This document shows positions 1-64,000 of a DNA stretch of 64,000 nt, piece after piece; position 1 is the first letter of the stretch, and every line of letters starts with the position of its first letter. A model generated the notes under the pieces. That model was not told the DNA's origin. It made no database searches and saw nothing but the letters and a program-made list of their open reading frames with translations. The stretch lies in assembly GCA_046735375.1 (NCBI GenBank), contig JBKPTD010000080.1, positions 36,816 through 100,815 of the forward strand, in the 5' to 3' direction. Both the position numbers and the translations under genes were made by a program. Source of the DNA: Actinomycetota bacterium (GTDB lineage Bacteria; Actinomycetota; Actinomycetes; JAKEEW01).

Positions 1-839
1 CGACAGCGCCTGACGGCACCCCGGTCAACGCTGTGCGTGGCTTCCTCGACATGGTCGCCTACCTGGTGGCGCGCCAGCGGCCGACGGACCTGGTGGCATG
101 CATGGACGCCGACTGGCGGCCGGCCTTCCGGGTGGCTGCCGTCCCGTCCTACAAGGCGCACCGCCTCGCGCCCGACGGTCACCTCGAGATCGTCCCCGAC
201 ACTCTCGAGCCGCAGATCCCGATCATCGAGGCCGTCCTGGCCGCGCTCGGCATCGCGGCGGTCGGTGCGCCGGGCTACGAGGCTGATGACGTTCTCGGCA
301 CCTTGTCCGCGCACGCGAGCATGCCGACGGACGTCGTGACCGGCGATCGCGATCTCTTCCAGGTCGTCGACAACGCCCGCGAGGTCCGGGTGCTCTACAC
401 CGGGCGAGGCGTACGCAACCTCGAGATCGTCGATGAGGCCTTCATCGAGAAGAAGTACGGAATCCCCGGACGCGCCTATGCCGACTTCGCGACGCTGCGC
501 GGGGATCCCAGTGACGGCCTGCCCGGGGTCGCAGGGATCGGCGAGAAGAGCGCCGCGTCGCTGATCGCCGGTTACGGTTCGATCGAGAACTTGCTCGCTG
601 CGCTCGACGACCCGCAGTCGGGGCTCGCACCCGGCATGCACCGCCGCCTGGCCGACGCACGAGATTATTTGGCCGTGGCACCATCGGTCGTCCGGGTGGT
701 CACCGACATCGCGCTTCCGCAGTTCGACAGCACACGCCCGACCGAACCTGCCGATCCGGTCGCTCTGGTGGCTCTCGCTGATCGCTGGAACCTCGACAGT
801 CCGCTCAACCGCCTGCTCAACGCACTTGGTGATCGGTAA
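1..839 (+). CDS. 5'-3' exonuclease (Pol I N-terminal / FEN-like); 5' end lies off the window
   Basis: The frame is open from the window edge (..PDGTPVNAVRGFLDM..). It has acidic active-site motifs (GYEADDV, GDRDLFQ) and the H3TH motif GVAGIGEKSAASLI. Confidence 0.85.
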   Translation, partial: TAPDGTPVNAVRGFLDMVAYLVARQRPTDLVACMDADWRPAFRVAAVPSYKAHRLAPDGHLEIVPDTLEPQIPIIEAVLAALGIAAVGAPGYEADDVLGTLSAHASMPTDVVTGDRDLFQVVDNAREVRVLYTGRGVRNLEIVDEAFIEKKYGIPGRAYADFATLRGDPSDGLPGVAGIGEKSAASLIAGYGSIENLLAALDDPQSGLAPGMHRRLADARDYLAVAPSVVRVVTDIALPQFDSTRPTEPADPVALVALADRWNLDSPLNRLLNALGDR

Positions 840-893
840 CGTCCAGGTTGCAAGATCCTCCTAGGGCGACGCTGGACCAACCGAACCTGATCG

Positions 894-3668
894 TCAGCCG
901 ACCGACGAGTAGGCGACCACCCCTCGGCGGAGTGCATCGACGGCGGCCCGCGCGTTGCCGGCGATCGGCGAGGCCGCATCTGCCGCGCCGGCGGCGTCAG
1001 CGATCTGACCGAGCAGGTCGATGAGCTGCCGGACCCAGCGGACGAAATCTCCGGCAGAGAGATCACTGCCAGTGAGGACCGCGTCGAGGCTCTGACCTGA
1101 TGCCCACCGGTATGCCGCCCAGGCGAAGCCGAGATCCGGTTCGCGGAGGAAGTCCAGCCGGTGCTCCTTCTCCAGCGCGTCGAGCTCGGCCCACAGCTTC
1201 ACCATCGCGCCGAGCGCATCCCTCGCCGCGCCGCCGGGCAGTCGCGGCGGGGCGACCTCGTCTGGTTGGCGGGCCTCATAGACCAATGCGGAGACGACGG
1301 CAGCGAGTTCTGCGACAGAAAGGTCGTCCCACTGGCCAGCGCGCAGACACTCGGCGGTGAGGAGGTCGAGCTCGGTGTAGAGCCGCGCGAGCCGCCTGCC
1401 CTCGTTCGTGACGTCCCCGTCGGCGAGGTAGCCGAGAGACTCGAGCAGCGCACACACCCGGTCGAATGTACGGGCGATCGTGTTGGTACGTCCCTCCACC
1501 CGCCGCTGCAGTCCGGCGGTCTCCCTTTGCAGGCGGAAATACCGCTCCGCCCACCGGGCGTGGTCCTCCCGGTCAGGGCAGCTGTGGCAGGGGTGGCGGC
1601 GGATCTCATCGCGCAGCCGGGTGATCTCGGCGTCATCACCGGGCCCGACGCGCCGTTGCGAGCGGGCGGCCTGGCCCGGGCTCAGCCCCTTTTCTGCCGC
1701 CAGGTTCCGCAGCGAAGAGGTCAGGTCACGCCGCGACTGCGCCGATCGCGGATTGAAGCTACGCGGGATGCGCATTCGGTCCAGCGCTTCGACCGGCGCG
1801 GGGAAGTCGACCAGCGAGAGCTTGACTACCTGCCGCTCCGCGGTGAGGACCGTCGGACGCGGATCTTCCCTGCCGGCGGAGAAACCGGGATCCAGTGTCA
1901 CGGCGAGCCCAGCCCTGCGGCCTGCCGGCACTCGGATCACATCGCCGGGCCGCAGCCGCTCGAGAGACTGGATCACTGCCGCCCGCGTCGCCGTCTTACT
2001 ACGTCTGGCAAGGTCGGCCTCGCGGTCGGACAGCTCCCGCCGCAAGGCGGCATACTCCATGAAATCCCCGCGATCACAGGTCGCCGCCTCCCCGTAGCCG
2101 GCCAGCGCCTCCTCATTGCGCTGCACCTGGCGCGCGAGACCCACGACCGCACGGTCGGCCTGGAACTGGGCGAAGGAGGTCTCGAGGAGTTCGCGCGCGG
2201 TAGCTCGACCGACCTGGCCGACGAGATTCACCGCCATGTTGTACGAGGGGCGGAACGACGATCGCAGCGGGTAGGTCCGCGTCGACGCGAGGCCCGCGAC
2301 AGCGGTCGGGTCGATACCTGGCTGCCACAACATCACCGCGTGGCCCTCGACGTCGATGCCGCGCCGTCCGGCACGCCCCGTGAGCTGGGTGTACTCCCCT
2401 GGGGTCACATCTGCGTGTGTTTCGCCGTTCCACTTGACCAGCCGCTCGAGGACGACTGAACGCGCCGGCATGTTGATGCCGAGCGCCAGAGTCTCTGTAG
2501 CGAACACGGCCTTGATCAGCCCACGTACAAACAGCTCTTCGACGACCTCCTTGAAGGTGGGCAGCATGCCGGCATGGTGAGCGGCGATGCCCCGCTCCAA
2601 CGCGTCGAGCCACTCGTGGTAGCCGAGGACCTCGAGGTCCTCGTCCGGGATCACGGCGCATCGTTCCTCGACATACTCCCTGACCTCGACGCGTTCGGAC
2701 GGGGAGTTGAGACGCATCCCCGCGTACACGCACTGACTGACCGCGGCCTCGCAGCCCGCCCGGCTGAAGATAAAGGTGATCGCCGGAAGCAAGCCCTGGC
2801 TGTCCAAGATGTCGATGACATCGGGGCGGCTCGGGACGCGCCAGCGTGACACACGCGGTGGCCGACCGCGACCGCGGCTCCTGGTGTCGTACGGCCGGGT
2901 CGCACGCTGCTCCTCGCCACGGATCAAGCGGACCAGCTCGGGGTTGACCTCGCGGCTGGCGGCAGCTGTCTCTCCGGAGCCGGCGCGACGCTCCGCGAAG
3001 AGATCGAACAAACGTCGACCGACGAGCAAGTGCTGCCAAAGCGGGACCGGTCGGTGCTCCTCCACGATGACCGTCGTGTCTCCCCGGACGGTCACTAGCC
3101 AGTCGCCGAACTCCTCGGCATTCGAGACCGTCGCAGACAGCGAGACCAGCGAGACCGAATCCGGCAGGTGAATGATCACTTCCTCCCAGACGCCGCCGCG
3201 GAATCGATCCGAGAGGTAGTGGACCTCGTCCATCACGACATAGCCGAGTCCAGCCAAGGTGGGCGAGCCGGCGTACAGCATGTTGCGGAGAACCTCGGTT
3301 GTCATCACGACAACCGGTGCCTCCCCGTTGATGCTGTTGTCCCCGGTCAGCAGTCCAACACTGTCCGTTCCGTAGCGGCTGAGCAGGTCCGCATACTTCT
3401 GGTTGGAGAGAGCCTTGATGGGGGTGGTGTAGAAGCACTTCTGGCCACGGCTGAGCGCGAGATGGACCGCGAACTCCCCCACGACCGTCTTGCCTGCGCC
3501 CGTCGGAGCCGCGACGAGGACGCCCTGATCGGCTTCCAGGGCTTTGCACGCCTGCTCCTGGAACGGGTCCAGGCCAAACGCGTAGAGCTCGCGGAAGGAC
3601 ACGAGGGCGGAGCGTGACTCGGCCTGCCGGCGGCGGGCAGCCGTGTACTGCTCGGCAGGTGACGGCAT
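894..3668 (-). CDS. helY: Ski2-like DEAD/DEAH-box RNA helicase HelY
   Basis: 924-aa ORF with Walker A AAPTGAGKT, DEVH box (VMDEVHY) and a long Ski2/DSHCT-type C-terminal region. It sits next to tatC/tatA as in mycobacteria. Confidence 0.9.
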   Translation of the reverse strand: MPSPAEQYTAARRRQAESRSALVSFRELYAFGLDPFQEQACKALEADQGVLVAAPTGAGKTVVGEFAVHLALSRGQKCFYTTPIKALSNQKYADLLSRYGTDSVGLLTGDNSINGEAPVVVMTTEVLRNMLYAGSPTLAGLGYVVMDEVHYLSDRFRGGVWEEVIIHLPDSVSLVSLSATVSNAEEFGDWLVTVRGDTTVIVEEHRPVPLWQHLLVGRRLFDLFAERRAGSGETAAASREVNPELVRLIRGEEQRATRPYDTRSRGRGRPPRVSRWRVPSRPDVIDILDSQGLLPAITFIFSRAGCEAAVSQCVYAGMRLNSPSERVEVREYVEERCAVIPDEDLEVLGYHEWLDALERGIAAHHAGMLPTFKEVVEELFVRGLIKAVFATETLALGINMPARSVVLERLVKWNGETHADVTPGEYTQLTGRAGRRGIDVEGHAVMLWQPGIDPTAVAGLASTRTYPLRSSFRPSYNMAVNLVGQVGRATARELLETSFAQFQADRAVVGLARQVQRNEEALAGYGEAATCDRGDFMEYAALRRELSDREADLARRSKTATRAAVIQSLERLRPGDVIRVPAGRRAGLAVTLDPGFSAGREDPRPTVLTAERQVVKLSLVDFPAPVEALDRMRIPRSFNPRSAQSRRDLTSSLRNLAAEKGLSPGQAARSQRRVGPGDDAEITRLRDEIRRHPCHSCPDREDHARWAERYFRLQRETAGLQRRVEGRTNTIARTFDRVCALLESLGYLADGDVTNEGRRLARLYTELDLLTAECLRAGQWDDLSVAELAAVVSALVYEARQPDEVAPPRLPGGAARDALGAMVKLWAELDALEKEHRLDFLREPDLGFAWAAYRWASGQSLDAVLTGSDLSAGDFVRWVRQLIDLLGQIADAAGAADAASPIAGNARAAVDALRRGVVAYSSVG

Positions 3669-3748
3669 ACGGCCAGGCTAGCCGCAGACTTCCGCGGCCC
3701 GCTCGCTGCGGCGATCGTCGGTGAAGGGCGAGTGTCCTGTGTCGGACA

Positions 3749-4639
3749 CTAGGGCGCGAGGACCGACACAGCCCCCTGCACCGCCTCACATGTTGCCGGC
3801 AGCGGGCCGACCCGCTCCCCGTCGCCGTAGGCGATCACGCCGGACGAGTCGATCAGCACCTTCCTGGCCCTGCGAACCTCGACCTGTGGATGCTTGACGT
3901 GCTCGCCGGTATAGACCTTCGGGAAGATCCGGATCAGGGTCAGTTTGGAGACCGGGTGGACGATCGTCAGGTCAAGCTCCCCGTCCGTCAGAGACGCCGC
4001 AGGACACATCTTGAGCCCGCGGCCGTACCACGGCCCGTTGCCGATCGCGATCAGCATGGCATCGAGAGCCTGCTGGTCCCCGTCGGTGCCCATGGTGTAC
4101 GAGAGCGGGCGGAAGGACGCCAGCTCGGCGAAGACTGCGGTGTTGTACCGGAGTTGGCCAGGCAGCCGCCGGAGCCGGTCGGACCGCATATTGACCCGGG
4201 CATCGAAGCCGACCGCGAGGATTGTTCCCACCCACGTGACCTTGTTGTCCGCGGTTGTCACCCGCAGGGCATCTACCGGTCGCACGGTACCGTTTGCGAT
4301 CGCGTCGATCGCCTGCGCGGGATCGGTGAACGGCACGCCCACCGCGCGCGCGATGTCGTTGCCGCTGCCTGCCGGCACGATGCCGAGTGTCGTGCCGGAA
4401 CCCACGACGGCCTGCAATGCAAGGTGGACCAGACCGTCGCCGCCTGCGGCGACAAGGACGTCTGCACCATCTGCGACCGCCTCTCGGGCGAGCTGTGCCG
4501 ACTCCTCGGCACTCGTACCAGCAATCGTCCGAACCTCGTCCCCGACGGCCGCCAGGGCAGTCGCCAACTCGCCCGCCAGCGCTGGAGCGCGACCTCGTCC
4601 TGAGGCGGGATTGACGAGTAAGGCGATATCGCGAGACAC
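3749..4639 (-). CDS. Diacylglycerol/lipid kinase family protein (YegS/BmrU-like)
   Basis: LLVNPASGRG and GGDGLV motifs. I chose the GTG at 4639 because a GGAG lies 7 nt upstream and this start removes the overlap with tatC. The ORF track begins at 4801. Confidence 0.8.
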   Translation of the reverse strand: MSRDIALLVNPASGRGRAPALAGELATALAAVGDEVRTIAGTSAEESAQLAREAVADGADVLVAAGGDGLVHLALQAVVGSGTTLGIVPAGSGNDIARAVGVPFTDPAQAIDAIANGTVRPVDALRVTTADNKVTWVGTILAVGFDARVNMRSDRLRRLPGQLRYNTAVFAELASFRPLSYTMGTDGDQQALDAMLIAIGNGPWYGRGLKMCPAASLTDGELDLTIVHPVSKLTLIRIFPKVYTGEHVKHPQVEVRRARKVLIDSSGVIAYGDGERVGPLPATCEAVQGAVSVLAP

Positions 4640-4694
4640 AACGGGCTCCGGTTCACCAACGGCGACGCTTGACCGCACCGTAGCCGAGTATCGG

Positions 4695-5588
4695 CTAGAC
4701 GTCCGGGTCGATCGGAGACGCGCCGTCGACCGGTTCGGTCCGCGTGTCGAGTGGCGACGCCTCGTCGTCTGACCAGTCCTCAGGGAAGCCGGCTCTGGCA
4801 CGGCGGCGATCGATGATCATCGCGAAACCGACGGAACCGAAGTAGAGAAGAACCATGGGCGCGGCGAGCGTCGTCATCGTGAGCGGGTCGCCGGTCGGAG
4901 TGGCGATCGCCGCGAAGACGAAGATGATGAAGACCGCTACCCGCCACCACGAGCGCAGCCGGGGAGCGTCCACCAGGCCCGCGACGCTGAGGACGGCAAG
5001 GAGCAGGGGGAGCTCGAAGGCTATCCCAAAGACCACGATCATCCGCAGCACGAAGTCGAGGTATTCGGTCAGGAAGACGTTGTTTGCTACATCGGCAGGG
5101 GTGAAAGACAGCAGGATCCCGACCGCCTTCGGCATGATCCAATAGACCGCTGCTGCGCCGGCGAGGAACAGCGGGACGCCCGCTGCCACAAACGCGATGC
5201 TCCACCGCTTCTCGCGCCGATGCAGGCCGGGCGCAACGAACGCCCAAAGCTGGTAGAGCCAGACCGGGCTGGCGATGATCAGCCCGGCGATCAGCGAAAC
5301 CTTGAGCTGTAGCGAGAACGGGTTGAGCAGGCCGCTGACCGTGAGGACGCCGCACGGGCCGGAATGGATCGGGGTGATGTTCGCCTTGATGTCGCAGGCG
5401 GGTGCCTTGAGGAAGTCGAAGATCTGATCGTAGAAGATGAAACCGATGACGGTGCCGACGGTGATCGCGATCACCGACTTAACAAGCCGGTTGCGCAGCT
5501 CACGGAGGTGTTCGATCAGGGGCATCCGCCCCTCGTCGTCCGCGCGCTCGGCGGAGGCACCGCGGCGCGTGGGGATGATGCCGCTCAT
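4695..5588 (-). CDS. tatC: Twin-arginine translocase subunit TatC
   Basis: MPLIEHLRELRNRL signature, a six-TM profile, and a position adjacent to tatA. Confidence 0.93.
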   Translation of the reverse strand: MSGIIPTRRGASAERADDEGRMPLIEHLRELRNRLVKSVIAITVGTVIGFIFYDQIFDFLKAPACDIKANITPIHSGPCGVLTVSGLLNPFSLQLKVSLIAGLIIASPVWLYQLWAFVAPGLHRREKRWSIAFVAAGVPLFLAGAAAVYWIMPKAVGILLSFTPADVANNVFLTEYLDFVLRMIVVFGIAFELPLLLAVLSVAGLVDAPRLRSWWRVAVFIIFVFAAIATPTGDPLTMTTLAAPMVLLYFGSVGFAMIIDRRRARAGFPEDWSDDEASPLDTRTEPVDGASPIDPDV

Positions 5589-5628
5589 CGGCGTCGGTGG
5601 GCTGTCGCTATCTCAGACGATGCGGCGC

Positions 5629-5892
5629 TCAGCGCTCGGTGCGCTCAGTCTCTGAGGCGGGTCGAACCTGGGTGGCATCCGGTGCCTGCGCGTCGATCTG
5701 CCGCGGCTCCTGAACGACGGTCCCGGTACGCGGTGGCTCGTCATCGTCGCGCAGCGCCTTGGTCTCGGACTTGAAGATCCGCATGGACCGGCCGAGGGAA
5801 CGAGCAGCATCCGGCATCCGCTTGGCCCCGAACAGGAGCATGACTACGACCAGGATGAGGATGATCTCGCCGGTGCCGAAGTTTCGAAACAT
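5629..5892 (-). CDS. tatA: Twin-arginine translocase subunit TatA/E
   Basis: N-terminal TM plus hinge ([27 protein letters not shown]), typical of TatA. Confidence 0.93.
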
Positions 5893-6036
5893 CAGGACCT
5901 CTTAGAGGGCGTGTGCGCGGGTGCGCCTCGAGGACCGGGCGAAATTGCCTGGACCTCCTGGATGGTACGTCCGTGTCGTCACCATCCTCCACCCGCGGGG
6001 GGCGCGTTGACGAGTGCGGGATCGCCCGCGGATGGG

Positions 6037-6222
6037 TCAGCGCCTCGAGTCGGCGTCACCTCTAGCCCGCTCGATGTCCGCGAGTGCCTCTTCGATCCTG
6101 GTCCCCGATGCCGCCAGGACGTTGGCCAGGCCCTTCGCCTGCTTGGCGATCCGCACCGCTGGGACCGCCACGACCGCCACGGTGGCGACTGCGAGCCCGC
6201 CGTACACGATCGCCCAGATCAT
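6037..6222 (-). CDS. Small hypothetical membrane protein (about 61 aa)
   Basis: One hydrophobic helix (MIWAIVYGGLAVATVAVVAVPAV) followed by a charged tail. Third-position GC is high in this frame. No family was recognised. Confidence 0.45.
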   Translation of the reverse strand: MIWAIVYGGLAVATVAVVAVPAVRIAKQAKGLANVLAASGTRIEEALADIERARGDADSRR

Positions 6223-6275
6223 GTGCCTGAGGGTATCCGACGAGTCGCTCGCGCTGCGTTGACGAGGCACGACCG

Positions 6276-7235
6276 TTAGGCCGCGTCGTACGCTGCGAGT
6301 GCGGCCACGGCCTTGTTACGGACGCGTTCGGCGAGGTCAGCAGGTTCGACGACCTGTCCGGAGCCGCCGAGGCGGAGCAGCAGCCGCTCGACCCAGCGCG
6401 TATCCGCGGTCCGCAGCGTAATCCGGAGTGCCTCATCCTCGAGCTCTTCGATGCTCTCGCAGGGGTAATACTCCGCCACCCAGTGACCAGCAGGGCGCAG
6501 GTCGACCGTCACCAAGAGATCATCCGGCGACGGCTGGAAGACGCCCTCGTCGAAGTCGCGGGGGCGCGCGTCCTCCGGGACTGCCGCGGGGATATCGAGC
6601 AACGTGGCGTCGACAACTCGATCGAGCCGGAACAGGCGCACGCCCTCGGCCCGACGGCACCAGGCCTCGAGGTAGGGCCGGCCGTCGACCACTACAACGC
6701 GCATCGGGTCGACATCGCGCTCGGTCGTCTCGTCCCTGGCCGGTACGTGATAGCGCAGGTGCAACCTGCGTCCGAGCGCAAGCGCCTGGTGCCATAGGGC
6801 GAGGATCGCCCCGCGACCATGGCCGTCGACCTCGACCGCGACCTGGCCACCCGGAGCGGCGGCGTCGCCCGCCGCGCGCTCGAGCTTCGCGATCGCTCGC
6901 TCGAGCGCATCCCGGTCGTGCAGCCCGGGGAGCTCCGCGAGGGTACGCAGTCCGACGAGCAGCGCGACCGCCTCGTCAACGCCCAGCCGCAGCGGGCGGG
7001 CGATGGCATCGGCGTTCGAGACGTAGACGTGACCGCTCTCCCAGTCGGCCTCGATGAGGTCGTCAGGAAGATGCCCTGGCAGGCCACAGACAAAGAGCAG
7101 CTCGAGATCCTTGACGAGCTGACGTTCGCTGATTCCAAACTCGCGGGCCGCGTCGCCGATGGGAACGCCCTGACGGGCAAGGAGATATGGCACCAAGGCG
7201 AGGAGTCGGGACAGGCGGGCGGTGGCACCGGTCAC
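6276..7235 (-). CDS. pafC: HTH-WYL transcriptional regulator PafC
   Basis: N-terminal wHTH (LSRLLALVPYLLARQGVPIGDAAREFGISERQL) and a WYL-type C-terminal half. There is a 4-nt overlap with the upstream paralogue pafB. Confidence 0.85.
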   Translation of the reverse strand: MTGATARLSRLLALVPYLLARQGVPIGDAAREFGISERQLVKDLELLFVCGLPGHLPDDLIEADWESGHVYVSNADAIARPLRLGVDEAVALLVGLRTLAELPGLHDRDALERAIAKLERAAGDAAAPGGQVAVEVDGHGRGAILALWHQALALGRRLHLRYHVPARDETTERDVDPMRVVVVDGRPYLEAWCRRAEGVRLFRLDRVVDATLLDIPAAVPEDARPRDFDEGVFQPSPDDLLVTVDLRPAGHWVAEYYPCESIEELEDEALRITLRTADTRWVERLLLRLGGSGQVVEPADLAERVRNKAVAALAAYDAA

Positions 7236-8359
7236 CAGACCGTCACCTCCGCTGTCGATTCGGCATCCCCGGCCGAACCGGTTGCCATCGCGCGGTGACT
7301 TCCGTGCGAGTGATGTGACCTCTGAGGGTTGATCGACAGACCAGGCTCTTCGTCGTCGGCGTCCGCTGCGTCACCGGGCCCATTATGGGCGGCGACGACG
7401 TCTCGCAGCCGGCGGACGACAGCGTGGCGAACGGAGATCGGCTCGACCACAACGACCCGGTCGCCATATTGCGCGAGTTCCTCGGCAAAGGACTCTTCAT
7501 CCCAGAACCGCACAGTGAGCACGTCCCAGTCGTCCTCCGGTCCGGTCTTCCCTGCGGGTTCCACCGTGAGGGCGCGCCGTCGCAGGCCGTGGCCTGCCCC
7601 GCTGCGGACCAAAACCGTGGCGATGCCCTGCGGCGCTTCTGGCTCGAAGGTCATGACCTGTTTACGGATGTCGGTGCCGTCAGGCACCTCGACGGTTCCT
7701 GGCTCGCCGTCGCGGCGAACGGCGCCCACGATCCGGCTTAGCCTGAACACCCGGGTAGCGTCCCGATCCCGGTCGTGCCCGACGAGATACCAGCGGCCGT
7801 GCCTGGACACGATCCCCCACGGCTCGACATGCCGATCGGTCGCGTGATCGGCGCCACTGCGCCGATAGGGGAATGCGACGGGCTGTCGGACGCACAACGC
7901 CTGCCACAGCGGCTGGAAGGCAGGCTCAGCGGCTCGCACCTGCGGCTCGATGCCGACGAGCGAGGACTCATCCGGCTCCACGCCGCTCGCCTTCAGCTTG
8001 AGCAGCGCGTAGGAAGCGGCGTGCGCGACGCTCGCCTGCTGCCAGACGCGGGCCGCAAGACCGAGCACGGCCATCTCATCCGGGGCGAAGCTGACCTCAG
8101 GCAGCGCGTAGCGGTTGCGGTCGATCCGATAGCCGAAGTCGTCGTCGGGCCAGGGCTGCAGGCTTCCGGTCTCCAGCGGTACGCCCATCTCGCGGAGCTC
8201 GTCCTTGTCGCGCTCGAACATACGCTCGAAGGCCTCGTCGCTCTCGCAGTCCGCATATTGCGGCACTGAGCGTCTGATCTGCGCCTTTGTCAGGTAGCGG
8301 CTGGTCGCCAGCAGGCAGATGACGAGGTTGAGGAGCCGCTCTGTTTTGCGCGCCGACAT
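7232..8359 (-). CDS. pafB: HTH-WYL transcriptional regulator PafB
   Basis: wHTH (ERLLNLVICLLATSRYLTKAQIRRSV) plus a WYL domain (GRWYLVGHDRD). It is paired with pafC. Confidence 0.85.
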   Translation of the reverse strand: MSARKTERLLNLVICLLATSRYLTKAQIRRSVPQYADCESDEAFERMFERDKDELREMGVPLETGSLQPWPDDDFGYRIDRNRYALPEVSFAPDEMAVLGLAARVWQQASVAHAASYALLKLKASGVEPDESSLVGIEPQVRAAEPAFQPLWQALCVRQPVAFPYRRSGADHATDRHVEPWGIVSRHGRWYLVGHDRDRDATRVFRLSRIVGAVRRDGEPGTVEVPDGTDIRKQVMTFEPEAPQGIATVLVRSGAGHGLRRRALTVEPAGKTGPEDDWDVLTVRFWDEESFAEELAQYGDRVVVVEPISVRHAVVRRLRDVVAAHNGPGDAADADDEEPGLSINPQRSHHSHGSHRAMATGSAGDAESTAEVTVW

Positions 8360-8530
8360 GCCACCGTCACCACCTTCCCCGCGGTGTCCATCCCGGCCGA
8401 CCGTACCGCATCACCGGGTTCGCTGCCCGGCGCTGTTGGCTTCAACAGCCGAGCCGGACGAGGGCTTCCCGGCAAGATCGTCAGCGCCGACTCGAGCAGC
8501 GCCGAGCAACACCCGCGGTAGCCTCCTGCG

Positions 8531-9682
8531 GTGATCCGTTGGCGGCGCGGCCGGGTGGTCGCACTCGGCCGGGAGTGGACTGGCGCGCTCGAGGTACAGG
8601 TGGCGATCGACGAGCCGGCGCCCGGTGATCCAACGGAGGCTGCCACCCGTGCAGCCGGCAGCGAAGACGGCCTCACCGTTCGAGCGCTTGCTTACCCCGA
8701 ACTGGTCGGGCGACCGCGGCCGGGCGACATGGTCCTGCTGAACACCACCGCGCTCGCAATGGGACTCGGCACGGGCGGCTACGCCATGATCGTGGCTATT
8801 CCTGACCGATTGCCGCCCGATCCCACGGGCCCTGGGCATCTCGTCAAGGACCGCTATGCGCCAATGCAGGTGACCGTGGCCGGCGCCGATGAGCAAGGCT
8901 CCGCGCATCACGATCTGCTCAGCGACGCGGATTCCATCGACGGTATGCCCGTTGTCATCGCAGATCTGCACTCGGCCTTGCCGGCGATCACCACCACTGT
9001 GCTGGCATGCCGCGCCGAGACCCGAATCGCGTACGTCATGACCGACGGCGGCGCGCTTCCGCTCTGGTTCTCGCGGACCGTGGCCGCGCTGGCCGCGCAC
9101 AACCACCTCGCAGGAACGGTCACGGTCGGCCAGGCGTACGGCGGTGATCTGGAGGCGGTGACGCTGCACACCGGGTTGCTGGCGGCTAGGCATGCGCTCG
9201 ATGCGGATCTCGCGGTCGTGACCCAGGGGCCAGGAAATCTCGGCACCGGAACACGGTGGGGATTCTCCGGGGTCCAATCGGGTGAGGCGGTCAACGCGGC
9301 CGCGGTGCTCGGCGGCCGACCGGTGGCCTCGCTGCGGATCTCGGAAGCCGACCCGAGAGACCGGCACCGTGGTGTCTCCCATCACAGCCTCACCGCCTAC
9401 GGACGGGTCGCCTTGGCGTCGGCTGACCTGGTCGTGCCGCAGCTGCCCGGCGAATTCGGTGGAGGGGTACGGCGGGCGGCGGAGACGCTGGCCGGCCGCC
9501 ACCGCCTGGTCGTCGAGCCGACCGAGGAGCTGCTCGGTATACTCAGCCAGTCGCCGGTGCGCCTGTCCACGATGGGCCGCGGCCTCGAAGAGGACACCGC
9601 CTATTTCCTCGGTGTGGCTGCAGCGGCCCGCCACGCGACCCGCCTGCTCACGACTCGAACGAGCCAGCCGACGAATGGGTGA
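8531..9682 (+). CDS. Conserved hypothetical protein (resembles the actinobacterial DUF3866 family, from memory)
   Basis: 383-aa ORF with coding-type GC3 and no catalytic motif recognised. It is divergent from pafB. Confidence 0.6.
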   Translation: MIRWRRGRVVALGREWTGALEVQVAIDEPAPGDPTEAATRAAGSEDGLTVRALAYPELVGRPRPGDMVLLNTTALAMGLGTGGYAMIVAIPDRLPPDPTGPGHLVKDRYAPMQVTVAGADEQGSAHHDLLSDADSIDGMPVVIADLHSALPAITTTVLACRAETRIAYVMTDGGALPLWFSRTVAALAAHNHLAGTVTVGQAYGGDLEAVTLHTGLLAARHALDADLAVVTQGPGNLGTGTRWGFSGVQSGEAVNAAAVLGGRPVASLRISEADPRDRHRGVSHHSLTAYGRVALASADLVVPQLPGEFGGGVRRAAETLAGRHRLVVEPTEELLGILSQSPVRLSTMGRGLEEDTAYFLGVAAAARHATRLLTTRTSQPTNG

Positions 9683-9696
9683 GGCACCGGGAGAGA

Positions 9697-10620
9697 TCAG
9701 AAGGCGCCGAGCACGTCCACCGCGAAGACCAGCGTCTCGTTCTTCTTGATCCCACCTTCTGGGCGGCCCGCCTTGCCGTATCCGGAATCCGGCGGGATCA
9801 CCAGCAGAACCCGGCTGCCGGTCTTCACACCCGTCAACCCTTCGACCCAGCCCTTGATGACCTTGGAGTCATCGAGGGTGAAGGAGGCCGGCTCGTTGCG
9901 TTTCCATGAGGAGTCGAACTCCTTGCCCGTGCTCCAGCTCAGGCCGACGTATTTGACGACAACCAGGTCGCCCTTCGCGACAGTGGCACCGTCGCCCTCG
10001 ATCACAGTCCGGACGGTGGTTTTGGCGGGCGGCTTCGCCGTGGTCGGGATCGTGATCGTCGGCTTCTTGTCCCCCGCGCCACTTACCGCCGGCAGAGCGC
10101 CGCCACCGCCCGATGCGACCGCTGCGTTCAGGCTCGACGTGGGCGCATAGGACCCGAGCACGTCGACGACGAAGACCAGCGTGTCGTCGGGCTTGATGCC
10201 GGCGTCCGGCAGGCCTTTGGTTCCAAACCCCTTGTCCGGCGGTATGACCAGCAGGACCCGGCTGCCCACGTTCTTACCAACGAGACCGTCGACCCAGCCG
10301 GTGATGATCGGATCCTTGCCGAGCCGGAAGCTCACCGGTGCCCGTCCGTAAGAGGTGTCGAACGCCTTGTTGTCCCGCCACAGCTGTCCGAGGTAGTTGA
10401 CAACTACAAGGTCGCCTTTGGCCACCTTCGCACCATCGCCCGCGGTGATCACGTTGGACACAAGGGTCTTGCTCGGGTCCCGGTCGGGCGCCGTCACCGT
10501 CGGCTTCTCACCGCTCTTGCCGGTGACGGTGGGCAATGAGGTGGCGTCCTCGCCTCCTCCACACGCAGCGAGCGAGGCGGCGAGGAGGGCGGCGGCGACG
10601 AGCGGGAACAGACGGCGCAC
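9697..10620 (-). CDS. Lipoprotein with two tandem FKBP-type peptidyl-prolyl isomerase domains
   Basis: Lipobox LAASLAAC. Two FKBP_C repeats are present (GDLVVVNYLGQLW..GWVDGLVG..GSRVLLVIPP and GDLVVVKYVGLSW..GWVEGLTG..GSRVLLVIPP). A GTG start at 10620 avoids overlap with pafA. Confidence 0.88.
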   Translation of the reverse strand: MRRLFPLVAAALLAASLAACGGGEDATSLPTVTGKSGEKPTVTAPDRDPSKTLVSNVITAGDGAKVAKGDLVVVNYLGQLWRDNKAFDTSYGRAPVSFRLGKDPIITGWVDGLVGKNVGSRVLLVIPPDKGFGTKGLPDAGIKPDDTLVFVVDVLGSYAPTSSLNAAVASGGGGALPAVSGAGDKKPTITIPTTAKPPAKTTVRTVIEGDGATVAKGDLVVVKYVGLSWSTGKEFDSSWKRNEPASFTLDDSKVIKGWVEGLTGVKTGSRVLLVIPPDSGYGKAGRPEGGIKKNETLVFAVDVLGAF

Positions 10621-10744
10621 GGTGATTTCGTACTTCCTGATCGGGAGATGCGGCACTGGGACGGCGGCGGGCAGGGTCGCTCCAGCCGCGCGAGGCGGCC
10701 AGCTTACCTGGACGGAGTCGCCGACCCGGAATCGCCAGGTGTGG

Positions 10745-12106
10745 CTACATGCTGGCGATGAGCTTCTCGACCCGGTCGTCGACGGCACGGAACGGGTCCT
10801 TGCACAGGACCGTGCGCTGCGCTTGATCGTTCAGCTTGAGGTGCACCCAATCGACGGTGAAGTCACGCCGGCGTTCCTGCGCACGACGGATGAACTCGCC
10901 ACGCAGCCGGGCCCGGGTGGTCTGTGGGGGGACGGACTTCGCCTCGAAAACGTCGAGATCACGGGCGACGCGTTCGGCAGCACCCCGCCGCTCGAGCAGG
11001 TAGTAGAGACCGCGGTGCCGGTTGATGTCGTGATAGGCAAGGTCGAGTTGCGCGATCCGCGGCGACGAGAGCGGGATCTGGTGCTTGGCGCGGTAACGCT
11101 CGATCAGCTTGTACTTGATGACCCAGTCGATCTCCTGGTCGACCGCGTCCAGGTCGCCTGATGAAACCGCGTCGAGGGTGCGCTCCCACAGGTCGAGCAC
11201 GTGCTTGACGATGCCGTCGTCCAGGCCGCGCTTGGCGGCGAAATCTCTCGCCTTACCGAGATACTCGCCCTGGATGTCGAGCGCGCTCGCGTCCCTGCCA
11301 TTGGCGAGCCGCACCCTGCGTCGCCCGGTCATGTCGTGGCTGACCTCCCGGATCGCGCGGATCGGGTTCTCCAGGGTGAGGTCGCGGAGAACGACGCCGG
11401 CCTCGACCATCCGGAGCACGAGATCGGTCGCGCCGACCTTCAGCAGGGTGGTCGTCTCGCTCATGTTCGAGTCGCCGACGATCACGTGGAGCCGCCGGTA
11501 GCGCTCCGCGTCCGCGTGCGGCTCGTCCCTTGTGTTGATGATCGGCCGGGATCGGGTCGTGGCCGAGGACACACCCTCCCAGATGTGCTCCGCCCGCTGG
11601 CTCACGCAGTAGACCGCCCCCCGAGGCGTTTGCAGCACCTTGCCCGCGCCGCAGATGAGCTGCCTGGTGACGAGGAACGGGATAAGGACATCGGCCAGCC
11701 GCGCGAACTCCCCGTGCCGTGCCACTAGGTAGTTTTCGTGGCAGCCGTAGGAGTTTCCCGCCGAGTCGGTGTTGTTCTTGAACAGGTAGACGTCGCCGGC
11801 GATGCCTTCCTCTCGGAGCCGCCGCTCCGCGTCGACAAGCAGGCCCTCGAGGATCCGCTCCCCGGCCTTGTCATGGACAACCAGATCGATCAGCGAGTCG
11901 CACTCTGGAGTCGCGTACTCGGGGTGGCTGCCCACGTCGAGGTAGAGCCTCGCGCCGTTCCGCAAGAAGACGTTGCTGCTGCGCCCCCATGAGACGACGC
12001 GCCGAAACAGATACCGCGCCACCTCATCGGGGGAAAGTCGGCGCTGGCCTCGGAACGTACACGTCACGCCATACTCGTTCTCCAGGCCGAAGATCCTTCT
12101 GTCCAT
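10745..12106 (-). CDS. pafA: Pup--protein ligase PafA
   Basis: [14 protein letters not shown]-terminus and a carboxylate-amine ligase fold. It is paralogous to the dop-like ORF at 24515 but is not adjacent to pup. The ATG at 12106 gives about 453 aa. Confidence 0.92.
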
Positions 12107-12361
12107 CCCTGGCCCACTCCCCGGCTCGGTCGCTCCGGACACTCCCGCTGCCTTCCGGCGCTCTTCCAACCTACGGCGCACTGGGCTCCTCGGCCATGGC
12201 GCGACTGGGCATCGATGTCCCTCGAACATTGAAGCCAAGCCCGCGTCGCGGGCGAGCGCTCGTGTTCCAGCCCGAAGATCCTTTGCTGGTGGGGAGAGTG
12301 AGCATCCTGGTGACACTGGAGACCCGGTCAGCTGGAGCCCGTCTTGAACGCCGCGCCCTCG

Positions 12362-12637
12362 TCAGCTGTCGTAGTGGTGGCGGCAGCCGATGATCGTCAC
12401 CGTCTCCTTGCCATCGGTATCAACACCGATCACATAGACGAGGCGATGCTCGTCGGTGATCCGACGCGACCACGCCCCGGCAAGGCTGTAGCGCAGTGGC
12501 TCCGGCTTGCCGACCCCAGTGAACGGGTCTCGAGTGATGTCATCGATCAGTCGATCGATCTTCTTCAGAATCGCACGATCGGTGTTCTGCCAGTAGAGGT
12601 AGTCTCGCCACCCGGTCGAAACGAATATGATCTTCAC
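12362..12637 (-). CDS. yoeB: YoeB/Txe-family mRNA interferase toxin
   Basis: Near full-length match to E. coli YoeB (GWRDYLYWQNTDRAILKKI..GKPEPL..WSRRITDEHRLVY..CRHHY). The catalytic Glu/Arg/His/Tyr positions are retained. Confidence 0.95.
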   Translation of the reverse strand: MKIIFVSTGWRDYLYWQNTDRAILKKIDRLIDDITRDPFTGVGKPEPLRYSLAGAWSRRITDEHRLVYVIGVDTDGKETVTIIGCRHHYDS

Positions 12638-12885
12638 GACCGATCGAGTTCGCGCTCGATCCCCTCTCCCCCACGCGCCTCGGCCAAGCCCGCGACCAGC
12701 CAGGCCGCGTTCGCCGGCGACCGCAGGAGGTATGCCGTCTCCTCGATCGAATCCCAATCTTCCTTCGAGACCAGCACCGCATTGCCGTGTTTCGAGACGA
12801 TCTCTACCGGCGTGTGGTCATCGTTGACCTGCTCGATCAATGGGAAGAGGCGCTTGCGCGCCTCGCTCGCGGTGATCGCCGTCAT
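12634..12885 (-). CDS. yefM: Phd/YefM-family antitoxin
   Basis: ITASEARKRL..SIEETAYLLRSPANA matches YefM. Its stop overlaps the toxin GTG by 4 nt (GTGA). Confidence 0.95.
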   Translation of the reverse strand: MTAITASEARKRLFPLIEQVNDDHTPVEIVSKHGNAVLVSKEDWDSIEETAYLLRSPANAAWLVAGLAEARGGEGIERELDRS

Positions 12886-12906
12886 CGTGTCCGTCCGTGC
12901 CAAGTC

Positions 12907-12922
12907 GTACCGAATATGGTAC
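12907..12922. promoter_or_regulatory. Putative YefM-YoeB operator (two GTAC cores 12 bp apart)
   Basis: GTACCGAATATGGTAC lies 22-37 nt upstream of the yefM ATG and has inverted 5-bp arms. The E. coli yefM-yoeB operator uses TGTACA cores with 12-bp centre spacing. Confidence 0.5.
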
Positions 12923-13130
12923 CATGTCCTCGCGACGGCAACAGCGTCCTCGCCGGATCTCCCCCGGCGAGGGACCGCAGGGTCGCGGGGACCGCACGGT
13001 ACGGGTCGGCTCGCCCGCGAGCACGACGGCCTTCCCATCGGACTTCTAGGAGCCCCGCCGGAGAACGTAGAGCCGGATCTCTCCAAGGCATGCAACTGGC
13101 CCCTGGCCACAACCCAGGGCGCCGCAAGGA

Positions 13131-13169
13131 GATGGCCTCGATCCCTTGGGGGAAAGGAGTCGAGGCCAT
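13131..13169. other. Orphan long hairpin / palindrome in a non-coding gap
   Basis: GATGGCCTCGA..(18 nt)..TCGAGGCCATC forms a perfect 11-bp stem. CCTT/AAGG pairing inside the loop can extend it. No T-tract follows on either strand. Confidence 0.5.
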
Positions 13170-13577
13170 CGTGTCTCACACGTTAGCGGACCGGCGGCGT
13201 TGCGGGGACTAATACCATTCACGCGGCTCGTGGGCCTCAGGCGGCAAGCCCGGGACCGGCCGCTGGAGCCCTCGCTGTCGCGACGGAATGAGCGCATCTG
13301 CAGTAGTCTCAGTCCGCCTCGTCCCCCAGATAGCAGGCCCCCGGCGGCCGATGCCGGCACGACCAGCCGTCCCCGGCCACGGTCGCGTGCGCGACCGTCC
13401 GGTAGTGGCCGGCTGATGTCAGGAGGCTAGGCGGGCAGCGCCGAGTGCGCATCGTCAGAACTGTGTAGACGGCTATGTATCCGGGCGCGGCCGGTGCCGC
13501 CATGGTGTCGGCGCTATGGTGGCTAGAAGTACCAGTAGCGGACTAAGACTGCTGAGGAACGAGAGGCGGAAGAGGTA

Positions 13578-16088
13578 ATAGAGATCCGCGCCGATTTACC
13601 TCAGGAACCGAACAGCTTCATCGGCCGGGAGCGGGAACTCGGCGAACTGCGCGAGCTGGTCGGCACCACCCGCGCGCTGACACTGTGCGGAACAGGCGGG
13701 ATCGGGAAGACGAGGCTGGCGCTGCGGCTCATTGGCGAGGTCGCGGATAGCTTTCCCGATGGCGCATGGTACGTCGAATTGGGCGATCTGCGGCAACCCG
13801 ATCTCGTCGTTTCCCGGGTGGCCTCGGTCATTGGCGTGAGCGAAGAACCCGCGCGCCCGCTGCTGGAGACTCTCGCGGACGCGCTGCGGCCGCGGCGGCT
13901 GCTGCTGGCCCTGGACAACTGTGAGCATCTGATCGACGCCTGCGCCCGGCTCTGCCAGCGCCTGGTGGCCAGCTCGCCCGGCTCCCGGCTGATAGCTACG
14001 AGCCGGGAGCCGCTGCGGGTGGCCGCCGAGACGGTCTGGCAGGTGCCGCCGCTGTCCTTCCCGCCCGCTGGCGCATCGGCCACCCTCGACGGCCCAAGCA
14101 GCTACGAGGCGGTCAGGCTGTTCGCCGAGCGGGCTGCTGCCTCCCTGCCCGGCTTCACCGTCGGCCCGGACAACGCCGCAGCCGTGATCGCGCTCTGCCG
14201 TGCGCTCGACGGCATCCCATTGGCGATCGAACTGGCAGCCGCCCGGGTGCGGGTGCTGTCGATTGAGCAGATCACGGCCCGGTTGGCTGATCGCTTCGGC
14301 CTGCTCACGACCGGGGGCCGGACGGGCCCACCCCGGCACCGCACCCTGCGCGCTGCCATCGACTGGAGCTACGGCCTGCTGACCCCCAGGGAGCAGGTGC
14401 TGCTGCGGCGCCTGTCGGTCTTCGCCGGCTGGTCGCTGGAGATGGCCGAGCATGTCTGCTCCGACCGCCAGATCCCGGCTCAGGACATGCTTGACCTGAT
14501 CGCCGCGCTGGTGGACAAGTCGCTGGTGACGGTTGAGCCGGAGGCGCTCGGCCAGGCTCGCTACCGGCTGCTCGACACCATCCGCGAATACGCTGCGGCG
14601 CAACTGGCTGACGCCGGCGAGGCCGCCGCCTTCCAGCGTCGGCTCCGCGACTACACGCTGGAGGTGGCGGAGCGCAACCACGCGATCGGGATGGCGCAGA
14701 TCCCGGCCCCCTGGCCGGTTCGGGTGGACGTCTTCCGCCGCTACGACACCGACCGGGAGAATGTGTGGCAGGTGCTGAGCTGGTGCCTGACGGACGCGGA
14801 TGCGGAGGCAGGGCTGCGGATCTGCACCGGGGTTCGGCCATGCTGGATCGTCCGGGGTGTCTTCGCCGAGGGCGGCGAATGGCTGGACTCCTTCCTGGCA
14901 CTCGATGCGCCGGGTGTGCCCGCCACGGTCCGCGGCGCCGCCTTGGTGGGACGTGCGCAGCTCGCCCTCTCCAGCGACCCGGCCGCGGCCGGGGCCTGGG
15001 CCGGGGAAGGGCTGGCCCTCGCCCGCGCCGCCGGCGACGGCTTCTGGACGGCCGCAGCGCTCAACCTGCTCAGCGAGATCGCACTGCACACGGGGCGGGC
15101 AGCCGACGCGGCCGCCCGCGCGGGCGAAGCCCTCGCCGTAGCGCAGGCGGGCGGCGACCGGTGGAACGAGGGATACGCACTCGGCATCCGCGCGGCGCTG
15201 GCGGCAGAGCAGGGCAGGCTGGCAGACGCGCAGGAGCTCGCGGAGGGCTCGCTCAGCATCATGCGCGGCATCGACCAGCAGTGGGGCGCCGCCCGTGCCC
15301 TGCTCGGCCTTGGTGACCTGGCCCGGCTCCGCGGCGAACCTGGCTACGCCCGTCCCCGTTACCTGGAGGCGCTGGCCATCCTGCGGGAGATAGATGCGCG
15401 GCCGGAAATCGCCCGGTGTCTCGCTGGACTCGGGCGGGTAGCCATGGACCTGGGCGCCATCGGGCAGGCAAGGGAGCACCTCGCCGAGAGCCTCCGGCTG
15501 AGCCATGCCACCGGTACCCGCATCGGTGTGGCCCGGGGCCTCGAGGCATTCGCCGCCCTGGCCGTTCAGGAAGGCCGGCCGGAGCTGGCGGTGCAGCTGG
15601 CCGCCGCCGCGAGCACGCTGCGGGAGACTGCTGGCCTGCCTGCGCTGCCCGGCGCGCGGGCGCAGAAATACCTGGCTGCTGCCCGCCACCTAGGCGGGGA
15701 GGCGGCCATCGCCCGGCTGTGGGCGCGCAGCCTGGCGATGAGCAGTGAGGCGGCGGTCGGACTGGCGCTGGACCCGCCACAGGCGACGGCTATGAGCAGC
15801 AGAGGCACCCTCCCCGGAGCCGCAGTCGGACCCACAGAACCGGCCGCCCTGCCCGGCGCGCTCACGCCACGGGAGCGCCAGGTCGCCGCCCTAGTCGCCA
15901 GCGGCCGCAGCAACAAGGCCATCGCCGAGGAGCTGTATATCAGCCCCGCCACGGCCGCCCGGCACGTCGCCAACATCCTCGCCAAGCTCGGATTCAGGTC
16001 GCGCACCCAGATCGCCGTCTGGGCGGCAGACCAGCAGTTCAACCGCACCAGCCAGCCCGCCAGTACCGGCCCGGCCAGGCTGGCCTAG
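13578..16088 (+). CDS. STAND (NB-ARC-like P-loop) - TPR - LuxR-HTH transcriptional regulator; start codon non-canonical or lost
   Basis: The frame is open from 13539. It has Walker A GTGGIGKT at 13689-13712, an NB-ARC-like core (LLLALDNCEHL), TPR-like repeats, and a C-terminal LuxR HTH (RERQVAALVASGRSNKAIAEELYISPATAARHV). The first ATG/GTG/TTG in frame is at 13779, downstream of the P-loop. An ATA at 13578 is preceded by purine-rich GGAAGAGG. Confidence 0.7.
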   Translation: MEIRADLPQEPNSFIGRERELGELRELVGTTRALTLCGTGGIGKTRLALRLIGEVADSFPDGAWYVELGDLRQPDLVVSRVASVIGVSEEPARPLLETLADALRPRRLLLALDNCEHLIDACARLCQRLVASSPGSRLIATSREPLRVAAETVWQVPPLSFPPAGASATLDGPSSYEAVRLFAERAAASLPGFTVGPDNAAAVIALCRALDGIPLAIELAAARVRVLSIEQITARLADRFGLLTTGGRTGPPRHRTLRAAIDWSYGLLTPREQVLLRRLSVFAGWSLEMAEHVCSDRQIPAQDMLDLIAALVDKSLVTVEPEALGQARYRLLDTIREYAAAQLADAGEAAAFQRRLRDYTLEVAERNHAIGMAQIPAPWPVRVDVFRRYDTDRENVWQVLSWCLTDADAEAGLRICTGVRPCWIVRGVFAEGGEWLDSFLALDAPGVPATVRGAALVGRAQLALSSDPAAAGAWAGEGLALARAAGDGFWTAAALNLLSEIALHTGRAADAAARAGEALAVAQAGGDRWNEGYALGIRAALAAEQGRLADAQELAEGSLSIMRGIDQQWGAARALLGLGDLARLRGEPGYARPRYLEALAILREIDARPEIARCLAGLGRVAMDLGAIGQAREHLAESLRLSHATGTRIGVARGLEAFAALAVQEGRPELAVQLAAAASTLRETAGLPALPGARAQKYLAAARHLGGEAAIARLWARSLAMSSEAAVGLALDPPQATAMSSRGTLPGAAVGPTEPAALPGALTPRERQVAALVASGRSNKAIAEELYISPATAARHVANILAKLGFRSRTQIAVWAADQQFNRTSQPASTGPARLA

Positions 16089-16363
16089 CGCCCAGCAGGC
16101 CAGCGGAAACACCGGCGAGCCGGAGGCGGGCACCTGCGCACGGGCGCGAAAATTGTGGGTTGATGGCCTGTGGGAGCACAGGAACTCGATTCGTGTTCCT
16201 GTCAGCCATGAACCGGACGCTGCCTTGGGCGGCGCCGGGGCGCACCTCGGTCGCGTCGACGACTGTCCGTTCGGCGTTCTCATGCGACTTCAGCGAAGGC
16301 CGAGGTCGGTCGCCAACACTCCCCGCATCCTGGTGCCTCCCGCTTCGGCCGGCGCACGCGCCG

Positions 16364-16700
16364 TCATGACCGGGAGCGCATGTCGGCGATCGTCTCGTGC
16401 AGCGCGGCGTCCAGCGGTGTCGGACTGATACCGAACGCCACCGTGGCGGCTGTGGAGTCCAGCACGAATGGCTTCCGGAACTAGTACCGGGTCTCCCGCG
16501 CCGCGCGTGCCATCGGGTTGAACAGCCCGCCAAGCCATAGCACCGGGTAGGGCATCGCGGACAGCCGCGGAGCCGGTACGCCGGCCAGCTCGGCGACCCG
16601 GGTCGCCACTTCGCGGAACGACTTCGGCGGCCCAGATCGAGGAACGTACGGCGCTGAGTAGCTGCATCGGGAGAGTCCGATCGGACAACTTCCGTGCCGG
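16364..16700 (-). pseudogene. 3' remnant of an NAD(P)-dependent epimerase/NmrA-like SDR gene
   Basis: The C-terminal-like sequence ..GPPKSFREVATRVAELAGV..LWLGGLFNPMARAARETRY is interrupted by an in-frame TAG (16481-16483). It then continues FRKPFVLDSTAATVAFGISPTPLDAALHETIADM to a TGA at 16364. Upstream the frame is lost and no Rossmann N-terminus is present. Confidence 0.6.
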
Positions 16701-16839
16701 AACGGCCATCGCGATCCGAATCGGAGCCACCGGTCTGTCCCCCGCGGGCTACCGCGCGGCCTACGGAGTAGGCAACGGCCCGACCAAGTGAGCGCCCTGC
16801 CCGGACATCGGCCGATCTCCGGCTCACGATCCGGTACCC

Positions 16840-17520
16840 CTATGGGTTGGACGCCTGCACCAGCGACAAGACGTGGCGCAGGCCGCGTTGCCCCGAAGGA
16901 GCTGACCGCGGCAGCAGGAGCACGCTGAGTCCGGCTGCCACCGCCCCGGCGTCGGTGAGTGGGCTGTCTCCCACCATGAGGGTGTTGGCGGGACCGACCC
17001 CCAGCCGATGGCAGGCGGTGAGGAACGCTGATGGATCGGGCTTGCAAACCCCGCACTCAAAGGACAGGACCACCGTGTCCAGGAAGGGGGTGAGCCCGAG
17101 CGCGTCGAACACCGGCCGCAGATCGAATCCAGTGTCGCTGACGATACCTATCCGCACGCCGAGGTCGCGCAGCGCCCTCAGTGTGGGCAGCGTGTCGGGG
17201 AAGACCTCCCACGACCGCACGTTGACCGTTTGGGCGTACAGCGCGTCGCTCAACCCGGGGGCCAGACGATCACATCCTGCCTCGACATAGAGCGCCGTCC
17301 ACACCTCGCGATGCCGTGCCGGGGACAGGTCACGGCCCTTGGCCAGCTCCGCTGGTGTGCTGGCTTGGGCCAGCACTCGCTGCCAGGCACGCGCCGCATC
17401 CTCCGTGTCGAGGCTGTCGTGGCGCAGTGTCGCGGCGGCGCGGTGCAACAGCTGCTCGCCCCCGCCGGAGAGCCGGATCAGCGTGTCGCCAGCGTCGAAA
17501 AGTACCGCCAGAAAGGTCAC
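16840..17520 (-). CDS. HAD-superfamily hydrolase (subfamily IA-like)
   Basis: Motif I is LFDAGDTLI. VSDTG and KPDP motifs are present, and MVGDSPLTDAG matches motif IV. There is a 4-nt overlap with the upstream GT4 gene. Confidence 0.85.
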   Translation of the reverse strand: MTFLAVLFDAGDTLIRLSGGGEQLLHRAAATLRHDSLDTEDAARAWQRVLAQASTPAELAKGRDLSPARHREVWTALYVEAGCDRLAPGLSDALYAQTVNVRSWEVFPDTLPTLRALRDLGVRIGIVSDTGFDLRPVFDALGLTPFLDTVVLSFECGVCKPDPSAFLTACHRLGVGPANTLMVGDSPLTDAGAVAAGLSVLLLPRSAPSGQRGLRHVLSLVQASNP

Positions 17521-18605
17521 GCTGTCGCCTCTCGCACGATCACGCGCAACTCGGCGAAGAGCTGCTTCGCTGTCTCCTGCCAGGTGGGAAACGTGGCGGC
17601 ACGCCGGCGAGCCGCCCCCGCGAGTCGACGGCGCAACGGCTCATCCTCTGCCAGCGACCCGAGCGCGGCGGTGAGCGCTGCACGGTCACCCCGTGCTATC
17701 ACGCGCCCTTCGACGCCATCGCGGGCCAGGTAGGGCAGGTTACCGGTGTCCCATCCCACGACGGGCAGCCCAGCCGCCATCGCCTCGCCGTAGACCGTGC
17801 CGTACGGCTCCCGCACGCTGGTCAGGGCGAACACGTCCGCCGCCTGATAGAACCCGGCCACCTCGTTGACGGACCGTGGTCCGTGTACGACCACCCGGCC
17901 GACGAGATCCGGAGCCGTAATCCGGGCTCGCACGCGCGCGGCATAGCCGGGATCGGTCTGCGTATCCCCCACAAGATGCAGCGTGACCGAATCTGGCGGC
18001 AGCGCTGCGACCGCATCAAGCAGATCGAGCAGCCCCTTGCGCGCCACCCAGTTTCCCACGGCCAAGACGGCTGCCTTCCGCCCGGCTCGGAGGTCAGCGA
18101 GCGGCAGGACGATGTTTGAGGCGACGTCCCTTCCCGGCGGGATGACCCGGAGCAGCTCCTCGGGAACGCCACAAGCGCCCATCTCCTCCGCGAGTGAGGC
18201 GCTGGCAACGAGCAGCCGGGCGGCCTGACGGTGGACACGGCGATCAAGGACTGCCTGCACGCGGGTACGGGCCGGACCATGGTCGATGCCGCCCGGGGGC
18301 TGGTGCACCATCCCCACCAGCGGGACGGGCGACCTACGGCGCGCACGCCACGGCCCGACGAAGGCGGCGGCGATGCTGTCCAGAAGCAGGACATCGGGCC
18401 GGCGCCGGGCCACCGCCCGGAGCACGGCGGGACCGGCCAGCGTGGGAAGCGGGAAAGGCCAGGCCGGAAAGGAGACGAATTCCACTCGGGCACCACACGC
18501 CGGCGCCAGCGCAGCAATCCGCCGGTGATACAGATAGCCGCCGGTCATCGTCTGTGGGTTGCCCAACGTTACGAGGGAAACGTTGAGGACGTGCGAGTCA
18601 TCCAT
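17517..18605 (-). CDS. GT4-family (GT-B fold) glycosyltransferase
   Basis: EX7E-type motif (REPYGTVYGEAMAAGLPVV). The N-terminal strand LNVSLVTLGNP..GGY supports the ATG at 18605 as the start. The ORF track begins at 18806. Confidence 0.85.
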   Translation of the reverse strand: MDDSHVLNVSLVTLGNPQTMTGGYLYHRRIAALAPACGARVEFVSFPAWPFPLPTLAGPAVLRAVARRRPDVLLLDSIAAAFVGPWRARRRSPVPLVGMVHQPPGGIDHGPARTRVQAVLDRRVHRQAARLLVASASLAEEMGACGVPEELLRVIPPGRDVASNIVLPLADLRAGRKAAVLAVGNWVARKGLLDLLDAVAALPPDSVTLHLVGDTQTDPGYAARVRARITAPDLVGRVVVHGPRSVNEVAGFYQAADVFALTSVREPYGTVYGEAMAAGLPVVGWDTGNLPYLARDGVEGRVIARGDRAALTAALGSLAEDEPLRRRLAGAARRRAATFPTWQETAKQLFAELRVIVREATA

Positions 18606-19697
18606 GTCGTCCCGACGCCGTTTGGTACCAGCGGGCTGTTCGGAGGTGGAGAACGTTACCCGCTCGAGCTTGCCCGAGCCCTGGCGCGGTACGTGGACTG
18701 CATGCTGGTGACGTTCGGACCTTCGCCCCGGACCTGGCGGGAGCCGAACGGGCTGCGGATCCGGATGCTTCGCCGGTTGGGCCATGTCCGAGGACACCCG
18801 GTGCATCCGGTAGCACCGCAGCTGGCCTGGTCATTGGGCCACGCCGACCTCGTACATACTCATCACCTGCGGAGTGCGCCGAGCCGGATGGCGATGCTGA
18901 CAGCCGCGCTGACCGGGCAACACCGCGTAACCACCGATCACGGGCTTGGCGGGGGTGGGTGGGGTGGGCTCCTGCCCAGCCTGGTTGAGCGTTTCCTCAC
19001 CGTCTCGAGGTACTCCGCCCAGGTCCTCCACGCACCGCCAGCCCGGACCCGGGTCATCTACGGCGGCGCGGATCCGACGCGCTTCGTGCCCGAGCCGGAT
19101 GGGCAGCGCGACGGCGTTCTCTACCTCGGCCGGATCACGCCGCACAAGGGGATCGACCATCTGCTGCGAGCCCTGCCGCCGGGGGTACCGCTGCTTATCG
19201 CTGGCACGACCGGCCACAACCGTCGCCTGCCCGAACGTGACTATCCACAGCTGCTGCGACGGCTAGCCGCCGGATGCGACGTACGTTTCCTCGGCGCCGT
19301 CCCGGAGGCTGACGTGGCGGCGCTGTACCGTCGGGCGGCAGTGTTCGCACTGCCGACCGTCGAGCGAACCTGCTATGGAGCGCGAGTGCCGGTCACCGAG
19401 CTCCTGGGGCTCTCCGTGTTGGAGGCCATGGCGAGCGGTACGCCCGTGGTGGCAAGCCGAACGGGTGGACTGCCGGAGATCATCAGGGACGGCGAAACGG
19501 GGTTCCTCGTCACTCCTGGTGACGAGGACGAGCTCCGGGACCGCCTGCGCCAGCTGCTGGAAGACTCGGTGGTGGCTCGACGGATGGGTCAGGCCGCTCG
19601 CGCCCTCGTCATGGAGCGGTTTACCTGGACGAGGACGGCGGAACGTTGCCTTGCCGTCTATTCCGAGCTCGCTGGGTCGGGCAGCGCGGCGGCATAA
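18591..19697 (+). CDS. GT4-family (GT-B fold) glycosyltransferase
   Basis: VRVIHVVPTPFG..GGGERY N-terminus, GRITPHKGIDHLL, and LSVLEAMASGTPVVASRTGGLPEII. The start is taken as the GTG at 18591. Confidence 0.85.
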   Translation: MRVIHVVPTPFGTSGLFGGGERYPLELARALARYVDCMLVTFGPSPRTWREPNGLRIRMLRRLGHVRGHPVHPVAPQLAWSLGHADLVHTHHLRSAPSRMAMLTAALTGQHRVTTDHGLGGGGWGGLLPSLVERFLTVSRYSAQVLHAPPARTRVIYGGADPTRFVPEPDGQRDGVLYLGRITPHKGIDHLLRALPPGVPLLIAGTTGHNRRLPERDYPQLLRRLAAGCDVRFLGAVPEADVAALYRRAAVFALPTVERTCYGARVPVTELLGLSVLEAMASGTPVVASRTGGLPEIIRDGETGFLVTPGDEDELRDRLRQLLEDSVVARRMGQAARALVMERFTWTRTAERCLAVYSELAGSGSAAA

Positions 19698-20059
19698 CCG
19701 CCGAAGGCGACCGGGGACTCCCACACGCGCACGGCCAGGGTAAGGCCTGGCAACGGCCCTAGCAGTCGCGTCAGCCGGTCGTGGACCCACCGCGCGAAAA
19801 CCTCGACCGTCACAGCTTGCGCGCCCGTCTCCCGCGCAACGACCTGGTCGAGATCCCCGCCGTCGATGGAGTCGGCAATCTCCCGCAACCCGCCGTCGAG
19901 CGCATCGAGGTCAACGACCATGCCACGCTCGTCGAGGCCATCGCGGCGGGCCACGACATCCAGTCGGTAGTCGTGGGCGTGCCGCTCGCCTTCAGGTGGC
20001 GGCATATCGGGCATCACGTGAAATGCCCGCACCTCAATGGCCGTTCCTGTCTCATACAT
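19658..20059 (-). CDS. 6-pyruvoyl-tetrahydropterin synthase / QueD-like protein (COG0720-type)
   Basis: FH..PEGERHAHDYRLDV aligns with QueD [17 protein letters not shown]. The three zinc-binding His are retained, but the segment carrying the catalytic Cys is absent. Confidence 0.75.
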   Translation of the reverse strand: MYETGTAIEVRAFHVMPDMPPPEGERHAHDYRLDVVARRDGLDERGMVVDLDALDGGLREIADSIDGGDLDQVVARETGAQAVTVEVFARWVHDRLTRLLGPLPGLTLAVRVWESPVAFGGYAAALPDPASSE

Positions 20060-20067
20060 ATGGTCAC

Positions 20068-21066
20068 CTATTCATAACGCAGCGCAGCGTGGAGCAACCC
20101 CGGTTCGCCGCGGTCGACGGCCGCATAGGCGGCGGCCGCATCAGCGATCGGGAACTCGCTCGTGGCCAGGACATGCAGCGGCAGTTCCGCGAGCAGCCTG
20201 CGCGCGGTCGCCCTCCGGCGTCCTACGTCCCAGCGGCTGCCGAGCGCCGCGGGGATCGAGGACACCTGGCTGCTGCGGATCGTCAGGCGGCGGCGGTGGA
20301 ACTCTGCGCCCAGCGGCAGCGAGACCCGCTTGGTGCCGTACCAGGAGCCGACCAGCGCGGTCCCTTCATGCGCGAGCAGCGCCAGCCCCTCCTCCAGCGC
20401 CGCCGGGGCGCCGGACAGCTCCACCAGGATTGGCGTCCCGTGCCCGGCAGTCGCTTCGGCCACCACCCCGGGCAGGTGCTCGGGCGAGACGGCGGTGATG
20501 CCCAGCGCGTCCGCGATCTCCCGCCGCCACTCTTGGGGCTCCGCGGCGAGCACCAGAGCGCCGGTGTGGCGCAGTAACAGGGCGGTGAGCAGCCCGACCG
20601 CGCCGAGCCCAGTAACGACCACTGTCTCGTCAAGCACAGGGCCAGCATCGAGGGTCAGCTGGAGGGCGGTCTCTACCAGCGGGAACAGTGTCGCCAGTCG
20701 TGGGTCGGTGTGGGCACCGAGCATCACCGCGTCCCGGTCAGCGACGACAAACCGGTCCTGGTGTGGGTGGAAGGCGAACACCAGGGAACCAGCCGGGACC
20801 GTCGCCGTACCCTCCTCGACCCAGCCAACGCAGCTGTAGCCGTACTGAAACGGGTATTCGAAGGTGCCCGACAACCCAAGCAGGCTCTCGTCGAGGCTGG
20901 TGTCCGCGGCCAGCTCACCACGGTAGGCCAGCATCTCGGTGCCGGCGCTAAGGCCGGAGTACACGCTCCGCACCATCAGCTCGGTGGATGACGTGCGCTC
21001 TGGAAGATCGACCGACACGAGGTCGATCCGGCGAGGAGCGGTGAACTGCACGGCACGCGCGCGCAC
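20068..21066 (-). CDS. Zinc-type medium-chain alcohol dehydrogenase/reductase family protein
   Basis: MDR-fold N-terminus (VRARAVQFTAPRRIDLVSVDLPE) and Rossmann motif VVVTGLGAVGLL. AAGGAG lies 5 nt upstream of the GTG at 21066. The ORF track begins at 21123. Confidence 0.82.
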   Translation of the reverse strand: MRARAVQFTAPRRIDLVSVDLPERTSSTELMVRSVYSGLSAGTEMLAYRGELAADTSLDESLLGLSGTFEYPFQYGYSCVGWVEEGTATVPAGSLVFAFHPHQDRFVVADRDAVMLGAHTDPRLATLFPLVETALQLTLDAGPVLDETVVVTGLGAVGLLTALLLRHTGALVLAAEPQEWRREIADALGITAVSPEHLPGVVAEATAGHGTPILVELSGAPAALEEGLALLAHEGTALVGSWYGTKRVSLPLGAEFHRRRLTIRSSQVSSIPAALGSRWDVGRRRATARRLLAELPLHVLATSEFPIADAAAAYAAVDRGEPGLLHAALRYE

Positions 21067-21121
21067 GTCACTCCTTACCCGCCGTGTTTCCGTGGCGGCC
21101 ACGGTGTGGTAACCCAGGGCC

Positions 21122-21949
21122 ATGGTGCTTCCATCTGGCTATGGCGAGCCTACGCGGGCACCCGTCGAGGTCGGGTCCGTCCTGATCGCCACGGCGTACG
21201 GGGAGTTCCGCACCCGCGTGTTCGAGGCGGCCACCGTCTTGCTCGGTGATATTCGCCCGCGCGACGAGCGGCCGTACGTGCTGGTGAAGTACGCCCAAAC
21301 GATCGACGGTCGGATCGCGACCCGAACCGGTGACTCGAAATGGATCAGTGGGGAGACCGAGCGGCGAATCTCGCACGCCCTGCGGGCCGCCTGCGACGCG
21401 GTGCTCGTAGGCTCGGGCACAGTTCGGCAAGACGACCCGGAGCTCACCGTGCGGCTCGTCCCGGGCGCCAACCCGATTCGCGTCGTTCTCGACTCGACGC
21501 TCAGCATGGTGCCAACCGCCAAAGTGGCCGGCGACATTGCAACCACGGTGGTGTTCACCACATCCGCAGCTGATCCCACGCGGAAGGAACAGTTGCAGGC
21601 GGCCGGAGTCACGGTCCATGAGGTGACGCCCGGGCAGGAAGGTGTGGACCTGGCAGCCGTCCTCGCCCACCTGCGTCGGTCGGGCGTGAAGTCGCTCATG
21701 GTGGAGGGCGGCCGCCGCGTCATCACCTCGCTCCTCGCCGCCGGGCAGGTGGACCGACTGGTCGTGTCGATCTCCCCGACCGTCATCGGCACAGGGGTCG
21801 AGGCCGTGGGAGACCTGGGAATCGGCCTAGTCGCCGAAGGCGTACGGCTCACCAACCGCGCAGTTTGCCTCGCCGATGACGATGTGCTCCTGGGCTGGGA
21901 CGTCGAGCCGCGGACTCAATCGTCCGCCCCGCCTGATCGAGAACCATGA
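21122..21949 (+). CDS. RibD C-terminal-domain (DHFR-fold) pyrimidine/pterin reductase with an N-terminal GTP-cyclohydrolase-II-like fragment
   Basis: RPYVLVKYAQTIDGRIATRTGDSKWISG and LMVEGGRRV are RibD_C hallmarks. Residues about 10-45 (VLIATAYGEFRTRVFE..LLGDI) resemble the first strands of RibA. Confidence 0.75.
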   Translation: MVLPSGYGEPTRAPVEVGSVLIATAYGEFRTRVFEAATVLLGDIRPRDERPYVLVKYAQTIDGRIATRTGDSKWISGETERRISHALRAACDAVLVGSGTVRQDDPELTVRLVPGANPIRVVLDSTLSMVPTAKVAGDIATTVVFTTSAADPTRKEQLQAAGVTVHEVTPGQEGVDLAAVLAHLRRSGVKSLMVEGGRRVITSLLAAGQVDRLVVSISPTVIGTGVEAVGDLGIGLVAEGVRLTNRAVCLADDDVLLGWDVEPRTQSSAPPDREP

Positions 21950-22021
21950 CGTCCACCGCCACCCGCGGCGAACGGAGTGCACGAACCAGCGCGTCGGCGC
22001 CGTCCTGGACCACTTGGTCCT

Positions 22022-22150
22022 TTAGGTTGCGCGCACCGGCTGCCGCAGGATCGTTCGCATCTTGGCCGGATCGGTCTCCCGGACATTGGACAGGTAGAGC
22101 TCATGGTGCCGACCGTTGGCTACCAGCCCGCGCACATGCATAAAGCGATC
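22022..22150 (-). pseudogene. C-terminal remnant of a GyrI-like (effector-binding) domain gene
   Basis: The short open frame ..FMHVRGLVANGRHHELYLSNVRETDPAKMRTILRQPVRAT* resembles the end of GyrI-like domains (..HEIYLSDP....RTE/IL..PV). The frame is closed by a TGA at 22190-22192, so no full domain is present. Confidence 0.4.
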
Positions 22151-22368
22151 GATTCGGGGCACTCGCCGGCGCCCCCGGCTGGTCTGAGGTCAGGCGTATG
22201 AACAGACGAACAGGGCCAACGCCCATCTGACGAGTCGATTAGAGCTACTTCGCCCGGTCTTGTTCCTCCGTTAGCCGTGTTCCTCTGTTCGCTCACGTCG
22301 GGTGGCACAGGAATCGTGCTGACCGAGGAACGGATGCGAAGCGTCGAGCGGATCGGAAGGGAGGAGCG

Positions 22369-23088
22369 CTACCCCTGTGGCTGCTGCGCAGGCGTCATGA
22401 TCTGCTCGAGTGCCGGGCCGACGAGTCGCCGGAACTTCCGCAGTGGCCGGGTCCGGTCGAGGACAGCCACCTCGAGCTGATTCGCCTCGAGCTGTCGCTG
22501 CGGGCTTCCCGGCTGCCCGCCGTGGGTGCTGAGGACGTCGACGGCCAGCCGCAGCATGTCACCGAGCGGCTGCCCATCGGAATAGTGCTCCTCGAGAGCA
22601 GTGGAGATCTGCTCGGCCTGGCCTCCCATAGCGACGAAGCCGTGCTCGTCAGACACTGAGCCGTCGTAGGTGAGCCGGTAGATCTGATCGCTTTCTGCCT
22701 CGTCGCCGACCTCGGCGACGACAATCTCGACCTCGAAGGGTTTACTGCTCTCGGTAAAGATGGTGCCGAGGGTCTGTGCGTATGCATTGGCCAGCCCCCT
22801 GCCCGTCACGTCCCGCCGGTCGTAGAGGTAGCCGCGAGTGTCGGCCAGCCTGATGCCTGCCTGCCTGAGATTCTCGAACTCGTTGTATTTGCCGACCGCG
22901 GCGAAGGCGATCCGGTCATAGATCTCGCTGATCTTGTGCAGCGCGCGGGAGAGGTTCTCGGCGACGAAGAGGACCCCGTCAACGTACTGGAGGACGACAA
23001 CGCTGCGGCCCCGCGCAATGCCCTTGCGCGCATACTCCGCCTTGTCCTTCATCACCTGTTCTTGCGGGACGTAGAACGGCGTCGTCAT
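22369..23088 (-). CDS. prcA: 20S proteasome alpha subunit
   Basis: [29 protein letters not shown] matches the actinobacterial PrcA N-terminus. It lies directly downstream of prcB. Confidence 0.95.
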
Positions 23089-23125
23089 CGAGTGTCCCCC
23101 TCAGCTGGGCTCGAGTGAGTGTGCA

Positions 23126-23962
23126 TCACCGCAGGGGCGCCTGTGGCCCGTTCGGGTGGGCCATCCGGCCGGCTATGACAGCGTCCACGATGGCTCCGAC
23201 CTCGTCATCGGGCATCCGGCGGAAGCCGGCTGCCGTCACCGCCGACACGACCGGGTAGATTCGCCGGCTCAGGTCCGGTCCCCCGGTGGCGGAGTCGTCG
23301 TCGGCCGCGTCGTAAAGCGCCTGCACGCAGGCGGTCACCGCATCGACTTCCTGCAAGTCATCGCGGAACAGTTTCTTGAGTGCGCCACGGGCGAAGGGTG
23401 AGCCTGATCCCACCGAGTGGAAGGCGTGCTCCTCGTAGCGGCCGCCGGTGATGTCGTAGCTGAAGATCCGGCCCTCGCCGGTCTCCAGGTCGTAGCCGGC
23501 GAACAGGGGCACCACCGCGAGACCTTGTATGGCCATGGCGAGGTTGCCGCGAATCATCATGGCGAGCCGGTTGGCCTTGCCGTCCAGTGAGAGGACGGTG
23601 CCCTCGATCTTCTCGTAGTGTTCGAGCTCAACCTGGAACAGGCGAACCAACTCCACCGCGACCCCGGCGGCTCCGGCAATGCCGACGCAGGAGTATTCGT
23701 CAGCTGGATAGACCTTTTCGATGTCGCGTTGGGCAATGACATTGCCCATGGTTGCCCGCCGGTCACCCGCCATGACAACACCGCCCGGGAAGGTGACAGC
23801 CACGATGGTGGTGCCGTGCGGCGCTTCGATCTGCTCGCTCGGCGGGGTGCGGCGTCCTGGTAGCAGGTCAGGGGCGTAGGAGCCCAAGAAGTCCGAGAAC
23901 GACGGCGTTCCCGGTGTCATGAACGCCGCCGGCAGCCGCCCCGCGCCATCCGCACTCGTCAC
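23126..23962 (-). CDS. prcB: 20S proteasome beta subunit (with propeptide)
   Basis: A propeptide is followed by the HG|TTIVAV processing site, which supplies the catalytic Thr1. Confidence 0.95.
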
Positions 23963-24122
23963 GCCGCACCCTCCAGATAAGCCGCTCTCAGGCCTGTCGG
24001 CACCTGCCGAAGCCCGCCGGCGGTCTCCTCATCCGTGAACCAAAAGAACGCCTCGAACCTTACCCGTCTCGTGATCGTGATCCTGCCCCGCGCGGTCGCC
24101 AGGTCTGCGGTGACTCCGCGGG

Positions 24123-24335
24123 CTACTCGCCGCCCTTTTGGACGAATCCGCGGACGAACTCCTCAGCATTCTCCTCAAGCACCTCGTCTATCTCGTCCAG
24201 AATCGAGTCGACGTCGTCTGAGATCTTTTCTTGCCGTTCCTTGACGTCGGCAGCAGCCTCGGCCTCAGCCTCGTCGACCTCGTCGGACCGCTGGGTCGCG
24301 CGCTTCTGCCCGCCGGTGTCTTTGGTGGCCATCAC
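24123..24335 (-). CDS. pup: Prokaryotic ubiquitin-like protein Pup (C-terminal GGE form)
   Basis: Acidic protein of about 70 aa ending ..FVRGFVQKGGE. It sits between dop and prcB. Confidence 0.95.
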   Translation of the reverse strand: MMATKDTGGQKRATQRSDEVDEAEAEAAADVKERQEKISDDVDSILDEIDEVLEENAEEFVRGFVQKGGE

Positions 24336-24514
24336 CAGCCTCCTCTAGGTCCGAGGGGTCGTCCCCTGTCCGGATATCCGGATGCCTCGACCCTACAAGG
24401 CAGACCGGACATCTTGCCTGTGATCATTACCCGCCGACCCCAGCCACGACACGGCGGGGTGAGGTGAATCGCCACGTCATGCCATGGGGAGTGGGCCGGA
24501 GTCTGCGCCGGTCC

Positions 24515-26026
24515 TCAGCCGCCGGTCAGTGCGGTGACAAGCTCGGTGGCGGTCTTGCACCGATTAAGCAGGTCGCCCACGTGTGCCTTGGTCCCTCGCA
24601 GCGGCTCCATCGTAGGGACACGTTGCAGCGAGTCGTACCCCGGCAGATCAAAGATCACTGAATCCCAGGAGGCAGCGGCGACCTCGTCGGCGTAGCGCGC
24701 AAGACAGTTGCCCCGGAAGTAGGCACGGGTGTCCTCCGGAGGTTCGTGGACGGCCTTGTCCACCCGCGGCGGATCGATGAGCCGCTGTATCCGGTCGCGG
24801 TCGGCCAGCCGGTTGTACAGCCCTTTGTCGCTGCGTACGTCGGCGTATTGCAGGTCGACGAGGTGCAGCCGCGGTGCGTCCCAGTCCAGGCCGTCCCGGC
24901 TGCGATAGCCCTCCAGGATGGACAGCTTCGCTACCCAGTCCAGCTCCGCGGACAGGCTCATGGGGTCGTGCTCGAGTCGGGTCAGCACGGATTCCCATCG
25001 GTCGAGGACATCGGCCGTCACGTCGTCGACGTCCGTCCCGAATCGGTCCTCTACGTACTTGCGCGCCTGCTCGAGATATTCCATCTGGAGCTGCACGGCG
25101 GTGAGCTTGCGGCCCGAGCGCAGGGGCACAACCGCCTGCAGGGTCGGATCGTGGGACACCGCATGCAGGGCACGGACCGGGTTCTCGACCGAGAGGTCGA
25201 TCGAGATGAAGCGCTCCTCGATCATCGCGAGAACCAGCGCAGTCGTGCCCAGCTTGAGGTAGGTCGAGATCTCCGACAAGTTGGCATCGCCGATGATCAC
25301 GTGCAGGCGGCGATATTTCTCCGCGTCGGCGTGGGGCTCGTCGCGGGTATTGATGATCGGCCGCTTGAGCGTGGTCTCCAGCCCGACCTCGACCTCGAAG
25401 AAGTCGGCACGCTGGCTGATTTGGAAACCGTGCTCCCGGCCGTCCTGGCCCAGTCCGACCCGCCCAGCGCCGGCTATCACCTGCCGGCAGACGAAGAACG
25501 GCGTCAGGTTGCGCACGATGTCGGCGAATGGCGTTGCCCTCGCCATCAGGTAGTTCTCGTGGCACCCGTAAGAAGCGCCCTTGTTGTCGGTGTTGTTCTT
25601 GTAAAGCTGGATCGGCTGGGCACCGGGGATGGAAGCGGCATGGTAGGCCGCGATCTCCATGATCCGCTCACCGGCCTTGTCCCAGATGACCGCGTCTCGC
25701 GGATTGGTGCATTCCGGAGTCGAATACTCCGGATGCGCATGGTCGACATAGAGCCGGGCACCATTGGTCAGAATCACGTTTGCCAGGCCGACGTCCTCGT
25801 CGGTGAGCTGACTGGCGTCGGCGAGCTCCCTGGCAAGGTCGAAGCCCCGCGCGTCACGCAGCGGATTCTCTTCCTCGAAATCCCAGCGCGCACGCCGAGT
25901 CCGCGCGGTCACTGCCGCGTAGGCATTCACCACCTGGGATGAGGTGAGCATGGCATTTGCCGACGGGTGGCCGGGTACGGCGATGCCGTACTCGGTCTCG
26001 GTCCCCATCACCCGCCATACAGTCAT
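24515..26026 (-). CDS. dop: Pup deamidase/depupylase Dop
   Basis: [11 protein letters not shown]-terminus and paralogy to pafA. It is immediately upstream of pup. The start is taken at [10 protein letters not shown]. Confidence 0.9.
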
Positions 26027-26265
26027 GTCCGCTCCTCGCCGCGCGCTCACGAGGCTGCCGCCGGGCCGCGTAACCCCTCATTCCGGGCGCCGCCGGCGAC
26101 TTGGCCTCGTTCGAGCCTAGTTCCTGATGGGGACAAGGGGAGCCTTCATGGGTGCCCATATCCGGAATCGTGACGCCTGCGGCTAGTCTCCGCCGCCGAT
26201 GGTTATCGGCGAGGAAGAAGGGGAATGCGCGCTCCGCCGCCGCAAACAGGGCCAAGGAGTCGATC

Positions 26266-27012
26266 ATGGAACTGGAGATCGTCAATCCGCAGCCGAAGTT
26301 TCCACCGGTCACGCTGATCGACCCTGCACCGTACGGCTACGTCCAGCTGTCTGCGATGGTGGATCCGCCCAGAGGGCGCGTCCCCTTTCCGGGCCGGAGC
26401 TCCCAGAAGACGGCCCTGCTCACCCACCTAGCGAGGTTGAGCCGGCAACTCGAGGGCCTCGAGGCGGTCGAGAAGGCCACCGTCTATCGCGCCATCGTGA
26501 CTCCTCCTCCCAGCGGATACGCCAAGGAGCACGCACGTCGTCCCGCCCGCTACGACGTCGTCGTGCTCGTCGAAACAAACTCGCCTGATGCCATCGGTGA
26601 GGCGGAGGGCGCAGAGCCGTACACGCTTCTGCGGCAAGCACTCGAGTCCGAGGCCGAGGAGCTGCACGTCATGACCGCAAGGTGCGTCAAGCGGATGGGG
26701 GATGTGGACAAGACCACGGACGGCTTGTTCCTCTTCAATTACTTCGTGGCCGAAGACTCGGAGGTCGCCCTCGAGCTGTGGGACTACCTCGCTGGCTGGT
26801 ACTCGGTTGAGACGGGCCTGGACAACTCAACCTTGCTCGAGCCGATCAACAAGGACGATTACGCGTTCATCAACCACGCCCGCTGGGAGTACGGCGCTCC
26901 GCGATTTGCCTTTCACCAGTTCAGCAAGCCGAGCTTCCGCAGCTATGTGCTCGCCAACCTCGAGACCAACAAGACCGGCTCCATGCCCATCCTCTACCGG
27001 CTCGCGCGCTGA
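26266..27012 (+). CDS. Hypothetical protein (248 aa), no family recognised
   Basis: AAGGAG lies 6 nt upstream of the ATG at 26266, and GC3 is coding-type. No motif was recognised by eye. Confidence 0.65.
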   Translation: MELEIVNPQPKFPPVTLIDPAPYGYVQLSAMVDPPRGRVPFPGRSSQKTALLTHLARLSRQLEGLEAVEKATVYRAIVTPPPSGYAKEHARRPARYDVVVLVETNSPDAIGEAEGAEPYTLLRQALESEAEELHVMTARCVKRMGDVDKTTDGLFLFNYFVAEDSEVALELWDYLAGWYSVETGLDNSTLLEPINKDDYAFINHARWEYGAPRFAFHQFSKPSFRSYVLANLETNKTGSMPILYRLAR

Positions 27013-27027
27013 CGACCCCGTGTCTGG

Positions 27028-27801
27028 TCAGGACCCGTCGGATCCAGCCGGACGAAATGCCTCTTCGGCGACGACATCGCGAAAGCGCTGCTCCCCCAGG
27101 CCTCGGATGAGGGGCGCGGTCTGGCTCTGCTGATGGAGGAGCGCGCGAACCTTCCGGGAGAGAAGGTCGCCCGCAACGGACAGATAGACCGACAGGTCGG
27201 CGGGCGAGGTCACCGGCAGGTCACCGTCATCCATCATTACCGCGAAGTCGTCGAGAGACTGGCGCAGGACGGCCGCGTGCGCCGGCGTGTTGGTCGCAAA
27301 GTGGAGCACAGCTGGGGAGAGCCGGCCACGGCTTACCGCCGCGGTTGTCCAGCGGCTCACCGCCTTGTGGTCGACGTGTCCCGTCATGCCATCGGGGCCG
27401 AAGGTCAAGACAGTATCCGGGCGAACCTCCTCCATGATCTCGGCAAGTCGGCCCGCCGCCTCGTCCTCGTTCACCTCACCGCAGCCACCGTCCGGGTAGT
27501 CCAGCCAGATGTGCTCGCGTACGCCAAGCTCGCCCAGCGCAGCAGCCAGTTCCTCGGTGCGGACGGCGGCAAGTGGCGCACCCGGCGGCCAACGCTGCGG
27601 GTCAGGCGAGCCCAGCTCCCCTCGGGTGGCTGTCACGCAGACAACCCGGCTACCCAGAGCGACCGTGCGGGCCATGAGCGCTCCGGCGAGATATGTCTCA
27701 TCGTCGGGATGTGCCCATATCGACAGGATCGTGCCAAGCGGGTCCACCTGCCAATCATGGCCTCCGCATGTGGGGCAGTGACAGCTCCGGAGTACCAACA
27801 C
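27028..27801 (-). CDS. PIG-L/LmbE-family N-acetylglucosaminyl deacetylase
   Basis: AHPDDE zinc motif, ..TATRGE.. and HVDH. The exact start is uncertain. Confidence 0.85.
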   Translation of the reverse strand: MLVLRSCHCPTCGGHDWQVDPLGTILSIWAHPDDETYLAGALMARTVALGSRVVCVTATRGELGSPDPQRWPPGAPLAAVRTEELAAALGELGVREHIWLDYPDGGCGEVNEDEAAGRLAEIMEEVRPDTVLTFGPDGMTGHVDHKAVSRWTTAAVSRGRLSPAVLHFATNTPAHAAVLRQSLDDFAVMMDDGDLPVTSPADLSVYLSVAGDLLSRKVRALLHQQSQTAPLIRGLGEQRFRDVVAEEAFRPAGSDGS

Positions 27802-27858
27802 GTGGAAGCGCCGCGCCCTCGGTGATCCGGAGGGCGCGGCGCCTGGACGAACGCTCTG

Positions 27859-29631
27859 TTAGAGGTATTGACCGGTGTTCGCGACCGTGTCGATGGACCG
27901 GCCGGCCTCGACTCCTTGCTTGCCGCTGATGAGGGTGCGGATGTAGACGATGCGCTCGCCCTTCTTGCCGGAGATGCGGGCCCAGTCGTCGGGGTTGGTG
28001 GTGTTGGGCAGATCCTCGTTCTCCTTGAACTCGTCGACGCATGCGGCGAGCAGGTGCGAGATGCGCAGCCCCTTTTGGTGGACCTCGAGGAAGTCCTTGA
28101 TGGCCATCTTCTTGGCCCGGTCGACGATGTTCTGGATCATCGCCCCGGAGTTGAAGTCCTTGAAGTAGAGGACCTCCTTGTCACCGTTGGCGTAGGTGAC
28201 CTCGAGGAACCGGTTCTCCTCGATTTCGGAGTACATCCGCTCCACAGTGCGCTGGATCATGGCGTGGACGGTGCCGTCGCGCGCGCCACCGTTCTCTGCG
28301 AGGTCGTCGGCGTGCAGCGGTAGCTCGACTGTGACGTACTTCGAGAAGATGTCGCGGGCAGCCTCGGCGTCCGGCCGTTCGATCTTGATCTTCACGTCCA
28401 GGCGCCCCGGGCGGAGGATCGCCGGATCGATCATGTCTTCGCGGTTGGATGCACCGATGACGATGACGTTTTCCAGACCCTCGACACCGTCGATCTCGCT
28501 GAGCAGCTGCGGCACAATCGTGTTCTCCACATCCGAGGACACGCCCGACCCGCGGGTACGGAACAGCGAGTCCATCTCGTCGAAGAACACGATCACCGGC
28601 GTGCCCTCGCTGGCCTTCTCACGTGCCCGCTGGAAGACCAGCCGGATGTGCCGCTCGGTCTCGCCGACGTACTTGTTGAGCAGCTCTGGGCCTTTGATGT
28701 TGAGGAAGTAGGACTTGCCCTCGCCTTGCCCGGTGGCCTCCGCGACCTTCTTGGCCAGCGAGTTGGCGACCGCTTTGGCGATCAGCGTCTTGCCGCAGCC
28801 CGGTGGACCGTAGAGGAGCACACCCTTCGGTGGGCGGAGCTGGTGCTCACGGAAGAGATCGGGATGGAGATAGGGAAGCTCGATCGCGTCGCGGATCTGC
28901 TCGATCTGAGCCGCCAGGCCGCCGATCGACTGGTAGTCGATGTCGGGCACTTCCTCCAGGATCAGCTCTTCGACCTCGGACTTTGGAATCCGCTCGTAGA
29001 TATAGCCGGACCGCGACTCGAAGAGCAGCGAGTCGCCGGCTCGCAGCGGTGCGTCTCGCAGCGGCTCCGCGATCCTCGCGATCCGCTCATCGTCGGTGTG
29101 GCCGATGACAAGGGCGCGGTCACCATCGGCGAGCACCTCCTTAAGCATCACGACCTCGCCGACCTGCTCCCACCCCATCGCCTCGACGACGTTGAGCGCC
29201 TCGTTGAGCATGACCTCCTGGCCGTGGCGAAGCTTGTCGACCTCGACGTTGGGACTAACTGTCACACGCAGCTTCCGGCCGCCCGTGAAGACGTCGACGG
29301 TGCCGTCCTCGTTCGCCACGAGGAAGATCCCGAATCCTGCTGGCGGCTGGGCCAGCCGGTCGATCTCCTCCTTCAGCGCGATGATCTGATCCCGCGCCTC
29401 CTTCAGCGTCGCGACCAGCCTCTCGTTCTGGGCGGTCACCGCCGACAGATTGGCCTGGAGCTCGACCAGACGATCCTCCATCGCGCGCACTTGACGCGGC
29501 GACTCCGCGAGCTTGCGCCGCAGGACCGCGACCTCCTGCTCGAGGAAGGACACCTGGTTGGCGAGATCGTCTGTGTGACGTCCCTGCCAGCTACGGCGGG
29601 ACTGGTCTTCACTGGCGGGCACGGCCCTCAC
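27859..29631 (-). CDS. arc: Proteasome-associated AAA ATPase ARC/Mpa
   Basis: N-terminal coiled coil, OB domains, Walker A GPPGCGKT, and the C-terminal proteasome-docking motif GQYL. An alternative GTG at 29622 has better SD spacing. Confidence 0.95.
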
Positions 29632-29789
29632 CTCCCTCGACTGAGCCGCTCGAATCGGCGTCGTATCCCGACCCTACCTTTGGGTACCCCCGTGCAAACA
29701 TCATCGGCGGCCAGTGGCTCGCGGAGACCGCGACCGTCCTGGGCGAGAATCCACCTGCCTTGCTCGTGATCTGCGGTGCACGCCGGCGA

Positions 29790-30830
<1,041 letters not shown>

Positions 30831-32006
30831 TCAGCCAGCGTGTGCGAAGGCTCGCTCGACGTCCTTGGTCGCAAGAACTCCGAAGATGTCGCCACCCTGT
30901 TCGAGGACGAGGTATTCACTGGCAGGCGTCGCCTGCATCGCGCGTACCAGGTCTTCGCCGCTGAGTTCGGCGGAGAGGACGAGGCCCGGCTCGATGGAGC
31001 GAGCGACCGAGGCCACTGAAACCCATGGCCGGCGATGTTCCGGCGTTGCGCTCACCGATGCCTCGTTGACGAGCCCAGAGGGCGCGCCGCCGCCGTCGAC
31101 GATCACGAGTCCGCCCGCACCGGCCTCCCTGGCTCGACGCAGGGCCTCGGACAACGGCAGGTCCCCGGTCACCGGAATCGCCCGACGCGTCAGGCTCCGG
31201 GCCTGAAGCGATGGCAGCCGCTCGCGCAGTCGCTGATGGGCCAGCGAGGCCGTCGCGGCAGTCCAGATGAACGAGGCGAGAAGTGCTGCCCACAGGACGT
31301 TGACGAGGTCGATCTCTCTGTTCTGGATCTGCGCGAAGACGAACGGCGACGCGATGACCAGGAGAGCGACGACACGCCCACCCCACGCAGCTGCGATTGT
31401 GCCGAGATTCGGTCGGCCAGTGACGGCCCAAACCAGAGCGCGCAGCACACGGCCGCCGTCGAGCGGCAGCCCGGGGAGCAGGTTGAAGACGCCGACCAGG
31501 ATGTTCGATGCGGCAAAGGCGGCGATAATCAGGCCTTCCTTGGTGTCCGGGTCTGTGCCCCGGTAGCCGATCAACGCGCCTATTCCGAGAAGCAAGGAAA
31601 CCAACGGTCCGACGACGGCCACCGCGAACTCGCGCCACGGCGTCTCAGGCTCGCGCTCCAGCTCGGAAGCGCCGCCGAGCAGCTGGAGGACGATCCGCCG
31701 CACGGGCAGGCCGAAGAGTTTTGCGACCACCGAGTGCGCCAGCTCATGCAGCAGGACAGATGCAAGGAGGAGGATCGCGAAGCTGGCGGTCACCACATAA
31801 AGCACGCCTCCGCCAGCATCAGGTAGGCGGTCCCTGACGGTCGGGGCGAATCCGATCATGATGAGGATCGCCAGACCGATCGAGCTCGGCGTAATGAAGA
31901 CAGGAATGCCGAACGGACGGCCCAACGACAGCCCGGGCGGGGGTTGGCTCGGCGGCTGCTCCTCGGCGGTCGTGCGCCCAGCCGGCGTGCCTCGGTCACC
32001 GCTCAC
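30831..32006 (-). CDS. Site-2 (M50) metalloprotease with C-terminal CBS pair
   Basis: HELAHS zinc motif, NLLPGLPLDGG, multiple TM segments, and a CBS-like C-terminal half. Confidence 0.85.
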   Translation of the reverse strand: MSGDRGTPAGRTTAEEQPPSQPPPGLSLGRPFGIPVFITPSSIGLAILIMIGFAPTVRDRLPDAGGGVLYVVTASFAILLLASVLLHELAHSVVAKLFGLPVRRIVLQLLGGASELEREPETPWREFAVAVVGPLVSLLLGIGALIGYRGTDPDTKEGLIIAAFAASNILVGVFNLLPGLPLDGGRVLRALVWAVTGRPNLGTIAAAWGGRVVALLVIASPFVFAQIQNREIDLVNVLWAALLASFIWTAATASLAHQRLRERLPSLQARSLTRRAIPVTGDLPLSEALRRAREAGAGGLVIVDGGGAPSGLVNEASVSATPEHRRPWVSVASVARSIEPGLVLSAELSGEDLVRAMQATPASEYLVLEQGGDIFGVLATKDVERAFAHAG

Positions 32007-32121
32007 CCTTTGATGCTATGCGGGACAGCCGTCCTAGGTCGCGTGCGTGCCTGCCGGAATCTGTCTGCGCGCTCCCGTATGGTCGTCGCTGTCGGCAGAA
32101 CGAAGGCCGGGAGGAGGCAGC

Positions 32122-33171
32122 ATGGATCGGCACGCTCCAGCAGGTGTCTCAAGCAGTTCCCTCTCGTCCGGGGCCGGCGGGAGCATTGCCACCCTGCGCG
32201 GCGGCGCCGCCCCACCAAGGGCCGCGGCCGCCGACGTAGCACCGAGCTATGCAGGCCACGACCACACCGAGTCGTCACCTGAGGACGGCGTCCTCGGGGC
32301 CCTGTCACCTTCCCGTGCAAGTGACTTCATGACGTGTCCGCTGCTCTATCGGTTCCGGGTCATTGATCGGCTGCCGGAGCGGCCAGGCCTGGCCGCTACT
32401 CGGGGCACAGTGGTCCATGCGGTGCTCGAGGAGCTGTTCGATCTGCCCGCATTGGACCGAACGCCCGAACGTGCAGGTGTGCTGGTGAGGCCGGCGTGGG
32501 AACGTCTGCTCGCCGCCGAGCCTGACCTTGCCGCGTTGTTCGCCGACGACGCTGACGGGTCTGCTCTTGCGGAATGGCTGTCGAGCGCCGCCGAGTTGGT
32601 GGGTCGCTATTTCACCTTGGAGGACCCACGTCGCCTAGAACCGCGCGAACGAGAGCTCTATGTCGAGACCGCGCTCGACTCTGGGCTGCTGCTGCGCGGT
32701 TATGTCGATCGTCTCGATGTCGCCGACGGCGGTGCGATGCGGGTCGTCGACTACAAGACCGGCCGGGCGCCGGGCGCCGGCTACGAGGCCAAGGCGCTGT
32801 TCCAGATGCGGTTCTACGCCCTGGTCTTGTGGCGGCTACGTGGCGTCGTGCCGCGGCTGCTCCAACTCGTCTATCTCGGTTCGGGCGAGGTGTTGCGTTA
32901 CGAGCCGGACGAGGCCGACCTACGCGCAACCGAGCGCAAGGTCAGAGCCCTTTGGGAGGCGATCACTCGCGCCGTAGAGACGGGCGACTGGCGGGCAAGC
33001 CCGAGCAAGCTCTGCGAGTGGTGTGATCACAAGGTGCGGTGCCCGGCATTCGGGGGGACGCCACCGCCGCTCCCCACGCTGCGGCTCCAACCAGGCCGGG
33101 ATGTTCTTGGCGACGACCTGACCACGGTTGACGCCCCGACGCCGCGGCAAACTCACTTCGACGACGTCTAG
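32122..33171 (+). CDS. RecB-family PD-(D/E)XK nuclease with Cas4-like Fe-S cysteines
   Basis: An N-terminal Cys (MTCPLLYRF) plus the C-terminal CEWCDHKVRCPAF give a four-Cys cluster. The core is DRLD..VVDYKTG. The start is uncertain (ATG 32122 or further downstream). Confidence 0.8.
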   Translation: MDRHAPAGVSSSSLSSGAGGSIATLRGGAAPPRAAAADVAPSYAGHDHTESSPEDGVLGALSPSRASDFMTCPLLYRFRVIDRLPERPGLAATRGTVVHAVLEELFDLPALDRTPERAGVLVRPAWERLLAAEPDLAALFADDADGSALAEWLSSAAELVGRYFTLEDPRRLEPRERELYVETALDSGLLLRGYVDRLDVADGGAMRVVDYKTGRAPGAGYEAKALFQMRFYALVLWRLRGVVPRLLQLVYLGSGEVLRYEPDEADLRATERKVRALWEAITRAVETGDWRASPSKLCEWCDHKVRCPAFGGTPPPLPTLRLQPGRDVLGDDLTTVDAPTPRQTHFDDV

Positions 33172-33204
33172 CTGTTCGGTCAAAGAGATCTCTCCCGGCA
33201 CACG

Positions 33205-33444
33205 CTGACACCGCGCTGGTGCCGGAGGACTGCTGGATGGATGGCAAGGCCGCAGCGAGCCCCCGTCGTGGAGCCACGCGGGCGGGCGAGAACGCAGCCA
33301 GCCGCCGGCAGGACCCGGCAGAGCCTGACACTGCGCGGATGCCGGAGGACTGCTGGATGGATGGCAAGGCCGCAGCGAGCCCCCGTCGTGGAGCTACGCG
33401 GGCGGGCGAGAACGCAGCCAGCCGCCGGCAGGACCCGGCAGACG
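33205..33444. repeat. Tandem direct repeat, 2 x 120 bp, about 96% identical
   Basis: 33221-33320 is repeated at 33341-33440 with a period of exactly 120 bp and only a handful of mismatches overall. Each unit has internal dyad symmetry (GCCGG..GCTGG / CCAGC..CCGGC arms and a central CCCGTCGTGG-agc-CACGCGGG hairpin). Confidence 0.95.
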
Positions 33445-33532
33445 CCTGTTGGGCGTCTCGTACTCAAGCAGGAGAGCCAGGGTCGGCGTCAAGCAGGAGG
33501 GTGCGGCTGCTGCCGAGCCGTACCGTTGGAAC

Positions 33533-34825
33533 GTGGTGCGACCAGGACATCCATCGAAGGTTGTGCGGGCTACCGTTGATACTGCCCGCCGCCTGATCGC
33601 ATGGTTCAAGCGGCACCCGCAAGTCGCCGACGCTCTGTTGGGCGGGGTGCTGCTTCTCTTGGCCGTCCTGACGGTCATCGGCGCGCCCGAATCCGCTCGG
33701 CCGGCAGGTCATGACAAGGAACCTGGCGTCCTCGGATTCGCTCTCATTCTGATCATGACCGTCGCTGTGACCTGGCGGCGCCGGGCTCCCTTCGCGGTCC
33801 TCGCGGTCATCATCGCCGCCGACATCGCCTATTACCAGCTCGGGTTCATGTCGACGGCGGCGGACTTCCTTGCCATTCTGATCATGGCCTACACAGTGGG
33901 CAGCAGACGTCCTGGCTGGCGTGGGGTCCTCGTGCTAGCCACGGCCGTTCTGACCTACTCGGCGGCAGCGATCGCCAAGGACGGAAAAGTCGGCGACTTC
34001 GCGGGTGGGCTGGTCGTCATTGGCGGGAGCTGGGCGATAGGCCGCAATGTGGGCCTGCGGCGGGCGTACATTCACTCGCTCGAAGAGCGCGCGACCCAGG
34101 TCGAACACTTGCGCGAGGCTGAGCTGCGCGATGTCGTCTACGAGGAGCGCGCGCGAATAGCTCGGGAACTGCACGATGTCGTCGCGCACCACGTGAGCGT
34201 GATGACCGTGCAGGCCAGCGCCGCCCTGCGACAGCTCGACCGAGATTCTGATCGAAGCCGTGAGGCGCTGACCTCAGTGGAGGAGGTAGGCCGCGCGGCT
34301 TTGAGCGAGATGCGGCGCATGGTCGGCGTACTCCGTGAGATCAATGCGGAGCGGGCGGGAGAAGGTCCAGACGGCCAGCTGCGTGCGCACGCTTCCGGGC
34401 TCATGCCGCAGCCAGCAATCGCCGACCTCCCTGGGCTCGTGGACCAGATGACTCAAGCAGGTCTTCCTGTCACGCTCACTGTCGAGGGGGGCGGGGGCCC
34501 TGCCCTCTCACCGGGCGTGGAACTCACGGCGTACCGCGTTGTCCAGGAGGCTCTCACCAACACGCTAAAACACGCCGGCCCGGCAGAAGCGGGCGTCCTG
34601 CTCCGGTACGGGCCGCAAGATCTTGTCGTCCAGGTCACCGACTCGGGTCGGGGGCTCGCTGCCGATCTCGGGAGGGAGCGCAATGGCGTCCGGCCGGTGG
34701 GTCACGGTTTGCTGGGCATGCGCGAGCGCGTCGAGCTTTACGGTGGTGCTCTCTTCGCAGGGCCCCGCCGCGGTGGCGGCTATGAGGTTCGTGCCCGCAT
34801 CCCGATCGAACAGGTGAGTGGATGA
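33533..34825 (+). CDS. Sensor histidine kinase (HisKA_3 / DesK-LiaS type)
   Basis: Multi-TM N-terminus, H-box ELHDVVAHHVS, and a HATPase_c domain (LTNTLKHAG..DSGRG..GHGLLGMRERV). Start candidates are 33533, 33536 and 33563. Confidence 0.88.
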   Translation: MVRPGHPSKVVRATVDTARRLIAWFKRHPQVADALLGGVLLLLAVLTVIGAPESARPAGHDKEPGVLGFALILIMTVAVTWRRRAPFAVLAVIIAADIAYYQLGFMSTAADFLAILIMAYTVGSRRPGWRGVLVLATAVLTYSAAAIAKDGKVGDFAGGLVVIGGSWAIGRNVGLRRAYIHSLEERATQVEHLREAELRDVVYEERARIARELHDVVAHHVSVMTVQASAALRQLDRDSDRSREALTSVEEVGRAALSEMRRMVGVLREINAERAGEGPDGQLRAHASGLMPQPAIADLPGLVDQMTQAGLPVTLTVEGGGGPALSPGVELTAYRVVQEALTNTLKHAGPAEAGVLLRYGPQDLVVQVTDSGRGLAADLGRERNGVRPVGHGLLGMRERVELYGGALFAGPRRGGGYEVRARIPIEQVSG

Positions 34826-35505
34826 TCAGGGTTCTGCTCGTCGACGACCAGCCGCTGTTGCGTACGGGCTTTCGGATGATCCTGGACTCAGAGGGCGACA
34901 TCTCCGTTGTCGGCGAGGCGGGAGATGGGGCGAAGGCCGTTGACGAGGTCCGCGCACTGCAGCCAGACGTGGTTCTTATGGACGTCCGGATGCCTCGTAT
35001 GGACGGCATCGAGGCGACGCGCAGGATCGCAGCGGCCGCCGGGTGGCCAAGCACCTACCCCGCCGGGCCAAGGGTGCTCATCCTGACGACCTTCGACCTC
35101 GACGAGTACGTCGTCGAGGGGCTTCGTGCGGGAGCGAGCGGCTTCCTGCTCAAGGACGCTCCGCCCGACGAGCTGGTTAACGCCATCAGGATCGTGGCCC
35201 GTGGCGATGCGATCGTTGCGCCGAGCGTCACCCGCCGCCTGCTCGACCGCTTCGCCTCCCGCCTGCCTTCGGCCGACGCCCCCACGCCCAAAGCTCTTCG
35301 TGACCTGACCGCGCGCGAGCTGGACGTGCTGCGGCTGGTCGCCCGAGGTCTGTCCAACGCCGAGATCGCGGATGAGCTGGTCGTGAGCGAGACCACGGTG
35401 AAGACTCACGTGGGTCACCTTCTGACGAAGCTGCGACTGCGGGACCGAGTCCAGGCCGCGGTCTACGCCTACGAGTCAGGCCTGGTCACCCCGGGAATGC
35501 TCTGA
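34822..35505 (+). CDS. NarL/LuxR-family response regulator
   Basis: REC domain (RVLLVDDQPLL..DVVLMDVRMP) plus a LuxR HTH (LTARELDVLRLVARGLSNAEIADEL). There is an ATGA overlap with the kinase gene. Confidence 0.92.
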   Translation: MIRVLLVDDQPLLRTGFRMILDSEGDISVVGEAGDGAKAVDEVRALQPDVVLMDVRMPRMDGIEATRRIAAAAGWPSTYPAGPRVLILTTFDLDEYVVEGLRAGASGFLLKDAPPDELVNAIRIVARGDAIVAPSVTRRLLDRFASRLPSADAPTPKALRDLTARELDVLRLVARGLSNAEIADELVVSETTVKTHVGHLLTKLRLRDRVQAAVYAYESGLVTPGML

Positions 35506-35591
35506 CCATCACCCGGGCGACGTCATGGACCACCGCTCGATCGGTCGCCGGCCCTCGACTCCGAGCTTGACCACGTGGCATCGCCATGTGG

Positions 35592-36422
35592 TCAGCCGAA
35601 GATCTCCTCGCGGGCGGCCGCGGCGACGGCGGCGACCGCCCGGAAGCAGCGCATGCCATCGCGCATCGACGGCGCGCTGAACGCAACCCTGCACTCCGCC
35701 ATCTCCTCGACGGTCGGAATGTTCGAGGTGGCCAAAGCGAGGTGGGATGCATCGAACTCGATCTCGAAGCGGTGCTCGCGGATCGGCTGCTCAGGCCGGC
35801 GGCCGGCCAGCTGCATGGCCTCTGTCGCTGCCTCCATAATCCACGCCGCGGTCACCGCCGGCGGAGAGCAGATCGCCGCATAACGCGAGATGCACTCCTT
35901 GACCGCCACCACGCGTGCGGCTGGCGCATAGGTCTTGGCGTCGGCGCAGGTCTGATCATCTCCGGTGACGAGAATGACGGGCACGCCGTACTCGGCCGCA
36001 ACGAGGGCATTGAGCAGCCCCTCGCTGGCCAGCTCGCCGTCAATCCAGAAGCCGGTGAGCGAGTTGCCCATGTAGGTGTGGGCGAGGACGCCGTTGCGGC
36101 CGGCGGCTGCGTGGTAGCCGACGAATGCCACGGCGTCGACATCGCGGTCGATGCCTTCCATCATGCCGAGGCGCTTGTGGCGGCCGGTGAGCATCCGCGC
36201 CATGGTGTCGAGATCCTCCACGAGGATGTTTCGCATCGTGTCGTGTGCCTCGTTGACGAGCACATCGCTCGCGCCGCCCGCCCGCAGGCCCGCGATGGCA
36301 GCATTGACGTCGCTGGTCAGCATCCTCCTGAAGCGCTGCCATTGCTCAGTGCCGGGCTCGACGTCGCCCGGCCACGTGACGCCAGACGCGCCTTCCATGT
36401 CGGCGGAGATGAGTACGCGCAT
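35592..36422 (-). CDS. M55-family D-aminopeptidase (DppA-like)
   Basis: MRVLISADMEGASGV..NEAHD motifs are typical of the M55 family. Confidence 0.82.
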   Translation of the reverse strand: MRVLISADMEGASGVTWPGDVEPGTEQWQRFRRMLTSDVNAAIAGLRAGGASDVLVNEAHDTMRNILVEDLDTMARMLTGRHKRLGMMEGIDRDVDAVAFVGYHAAAGRNGVLAHTYMGNSLTGFWIDGELASEGLLNALVAAEYGVPVILVTGDDQTCADAKTYAPAARVVAVKECISRYAAICSPPAVTAAWIMEAATEAMQLAGRRPEQPIREHRFEIEFDASHLALATSNIPTVEEMAECRVAFSAPSMRDGMRCFRAVAAVAAAAREEIFG

Positions 36423-36652
36423 GTGCAGGCCTCCGGATCCACAGCGGGGGGTCATTGGCGGTTAGCGCGCGGGTCGGCACGCTCGGATGCCCGGGATCGT
36501 AATGGGTGGAGGTGGGGGGCTACCCCGACCTGAAATCGGGGTGGTTCCCCGGTGTCGATGACCCACTCCATTGCCTAGCGTCGTGGAGCGAGGTCACTCG
36601 ATGGCAGAGGACCCGGACGCGCAAGGGCGCCGCGTTATCGGAATCAGAGCCT

Positions 36653-36678
36653 CTCCCTCCTTCTCCGGAAGGAGGGAG
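36653..36678. other. Perfect 11-bp stem / 4-nt loop hairpin in a divergent intergenic region
   Basis: CTCCCTCCTTC-tccg-GAAGGAGGGAG lies 86 nt upstream of the ABC ATPase ATG. No T-tract is present. Confidence 0.6.
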
Positions 36679-36763
36679 TCGCCCCGCTGGTACCAGGGAC
36701 CGACGCCGAAGACCGCCCACAGAGCGGAACCGACCACGGCAATCGACTCCTAGGCTTGTGATC

Positions 36764-37549
36764 ATGACATCACCGACAGTTGCACAGCACCGCACGGGCG
36801 CCGAGCCGGATGGCGTGGCAGCTCGGGCAGTGGGATTGAGCAAGCACTATGGCAAGGGCGACACCCGCGTGGTTGCGCTCGATGACGTGAGCGTCGACTT
36901 CTACCGCGGCCAGCTCACGGCGATCATGGGCCCGTCAGGCTCGGGCAAGTCGACACTGCTGCACCTGATGGCTGCCCTCGACGACGCAACGGCCGGCGAG
37001 GTCTACATCGGCGACGTGGAGATCACCCGGTTGGGCGACGGCGACCTGACCAGGCTGCGGCGGGACAAGCTTGGCTTCATCTTCCAGGCGTACAACCTTG
37101 TACCGACGCTGTCCGCAATTGAGAACATCACGCTGCCGATGGATATCGGCGGCCGCAAGCCCGACATTGAGTGGCTGGACACGGTGATCGACACTGTCGG
37201 CTTGCGGGACCGGCTTCGTCACCGTCCGAACGAACTCTCCGGCGGCCAGCAGCAGCGGGTGGCCTCCGCGCGGGCACTCGCGAGCCGTCCGGCCATCATC
37301 TTCGCGGACGAGCCGACCGGCAACCTGGACTCTCGCGCTAGTGCCGAGATCCTTGGATTCCTGCGCCGTTCGGTGCGAGAGATGGGCCAGACGGTCGTCA
37401 TGGTCACCCATGATCCGGTCGCGGCGGCCTATGCCGACCGCGTGCTGTTCCTCGCCGATGGTCGCATCGTCGACGAGATGCTCGACCCGACCGCCGACCG
37501 CGTCCTCGACCGCATCAAGCAGTTCGAGGCGCACGGCCGGCGCAGCTGA
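36764..37549 (+). CDS. ABC transporter ATP-binding protein (MacB/LolD-type)
   Basis: Walker A GPSGSGKST, signature LSGGQQQRVA, and Walker B IIFADEPTGNLD. Confidence 0.93.
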   Translation: MTSPTVAQHRTGAEPDGVAARAVGLSKHYGKGDTRVVALDDVSVDFYRGQLTAIMGPSGSGKSTLLHLMAALDDATAGEVYIGDVEITRLGDGDLTRLRRDKLGFIFQAYNLVPTLSAIENITLPMDIGGRKPDIEWLDTVIDTVGLRDRLRHRPNELSGGQQQRVASARALASRPAIIFADEPTGNLDSRASAEILGFLRRSVREMGQTVVMVTHDPVAAAYADRVLFLADGRIVDEMLDPTADRVLDRIKQFEAHGRRS

Positions 37550-37566
37550 GGGGCGGGTTCACAGAC

Positions 37567-40107
37567 ATGCTGAGAACGACACTGCGCAGCTTGTTCGCGC
37601 ACAAGATCCGAATGGCGCTCACCGCCGTCGCCATCGTGCTCGGCGTGGCGTTCGTCGCCGGCACCCTCATCTTTACCGACACACTCGGCCGTACCTTCGA
37701 CAAGTTCTTCGCCGCTGTCAGCAGCGACGTGACGGTGATGAAACACAGCGAGTTCGACAGCGGTGAGAATGCGTCACCGAGCACACTGCCTGCCAGCGTG
37801 GTCGACGCGGTAAAGAAAGTGCCCGGCGTGGCGAAGGCTGAAGGCTCGATCTTCGTCGACGGCGTCGACATCGTGAACAAGAGCGGCGACGGCGTCCTCG
37901 GTGCTCCCGGGGCACCTCATTTCGGCGCGAGCTGGGCCGATCCCGGCAGCACCGAAAGCGGCAGCGTACGCATCGTCGAAGGCAAGCCGCCGGCGGCCGC
38001 CGACCAGGTGGTCGTCGATGCCATCACCGCGAAGAACGAGAAGCTCAAGGTAGGGGATCACCTGTCCCTTATCACTCCGAGTAAGGACACACCGCATCTC
38101 GACGCCACGCTCGTGGGTGTTTTCGACTACAAGGGCTCGCAAGGCATCGGCGGTGCGACTGTCGCCGTATTCGACGACCAGACCGCTCAGCGTCTCCTCA
38201 CCGGTCCCGGCCTGTTCTCCGCGGTTGAGGTCACCGGGGAGCCGGGAGTCAGCAATGCTGCGCTGGCCGGGCGGGTCAAGCAGGCCGTAGGGACTGAATA
38301 CGATGTCAAGACTGCCGCGCAAACGGCGGCTGATGCCTCGGCCGACATCCGTCAGGGCCTGTCATTCATCAATACCTTCCTGTTGGTCTTTGCGGCTATC
38401 GCGCTCTTCGTCGGGGTCTTCCTCATCCTCAATACGTTCTCGATGCTGGTGGCCCAGCGAACCCGCGAACTGGCGCTGCTGCGCGCGGTTGGAGCGAGTC
38501 GACGGCAGGTGACCCGCTCGGTCCTCGGCGAGGCGTTCGTCGTCGGCTTGGTCGGATCCACCGTCGGGATCGGCCTCGGCTTCGGGCTCGCGCTGTTGCT
38601 CAAGGCGCTCTTCGGGCAGCTCGGGCTGGAACTCACCGGCGCCAAGCTCGTCTTTGAGCCGCGGACCGCGATCGTCGCCTACGTCGTCGGGATCCTCGTG
38701 ACAATGACCGCCGCGTACTTCCCTGCGCGGCGTGCGGCCAAGATCCCTCCGGTTGCCGCCCTCCGCGACGACGTTGCCCTGCCCGAGTCGTCGCTGCGGC
38801 TGAGGCTGATCATGGGTTCAACGCTCACCGCCGTCGGGGCGACCGCGCTGGGCCTGGGCCTAGCCGGGAGCAAGATCCAGGCTGTCGGCCTCGGGGTTCT
38901 GTTGGTCATGATCGGTGTGATCCTGCTGACCCCACTCATCGCTCGGCGTGTCGTCGGCGCACTCGGTACCCCGTTCGCCAAGGCGTACGGCCCGGTGGGC
39001 AAGCTGGCCAGGGAGAACGCGCTGCGCAACCCGCGGCGGACCTCGGTGACGGCATCCGCTCTGATGATCGGGCTCGCGCTGGTCGCCGCGCTCGCCACGC
39101 TTGGCGCTTCGGCAAAGAAGTCAACCGATGCGCTGGTCGACGAATCCATCAAGGCCGGATACACCGTCCAGAGCAGCAACTTCGCCGCGTTCAGCCCGCA
39201 CATCGCCGACTCGCTCGCCGGGGTTCAGGGCGTCGATCTCGTCGCCCGCGAGCAATATCGCCAGGCGAAGGTGGACGGCAAGGACGTTCAGGTCAGTGGG
39301 TTCGACCCGGGAACGCTCGACGCCGTGCTCAACCTGACCTTCAAGGAGGGCTCGGCCGACGGCCTCCAGGGCGATGGCCTGCTCATCGACGACAACGTAG
39401 CGAAGAGCGAGAAGCTCGCTATCGGCGATCCGGTGACGGTGCAGATGCAGGCAGGGTCGCAGCAGGCCAGGGTCGCCGGGATCTTCAAGCATGTGCCGTT
39501 CGAGAGCGGCTACATGCTGCCGACCTCTCTGGTGAAGCAGCTCAGCGGTGACCAGCGGGACGGTTTCCTCTACGTCAAGACCGCCCCGGGTGCCAACGTC
39601 AGGCCGGCGCTCGACGCGGCGGTCAAGCCGTACCCGAATGTGGAGCTGCAGAACCAACAGGAGTTCAAGGACCAGATCAGCGGCAATCTCGACCAGCTGC
39701 TCTATGTGATGTACGCGCTGCTGGCGCTGGCGATCATCATCGCTGCCATTGGCATCGTGAACACCCTGGCCCTGTCGGTGTACGAACGGACTCGCGAGGT
39801 CGGCTTGCTACGTGCGGTCGGCCTGGGCCGTAGGCAGTTGCGCCGGATGATCCGGATCGAGTCGGTGGTGATCTCCGTCTTCGGTGCCGTGCTCGGCATG
39901 GCGCTCGGCGTGATCCTGGGACTCGCCCTGCTCGCGGGGCTCGCGGACGAAGGAGTGGACAAGATCTCGGTCCCCTGGGCTTCGCCGTGGTACGGGTCCT
40001 TGGTCACCTTCGTCTTGGTGGCGGTCATCATCGGGGTGCTCGCGGCAATCTGGCCCGCCCGCCGGGCGTCGAGGCTCGACGTGATCGAGGCGATCACAAC
40101 CGAGTAG
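37567..40107 (+). CDS. ABC transporter permease with two FtsX/MacB-type domains
   Basis: 846 aa, built as an N-terminal TM, a large extracytoplasmic domain and an FtsX 3-TM bundle, repeated twice. Confidence 0.9.
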   Translation: MLRTTLRSLFAHKIRMALTAVAIVLGVAFVAGTLIFTDTLGRTFDKFFAAVSSDVTVMKHSEFDSGENASPSTLPASVVDAVKKVPGVAKAEGSIFVDGVDIVNKSGDGVLGAPGAPHFGASWADPGSTESGSVRIVEGKPPAAADQVVVDAITAKNEKLKVGDHLSLITPSKDTPHLDATLVGVFDYKGSQGIGGATVAVFDDQTAQRLLTGPGLFSAVEVTGEPGVSNAALAGRVKQAVGTEYDVKTAAQTAADASADIRQGLSFINTFLLVFAAIALFVGVFLILNTFSMLVAQRTRELALLRAVGASRRQVTRSVLGEAFVVGLVGSTVGIGLGFGLALLLKALFGQLGLELTGAKLVFEPRTAIVAYVVGILVTMTAAYFPARRAAKIPPVAALRDDVALPESSLRLRLIMGSTLTAVGATALGLGLAGSKIQAVGLGVLLVMIGVILLTPLIARRVVGALGTPFAKAYGPVGKLARENALRNPRRTSVTASALMIGLALVAALATLGASAKKSTDALVDESIKAGYTVQSSNFAAFSPHIADSLAGVQGVDLVAREQYRQAKVDGKDVQVSGFDPGTLDAVLNLTFKEGSADGLQGDGLLIDDNVAKSEKLAIGDPVTVQMQAGSQQARVAGIFKHVPFESGYMLPTSLVKQLSGDQRDGFLYVKTAPGANVRPALDAAVKPYPNVELQNQQEFKDQISGNLDQLLYVMYALLALAIIIAAIGIVNTLALSVYERTREVGLLRAVGLGRRQLRRMIRIESVVISVFGAVLGMALGVILGLALLAGLADEGVDKISVPWASPWYGSLVTFVLVAVIIGVLAAIWPARRASRLDVIEAITTE

Positions 40108-40125
40108 GCCAGCGAGCTCGGGGAC

Positions 40126-40168
40126 GCTGAGGCCCATGCCCTCCCTGTGGGGCGTGGGCCTCAGCTTT
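40126..40168 (+). terminator. Intrinsic-terminator-like hairpin after the ABC permease gene
   Basis: GCTGAGGCCCA..(18 nt)..TGGGCCTCAGC is followed by TTT and begins 19 nt after the stop codon. Confidence 0.6.
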
Positions 40169-40279
40169 ACGTCGAGCCAGGCCCAGCCCCAGTTCAGTGC
40201 CAGCCCCCATCCGCCCCAGGCTCAGGCCCCAGCCCAATCCTCGTCCTGCTGCAGCGCAGCGGGCTCGCCGCCGCGGTGG

Positions 40280-40936
40280 TCAGCTACCGACGACGAAGGC
40301 CTCGAGGCTTGCCGCACTGACCTGGGCCAGTGACTGGACGACTTGCAACCTTCCCGCGGGCTGGATGGTCGCGGCGTGCGGGACAGCCACCACTCGGCAG
40401 CCCGCCGCCAGGCCAGCGGCCACTCCGTTCGGTGAGTCCTCGAGGACAACGCAGCGGTTGGCGTCGGCGCCGAGCGCCACGATCGCCTTCAGATAGGGCT
40501 CGGGATCGGGCTTGTTCCGCGAGACGTCGTCACCGGAAATCGTCACGGCAAAATGACTGGCGCCGACCCGGGCGAGCACGGCGTCCACCATCTGGCGTAC
40601 CGATGCCGACACCAGGCCGCAGGGCACACCCGCCGCGTGGAGGTCGTCGAGAAGGTCAAGCGCGCCCGGGAGGATGATGACCTGCTCGCGAACCCGGCGC
40701 ACGATGCCCTCGTCCATCCATCGGCCCACCTGCGCCGGATCGGCGTCCGCCCCGGACCGCTGGATCATGTAACGCGCCGCCGCAGCGGAGGGACTTCCAA
40801 GCACGGCGATCTGGTCGGCCGGCGTCCACTCCCCACCCAGCTTCGCCATAACTTCGAGCTCAACGTCGAACCACAGAGGCTCGGTGTCGACGAGGAGTCC
40901 GTCCATGTCGAAGAGGACGGCCTGGAGCTGCGGCAT
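40280..40936 (-). CDS. HAD-superfamily hydrolase (beta-phosphoglucomutase/phosphatase-like)
   Basis: Motif I is VLFDMDGLLVDTE. VSAS, KPDPEPY and LEDSPNG motifs are also present. Confidence 0.88.
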   Translation of the reverse strand: MPQLQAVLFDMDGLLVDTEPLWFDVELEVMAKLGGEWTPADQIAVLGSPSAAAARYMIQRSGADADPAQVGRWMDEGIVRRVREQVIILPGALDLLDDLHAAGVPCGLVSASVRQMVDAVLARVGASHFAVTISGDDVSRNKPDPEPYLKAIVALGADANRCVVLEDSPNGVAAGLAAGCRVVAVPHAATIQPAGRLQVVQSLAQVSAASLEAFVVGS

Positions 40937-41036
40937 GGAGGTGCCCTTCAATCGAAAAGCCGGGACGTGAGGGGCACCTTCACGCGGACCTATGGGGTGA
41001 GGGTGCCCTTCATGCGAAAGGGCGGGCGGGGGTGGG

Positions 41037-44000
41037 TCAGGCGTTGAAGTACTTGGCTTCTGGGTGGTGTACGACGATGGCGTCGGTCGACTGCTCGGGG
41101 TGCAGCTGGAACTCCTCGGACAGCGTCACGCCGATCCGCTCGGGACGGAGCAGCTCGACGAGCTTCGCCCGGTCTTCGAGATTGGGACAGGCGGGATAGC
41201 CAAAGGAGTAGCGCGCCCCGCGGTAGCCGAGCCGCAGCACCTCGTCGAGCTCCGCGGGATCCTCCATCCCGAAGCCCAGCTCTTCCCTGACCCTGGCGTG
41301 CCAGAACTCGGCAAGTGCCTCGGTCAGTTGCACGGACAGTCCGTGCAACTCGAGATAGTCGCGGTAGGAATTCGCGGCGAACAGCTTCCCGGTCGCATCC
41401 GAAATCCGAGAGCCCACCGTGACGAGCTGGAAGGCCACAACGTCCGTCTCGCCGGACTCCGCCGACCGGAAGAAGTCGGACAAGCACAGATGGCGGTCCC
41501 GCCGCTGACGAGGGAAGGTAAAGCGCAGCCGCTCGGCATGGACGCCGGCGCCGATTCGTGCGGCGGGACCCTGGTCAGCATCTCGGGAACGGCTCACCGC
41601 GTGTTGCCCGTTGGCCACGTTCGGCTCTTCCTCCCCGTACAGCACGATGAGATCGTCGCCTTTGCTCACGCACGGGAAGTAGCCATAGACCACCGCAGCC
41701 TCGAGGAGGCCGTCCGTGTGCAGACGGTCGAGCCACATCCGCAGCCGCGGCCGTCCTTCGGTCTCAACAAGTTCCTCGTAGCCGGGCCCCTCTGCGCCGC
41801 GGGTTGGGCGCAGGCCCCACTGGCCGAGGAATGTCGCGCGCTCGTCGAGGAAGGCCGCGTAATCGGCCAGCGCAATGCCCTTGACAACGCGGGTCCCCCA
41901 GAACGGCGGTGTCGGCACGGGGTTGTCGGCCGCCACGTCGGACCGCGCGGGCATCTGGTCGGGAGGCGTCTCGCGCAGGACGGCGGCTGCCGGTTTCACC
42001 CGCCGCTCGCGCGGGGCCGGAAGGACCGCGCCGTCCTCGCCGCGCTTCACGGCCATGATTGTGTCCATCAGCCGCAGCCCCTCGAAGGCATCCCTTGCGT
42101 AGCGGACCTCGCCTTGGAAGACGGAGTTCAGGTCCTGCTCCACGTATGCCCTCGTCAGCGCCGCGCCGCCGAGGAGCACGGGCCAGCGTTTGGCGACTCC
42201 CCGGCTGTTCATCTCCAGCAGGTTGTCCTTCATGACGACGGTGGACTTCACCAGCAGGCCGGACATGCCGATGACGTCGGCCGTGTGTTCCGTCGCCGCG
42301 TCCAGGATCGTTGCCACCGGCTGCTTGATTCCGAGGTTGACCACTGTGTAGCCGTTGTTCGTCAGGATGATGTCGACCAGGTTTTTGCCGATGTCGTGGA
42401 CGTCACCTTTCACGGTGGCGAGCACGATCGTTCCCTTGCCGCTGGTGTCCGACTTCTCCATGTGCGGCTCGAGATAGGCGACGGCGGCCTTCATGACCTC
42501 AGCAGACTGCAGGACGAACGGCAGCTGCATCTGGCCAGAGCCGAAGAGGTCGCCGACCGTCTTCATGCCCGACAGCAGGGTCTCGTTGACGATGTCCAAG
42601 GCCGACCTGCTCTCGAGCGCCTCGTCGAGGTCGGCCTCCAGGCCGTTGCGCTCGCCGTCGACGATGCGCCGCTGCAGGCGCTCGTCCAGCGGCAGCGCGG
42701 CGAGCTCCTCAGCCCTCGACTGCGCGCTGCTGCGAGCGTCGACGCCCTCGAAGAGCTCGAGCATCCGCTGCAGCGGGTCATAGCCGTCCCGGCGCCGGTC
42801 ATAGACCAGATCGAGCGCGACCTGACGTTGCTCGTCGGGGATCCGCGACATCGGCAGGATCTTTGCTGCATGCACGATCGCGGAGTCGAGACCTGCCTCG
42901 ACACATTCGTGGAGAAACACGGAGTTGAGGACCATCCTCGCGGCCGGGTTGAGGCCGAAGGAGACATTGGACACGCCGAGCGTCGTCTGCACCTGCGGCC
43001 AGCGCAGCTTGACCTCCCTGATCGCCTCGATCGTCTCGAGCCCGTCGCGGCGGGTCTCCTCTTGGCCGGTCGCGATGGGGAAGGTCAGACAATCCAGCAC
43101 GATGTCGTCGATGCGCATGCCCCACTTCTCGGTGAGGTCGCGGATCAGTCGCTCGGCGACGCGCACCTTCCAGTCCGCGGTTCGGGCCTGGCCCTCCTCG
43201 TCGATCGTGAGCGCGACGACCGCGGCGCCGTGTTCCTTCACGATCGGCATGAGCCGCTGAATTCGCGACCCCTCACCGTCGCCGTCCTCGTAGTTCACGG
43301 AGTTGACCAAACACCGCCCGGCGAGCAGCTCAAGGCCCGTCTCGATTATCTCGGGCTCGGTCGAGTCGAGCACGATCGGCAATGTCGATGCCGTGGCGAG
43401 GCGGCTGGCGAGCTCCCTCATGTCGGCGGATCCATCCCGGCCGACGTAGTCAATGCACAGGTCGAGCAGGTGCGCGCCGTCCCTGGTTTGGCTGCGGGCG
43501 ATCTCCACGCAGTCCTCGAACCTGCCGTCGAGCATGGCCTCGCGGAAGGCCTTGGAGCCGTTGGCGTTGGTGCGCTCGCCGATGGACAGATATGCGGTGT
43601 CCTGGCGGAACGGCACATGCTGATACAGGCTGGCCGCGCCGGGTTCTGGTCTCGGCTCACGCGTCGCGGGCGATCGTCCATGTACGCGCTCCACGACCGC
43701 GCGCAGGTGCTCAGGCGTCGTACCGCAGCAGCCGCCGACCACGCTCAGCCCGAACTCTCTGGTGAAGGTGTCGTGCGCAGTGGCGAGCTCGGCGGGGGTG
43801 AGCGGGTATTGGGCGCCGTCCGCGGTCAGGATCGGCAGCCCGGCGTTCGGCATGCAGGACAAGCCGATCCGTGCCTGCTTAGAGAGCTGGCGCAGATGCT
43901 CGCTCATCTCGGCGGGGCCCGTTGCACAGTTGAGTCCAATCATCTCGATGCCAAGCGGCTCCAACGCCGTGAGCGCCGCAGTGATCTCGGTGCCGAGCAG

Positions 44001-44603
44001 CATGGTGCCGGTCGTCTCGACGGTGACCTGTGCCCAGACGGGTACGTCGACGCCGGCCGAAGCGACGGCACGCTTGGCACCGACGATCGCCGCCTTTGCC
44101 TGCAACAGATCTTGTGAGGTCTCTACGAGCAAAACGTGGGCACCGCCGGCAATCAGGCCGGCGCACTCCTCTTCGTAGGCGTCTCGCAGCACGGAGTAGG
44201 GCGCATGACCGAGGCTGGGCAGCTTGGTTCCGGGACCGACCGATCCGATCACCCAGCGAGGACGCTCGGACGAGGACCAGCCGTCCGCGACCTCCCGCGC
44301 GATGCGGGCGCCCTTCTCCGACAAGTCGCGGATGCGCGGCACGATGTCGTACTCGGCGAAGTTGCCATAGTTAGCGCCGAACGTATTGGTCTCCACACAA
44401 TCGACGCCGACCGCGAGGTAGGCATCATGTACGGACGCCACGATCTCGGGCCTGGTCTCATTGAGGATCTCGTTACATCCCTCGAGGCCGGCGAAGTCGT
44501 CGAGCGTCGGCTCGTGAGCCTGCAGCATGGTCCCCATCGCGCCATCGGCGATCAGTACGCGTTCGCTGAGGGCTCTCCGTAGGCTCGCTGTCGTCGCGCT
44601 CAT
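41037..44603 (-). CDS. metH: Cobalamin-dependent methionine synthase
   Basis: Hcy-binding, pterin-binding and B12-binding (GDVHDIGKN) modules plus the AdoMet-activation module, about 1188 aa from the ATG at 44603. Confidence 0.95.
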   Translation of the reverse strand: MSATTASLRRALSERVLIADGAMGTMLQAHEPTLDDFAGLEGCNEILNETRPEIVASVHDAYLAVGVDCVETNTFGANYGNFAEYDIVPRIRDLSEKGARIAREVADGWSSSERPRWVIGSVGPGTKLPSLGHAPYSVLRDAYEEECAGLIAGGAHVLLVETSQDLLQAKAAIVGAKRAVASAGVDVPVWAQVTVETTGTMLLGTEITAALTALEPLGIEMIGLNCATGPAEMSEHLRQLSKQARIGLSCMPNAGLPILTADGAQYPLTPAELATAHDTFTREFGLSVVGGCCGTTPEHLRAVVERVHGRSPATREPRPEPGAASLYQHVPFRQDTAYLSIGERTNANGSKAFREAMLDGRFEDCVEIARSQTRDGAHLLDLCIDYVGRDGSADMRELASRLATASTLPIVLDSTEPEIIETGLELLAGRCLVNSVNYEDGDGEGSRIQRLMPIVKEHGAAVVALTIDEEGQARTADWKVRVAERLIRDLTEKWGMRIDDIVLDCLTFPIATGQEETRRDGLETIEAIREVKLRWPQVQTTLGVSNVSFGLNPAARMVLNSVFLHECVEAGLDSAIVHAAKILPMSRIPDEQRQVALDLVYDRRRDGYDPLQRMLELFEGVDARSSAQSRAEELAALPLDERLQRRIVDGERNGLEADLDEALESRSALDIVNETLLSGMKTVGDLFGSGQMQLPFVLQSAEVMKAAVAYLEPHMEKSDTSGKGTIVLATVKGDVHDIGKNLVDIILTNNGYTVVNLGIKQPVATILDAATEHTADVIGMSGLLVKSTVVMKDNLLEMNSRGVAKRWPVLLGGAALTRAYVEQDLNSVFQGEVRYARDAFEGLRLMDTIMAVKRGEDGAVLPAPRERRVKPAAAVLRETPPDQMPARSDVAADNPVPTPPFWGTRVVKGIALADYAAFLDERATFLGQWGLRPTRGAEGPGYEELVETEGRPRLRMWLDRLHTDGLLEAAVVYGYFPCVSKGDDLIVLYGEEEPNVANGQHAVSRSRDADQGPAARIGAGVHAERLRFTFPRQRRDRHLCLSDFFRSAESGETDVVAFQLVTVGSRISDATGKLFAANSYRDYLELHGLSVQLTEALAEFWHARVREELGFGMEDPAELDEVLRLGYRGARYSFGYPACPNLEDRAKLVELLRPERIGVTLSEEFQLHPEQSTDAIVVHHPEAKYFNA

Positions 44604-44857
44604 GCCGTCGAGCCTAGAGCCTGCGCGAGATGTGCCGCCCAGGCTCAGCTGCCCCGCCCGCATCCCCGGCAGGGCTGCCGGCAGACAGCGCCGGTCGGGA
44701 ACCCGCCATGGCAGGCACCGGTCGGTCCAGCGTTTCCGGTCGGCATGCGCGATGTTTGCCGGACCGCGGCCGACCCTCACCGGTTGCGCCGACATAGGGT
44801 GAGGTGGACCGGAGATCCGCCGACGGATCTTGCCCACGAGCGCCCGAGGAGAGCAGA

Positions 44858-45736
44858 TTGAACGAGCCGGAGGCGGTCCCGCGTCTGGTCGAGCCGATCA
44901 TGATCGCTGCCTTCGAGGGCTGGAACGACGCAGGCTCGGCCGCCAGTGGCGCGCTCGATCATCTCGAATCCATCTGGGACTCGACCGAAATCGCGTCGCT
45001 CGACCCGGAGGACTACTACGACTTTCAGGTCAACCGCCCGCACGTTGTGCTCGAGGACGAACAGCGCGCGATCATCTGGCCGACGACGCGGCTGTCGACC
45101 GCGCGCCCGCCGGGCCACCACCGGGACATCCTCCTCGTCCGGGGCATCGAGCCCAACATCCGCTGGCGGGCATACTCCACCGAGCTGATCGACTATGGCA
45201 AGCGGCTCGGTGTGGAAATGGTGATCACACTCGGAGCATTGCTCGCGGAGGCGCCGCATACCCGGCCGGTGCCTGTGAGCGGCTCGGTCCTCGATCATGA
45301 ACTGGCGGAGCGGCTCGGGTTGGAACAGTCGTCCTATGAAGGCCCCACCGGGATCGTCGGGGTCTTGCAGGACGCCTGCGCTACAGCTGGGCTGCCGGCT
45401 GTGTCGTTCTGGGCGGCCGTACCGCACTATGTCGCGTCTGTGCCCTGCCCGAAGGCCGCGGTAGCGCTGCTCCGGCGGATCGAGGACATGCTGGATATCG
45501 CGGTGCCGCTCGGCGACCTTCCGGAGGAGGCCAGGATCTGGCAGCAGGGCGCTGACGAGCTCGCGGCGAAAGACGAGGAGATCGGCGAATACGTGCGTCA
45601 GCTCGAGGAGTCCAAGGACACGGCCGATCTGCCTGAGGCCACCGGTGAGTTCATCGCTCGCGAGTTCGAGCGCTATCTCCGCCGGCAGCAGGACCACGGC
45701 GGCTCAGGGCCCGCGGACACCAACCCCCAGGACTGA
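44858..45736 (+). CDS. PAC2 (proteasome assembly chaperone 2)-family protein
   Basis: MIAAFEGWNDAGSAAS motif. A TTG at 44858 is preceded by GAGGAGAG. It is divergent from metH as in mycobacteria. Confidence 0.8.
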   Translation: MNEPEAVPRLVEPIMIAAFEGWNDAGSAASGALDHLESIWDSTEIASLDPEDYYDFQVNRPHVVLEDEQRAIIWPTTRLSTARPPGHHRDILLVRGIEPNIRWRAYSTELIDYGKRLGVEMVITLGALLAEAPHTRPVPVSGSVLDHELAERLGLEQSSYEGPTGIVGVLQDACATAGLPAVSFWAAVPHYVASVPCPKAAVALLRRIEDMLDIAVPLGDLPEEARIWQQGADELAAKDEEIGEYVRQLEESKDTADLPEATGEFIAREFERYLRRQQDHGGSGPADTNPQD

Positions 45737-45766
45737 GCTCCGCGTCCGCCTAGTGTCCCGAGCACA

Positions 45767-46999
45767 CTAGAGGGCGACGCCCAGCAGGGCATCGACCGCT
45801 CGGGAGACCACGCCCGGTGCCCCTGCGTCTGTCCCCCCGCCTCCGCCGGTGAGCTGGGCATCCGCCCATGCATCGACCGCCGCGAGCGCGCCAGGGCAAT
45901 CAAGGTCGTCGGACAGCCGCTCCCTGACGGCAGCGAGGACCGGCTCAGCGTCATGACCGTCTGGACGGGAGACCGCGGCGCGCCAGCGCCCGAGTCGCTC
46001 CACAGACTCGGCGATGGCGCCGTCGGTCCATTCCCAGTCCGTGCGGTAGTGGTGGGCGAGCAGGGCGAGCCGGAGCGCCATCGGGTCGACTCCGTCATGC
46101 CGGAGCCGAGAAACGAAGATGAGGTTGCCCTTGGACTTCGACATCTTCTCGCCGCCCAAGCCGACCATGCCTGCGTGGACGTACGCCATCGCGTAGGGCG
46201 CGCTACCCGTCGCGACCTGGCCCTCGGAGGCACCAAACTCATGATGCGGAAAGATCAGGTCGGTTCCGCCGCCCTGGATGTCGAAGCCCATGCCGAGATA
46301 GCGCAATGCGATGGCCGCACATTCGACATGCCAGCCCGGCCGTCCGGGACCGAATGGCGATGGCCAGGCCGGATCCCCCTGGCGCGGCGATTGCCAGAGC
46401 AGGCAGTCGACAGGATCCTTCTTGCCCGGTCGATCCGGGTCACCGCCGCGCTCTCTGGACAGTGCGATCATCTCGTCGCTGGTGAGGTGGGCGATGGATC
46501 CGAATGCCGGGTCCGCGCTGGCCGGGAAGTAGAGATCGCCGTCAACTTCGTACGCCGCCCCTCTCCCACGCAGCTGCTCGATCAAGGCGATGACGTCCTG
46601 CATCGCCTCGACGGCACCGATGTAGTGGATAGGCGGCAGCACCCGCAACGCGATCATGTCCTCCCGGAAGAGGTTGATCTCGCGTTCGGCGAGCTGCCGC
46701 CAGTCCTCGCCGGTCGCTCTCGCCCGTTCGAGCAACGGATCATCGACATCGGTGACGTTTTGTACGTAGCGGACAGCGTGCCCGGCGTCTCGCCACACCC
46801 GTTGGAGGACGTCGAATGCCACATACGTCGCGGCGTGGCCGAGATGGGTCGCGTCATAGGGAGTGATCCCGCAGACGTAAAGTCCGGCTGTCTCACCGGG
46901 TGCGGTCTCGAGGACGGAGCCCGATGCTGTGTCGTGGACCCGGAGGGCGTTCCCCCTGCCGGGGAGGACGGGCAAATGCGGTGCAGGCCAGGACTCCAT
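45767..46999 (-). CDS. mshC: Cysteine:1D-myo-inosityl 2-amino-2-deoxy-alpha-D-glucopyranoside ligase
   Basis: Class-I CysRS-like HIGH (THLGHAATY) and KMSKS (EKMSKSKGN) motifs without an anticodon-binding tail. Length is 410 aa. Confidence 0.9.
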
Positions 47000-47118
47000 G
47001 GGCGAGCGAGAGGGGCCGCACCGCCAGGTGCGCTCTCCCGGCCTCCTCTCCTCGTCGACGGTACCGACCTACCGATGATATGGACCGCTACCGCCAGTTC
47101 AGGGATCAGCCCGCGCTG

Positions 47119-48279
47119 CTAGCCGCCCATGGATAGGCCGTCCGATGCTGCTCCCCTGCTCTCGACGATCGCTCTGGTCCGGGCCACGGCCGCCTGGTAG
47201 CGGGCTCGCTTGGCGGGGTCGAGATCCTGCTTCTTGAGCGCCTGCGGCAGCTCCACCAACCTGATCGGCGGTCCCAGATCGACGAGGATCGGCACCCATT
47301 CGGCCGTCGTCACGCGCCAATGACCATCTGCTTTGTCAAACGTGAACCGGGCGATGATCCCCTCCTCGGAAACGCCACGTGGTCTCTGGTGCCGGGCGAT
47401 CAGGTTTCCTAATCCGTACACGACCCACTTTCCTCTGATGCGCTCGAAGGGCTGAACCACGTGCGCATGATGGCCGATGATTAGATCGATGTCCGGGGAC
47501 GCAAGGAGCTGTTTTGCGATCGCCCGCTGCTTCGGTGTCGGGACGTGCTGGTATTCGATACCCCAATGCAGGCTCAGGATGACGACATCGGCGCCGCGCC
47601 TGCGAAGCTCATGAGCCGCAGACACGATGGCGCGGCCGTCGTCGATCACGTTGACCATCCATGTTCCGTCCGGCGGCGGTGTGCCACCGTTGAGGCCATA
47701 CGTGTACGAGAGGTGACCGACCCGAATGCCGTGAACATCGAGGATCTGCGGGCGGGACGCCGCTGCGGGGGTGGCTGCAGTGCCTGCGTGGCCGATGTGA
47801 TCGGCGTCGAGCGCGGCAAGCGTACGGGTCAAGCCGCGTGACCCCTGGTCCATGCTGTGATTCGAAGCGGTTGAACACTCGTCATAACCGATTGCTGTCA
47901 GGGCCGAGACAACTTGCGGCGGCATGCTGAAGGTCGGGAACCCCTCGAACGGCCCGCGGGCCGCGGCGAAGGGCGCCTCGATGTGGCAGATGGCCAGGTC
48001 GGCAGCCGATATCACGGGCTTGATTGCGGCGAGCATCGGCTGGAAGTCGGGAGACCTGGCCGATCCGTCCCTACGGGCTTGGTCGATCAGGGGCGGATGG
48101 ATCAGCACGTCGCCGGTCGCTACGACGCTGAACTGGCTGCGGTCGGACTCGACCCCGTTGCGCTGCGACTGTCCAGAGCTGTCCTGGCCGCTTGCTCCTC
48201 GACTGGTTGTACATCCGGCGACGAGCAGAGCGAGAGCCGCTGCTGCGATACAGCGACGAAGTTGGGCGGGCGCGGTCAC
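47119..48279 (-). CDS. capA: CapA/PgsA-family poly-gamma-glutamate synthesis protein (metallophosphatase fold), lipoprotein
   Basis: Lipobox LLVAGC and PGA_cap-type motifs (ATGDVLIH, ASNHSMD, HWGIEY, GHHAHV). Confidence 0.85.
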   Translation of the reverse strand: MTAPAQLRRCIAAAALALLVAGCTTSRGASGQDSSGQSQRNGVESDRSQFSVVATGDVLIHPPLIDQARRDGSARSPDFQPMLAAIKPVISAADLAICHIEAPFAAARGPFEGFPTFSMPPQVVSALTAIGYDECSTASNHSMDQGSRGLTRTLAALDADHIGHAGTAATPAAASRPQILDVHGIRVGHLSYTYGLNGGTPPPDGTWMVNVIDDGRAIVSAAHELRRRGADVVILSLHWGIEYQHVPTPKQRAIAKQLLASPDIDLIIGHHAHVVQPFERIRGKWVVYGLGNLIARHQRPRGVSEEGIIARFTFDKADGHWRVTTAEWVPILVDLGPPIRLVELPQALKKQDLDPAKRARYQAAVARTRAIVESRGAASDGLSMGG

Positions 48280-48293
48280 AGCAGAGGTTCCGC

Positions 48294-49484
48294 TCAGAGC
48301 CGCTTGGCGGTCCGGAACAGCCGTGCATAGAAGTCATCCCCATCGAGTACGGCCTTCCCTCCGAGATCCCCAAACGTGGGTCCGTCCGCTTGTTCTCGGC
48401 TGGAGATGAATCTGGGATGACCGTCGGTGTCGAGCCCGAGGTAGATCCCGCTGTGATCGATCCGCGGCCCATCTCTGCGATCGATGTCGAAGAAGACGAG
48501 ATCACCGGGCTGGAGTACACCGATATCGGCCGGCCTCCTGCCCTTGTTGGGGATCACGACAACTCCGGGCCCTACGCTGGCCATCGCGAAGGCACGGCGA
48601 GGCAGCTGGGTTCCGTCCTCGTTATCGCCGCGCAGCGGGTAGCCGAGACGGTAGCCATAGACGAGTCGGATATAGCCGGAGCAGTCAACGGCGCCATAGC
48701 GCTTTCCTTCCGACTGCTCAGTCACGCCGTCGTCGAAGCGCCAGGAGATGCCGAGAAAGTCATAGAAGTCGGATTGCTCCAGCCGGAAATCGGTGTCGCC
48801 ATAGGGGATGTTCGGATCGATGGGGCCGAACGACGCATCGCCGGCGTACCGAACGCCGTCCTTTGTCAGCGCGGGCTTCCCATGCAGATACTGCATCGTG
48901 ATCGCAAGCACGTCAGGCGAGCGATCACGAAGCGCCTTCAGGAACCACGGCTCAAACCACGCCGCGTGTTCCGCGCCCGCACGCCACAGTCTGGGAGCGA
49001 GGCGGACCCATGCGGTCGTCCGCACCCTCGCCGAGGTCGTGGACGGTTCGGAGAATGTTCGCTCCGGCCCGGTCAAGGACACGGTTCTCGCTCCATCAGT
49101 GAACGTGGCGACGATCGCACCGCCGGTCCCTCGGACCACCGTCCGATCGGGCGCTGCGACCCGGTCGAAGGTGTAGACGTGTTCTCCGCTCGCCGCGTGG
49201 CGCTGACCACTGCTCTGCGCCGGGTTCCGGGCGTCGCGGACGTCGTCTCCACCCCGCAGGAACACGAGCGCGAGGATGACGGTGAGCGTCGTTGCCACGG
49301 CGCCGACAAACAGCTCACCTCGAACCACCGAGTCATTCCTGAACGAACGTGTACGTGCATGCTCCACAGGGAGCGCACGGGAAAGCCGGCTGGCAGGACG
49401 TGTCTGGTGTTCACGTGGCTCGTCTGGCCGGCCGAGCACGCGGTCGTTCCCAGAGCGCATGGTCATCTCAGAACTACCGATCAC
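48294..49484 (-). CDS. Membrane-anchored NlpC/P60 (C40) peptidase, candidate gamma-glutamyl hydrolase
   Basis: The C-terminal domain has the catalytic Cys in AVDCSGYIRLVY and the His in DHSGIYLG. One N-terminal TM is present. There is a 4-nt overlap with pgsC. Confidence 0.8.
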   Translation of the reverse strand: MIGSSEMTMRSGNDRVLGRPDEPREHQTRPASRLSRALPVEHARTRSFRNDSVVRGELFVGAVATTLTVILALVFLRGGDDVRDARNPAQSSGQRHAASGEHVYTFDRVAAPDRTVVRGTGGAIVATFTDGARTVSLTGPERTFSEPSTTSARVRTTAWVRLAPRLWRAGAEHAAWFEPWFLKALRDRSPDVLAITMQYLHGKPALTKDGVRYAGDASFGPIDPNIPYGDTDFRLEQSDFYDFLGISWRFDDGVTEQSEGKRYGAVDCSGYIRLVYGYRLGYPLRGDNEDGTQLPRRAFAMASVGPGVVVIPNKGRRPADIGVLQPGDLVFFDIDRRDGPRIDHSGIYLGLDTDGHPRFISSREQADGPTFGDLGGKAVLDGDDFYARLFRTAKRL

Positions 49485-49960
49485 AGCGTGGGCATGAGCC
49501 CAAGCAGGAGCCCACTAGTGAGGACAACGTAGTTGAGCAACGTGACCGTCGCGGTGGATATCAAGGTTGGGGCAATCGGCTGGCGCACGAGCTGGTAGGC
49601 GATCAGGCCAGGAACGATGAACCCCAATGTCTGGTGGGCGAACAAGAATGGCGACTGTGTCTGGATGAAGAAAAAGAGAGTCGTCTGCAGAAACACCGCC
49701 ACCAACACGACTGCGGCGAAAAGACGCTTGCCATAGAGGATCACGACCTTCTGCAGACCCACGGTGCCCAGAAATGTCAGCGCCGTGACGCAGACGACGA
49801 TCGCAGCGCGCCGAGGCTCCTGAGCAAGGGTCAGTGCGAGCCAACCAGGGGTGATCATTCCACCGGGTGACAGATTGGTGATCAGATAGCAAACAAGCGA
49901 GAACAGCAGCCCGATGGCCAGGGACAGCGCTGCGATTTCCGGGGTGAGTTCGGCAGTCAC
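49481..49960 (-). CDS. pgsC: Poly-gamma-glutamate synthase membrane subunit PgsC/CapC
   Basis: 159-aa polytopic protein (LSLAIGLLFSLVCYLITNLSPGGMITPGWLAL) matching CapC. Confidence 0.88.
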   Translation of the reverse strand: MTAELTPEIAALSLAIGLLFSLVCYLITNLSPGGMITPGWLALTLAQEPRRAAIVVCVTALTFLGTVGLQKVVILYGKRLFAAVVLVAVFLQTTLFFFIQTQSPFLFAHQTLGFIVPGLIAYQLVRQPIAPTLISTATVTLLNYVVLTSGLLLGLMPTL

Positions 49961-51291
49961 CTGAGTCGTCCCATCCTGTGCCGGCCTGTGGGGCGCTCAT
50001 GAGCCGGGCGCTGATGCGGCGCTCCTCCTAGTGGGATGGCCTGCGCGTGGCGGCCGTCGGCCAACGTACGCCGACGGGGATGCGTGCCCCTTCGAGATAT
50101 CGGAGGGAGCGGGCGCTGCGCAAGCGGAAGTCTCGCCAGCTGCTCCAGGAGGAGCTCGCCCTGTCCATGGATGTTGCCGATCGCGACGAGCGATGCGTCG
50201 GGTCCGGAGTCCGCGATCAATATCTCGAGGATCTCCCTCGGCGACCGGTTGCCTCCGAGATCGACAACCCGGCCCGGCCAGCCATCAGCGATGCCGTCGA
50301 GTGCGCTCTTGGTCGGATGACCGATGAGGTACACCGTGGCGGCAGGGAGTCTGTTGACGATCCCGCCCATTTGGCCGTTTCGTTCCACGCGGTCCGGCCG
50401 GCAATTGATCACGATCGACAGCGGTGGGCTGACGGCACCCCGGCGGATCAACTGCTCGATGTTCATGAGCGTGGACTCGGGGTCGTTCGCTGCAAAGACA
50501 TTGGCAAACCGAATGGTGCGGTCGTCAATTGTGTAGGTCGTCACGCTGAGAACTCCGGGATCTGGGGGGGCGGTCCACATGCCACGAAGCGCTGACCGCC
50601 GATCGATCCCCAGCACGCCCGCCACGGCCAGTGCTAGCGCCACGTTCTCCCGAAACGTGAAGTATTGGAACTGGCTCAGCTCCTCGTCTGTGACGCGGTC
50701 CGGATCAACGCTGACCAGCAGACAGTTCCGTTTGTTTGCCTCGTGCTGAAGGATGTGCCGCCGGTCGCGCTCGGCCGTGATACAGATCCCGCCTGCCGGC
50801 ATCGCCCGGGACAGTGAGCGGGCGACGTCATCGAGAGTGGGCCCCATCTCCGCGAGATGGTCCTCCCGAACGTTGCTGAGAATGCCGATCGTCGATTGGA
50901 TGAGCTTGGTCTGATTGATCTCCTGCAGGGCCGGCATCACCGCCATGCACTCCATCACCAGTGCATCTGGCTGGTAGGCAGCTGCCCGCCTAACTATGCC
51001 GATCTGTTCAGCGATGTTCGGGATCTCGAATTTGCGGTGGACGGGTTCCTCGGTGGCGTCGGGATGGATGAAGCGCGCAGCGGTGCCGGTCGTCTTGGCG
51101 ACGGTCACCAGCCCACCACCACGAAGCGCGCCCGCGCACAAGCGGGTTATCGAACTCTTTCCGCGAATCCCGTTGACGAGGACACGAATCGCGATCTGGT
51201 CGAGGTTTGCCTCGTGTCGGCGCTGCTCGAGGATCCCGGCGGCGAGCAACACAGACAGCGCCATCGTGAAGACGCAGTAAAGGAAGATCAT
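49957..51291 (-). CDS. pgsB: Poly-gamma-glutamate synthase ligase subunit PgsB/CapB (Mur-ligase-like)
   Basis: Close to B. subtilis PgsB along its length (GILEQRRH..VNGIRGKSS.TRL..KTTGT.AR..ECMAV.P..NVREDH..GPTLD). Confidence 0.92.
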   Translation of the reverse strand: MIFLYCVFTMALSVLLAAGILEQRRHEANLDQIAIRVLVNGIRGKSSITRLCAGALRGGGLVTVAKTTGTAARFIHPDATEEPVHRKFEIPNIAEQIGIVRRAAAYQPDALVMECMAVMPALQEINQTKLIQSTIGILSNVREDHLAEMGPTLDDVARSLSRAMPAGGICITAERDRRHILQHEANKRNCLLVSVDPDRVTDEELSQFQYFTFRENVALALAVAGVLGIDRRSALRGMWTAPPDPGVLSVTTYTIDDRTIRFANVFAANDPESTLMNIEQLIRRGAVSPPLSIVINCRPDRVERNGQMGGIVNRLPAATVYLIGHPTKSALDGIADGWPGRVVDLGGNRSPREILEILIADSGPDASLVAIGNIHGQGELLLEQLARLPLAQRPLPPISRRGTHPRRRTLADGRHAQAIPLGGAPHQRPAHERPTGRHRMGRLR

Positions 51292-53537
51292 GAGCCGCTG
51301 CCTGACCCGGATCTTCGGCCCGACACCAGCGCAACCGGCCGTGCGGCTGGAATCGTCGGGATCAGCTGTGTTTCCGCGAGCTGAGCGTCGCGTCCGCTCA
51401 ATGAGGGCCTCAGAGCGCCGCTCCGTATCCCAAGGAGCCGGAGCCGGAGAACCTCGAGGTTTCTCGCGATCGAGCCGATCTCGTTATGCACTCTGGGATA
51501 GATCACCATGCCCCGATCTCCCGGCCAGGCAATGCGTTCGGCGTCTCGAACAAGAACTCGCAATGGGCGGATACCGAAGAGGTAGAGCCATCCATAGCAC
51601 AGCCAGACGCCGGCGACGGCTAGGAGCCCGACGACGGTCGCGTAGCGGCGTACCACATATACCGGGAGTGGAAGCTGATCTGCCGGCATCTTCGAGACGA
51701 CGGTCCAGCCGAGCATTCCCGCAGGACCGACGGGGCCGAGCTGTGCGGCCGCCACAATCGTCGCCGGACCGGGGTCCCGGTAGACGCGCGACGTGTGCAC
51801 CCCGGTGAGGGCGCGGTCGACGGCTCGGTCGACGGCACCGTCGGTCAGCCGACCGAAGGCATGAAAGCCGTCATCTGAGCTGATGATCCGGCGTTCGGGA
51901 TCAACGATCCAGACCGTCCCGAGTCCGGGCCGATCGAGTCGATCGTCGAGGTAGCGAGGGTCGAGCTCGCCGGCGATGACGAGGCCGTTGGCCGCCGGCG
52001 CGTAGGCGACGACGATGGGGACCGGCCCGGAGATGTTTGCCTGACTCACCCCGGTGACCGTGGGCAGCGGTCCCGACGGGCGCCTGGGCTTCGTCCCAGC
52101 ACGGGCTCTGACCTTCCCGTCCGGCTCCAGGACGTAAATCGAGCGGAACCTCCCGTCTGTGTCCTTCGCACCTGCGAGCAGGCGCCGCAGGTCGCCTCGT
52201 GGCACCGAGGCACGCACGTCGCGAGCGAGCCGCTCGAGTGAGGCTGTCGCGTCGTTGATCCCGCGCGCGACGGTGTCGGCCAGTACCGTGATGCGGCCCC
52301 GCTGGTCGTCGATGACCTCGGCTGGGACCCGTTCCGGGCGCATCGACCGGCTGATGACGGGTACCGCCATCGACCATGCAAGGATGAGCAATGCGGTGAT
52401 GATCAGCGTGCCGCGAGCGGTGAAGGCGCCGGCCAGCGGTGAGCGGCCTTGATCGCGAACAGGACGGCCGATCAACTCGCGCCGGATCGCCTCCAGGGCT
52501 GTGGCCAGCCGGCCCGGCTCCGCGGATCTCGGCCTCCCGATAGCGGCATCGGTATCTCCCGTAGCCAGCCTGGCCGCCTCCCGTTCGATTCGGCGGACCG
52601 GGCCGACGAGGGCGTACGCATGCGCGGCGAAGGCCGCTAACGCGAGGTAGGCAAGCGCTACCCCGGCGGCCACGCCGAATCCCCGGCCCGGGTGGGCGGG
52701 AGGCGCGGATACCACCGGTCGGATGCTGACGGCGTAAAGGGGGAGATCGTTCAGACCCTCGCCGGAAACCCTGGCATACCCGATGACGTGCCGCCTCGCG
52801 CTCAGGACGATGGCCGCAACGCTGCCGGACCGATGCGAGGCATCACGGACCGCTCGCGAGACCGCCTGGGCCAGCCTTCCTTCGACATCGGCCGAGCCGG
52901 ACGCGACGACCGGTGCCCCACTCTCATCCACAAGGGTGACGGCCGAGTCGAAGCCGCCCGGTAACCGTGGCCGGGCGGCCGCCGCGAGGACACTGTGATC
53001 CTGGTCGTCGATCGGCATCGGTGCGGCGAGGATCACCTCGGATTGGCCTGCCGGGTCATAGGCCAGCATGGAGGTCGGCCGGGCGATCGGCTCTTTGCCT
53101 AGCGCAGCGACCGGCACCGGCTCCCCACGGGTCGCGAGCAGCCTGCCCGAGCGCTGGTCCAGCAGCGCGAGCCCGCGCCATTCGGGATGGGCGGCCCCGA
53201 CCAACCCGAGGATCGCCGTGGGGGTGGCGTTACGGGCCGACGCCTGTCCTGACACCGCCTGGCCCGTGTTTGCGAGATCTGTGAGTTCCTGCGATAGCGA
53301 CGTGCGGACCTGGTACGCAAGGTCGGCGGCCACCTGCTTCTGCGAGCGCAACACCGCCTGCCCAACTGAGCTGTCATGGCCTCGTCCGAACGTCACCGCG
53401 GTCAGGCAGGCCAGGCAGAGGAAGAACGTCAGGGTGACGATCCATGGAAGAACCACGCCGCCGAGCGCGCTGGTCTGCGGATAGCCGCCCGCAACCGTGA
53501 GAGCGGCTCGCGGCGTGCGAGGAACACCGTTCCGCAC
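51288..53537 (-). CDS. Membrane protein with two tandem [TM - extracytoplasmic sensor-like domain - TM - HAMP] modules and no output domain
   Basis: Four predicted TM segments. HAMP-like segments follow TM2 (LVGPVRRIEREAARLATGD) and TM4 (IRPLRVLVRDAERIAWPGD..IGSIARNLEVLR). Its stop overlaps the pgsB ATG (ATGA). Confidence 0.7.
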   Translation of the reverse strand: MRNGVPRTPRAALTVAGGYPQTSALGGVVLPWIVTLTFFLCLACLTAVTFGRGHDSSVGQAVLRSQKQVAADLAYQVRTSLSQELTDLANTGQAVSGQASARNATPTAILGLVGAAHPEWRGLALLDQRSGRLLATRGEPVPVAALGKEPIARPTSMLAYDPAGQSEVILAAPMPIDDQDHSVLAAAARPRLPGGFDSAVTLVDESGAPVVASGSADVEGRLAQAVSRAVRDASHRSGSVAAIVLSARRHVIGYARVSGEGLNDLPLYAVSIRPVVSAPPAHPGRGFGVAAGVALAYLALAAFAAHAYALVGPVRRIEREAARLATGDTDAAIGRPRSAEPGRLATALEAIRRELIGRPVRDQGRSPLAGAFTARGTLIITALLILAWSMAVPVISRSMRPERVPAEVIDDQRGRITVLADTVARGINDATASLERLARDVRASVPRGDLRRLLAGAKDTDGRFRSIYVLEPDGKVRARAGTKPRRPSGPLPTVTGVSQANISGPVPIVVAYAPAANGLVIAGELDPRYLDDRLDRPGLGTVWIVDPERRIISSDDGFHAFGRLTDGAVDRAVDRALTGVHTSRVYRDPGPATIVAAAQLGPVGPAGMLGWTVVSKMPADQLPLPVYVVRRYATVVGLLAVAGVWLCYGWLYLFGIRPLRVLVRDAERIAWPGDRGMVIYPRVHNEIGSIARNLEVLRLRLLGIRSGALRPSLSGRDAQLAETQLIPTIPAARPVALVSGRRSGSGSGS

Positions 53538-53734
53538 GGGGCAACTCCAGGCTTAACGACGGGCGGCCCGGCCGCCGGGAGGCCAGAGCAAGCGGTAGAT
53601 TACACCATCGGCTTGGGGGCGACTGCGGATCTTGATCACCACCAGATCGGGAGCAGACAGTCCCCACAGATCGCCACTCGCGGCTCGTCAGAATCAGCCG
53701 TGAGCAGTGATGGATAGCCCTTGAGCGTAGGGCG

Positions 53735-54496
53735 CTAGAACGGCGGCCAGGGGACGGCAGGCCAGTCGTCCGTCGGAACCGGCAGGGTACCGCTGGCTAG
53801 CAGCCGGTCCACTCGAGCTGCGGTGGCCTTGATCTCCTCAGGGGTGAGCAGATCCTCTAGCGCGACGCCAAGCCCGTCGTCCAGATCGGAACGCAGCCTG
53901 CGCAGGAGGGCGTACTCCTCCCCCGCGAGCGGCTCACCGGCCCAGTTCCAGAGCAGTGTGCGCAGCTTGTCCGTTGCCGCGAAGCACACGCCATGATCGA
54001 CGGCGAAGATGCGCCCGGTCTCGGTAGGGAGCAGGTGGCCACCCTTGCGATCGGCGTTGTTGACCACCGCGTCAAGGAGCGCGATCGGCCGCAGCCGCGG
54101 ATCGCTGCCGCGCAGCATCGCCACGACGTCCACGGATTCGTCGACATCGATCCACAGCTGGCACATCCCGGGCCCGAACGGGCCATCCCTCAGCACGGTG
54201 GGCGGGACCGTTCCCCATTCGCCGGCCTCCGATACGGCGTAGGCGGCGACCTCGCGACCCGCCAGCGTCCCATCGGGGAAATCCCAGAGTGGCCGTTCGC
54301 CGGCGACCGGCTTATAGACGCAGGCGGCCTGCTTCTCGCCGAATCTCACCCTGCAGTAGAGGGTGGCGTTGGACGCTTCAACCAGCCGGCCGACGATCTC
54401 GAGCTCGCCTTCCGTCAGAAGCCGGAGCGCAGCCCCAGGATCGAACGCGACAAGTTCCGAGCCATTCTGCTCCACTGGTTCCACTGGCGTAGTCAT
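53735..54496 (-). CDS. SCO1664-family protein (PI3/4-kinase-like fold, actinobacterial conserved hypothetical)
   Basis: GRLVEASNATLYC..VYKP..ERPLWDF and NNADRKGGHLL motifs. It sits in the conserved triad with the DUF3090 and phosphomutase genes. Confidence 0.75.
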   Translation of the reverse strand: MTTPVEPVEQNGSELVAFDPGAALRLLTEGELEIVGRLVEASNATLYCRVRFGEKQAACVYKPVAGERPLWDFPDGTLAGREVAAYAVSEAGEWGTVPPTVLRDGPFGPGMCQLWIDVDESVDVVAMLRGSDPRLRPIALLDAVVNNADRKGGHLLPTETGRIFAVDHGVCFAATDKLRTLLWNWAGEPLAGEEYALLRRLRSDLDDGLGVALEDLLTPEEIKATAARVDRLLASGTLPVPTDDWPAVPWPPF

Positions 54497-54503
54497 CCGC
54501 CCG

Positions 54504-55085
54504 TCAGGCGGTCGGATCAGCCGGGCGGTGACCGTTCATCCGGGGACACAGATGCCCATCGGCGTCGACCGGGAGACCGCAGAAGGGGCACGGCGGGCGT
54601 CCGGCCGACACCACCAGCTGCGCCCGCTTCGCGAAGGCTCGTGCCATGGCGCCGGTGATACGCACCCGCAGCAGGGGCGGTCCTTCGTCGGCCTCCTCGT
54701 CAAGGGCTTCGACCTGCTCCTCCTCGGTCTCCGCGCGAGCGTGGGCCTCGATGACCACCCGCTCGGTATCGCCGTCCCAGGCCAGCGTCAACGCACCGAC
54801 CCGGAACTCCTCCTCGATTGGCTGTGACAGGGGATCCTCATCAACGAGGTCCACGGGTGCGACGGCGGGCACCTGTGCAGTACCACCGGTACGCCGGAGC
54901 ACCTCGTCAAGCAGTTCCTCCATGCGCTCCGCGAGTACGGCGACCTGCTCCTTCTCCAGAGCCACACTGGTGGTCCGGCCACTCCGGGCGGCGGCCTGGA
55001 GGAAGAAGGTGCGCTGCCCAGGCTCGCCCACTGTCCCCGCGATGAACCGCTCAGGCGGGTCATAACTGTAGATCTCACGCGACAC
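54504..55085 (-). CDS. DUF3090-family protein
   Basis: FIAGTVGEPGQRTFFLQA N-terminus and a C-terminal CPFCG..C zinc-ribbon-like motif. Confidence 0.75.
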   Translation of the reverse strand: MSREIYSYDPPERFIAGTVGEPGQRTFFLQAAARSGRTTSVALEKEQVAVLAERMEELLDEVLRRTGGTAQVPAVAPVDLVDEDPLSQPIEEEFRVGALTLAWDGDTERVVIEAHARAETEEEQVEALDEEADEGPPLLRVRITGAMARAFAKRAQLVVSAGRPPCPFCGLPVDADGHLCPRMNGHRPADPTA

Positions 55086-55195
55086 GCTGGTCCTCCGTGG
55101 ATGCGCGGTGCGGTGTTTGGCTATCCGTTCCCAGTTCTCCTGGCTGATATCTGATCAGATTCAGGGCGGCAGCGTTTGCTGGGTGCAAATAGAGA

Positions 55196-55903
55196 CTATG
55201 AGGCGCCGGCGCCGCCGCCCACTGTGGCGTCGCCGACCCGGCGCCGCCCGCGGCCCCGGCGCCGTTTCGCTAGGAGCCCCTCCAGCGAGCCGGTGTCGTT
55301 GAGCCGTAGCACGAAGGGACGCAGCTCGGTATAAGTGATCACGCTCACCCCGACTGGATCCACAACGATGCGCTGGAAGAGATCAAGGTGGAGCCCGAGG
55401 GCGTCAGCCACGACCGCCTTGATGACATCACCGTGCGAGCACGCCACCCACAGGGCATCCGGGCCGTCCTCCCGGGCGATCCTCGCATCCCAGTACCGCA
55501 CCGCGGCAACAGCTCTGGCCTGCATGTCCTGCATCGCCTCGCCGCCCTCGCCGGGAAAGCTGACGGCTGACGGGTGCACCTGGACGACCCGCCACAGACG
55601 TTCCTTGGCCACTTCCTTGAGGGGCCGGCCGGTCCAGTCGCCGTAACCGCACTCGATCAGCCGATCGTCGGGCACGATCACAGCGCCCGGCCGAGCGGCG
55701 ACAACGGCCTCGGCGGTCTCCATGCAGCGCTGCAATGGACTGGTGACGACGCGTGAGTACGGAAGTGCAGCCAGTCGCTCACCCAGCTGCTTCGCCTGTG
55801 TCCGCCCGAGGTCGTCGAGTCCGATGCCTGGAGTACGTCCGGCCAACCCTCCATTCGCGTTGATCGAAGTCCTCCCATGGCGGACGAGGATCATCGTGGG
55901 CAC
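55196..55903 (-). CDS. Histidine-phosphatase-superfamily protein (phosphomutase-like)
   Basis: LVRHGRT (RHG motif) and the downstream catalytic His in ACSHGDVIK. Confidence 0.85.
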   Translation of the reverse strand: MPTMILVRHGRTSINANGGLAGRTPGIGLDDLGRTQAKQLGERLAALPYSRVVTSPLQRCMETAEAVVAARPGAVIVPDDRLIECGYGDWTGRPLKEVAKERLWRVVQVHPSAVSFPGEGGEAMQDMQARAVAAVRYWDARIAREDGPDALWVACSHGDVIKAVVADALGLHLDLFQRIVVDPVGVSVITYTELRPFVLRLNDTGSLEGLLAKRRRGRGRRRVGDATVGGGAGAS

Positions 55904-55987
55904 TGCACCAGCCTATGCAGCGGCGGCGCGCTGGCCCCACCCCGACGGACTGCAGGTGCGCGGCACGATCCGGCCCGGAGCACATCG

Positions 55988-56986
55988 ATGGCTGGCGTGG
56001 GCCACAATCGTCTCGTGATCGTGGACTGTGCCATCTACCACGACGGCCGCCGTATGGAGATCGAGACGGACCGGTTCGAGGATGAGATCAAGCACGCTAG
56101 GCAGCATCCAGGTGAGTTCGTCTGGATCGGACTGTACGAGCCCAGCCATGACGAGCTCGCGCGAGTGGCGAGCGAGTTCGATCTGCACCCACTGGCGGTG
56201 GAGGACGCGCTCGAGGCCCACCAGCGGCCGAAGCTCGAGGTCTACGGCGAGACGCTGTTCCTGGTCCTGAAGACCCTCGGCCCCGGAGCTGAGTTGGTGA
56301 TCGGCGAGATCATGGTCTTCCTCGGTCCGGCGTTCGTCGTCACCGTAAGGCATGGGACACCGAACCCGCTGTCGGACGTCCGTCACCGGCTCGAGACCAG
56401 CCAACACAAAGTGCTCGCCGCGGGCCAGGCCGGCGTGCTCTACGCGATCGCCGACGCGGTCGTCGACACGTACTCGGACATCGTCGCCGGCCTGGACACC
56501 GAGCTCGACGACCTGGAAGCGCGGGTCTTCTCACCAGTGCGTACGGATGACGCCAGGGAGATCTACAAGCTGAAGCGGCGGGTGGGCCGGGTTCGGCGGT
56601 CGGTGGTGCCGCTGATCGAGCCAACCTTCGAGCTCGCGTCGGGTGAGCTTCCGCAGATCGACGCGGCCGCCATTCCGTTCTTTCGTGACGTCGCCGACCA
56701 TGTGCGGCGGGCGGCCGACCTGACCGAGTCCGCCGACAGCTTGCTGACAGCAATCCTCCAGGCCAACCTCGCTCAGGTGTCGGTCCGGCAGAACGAGGAT
56801 ATGCGCCGGATCTCGGCATGGGTGGCCATCGCGGCCGTCCCGACCGTGGTGGCCGGGATCTATGGCATGAACTTCGAACACATGCCGGAGCTGCAGTGGC
56901 GCTACGGCTATCCGGCGGTGCTGCTGTTGCTCGCCGCCGTTTGCACCACGCTGTACCGGCTCTTCAAGCGCTCCGGCTGGCTGTAG
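55988..56986 (+). CDS. corA: CorA-family magnesium/cobalt transporter
   Basis: YGMNF signature followed by the final TM. An alternative start is the GTG at 56015 (VIVDCAIY). Confidence 0.9.
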   Translation: MAGVGHNRLVIVDCAIYHDGRRMEIETDRFEDEIKHARQHPGEFVWIGLYEPSHDELARVASEFDLHPLAVEDALEAHQRPKLEVYGETLFLVLKTLGPGAELVIGEIMVFLGPAFVVTVRHGTPNPLSDVRHRLETSQHKVLAAGQAGVLYAIADAVVDTYSDIVAGLDTELDDLEARVFSPVRTDDAREIYKLKRRVGRVRRSVVPLIEPTFELASGELPQIDAAAIPFFRDVADHVRRAADLTESADSLLTAILQANLAQVSVRQNEDMRRISAWVAIAAVPTVVAGIYGMNFEHMPELQWRYGYPAVLLLLAAVCTTLYRLFKRSGWL

Positions 56987-57008
56987 AGCCCGCTGCGGCG
57001 GCCAGGTG

Positions 57009-57833
57009 TCAGTTCGTCGCGCTCAGGACACCGGTGGCGACCAGGATGAGGACCAACGATCCGAGCAGAATCCGGTAAACCACGAATGCCTTCATCGTGT
57101 GCGTTGTGAGGAATCGCAGCAGCCAGACGATCGAGGCATAACCCGTCACGAAGGCGAGCAGGGTGGCCACGGCCGTCGGGACGATGTCGACGCTGCCCTT
57201 GGCGCCAATGTGACGCAGCTCGAACAGACCGGACAGCACAACCGCGGGGATCGACAGCAAGAACGAAAAGCGCGCTGCGGACTCCCTCGTGAAACCGAGG
57301 AACATACCGGCCGTGATCGTTGCCCCGGAACGGCTCACGCCTGGGATCAGGGCGAGGGCTTGTGCACACCCGACGAGCAGGCTGTCGCGCAGCCGCAGCC
57401 CGCGCAGCTCGCGGCGGCGGCTGCCGACTCGCTCCGCGAGGAGCATGATCAGGCCGACGGCGATCAAGGCGAGGCCGATGAGGCGCAGGTCGCGTACGTT
57501 GTCCTCGATCTGGTTCTGGAACGCGAGGCCGGCCAGACCGATCGGGATGGTGCCGAGGCCGATGTACCAGCCGAGTCGCGCGTCGAGCTCACCGCGCAGC
57601 TCGGGACGTACCAAGCTGCGGGCCCATGTCGCGGTGATGCGGACGATGTCGCGCCAGAAGTAGAGCAAGACCGCCGCCATCGTGCCGAGCTGGATGACCG
57701 CGGTGAAGGCCGCACCCGGGTCGTCCCACCCAAACAGCGCCGGCACGATCCGCAGATGGCCGCTGGACGAAATCGGTAAGAACTCGGTTAGCCCCTGGAC
57801 GATGCCGAGGACTACGGCCTGAAAGACGTCCAC
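57009..57833 (-). CDS. uppP: Undecaprenyl-diphosphate phosphatase
   Basis: [13 protein letters not shown] and PGVSRSG motifs of the BacA/UppP family. Confidence 0.93.
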
Positions 57834-57854
57834 CGCGTGCTCCTGTCCAGATCC

Positions 57855-58955
57855 TCAGTCGCCGACCCCGGCCCGGTCTAGGGCCTCGGAGACTGTACGC
57901 AGGGCTGCGAGGCGCTCGTCCAGCGCCCCCGCAAATGGCGTCACCGACATTGTGGTGACGCCCGCGTCCGCGAAGGCACGCAGTCGATCGGCGATGCGAT
58001 CGGTTGTGCCGAGCAGCGAGGTCTGGTCGATCAGACTGGGCGGGACAGCCGCGGCGGCCTTCCGGTGTTCCTTTTCGAGGTAGCGCGCCTGGATCTCGTC
58101 GGCGGCTTGGTCAAAGCCCATCCGGCGGGCGAGCTGGTTGTAGAAGTTCTGGTCGCGACTGCCCATACCGCCGATGTAGAGAGCGAAGTAATGACGGACC
58201 GGGTCCGCGCAGATATCGAGATCGTCGCCGACAACAAGTGGCACTGACGCGTTGACGTCGAAGCCGGAGCTCTGGACGGACGCTGAGTCGGGCGCCGCGG
58301 AGCTCGCGGCCGCCGGCTGGGGCGTCGCCGATGAGGCCCGTCCTCGGGCGATTTCGGCCAGCCACCCGGCCGCGTGGTCTGGCGAAAAGAAGATGGCGAG
58401 CCAGCCGTCCGCGATCTCGCCGGTGAGCCGCAAATTCGCCGGCCCGATCGCAGCGAGATAAATAGGCACCTGGGTCCGGACCGGGTGAAACGCGAGCCGG
58501 AGCGTCTTGCCGGCCCCGCCAGGAAGCGGCAGCGGATAGTGCTCGCCGTCGGCCGTCACGGGCCTTCTCGCCAGCGCAGTGCGCACGACGCCGACGTACT
58601 CACGGGTCCTCGCGAGCGGCCTCGCGAACCGCACACCATGCCAACCCTCAGAGACTTGGGGCCCGGACACACCAAGCCCGAGCCGGAACCTTCCACCGGA
58701 AAGCGCGTCGAGGCTCGCGGCTGTCATCGCGGTCATCGCCGGACTGCGGGCTGGGATCTGGAACACGCCGGAGCCGAGGCCGATGCGTTCGGTCTGGCTC
58801 GCAAGCCACGCAAGGGTGGTCGCCGCATCCGACCCGTAGGCCTCGGCCACCCAGCACACCACGAAGCCGAGCTGCTCGGCCTCCCGGGTCAGCGCGAGCA
58901 CGTCGGCCAGGTCCTGCTGGCTCGACCAGTAGCCAATATTGAGGCCGAGTTGCAT
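57855..58955 (-). CDS. Luciferase-like (LLM-class, probably F420-dependent) oxidoreductase
   Basis: MQLGLNIGYW.. TIM-barrel LLM pattern. A low-complexity Ala/Ser/Pro stretch of about 22 aa occurs mid-protein. Confidence 0.8.
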   Translation of the reverse strand: MQLGLNIGYWSSQQDLADVLALTREAEQLGFVVCWVAEAYGSDAATTLAWLASQTERIGLGSGVFQIPARSPAMTAMTAASLDALSGGRFRLGLGVSGPQVSEGWHGVRFARPLARTREYVGVVRTALARRPVTADGEHYPLPLPGGAGKTLRLAFHPVRTQVPIYLAAIGPANLRLTGEIADGWLAIFFSPDHAAGWLAEIARGRASSATPQPAAASSAAPDSASVQSSGFDVNASVPLVVGDDLDICADPVRHYFALYIGGMGSRDQNFYNQLARRMGFDQAADEIQARYLEKEHRKAAAAVPPSLIDQTSLLGTTDRIADRLRAFADAGVTTMSVTPFAGALDERLAALRTVSEALDRAGVGD

Positions 58956-59047
58956 CCGCCTCTCCTCCAAGGCGCCGCTGACTGATGCCTGGAAACCTAT
59001 CCATCCAGCCACGCCGTGCCCCCGGCGGTGGGGTAGCCTCCGCGGCC

Positions 59048-60004
59048 ATGGAGCAGCGTCACCTGGGGCGGAGCGGGCTGCTCATATCCAGGCTCGGGCT
59101 GGGCACGTTGGGGTGGGGCCGCGAGGTCGACGCCGACGAGGCCAAGACCATACTCGCCGCCTTCGTCGATGCCGGTGGAAGCCTCGTGGATACCGCAGCG
59201 GGCTACGGCGATGGCGATAGCGAGCGGACCATAGGGGCTTTGCTTGCCGAGGGACTGGTCACCCGTGATGAGTTGGTCCTGGCAACCAAAGCAGGCGTCG
59301 CGCGTCGCGGTGCCGAGCGGCAGGTCGATGCCTCCCGCCGGACGCTGCTTGCGACGCTCGACGCATCGCTGGACCGGCTCAGGACCGACCACATCGATCT
59401 GTGGCTGGTCCACCGCTGGAGTCCCCTGACGCCGCTGGATGAGACACTGTCCGCCCTCGACCACGCGGTTGGCTCGGGCCGTGTTCGCTATGCCGGGGTG
59501 GCGGACTTCACCGGATGGCAAAGCGCGCGGGCTGCGACATGGCAGGCCGCCGTCCCCGGAAGGACCGTTCTCGTGGCGCTCGGCGCCGAGTATTCCCTAG
59601 TCAACCGCAACGCCGATCGTGAGCTGCTCCCGGCCTGCGTCGACCTTGGACTCGGGCTGCTGGCGTGGTCGCCCCTCGGCCGAGGTGTTCTGACCGGGAA
59701 ATACCGCCATGGCACGCCATCCGACTCGCGCGCGGCCTCGCCGCAGTACGAGGCGTTCGTCTCGCGCTATCTCGACAACCGGCCCCGGCGGATCGTCGAT
59801 GCTGTGGCCACGGCGGCGGATGGACTCGGGGTATCCCCTGTCGGTGTCGCGCTGGCCTGGATACGCGACCGACCCGGGGTGGCGGCGCCGATCGTTGGCG
59901 TCCGTACCGCCTCGCAGCTAGCGGCCGCGCTGGCCAGCGAGGACGTCACGATCCCCGACGAGATCAGGGCAGCTCTGGACGACGTGTCAGAACCCCCCGA
60001 ATAA
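59048..60004 (+). CDS. Aldo/keto reductase
   Basis: LGRSGLLISRLGLGT..DTAAGYG..DLWLVHRW pattern. Confidence 0.9.
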   Translation: MEQRHLGRSGLLISRLGLGTLGWGREVDADEAKTILAAFVDAGGSLVDTAAGYGDGDSERTIGALLAEGLVTRDELVLATKAGVARRGAERQVDASRRTLLATLDASLDRLRTDHIDLWLVHRWSPLTPLDETLSALDHAVGSGRVRYAGVADFTGWQSARAATWQAAVPGRTVLVALGAEYSLVNRNADRELLPACVDLGLGLLAWSPLGRGVLTGKYRHGTPSDSRAASPQYEAFVSRYLDNRPRRIVDAVATAADGLGVSPVGVALAWIRDRPGVAAPIVGVRTASQLAAALASEDVTIPDEIRAALDDVSEPPE

Positions 60005-60013
60005 GCGGCCATC

Positions 60014-61639
60014 ATGACCGACAGGTCGGCGAACGCGACGATCAGCGCTCTGCTCGCGCTCGGGCTACCCGAGCGCATCGCGATTCCGCTGCAAGCCGCC
60101 CTCGGCCACGATGCAGCGGAGATCGTCGCCTCCGATCCGTGGGCAGTCCTGGCCGTCGTCTCGGTGCAACCCGAGCAAGTGGACGCATATGCGCGATCCC
60201 GGCTGGGCGCGACCGCCCGACCTGACGACCAGCGCCGGCAGGTCGCACTTCTCCGTTGGCTCCTTGCGAGGGCAGCCAGAGACGGCCACACGGTGCTGCC
60301 ACAACGCGTGGCCGAGTTCGCGTTGGCCGGCTATGGCGTGGATGCGAAGGACGCGACCGGCACGGCTACAGCGCAGGGCGAGGTCGCTGAGGTCGATTGG
60401 CCCGGCGGTGGACTAGCGCTGACCGGCCTCGCGATGGCGGAGCAGGCCATCGCCGATGAGGTGCGCCCGCGGCTCGCACTCCATGCTGGCGCCGATCCGG
60501 TCGCCAACGACAGCGGCGGCTCCGGCGGTCTCGAGCTCATCGCTGGTCCGGCCGGACCAGCGAGGGATGCTACTGTCCGCGGCCGGGTAGCGCGAGCACG
60601 GGCGGACAGCACGACGGTGATGCTCGCAGCCCCCACTCTCGGCGCGGCGGCACGCTTGTCCGACATCGCGTCCTGCCCGGCCATACCGGTTCGCGAAGCG
60701 GCCGCCGCCTTGACTGACGCATCGCCGCCACCCGGCCTGCTCCTTATCGAGGATGCGCACGCCATCGATGTGAGCACGATGGCGCAGCTGCTGGTGGCCC
60801 TTCGGTCAGTGCCGACCGTTGTGCTGGCGGCGGACCCGCTGGCCCTCATGTCGGTGGACGGCCCCGGCGACGTCGCCGGAGATCTGGCGGCCTGGTTGCA
60901 GCGCACGGAGCCACGGCCGGACACGCGGCCGCCGGAGCCACCGTCGCGCGGGGCGGTGGCGTCGATCGACGATTTGGTCCGGGCAGTCGGCCAGGGCGTC
61001 CTGCCGCCAGTCGAATCACCAGACAAGGAGGTCGTCGTTATTCCAGTAGGCGACGCCTCCGAGGCGCTTCACCGCACCCTTCAGCTCGTGACGGATGCCA
61101 TTCCGCGTGCGCTCGGCATCCGGGCGACCGACGTCATGGTTCTGACCCCCGCGGTCAAGGGCGTGGCCGGCGCCGCGATGCTGAACAAGGCACTCAAGTC
61201 GCGCCTCAATCCTGGCCGCGGCTCCATCGCCGGTTTTGAGCCGGGCGACCGGGTGGCGTTCACTGCCCCCGTCGGGCACGCTGCAGCCGGCGACGTCGGC
61301 GTGATCGCCGATGCCCCCGAGTCCGACCTCGTCATCGACGTTGCCGGCGAGATTATGGCGATTCCTGAAGGTGCGGAGACGCCGATTCAGCATGCCTATA
61401 CCCTCACGATCGCCCGGGGACAGGCAGGTCGGTGGCCTGCTGTCGTCGTCGTGCTGCCCGGCGAGTCCGCCGGTCTGCTGTGCCGTTCCCTGGTTCGGAC
61501 TGCCTTCAGCCGTGCCCAACGGCACCTGTCTGTCGTCCATGCTGCGGGACCTACACTCGGGCGCGCGGTCACGCACGGCTACGACCGGCGTCGACGAACC
61601 CTGCTCGGCGGGCTTCTGGACGGCGGCCCACCGCGATAG
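60014..61639 (+). CDS. RecD2-like SF1B helicase homologue with degenerate ATPase motifs
   Basis: N-terminal HhH-like region. It is collinear with RecD2, but the motifs are replaced: GPAGPARDAT (for GPGTGKT), APTLGAAARL (APTGRAAKRL), IEDAHAI (VDEASM), ADPLALMSVDGPG (GDxDQLPSVGPG), and TIARGQAGRWPAVVVVL (TIHKSQGSEfpaVv). Confidence 0.7.
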   Translation: MTDRSANATISALLALGLPERIAIPLQAALGHDAAEIVASDPWAVLAVVSVQPEQVDAYARSRLGATARPDDQRRQVALLRWLLARAARDGHTVLPQRVAEFALAGYGVDAKDATGTATAQGEVAEVDWPGGGLALTGLAMAEQAIADEVRPRLALHAGADPVANDSGGSGGLELIAGPAGPARDATVRGRVARARADSTTVMLAAPTLGAAARLSDIASCPAIPVREAAAALTDASPPPGLLLIEDAHAIDVSTMAQLLVALRSVPTVVLAADPLALMSVDGPGDVAGDLAAWLQRTEPRPDTRPPEPPSRGAVASIDDLVRAVGQGVLPPVESPDKEVVVIPVGDASEALHRTLQLVTDAIPRALGIRATDVMVLTPAVKGVAGAAMLNKALKSRLNPGRGSIAGFEPGDRVAFTAPVGHAAAGDVGVIADAPESDLVIDVAGEIMAIPEGAETPIQHAYTLTIARGQAGRWPAVVVVLPGESAGLLCRSLVRTAFSRAQRHLSVVHAAGPTLGRAVTHGYDRRRRTLLGGLLDGGPPR

Positions 61640-61779
61640 GGCTCGCATGTGCGCAGTGGTTCGATCGGCACATCCCGACGAATAAGGCGACGGCAAACCG
61701 ATGAGTTTCCGCTCTCACTGTCGTTTCATGCGGAAAGCGGCCGATTGGGGCCGTCGATGACACGAGAGGACGGTGCATC

Positions 61780-62253
61780 ATGCAGAAGATCACTCCGTGC
61801 CTATGGTTCGACACACAAGCCGAAGAGGCGGCGACCTTCTATTGTTCCGTGTTCAAGAATGCGCGGATCGTGGAGATCTCCCGGTATGGGGAAGCGGGAC
61901 CGCGACCTGCGGACATGGTCCTGACGGTGGCATTCGAGCTGGACGGCCAGGAGTTCGTCGCGCTGAACGGCGGCCCAGAGTTCACGTTCAACGAGGCTGT
62001 GTCCTTTCAGGTGAACTGCCAGTCCCAGGCGGAGGTCGATGAGTTCTGGGAGCGGCTCTCCGACGGCGGCGAGACCGGGCCGTGCGGCTGGCTGAAGGAC
62101 AAGTACGGCGTGTCATGGCAGGTAATCCCCACCAGGCTGAGTGAGCTGCTCTCCGATCCCGACGCCGAGAAAGCTCAGCGCGTCATGAAGGCCATGCTCC
62201 AAATGGGCAAGATCGAGATCGCGGAGCTTGAGCGGGCAGCCGAGCAGGTGTGA
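61780..62253 (+). CDS. VOC-superfamily protein (PhnB / 3-demethylubiquinone-9 3-methyltransferase-domain type)
   Basis: MQKITPCLWFD..AEEAATFYCSVF..GPCGWLKDKYGVSWQ is the hallmark of this family. Confidence 0.88.
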   Translation: MQKITPCLWFDTQAEEAATFYCSVFKNARIVEISRYGEAGPRPADMVLTVAFELDGQEFVALNGGPEFTFNEAVSFQVNCQSQAEVDEFWERLSDGGETGPCGWLKDKYGVSWQVIPTRLSELLSDPDAEKAQRVMKAMLQMGKIEIAELERAAEQV

Positions 62254-62259
62254 GTCCGC

Positions 62260-62290
62260 TGCGGCACCGACCTGACGGGTCGGTGCCGCA
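62260..62290 (+). terminator. Stem-loop terminator candidate (12-bp perfect stem, no U-tract)
   Basis: TGCGGCACCGAC-ctgacgg-GTCGGTGCCGCA starts 7 nt after the stop codon at 62253. Confidence 0.55.
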
Positions 62291-62420
62291 CCCTTCCCAG
62301 GCTGAGCCGGGACGACGAGGCAGCGATCAGACATGCGTGCGCACGCCCTGTCGAATCTGCGAATCAGCGAGGCCTGCGTACGCCCGCGCGATCACGAGGC
62401 GGGGTGGCATAGTCGGGCAG

Positions 62421-62831
62421 ATGAATGATCAGGCTCCGGTACGCCAGCTGCGGCTGGTCGTCACGGCCCCCGACTATGACGAGGCGCTGCGCTTCTATCG
62501 CGATGTGCTCGGACTGACGGAGCAGGCGACGTACACGTCGCCCGACGATGGGCGGGTGGCAATTCTGGAAGCCGGCGCGGCGACCCTAGAACTCGCCGAT
62601 CCCGCATACGCCGCGTACATCGATGAGGTCGAGGTGGGCCGCAGAGTCGCCGGCCACATACGGGTCGCCTTCGAGGTAACGGACACCGCCGAGGTGAGCG
62701 CCCGCCTAGCCGGCGCGGGCGCGGAGATCATCGCACCGCCGACCCGCACGCCGTGGGAGTCGCTGAACGCGCGGCTCGCCGCCCCAGCCGATCTCCACGT
62801 GACGATATTCGCGGAACTCGGCGAACCCTGA
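62421..62831 (+). CDS. VOC-family (glyoxalase/bleomycin-resistance fold) protein
   Basis: LRLVVTAPDYDEALRFYRDVLGL.. pattern. The ATG at 62421 gives 136 aa. Confidence 0.8.
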   Translation: MNDQAPVRQLRLVVTAPDYDEALRFYRDVLGLTEQATYTSPDDGRVAILEAGAATLELADPAYAAYIDEVEVGRRVAGHIRVAFEVTDTAEVSARLAGAGAEIIAPPTRTPWESLNARLAAPADLHVTIFAELGEP

Positions 62832-62857
62832 CCGACGAGGAAGCGAGCGGCATTTGT

Positions 62858-63514
62858 CTAGAGGGCGGTGTCGTCGCCCTCCTCGAGCTCCTCAATGCCG
62901 GTGGTGAAGATCTCGTCTACGCGATAGATGAGCTTGTCCTCGTCGATGTTGCTGAACGGGTCGTCCATCCACTCCTCGCCTTCGGTTGGCGCGGCAGCCA
63001 GCAGCCAGGTGGTTGCGCCCTTCCTCGTGAGGCCGAACTCCTCGGCCCGATCAACGAGAACGTCGTGACCATAGGCGTCCAAAAGCTGCCCAAACGCATC
63101 GCCGAGGTCCGCGGCTTCCTCTGACTGCTCCTCGGCGTCCTGCACCCACGACTGGTTTGTGGCAACCCGGCCAGCATCCATCAGCCCATCGCGATCACCG
63201 ACGGCGAAGTCCCAGCGCGCGAGCATAGACACCCACTCGGGCTCGACCTGGTATTCCTCGTCCTCCACCAGATCGAGCGTTCGAGTACCTTCGCTGAAGA
63301 CGAACGGCGTGACCTCGTCATGCACCTCGAAGAGCAGGTCGTCGTACCGCTGCGCGGCGTCGTGCAGTGCCGTGTAGGCGTCCTGGACGACGGGGTCGGA
63401 CTCGCCGCTGCGCGCCTCGACGGCGGCGAGGTGGCTGTCGACCGCGCGTTTCAGCGCGTCGGCGGCCCTACGGACGTCGTTTCCCCCACCGGCGGCCATC
63501 GGGGCATCGGTCAT
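62858..63514 (-). CDS. Acidic hypothetical protein (218 aa)
   Basis: Coding-type GC3 and a strongly acidic composition. No family was recognised. Confidence 0.6.
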   Translation of the reverse strand: MTDAPMAAGGGNDVRRAADALKRAVDSHLAAVEARSGESDPVVQDAYTALHDAAQRYDDLLFEVHDEVTPFVFSEGTRTLDLVEDEEYQVEPEWVSMLARWDFAVGDRDGLMDAGRVATNQSWVQDAEEQSEEAADLGDAFGQLLDAYGHDVLVDRAEEFGLTRKGATTWLLAAAPTEGEEWMDDPFSNIDEDKLIYRVDEIFTTGIEELEEGDDTAL

Positions 63515-63603
63515 GGACGGTTACGCTACCCCGGCTATCCGCCCTGGTCTGCCTCGTGAACGCAACCGGCCGACTGTATGCAGATTCGCGTCGGCGCGCG
63601 GTC

Positions 63604-64000
63604 TTAGCAGGTCGCGAGGAAGCGGCCGAGCACTCTCGTACCGAACGTCAGTGCATCGACAGGAACGCGTTCATCGACCCCGTGGAACATGCCGGCGAAG
63701 TCCAGGTCCGGAGGAAGCCGCAGCGGCGCGAAACCGAAGCAGCGGATGCCGAGCCGCGAAAAGGACTTGGCGTCGGTGCCTGCGGACACCATGTACGGGA
63801 TGGCACGAGCGCCGGCGTCCTCGGCGACAAGGGCGGCCGCCATGGCGTCGACCAGATTCCCGCTGAAGTCCGTTTCGACGGCGATGTCATGGTAGACGGA
63901 CTCCCGCCGTATCTGCGGGCCGAGCACCTCGTCAAGCTCGGCGAAGAACTCCTCCTCGTGGCCAGGCAGGAAACGGCCGTCGACATAGGCCTCCGCACGG
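63604..64000 (-). CDS. M20/M25/M40-family metallopeptidase, C-terminal part (5' end off the window)
   Basis: The frame is open to the window edge (..AEAYVDGRFLPGHEEEFFAELDEVLGPQ..). The C-terminus reads SAGTDAK..FGFAP..FHGVDERVPV. Confidence 0.8.
   Translation of the reverse strand, partial: RAEAYVDGRFLPGHEEEFFAELDEVLGPQIRRESVYHDIAVETDFSGNLVDAMAAALVAEDAGARAIPYMVSAGTDAKSFSRLGIRCFGFAPLRLPPDLDFAGMFHGVDERVPVDALTFGTRVLGRFLATC

Follow-up and report, generated by a model that had tools for sequence, protein, structure and literature searches.

The closest described relative of the locus studied here is a Streptomyces gene cluster of the SCO6650-SCO6655 type. In Streptomyces coelicolor, SCO6650 is a PTPS homologue of solved structure (PDB 3d7j) and SCO6655 is a GCH II paralogue, and the core order of MDR, PTPS-fold and GT4 genes, together with a GCH II gene, is the same as in the module described below. 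Several other systems share parts of this content. RibA and ArfC/Rib7, which perform early steps of riboflavin and F420 synthesis, represent the two domain types that are joined in one protein of the module. In cyanobacteria, a PTPS-family gene is reported to lie beside a gene for a GT-B pteridine (tetrahydrobiopterin) glucosyltransferase, and there a heterocycle derived from GTP is glycosylated. MshA/MshA2 and sucrose-phosphate synthase/phosphatase exemplify two-step syntheses that pair a GT4 enzyme with a phosphatase. Finally, the published hallmark of PTPS-IV nodes is a gene neighbourhood with PF00925 and PF01872 (PMC5445326), which is also seen around modules of the type reported here.

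A conserved gene module in Actinomycetota

We analysed a stretch of 64,000 nucleotides from an Actinomycetota bacterium (the window), in which the genes of interest are arranged as follows.

10745-12316 (true start about 12106): pafA, flanking the cluster region
13779-16088, plus strand: LuxR-family regulator (GerE HTH and TPR), 769 aa; Pfam GerE 2.4e-17, TPR_12
16840-17520, minus strand: HAD-IA hydrolase (REG-2/CTE7-like), presumed phosphatase; Pfam Hydrolase 1.3e-19, HAD_2
17517-18605, minus strand (maximal ORF 17517-18806): GT4a, GT-B family 4, 362 aa; Pfam Glycos_transf_1 1.5e-25, Glyco_transf_4
18591-19697, plus strand (maximal ORF 18231-19697): GT4b, second GT4, 368 aa, divergent from GT4a; Pfam Glycos_transf_1 2.6e-33
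19658-20059, minus strand: PTPS/QueD-fold (T-fold) protein, 133 aa; Pfam PTPS 1.2e-15
20068-21066, minus strand (maximal ORF 20068-21123): MDR-superfamily NAD(P) dehydrogenase, 332 aa, BchC/threonine-dehydrogenase-like; Pfam ADH_zinc_N 1.5e-13
21122-21949, plus strand: internally deleted GCH II-RibD_C fusion gene; Pfam RibD_C 6.8e-50, TIGR00227 184 bits (cut-off 150)
22369-23088: prcA, flanking the cluster region

An earlier note on this DNA had described a compact six-gene cluster at 16840-21949. All six ORFs occur at those positions, Pfam bears out each domain assigned to them, and the 4-nt overlap between the HAD and GT4a genes and the 8-nt gap between the dehydrogenase and PTPS-like genes are as described. 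Guided by orthologues, we placed the starts of GT4a at ATG 18605, of GT4b at GTG 18591, preceded by a GAGGA motif, and of the dehydrogenase at GTG 21066, preceded by AAGGAG. With these starts, the 5' ends of GT4a and GT4b overlap by 15 nt, and the 3' ends of GT4b and the PTPS-like gene overlap by 40 nt. The cluster does lie between pafA and prcA, but pafA is separated from it by a 280-aa unannotated ORF and the LuxR/TPR regulator. The regulator is richer in GC (72-74%) than the flanking pup-proteasome genes (64-67%). Whether it belongs to the cluster is doubtful, because it does not accompany the module at other loci, which yield short HTH-level matches only.

The same gene order was found in 62 species-level genomes from at least three classes of Actinomycetota, including Geodermatophilaceae, Micromonosporaceae, Cryptosporangium, Jiangellaceae, Nocardioidaceae, Streptosporangiaceae, Acidimicrobiia and Solirubrobacterales. 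The dehydrogenase gene adjoins the PTPS-like gene in 62/62 loci. Gene presence was counted in the subset of 43 species-level genomes with enough flanking sequence, where the dehydrogenase-PTPS pair occurs in 43/43, an adjoining GCH II in 37/43, GT4a in 36/43, RibD_C in 35/43, both GT4s in 27/43 and a phosphatase, which can be any of three unrelated types, in at least 17/43. All six genes are under purifying selection (dN/dS 0.10-0.24). The earlier note had proposed co-occurrence in other genomes as a check, and this breadth indicates that the six-gene arrangement is a conserved module, far beyond chance.

GCH II, reductase, T-fold protein and dehydrogenase

The RibD_C gene had been credited with a GCH II-like N-terminus. 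Its GCH II origin is upheld, but only a 38-39-aa remnant persists, in which GCH II residues 1-38 run in frame into a complete RibD_C pyrimidine-reductase domain. Orthologues are GTP_cyclohydro2-RibD_C fusions of 450-455 aa (GTP_cyclohydro2 at 1e-57). Alignment of the window protein to 455-aa and 450-aa orthologues leaves a 184-aa gap, and blastn places a 552-nt in-frame deletion at junction 21236 with GGTC microhomology. The orthologous GCH II domains score 180-193 bits against solved RibA/RibBA and carry the HSECLTGD...CDCG zinc motif, with the catalytic Tyr in 57/57 module loci. At that Tyr position, 77/77 Streptomyces loci have Met, a substitution that Spoonamore and Bandarian reportedly linked in 2008 to a formylated product. 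As an observation that weighs against the pathway we favour below, both the window copy and 6/43 well-flanked loci are without adjoining GCH II. The Streptomyces sister loci differ further from the module in having neither a RibD_C domain nor a phosphatase gene.

Among solved structures, the reductase part is closest to 6p8c, a 2,5-diamino-6-ribosylamino-pyrimidinone 5'-phosphate reductase (141 bits), followed by bacterial RibD (107 bits) and archaeal 2azn (101 bits). It passes TIGR00227 and remains under the cut-off of the archaeal reductase equivalog TIGR01508 (148 bits, cut-off 186). The earlier note had proposed a pterin- or GTP-derived glycoside pathway. The GTP origin is directly indicated, because orthologues have a full GCH II domain with zinc motif and catalytic Tyr; the pterin part is unproven, because the combination of GCH II and a reductase of archaeal/fungal type suggests that the pathway begins with a ribitylaminopyrimidine.

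A rival reading is that the module is an alternative supply of 5-amino-6-ribitylaminouracil, the riboflavin/F420 precursor, in the archaeal order, with the T-fold protein as the missing deaminase, the HAD protein as phosphatase and the GT4s as separate genes. We consider this very unlikely. HAD phosphatases do perform the dephosphorylation step of riboflavin synthesis, and the reductase resembles archaeal/fungal-type enzymes. PTPS-IV is said to take part in archaeal F420 synthesis (unpublished work cited in PMC5041015), and the archaeal pyrimidine deaminase is a prediction only (PMC5397151). However, no ribH, ribE, ribB or fbiC recurs among the neighbours and no FMN riboswitch was found. Furthermore, the scheme leaves the MDR dehydrogenase without a role, and GT4a, found after the PTPS-like gene and on its strand in 36/43 loci, matches GCH II in conservation and is therefore hard to dismiss from the module. 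The module also differs from RibA and ArfC/Rib7 in that the two domain types are fused, without a deaminase domain, and stand beside genes for a T-fold protein, GT4s and an MDR dehydrogenase.

The PTPS-like protein shares with the PTPS/QueD subfamilies (COG0720) the T-fold, a zinc site of three His and a Glu that holds a 2-amino-4-oxopyrimidine (pterin/pyrimidine) ring in place. Within its family, which has the motif AFHVMP...PEGExHxHDY...VRVWESPVAFGGY, the three zinc His and the anchoring Glu are invariant. In contrast, Glu occupies the position of the QueD catalytic Cys, the Asp-His dyad is absent through loss of its His, and none of the published motifs I (CxxxHGH), II (CxxxxxHGH), III (ExxHGH) and IV (FGPAQ) is found in the protein. 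A Foldseek search with its AF2 model (pLDDT 88.9) returned 3d7j as the top match (TM 0.79) and QueD next (about 0.69), and hhalign related the SCO6650-type and window families at 95% probability. The SCO6650-type proteins have FGPAQ and two of three zinc His, whereas the window family has PEGExHxHDY and all three. These signatures mark the PTPS-like protein as a distinct subfamily, and its gene does not represent a queC/queE-linked QueD, an outcome that the earlier note had considered.

The adjoining gene had been called a Zn-ADH. It encodes an MDR-family dehydrogenase, but one that has neither catalytic nor structural zinc ligands, and no Cys, His or Glu ligand was found in the family motifs SG[IL]SxGTE, YGYS, FHPHQD, VETAL and FHRRRL. 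The MDR proteins of the module and of the Streptomyces cluster are 36-38% identical and have all of these motifs in common. Its match to TIGR01202 bchC (65 bits) is under the cut-off.

These two proteins bear on the proposal that a reduced pterin is made and then di-glycosylated. As first put forward, with a PTPS acting on dihydroneopterin triphosphate, the scheme is not supported, as it would need GTP cyclohydrolase I, for which the cluster has no gene, and the catalytic Cys and Asp-His dyad are also missing. With the genes present, it would require RibD_C reduction and then MDR oxidation at ribityl C2', which would make that pair the enzymatic equivalent of the GTP cyclohydrolase I Amadori step, with ring closure yielding a dihydroneopterin-phosphate-like PTPS substrate. 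The PTPS fold with its zinc His and ring-anchoring Glu is consistent with this scheme, as is the constant operon order of the MDR and PTPS-like genes. In Plasmodium PTPS, Glu in place of Cys is itself catalytic (PDB 3lze and 3m0n, titled as mutants of the 'catalytic residue' E37). Reduction followed by re-oxidation is roundabout, however, and the Streptomyces sister cluster does without any RibD_C. A paper on Chlamydia folate reportedly provides a precedent for making a pterin out of the GCH II product. With the glycosyltransferase evidence given next, we regard the pterin scheme as improbable.

Glycosyltransferases and phosphatases

Among solved structures, MshA and sucrose-phosphate synthase rank first for both GT4s; PimA is also among the best for GT4a, and PimB' (69 bits) and PimA are among those for GT4b. 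The earlier note had suggested that these enzymes may glycosylate pterins. Their likeness to solved tetrahydrobiopterin glucosyltransferases is weak, at 34-41 bits for GT4b, which is below MshA, PimB' and sucrose-phosphate synthase, and GT4a gave no match at the threshold used; both results argue against the pterin scheme. The cyanobacterial gene pair also differs in starting with GTP cyclohydrolase I and using a Cys-type PTPS. Nor does either GT4 reach an equivalog cut-off for characterised envelope enzymes, the other outcome that had been considered, and scores against the MshA equivalog are 66-88 bits (cut-off 462). The likeness to MshA and sucrose-phosphate synthase resides largely in the generic nucleotide-sugar domain, which we note as a point against the preferred pathway. 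Of the two GT4s, GT4a is the one most often kept directly downstream of the PTPS-like gene.

Like the GT4 enzymes of the MshA/MshA2 and sucrose-phosphate synthase/phosphatase syntheses, GT4a is paired with a phosphatase, and here the two genes are coupled in translation, the HAD gene overlapping the GT4a stop by 4 nt. The best NCBIfam matches of the HAD protein, TIGR02253 and TIGR02252, are both under cut-off, and its dN/dS is 0.18-0.24. Motif I in the window is FDAGDTL, that is, D-x-x-D-T and not DxD, and window-type HADs have D-x-x-D/G-T. Because this motif is atypical, the phosphatase role rests mainly on non-orthologous replacement: the window-type HAD, a second HAD type and His_Phos_1, which are unrelated to one another, interchange at the 3' end of the module across lineages.

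A different role for these enzymes would be to build a glycophospholipid head group, in which a CDP-alcohol phosphatidyltransferase attaches a GTP-derived alcohol phosphate to CDP-diacylglycerol, as for phosphatidylinositol mannosides (PIM). Dephosphorylation, the addition of sugars by one or two GT4s and flipping by a protein of the LPG_synthase_TM type would follow. The PIM pathway likewise combines a phosphotransferase, a phosphatase and two GT4s, and the PimB' and PimA matches are consistent with the parallel. CDP-OH_P_transf and LPG_synthase_TM genes lie beside the module in 9/62 loci from at least three lineages and in 30/30 tabulated Streptomyces sister loci, and the variant locus L033 also has GT87 and methyltransferases. 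The window and most module loci, however, lack both genes within 10 kb, and we found no description of such a lipid in the literature searched. We judge this reading unlikely, and to about the same degree as the pterin scheme. The presence of the two genes in nine loci and the sister cluster nevertheless hints at a membrane-bound end product, an observation that counts against the pathway we prefer.

The window copy and a candidate pathway

The position of the cluster between pafA and prcA had been called unexplained. The position stands, and it can be explained as lineage-specific placement in a variable spot; judged from the sequences compared, the cluster beside prcA is lineage-specific and has no predicted functional link to pupylation. 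The flanks are in flux: the window has the LuxR gene, relatives have a toxin-antitoxin pair, and a fragment of the pafA 5' end is duplicated. Most of GT4b has been lost independently in the closest relatives (L001, L042 and L063), through deletion of the part equivalent to window positions 18853-19644. Together with the deletion of the dedicated first enzyme domain, these changes suggest that the cluster in this genome may be in decay and have ceased to make its product, which would be compatible with any functional model of the intact copies. The deletion is nevertheless in frame and leaves RibD_C intact, the remaining five genes are full length, and dN/dS is still 0.10-0.24. Housekeeping RibA could also feed the pathway, as it presumably does in the 6/43 loci, because the GCH II product is a normal riboflavin intermediate. 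Decay is a minority possibility, though a more serious one than any of the rival functions above.

Our best explanation, to which we assign roughly even chances, is that the module uses GTP to make a 2-amino-4-oxopyrimidine derivative, glycosylated and dephosphorylated, which would be a ribitylaminopyrimidine or a pterin-like product made from one, that the window copy lacks step 1, and that its site in the proteasome locus carries no functional tie. Based on the orthologue domain and its residue identities, GCH II would open GTP to 2,5-diamino-6-ribosylamino-4(3H)-pyrimidinone 5'-phosphate (step 1). As its family membership suggests, the fused RibD_C would then reduce ribosyl to ribityl in the archaeal/fungal order, without a deaminase (step 2). 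The tightly coupled zinc-less MDR and zinc-site T-fold proteins may alter the side chain or bring about ring closure (step 3). GT4a, plus GT4b where present, would glycosylate the still-phosphorylated intermediate (step 4), by analogy with MshA and sucrose-phosphate synthase, which act on phosphorylated acceptors. The presence of three non-homologous phosphatases in the same slot suggests that the phosphate is finally taken off (step 5). With step 1 deleted, the window copy would receive the same intermediate from the RibA of riboflavin synthesis, or the pathway may be heading for loss.

The earlier note knew of no characterised pathway with this gene set, and the literature searched agrees. 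Prior art exists in the homologous Streptomyces cluster and in the published PTPS-IV neighbourhood.

Gene layout, distribution and genomic position of the cluster

The earlier note described a compact six-gene cluster at 16840-21949, and all six open reading frames were found there, with each domain confirmed by Pfam. The cluster genes and those on one flank are as follows.

10745-12316, pafA as an open reading frame, true start at about 12106
12344-13186, (+) strand, unassignable 280-aa open reading frame that adjoins pafA, no Pfam match
13779-16088, (+) strand, LuxR/TPR regulator, 769 aa
16840-17520, (-) strand, HAD hydrolase
17517-18806, (-) strand, GT4 glycosyltransferase (GT4a), maximal open reading frame
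18231-19697, (+) strand, GT4 glycosyltransferase (GT4b), maximal open reading frame
19658-20059, (-) strand, PTPS-like (T-fold) protein
20068-21123, (-) strand, ADH_zinc_N dehydrogenase (MDR)
21122-21949, (+) strand, RibD_C reductase

An NCBIfam search assigned none of the six proteins to a characterised equivalog. Alignment with orthologues refined the start of GT4a to ATG 18605, that of GT4b to GTG 18591 and that of the MDR gene to GTG 21066. Consequently, GT4a and GT4b are divergent with a 15-nt 5' overlap (18591-18605), and the MDR and RibD_C genes are divergent with only 55 nt between their starts (21066-21122). Such divergent pairs have almost no intergenic space, which indicates that their promoters lie inside coding sequence or that the transcripts are leaderless. 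Promoter and terminator scans gave no informative signal, and no riboswitch or other RNA element was detected in 12000-24600 at E<=1.

The other flank of the cluster holds prcA, prcB and dop, joined in close relatives by pup, and the genes within 5 kb of the PTPS-like gene are those for HAD, the two GT4s, MDR, RibD_C, LuxR, prcA and prcB. The approximately 750 nt between the LuxR and HAD genes (16089-16839) contain only Arg-rich open reading frames, none with a Pfam match, and 21950-22368 is only a spacer of approximately 370 nt with no convincing open reading frame and a terminator-like hairpin at 22007-22020. Farther away, a His_Phos_1-like gene (55283-55897, (-) strand) encodes a product that shares 33% identity with the module-associated phosphatase in the homologous locus L038, and a weak HAD paralogue lies at 40316-40675 ((-) strand); no evidence tied either gene to the cluster.

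The earlier note had called for a search for the same sextet in other genomes. When one genome of each species was scanned for relatives of the PTPS-like protein, the same order recurred at 62 loci or more, which supports the grouping, with not all components present in each. Among the listed loci this order is constant and reads GCHII-RibD_C (<), MDR (>), PTPS (>), optional GT4b (<), GT4a (>) and optional phosphatase, with the MDR and T-fold genes always adjacent and often overlapping. Component counts were taken from the 43 listed loci with enough flank, of which 43 carry MDR, 37 GCH II (GTP cyclohydrolase II), 35 RibD_C, 36 GT4a, 27 GT4b, 27 both GT4s and at least 17 a phosphatase. Carriers among the listed loci come from three classes: Actinomycetes (Geodermatophilaceae, Micromonosporaceae, Cryptosporangium, Jiangellaceae, Nocardioidaceae, Streptosporangiaceae and Actinocrinis), Acidimicrobiia and Thermoleophilia.

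The position between pafA and prcA, which the earlier note left unexplained, is incidental. Among the loci listed, the module lies beside prcA only in the window's own lineage (L042 and L063-L067), and a functional tie to pupylation was rejected on these grounds. The interval between prcA and pafA differs among actinobacteria, and in M. tuberculosis it contains about a dozen unrelated genes. Together, the one-lineage placement and the variable interval indicate that this location carries no functional significance. In relatives, a PhdYeFM antitoxin/PIN toxin pair separates prcA from the module (L063 6702-7438), and EamA and GntR genes follow HAD. The GC content is 68-70% for the six genes, 64-67% for the pup-proteasome genes and 72-74% for the LuxR gene, the highest in the region. 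The LuxR/TPR regulator does not adjoin the module in the other genomes examined and was probably acquired separately. Comparison of the left part of the island (12.1-16.9 kb) with other loci by tblastx returned only the compositional noise of high-GC DNA, and a search for mobile-element signatures showed that the window has no tRNA genes and that the island lacks convincing repeats at its flanks. A 25-nt near-copy (22/25) of the first pafA codons (RIFGLENE/RIFGLEHE; 12074-12098 versus 12259-12283) occurs in a different frame, 185 nt upstream of the true start of pafA, and L063 carries a 150-nt piece (approximately 12526-12675) directly after its HAD gene that matches the 5' end of pafA and the region upstream of it. 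Both look like rearrangement scars at the island boundary.

The RibD_C gene and its GCH II domain

The window RibD_C protein aligns end to end with its orthologues in the close relative L042 (455 aa) and the more distant L003 (450 aa), except for a 184-aa gap. In both orthologues, GTP_cyclohydro2 (PF00925; 1e-57 and 4e-55) precedes RibD_C. At the DNA level, the window shows a clean in-frame deletion of 552 nt at 21236, and GGTC microhomology marks its junction. The full PF00925 domain with its Cys zinc motif and catalytic Tyr is present in L042, L003 and L063 and absent from the window, which keeps only GCH II aa 1-38, the zinc motif and catalytic Tyr falling within the deleted 184 aa. Thus, the GCH II-like N-terminus described in the earlier note is a 38-aa stump ahead of an intact reductase domain, and that description needs amending.

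L003 shows approximately 75% nucleotide identity to the window and is collinear over the six genes, all of them intact, which indicates that the six-gene form with the full fusion is the older state. A different deletion, corresponding to window 18853-19644 (approximately 790 nt, most of GT4b) and with CGT microhomology, was found in the closest relatives L001, L042 and L063, which have 86-92% protein identity to the window and keep no full GT4b. Therefore, the losses in these two sister lineages fell on different parts of the cluster. L001 (DASYQX010000097.1) is a 3.3-kb contig with 92% protein identity to the window cluster that is filed under a Gemmatimonadales MAG, probably through a binning error.

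GCH II makes an ordinary intermediate of riboflavin synthesis, and in 6 of the 43 loci no GCH II is adjacent, which suggests that the window pathway may run on housekeeping RibA. Alternatively, the window copy may be decaying instead of being fed in this way; all six window genes show dN/dS values of 0.10-0.24 against L063 and L003, which indicates purifying selection. It is also possible that the loss of GCH II, seen as a clean in-frame junction, is an assembly artefact. The RibD_C domain of the window protein is complete (PF01872, 170 bits; cut-off 24). This domain passes TIGR00227, a generic C-terminal-domain model (184 bits; cut-off 150), and scores 148 bits on TIGR01508, under the cut-off of 186. 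Its closest solved relative is the 2,5-diamino-6-ribosylamino-pyrimidinone 5'-phosphate reductase 6p8c (141 bits), followed by bacterial RibD (107 bits) and by 2azn from M. jannaschii (101 bits). The gene product has no deaminase domain, which, together with the match to 6p8c, suggests at the level of sequence an archaeal/fungal order of steps. The orthologue GCH II domains score 180-193 bits against solved RibA/RibBA, and the catalytic Tyr (NKFRAY) is found in the GCH II of 57/57 module loci. As predicted from these matches, the orthologue fusion of a true GCH II and a pyrimidine reductase implies conversion of GTP to 2,5-diamino-6-ribosylamino-pyrimidinone 5'-phosphate and then to the ribityl form.

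Families of the T-fold protein, dehydrogenase, glycosyltransferases and phosphatase

The PTPS-like protein belongs to the PTPS/T-fold superfamily (Pfam PTPS, 1.2e-15). Its AF2 model (pLDDT 88.9) matched PTPS/QueD structures in Foldseek with TM values of 0.69-0.79, the best being Streptomyces coelicolor SCO6650 (3d7j; TM 0.79, rmsd 2.5 Å), with QueD at approximately 0.69. Residues H14, H27 and H29, which align with the PTPS/QueD zinc ligands, and E114 are invariant in the family; metal binding is predicted, and E114 is the putative counterpart of the Glu that anchors the 2-amino-4-oxopyrimidine ring in the superfamily. The Asp-His dyad is missing from the family, which has IDG or VDG where LDH is expected, and the position of QueD Cys27 is occupied by Glu in the window stretch PEGERHAHD. 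The PTPS-I motif (CxxxHGH, with its catalytic Cys) is absent, and the protein scores 36 bits on TIGR03367 against a cut-off of 89. Furthermore, no queC, queE or folE gene was found within 5 kb, and none recurs among the conserved neighbours in the 62 listed loci. The possibility raised in the earlier note that this gene encodes a bona fide QueD is therefore ruled out by motif, score and genomic context.

The protein also lacks the Cys of PTPS-II (CxxxxxHGH, with a Cys-Asp-His triad), and its Glu residues lie at -4 and -2 of the first His (E-G-E-R-H-A-H) and not at -3, as in the PTPS-III motif ExxHGH (PMC5041015). The stretch PPPEGE aligns with the PTPS-IV signature FGPAQ, which is absent (PMC5445326). 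The neighbourhood is of the PTPS-IV type, with GCH II (PF00925) in 37/43 and RibD_C (PF01872) in 35/43 of the well-flanked listed loci, as the AGeNNT paper described these two families next to PTPS-IV sequence clusters (PMC5445326). Zallot et al. cite unpublished work for the involvement of PTPS-IV in archaeal F420 synthesis and describe the function of PTPS-V as unclear (PMC5041015).

The enzyme that the earlier note called a zinc alcohol dehydrogenase is an MDR dehydrogenase, but the zinc ligands are replaced throughout its family. SGLSAGTE stands where the Cys motif of the catalytic site is expected and YGYS where GHE is expected, the structural four-Cys loop is absent, and this pattern is conserved in 59 family members, which share the motifs SG[IL]SxGTE, YGYS and FHPHQD. 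The Rossmann domain passes PF00107 (ADH_zinc_N, 51 bits; cut-off 31.8) and contains the motif GLGAVG. Pfam detected no ADH_N domain, and the nearest NCBIfam model is BchC, under its cut-off.

Both GT4a and GT4b pass the Glyco_transf_4 (N-terminal) and Glycos_transf_1 (C-terminal) Pfam models, which indicates a GT-B fold, and among solved structures they come closest to MshA, sucrose-phosphate synthase, PimB' and PimA. Both are generic GT4s. GT4b scores 34-41 bits against the tetrahydrobiopterin glucosyltransferases 5zer and 9v0l, which rank under approximately 20 other GT4 structures, and GT4a has no match to BGluT/PGT enzymes at 1e-5. The specific similarity to BGluT/PGT expected of a pteridine or tetrahydrobiopterin glucosyltransferase is thus lacking. 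A defence-system GT4 was rejected because the PF20706 match overlaps with far stronger matches to generic GT4 models.

The HAD protein passes Pfam HAD models and is REG-2/CTE7-like. Its motif I reads D-A-G-D-T (D-x-x-D-T) where DxD is expected, with the second Asp replaced by Gly in L063 and L064, and equivalents of motifs II-IV are present by eye. Across the module, three proteins that are not related to one another occupy the phosphatase position, namely the window-type HAD, a second HAD type (Solirubrobacterales) and His_Phos_1 (13-14 loci). Such an exchange of non-orthologous proteins provides the strongest evidence for dephosphorylation as a step of the pathway.

A Streptomyces sister cluster and a candidate pathway

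Using the SCO6650 sequence (from the PDB alignment) as a query, we obtained more than 551 matches, retrieved 80 of the Streptomyces loci and tabulated 30, in which the order is CDP-OH_P_transf (<), MDR (>), PTPS-IV (>), GT4 (>), approximately 1.5 kb, LPG_synthase_TM (>) and GCH II (>). The 1.5-kb stretch has no Pfam match (10595-12300 in the Streptomyces locus L074, and the same place in other Streptomyces loci) and may contain a cluster gene that has escaped recognition. The MDR proteins of Streptomyces and the window share 36-38% identity and the same motifs, the Streptomyces GT4 is 30-35% identical to GT4a, and the alignment of the two T-fold families reaches 95% probability. In contrast to the module loci, which have Tyr, Streptomyces GCH II carries Met at the catalytic Tyr position in 77/77 loci, and these loci lack RibD_C. 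Spoonamore and Bandarian reportedly showed in 2008 that, with Met at this position, the GCH II paralogue SCO6655 stops at the formylated product.

The shared order and homology indicate that the window cluster is a second type within a larger cluster family, which is very common in Actinomycetota, partly studied structurally and without a known product; we found no characterisation of this gene set in the full-text literature. The window type is set apart from the SCO6650/SCO6655 type by a true GCH II-reductase fusion, a T-fold protein with the zinc-site residues and an interchangeable phosphatase. Genes for the CDP-alcohol transferase and LPG_synthase_TM also occur in nine of the listed module-type loci from at least three lineages, and one of these (L033) has a stand-alone GCH II, GT87 and methyltransferases. 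The CDP-alcohol transferase and flippase-like genes of these fuller versions suggest a lipid-anchored end product, and their component list parallels that of phosphatidylinositol-mannoside synthesis.

We infer a pathway in which the MDR and T-fold pair would act on the side chain of a 2-amino-4-oxopyrimidine by oxidation, elimination, cleavage or ring closure. GT4a, together with GT4b if present, would glycosylate a phosphorylated intermediate, and the phosphatase would finish the product, by analogy with MshA/MshA2 or with sucrose-phosphate synthase and its phosphatase. A pterin product is possible if C1' reduction and then C2' oxidation served as an equivalent of the GCH I Amadori step, but nothing in the sequences requires it. 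Thus, of the pterin/GTP-derived glycoside pathway first proposed for the cluster, "GTP-derived" and "glycoside" are reasonable, whereas "pterin" is one possibility among others. It is conceivable, if rather unlikely, that an undescribed metabolite is made from GTP by Actinomycetota, hundreds of Streptomyces species among them, in which the GCH II product is remodelled by the dehydrogenase/T-fold pair, glycosylated and, in the fuller clusters, joined to a phospholipid by the CDP-alcohol transferase, which would represent a glycolipid head group or cofactor of a new, nucleobase-derived class.

Folate, biopterin, molybdopterin, riboflavin, F420 and 7-deazapurines all derive from GTP, and, if true, another GTP branch common to soil Actinomycetota would extend this short list of pathways. 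SCO6650/SCO6655, represented by a crystal structure without a known role, are now tied to a second cluster type. This link brings cultivable carriers (Geodermatophilus ruber and Cryptosporangium) and concrete candidate substrates, which makes the role of SCO6650/SCO6655-type proteins directly testable.
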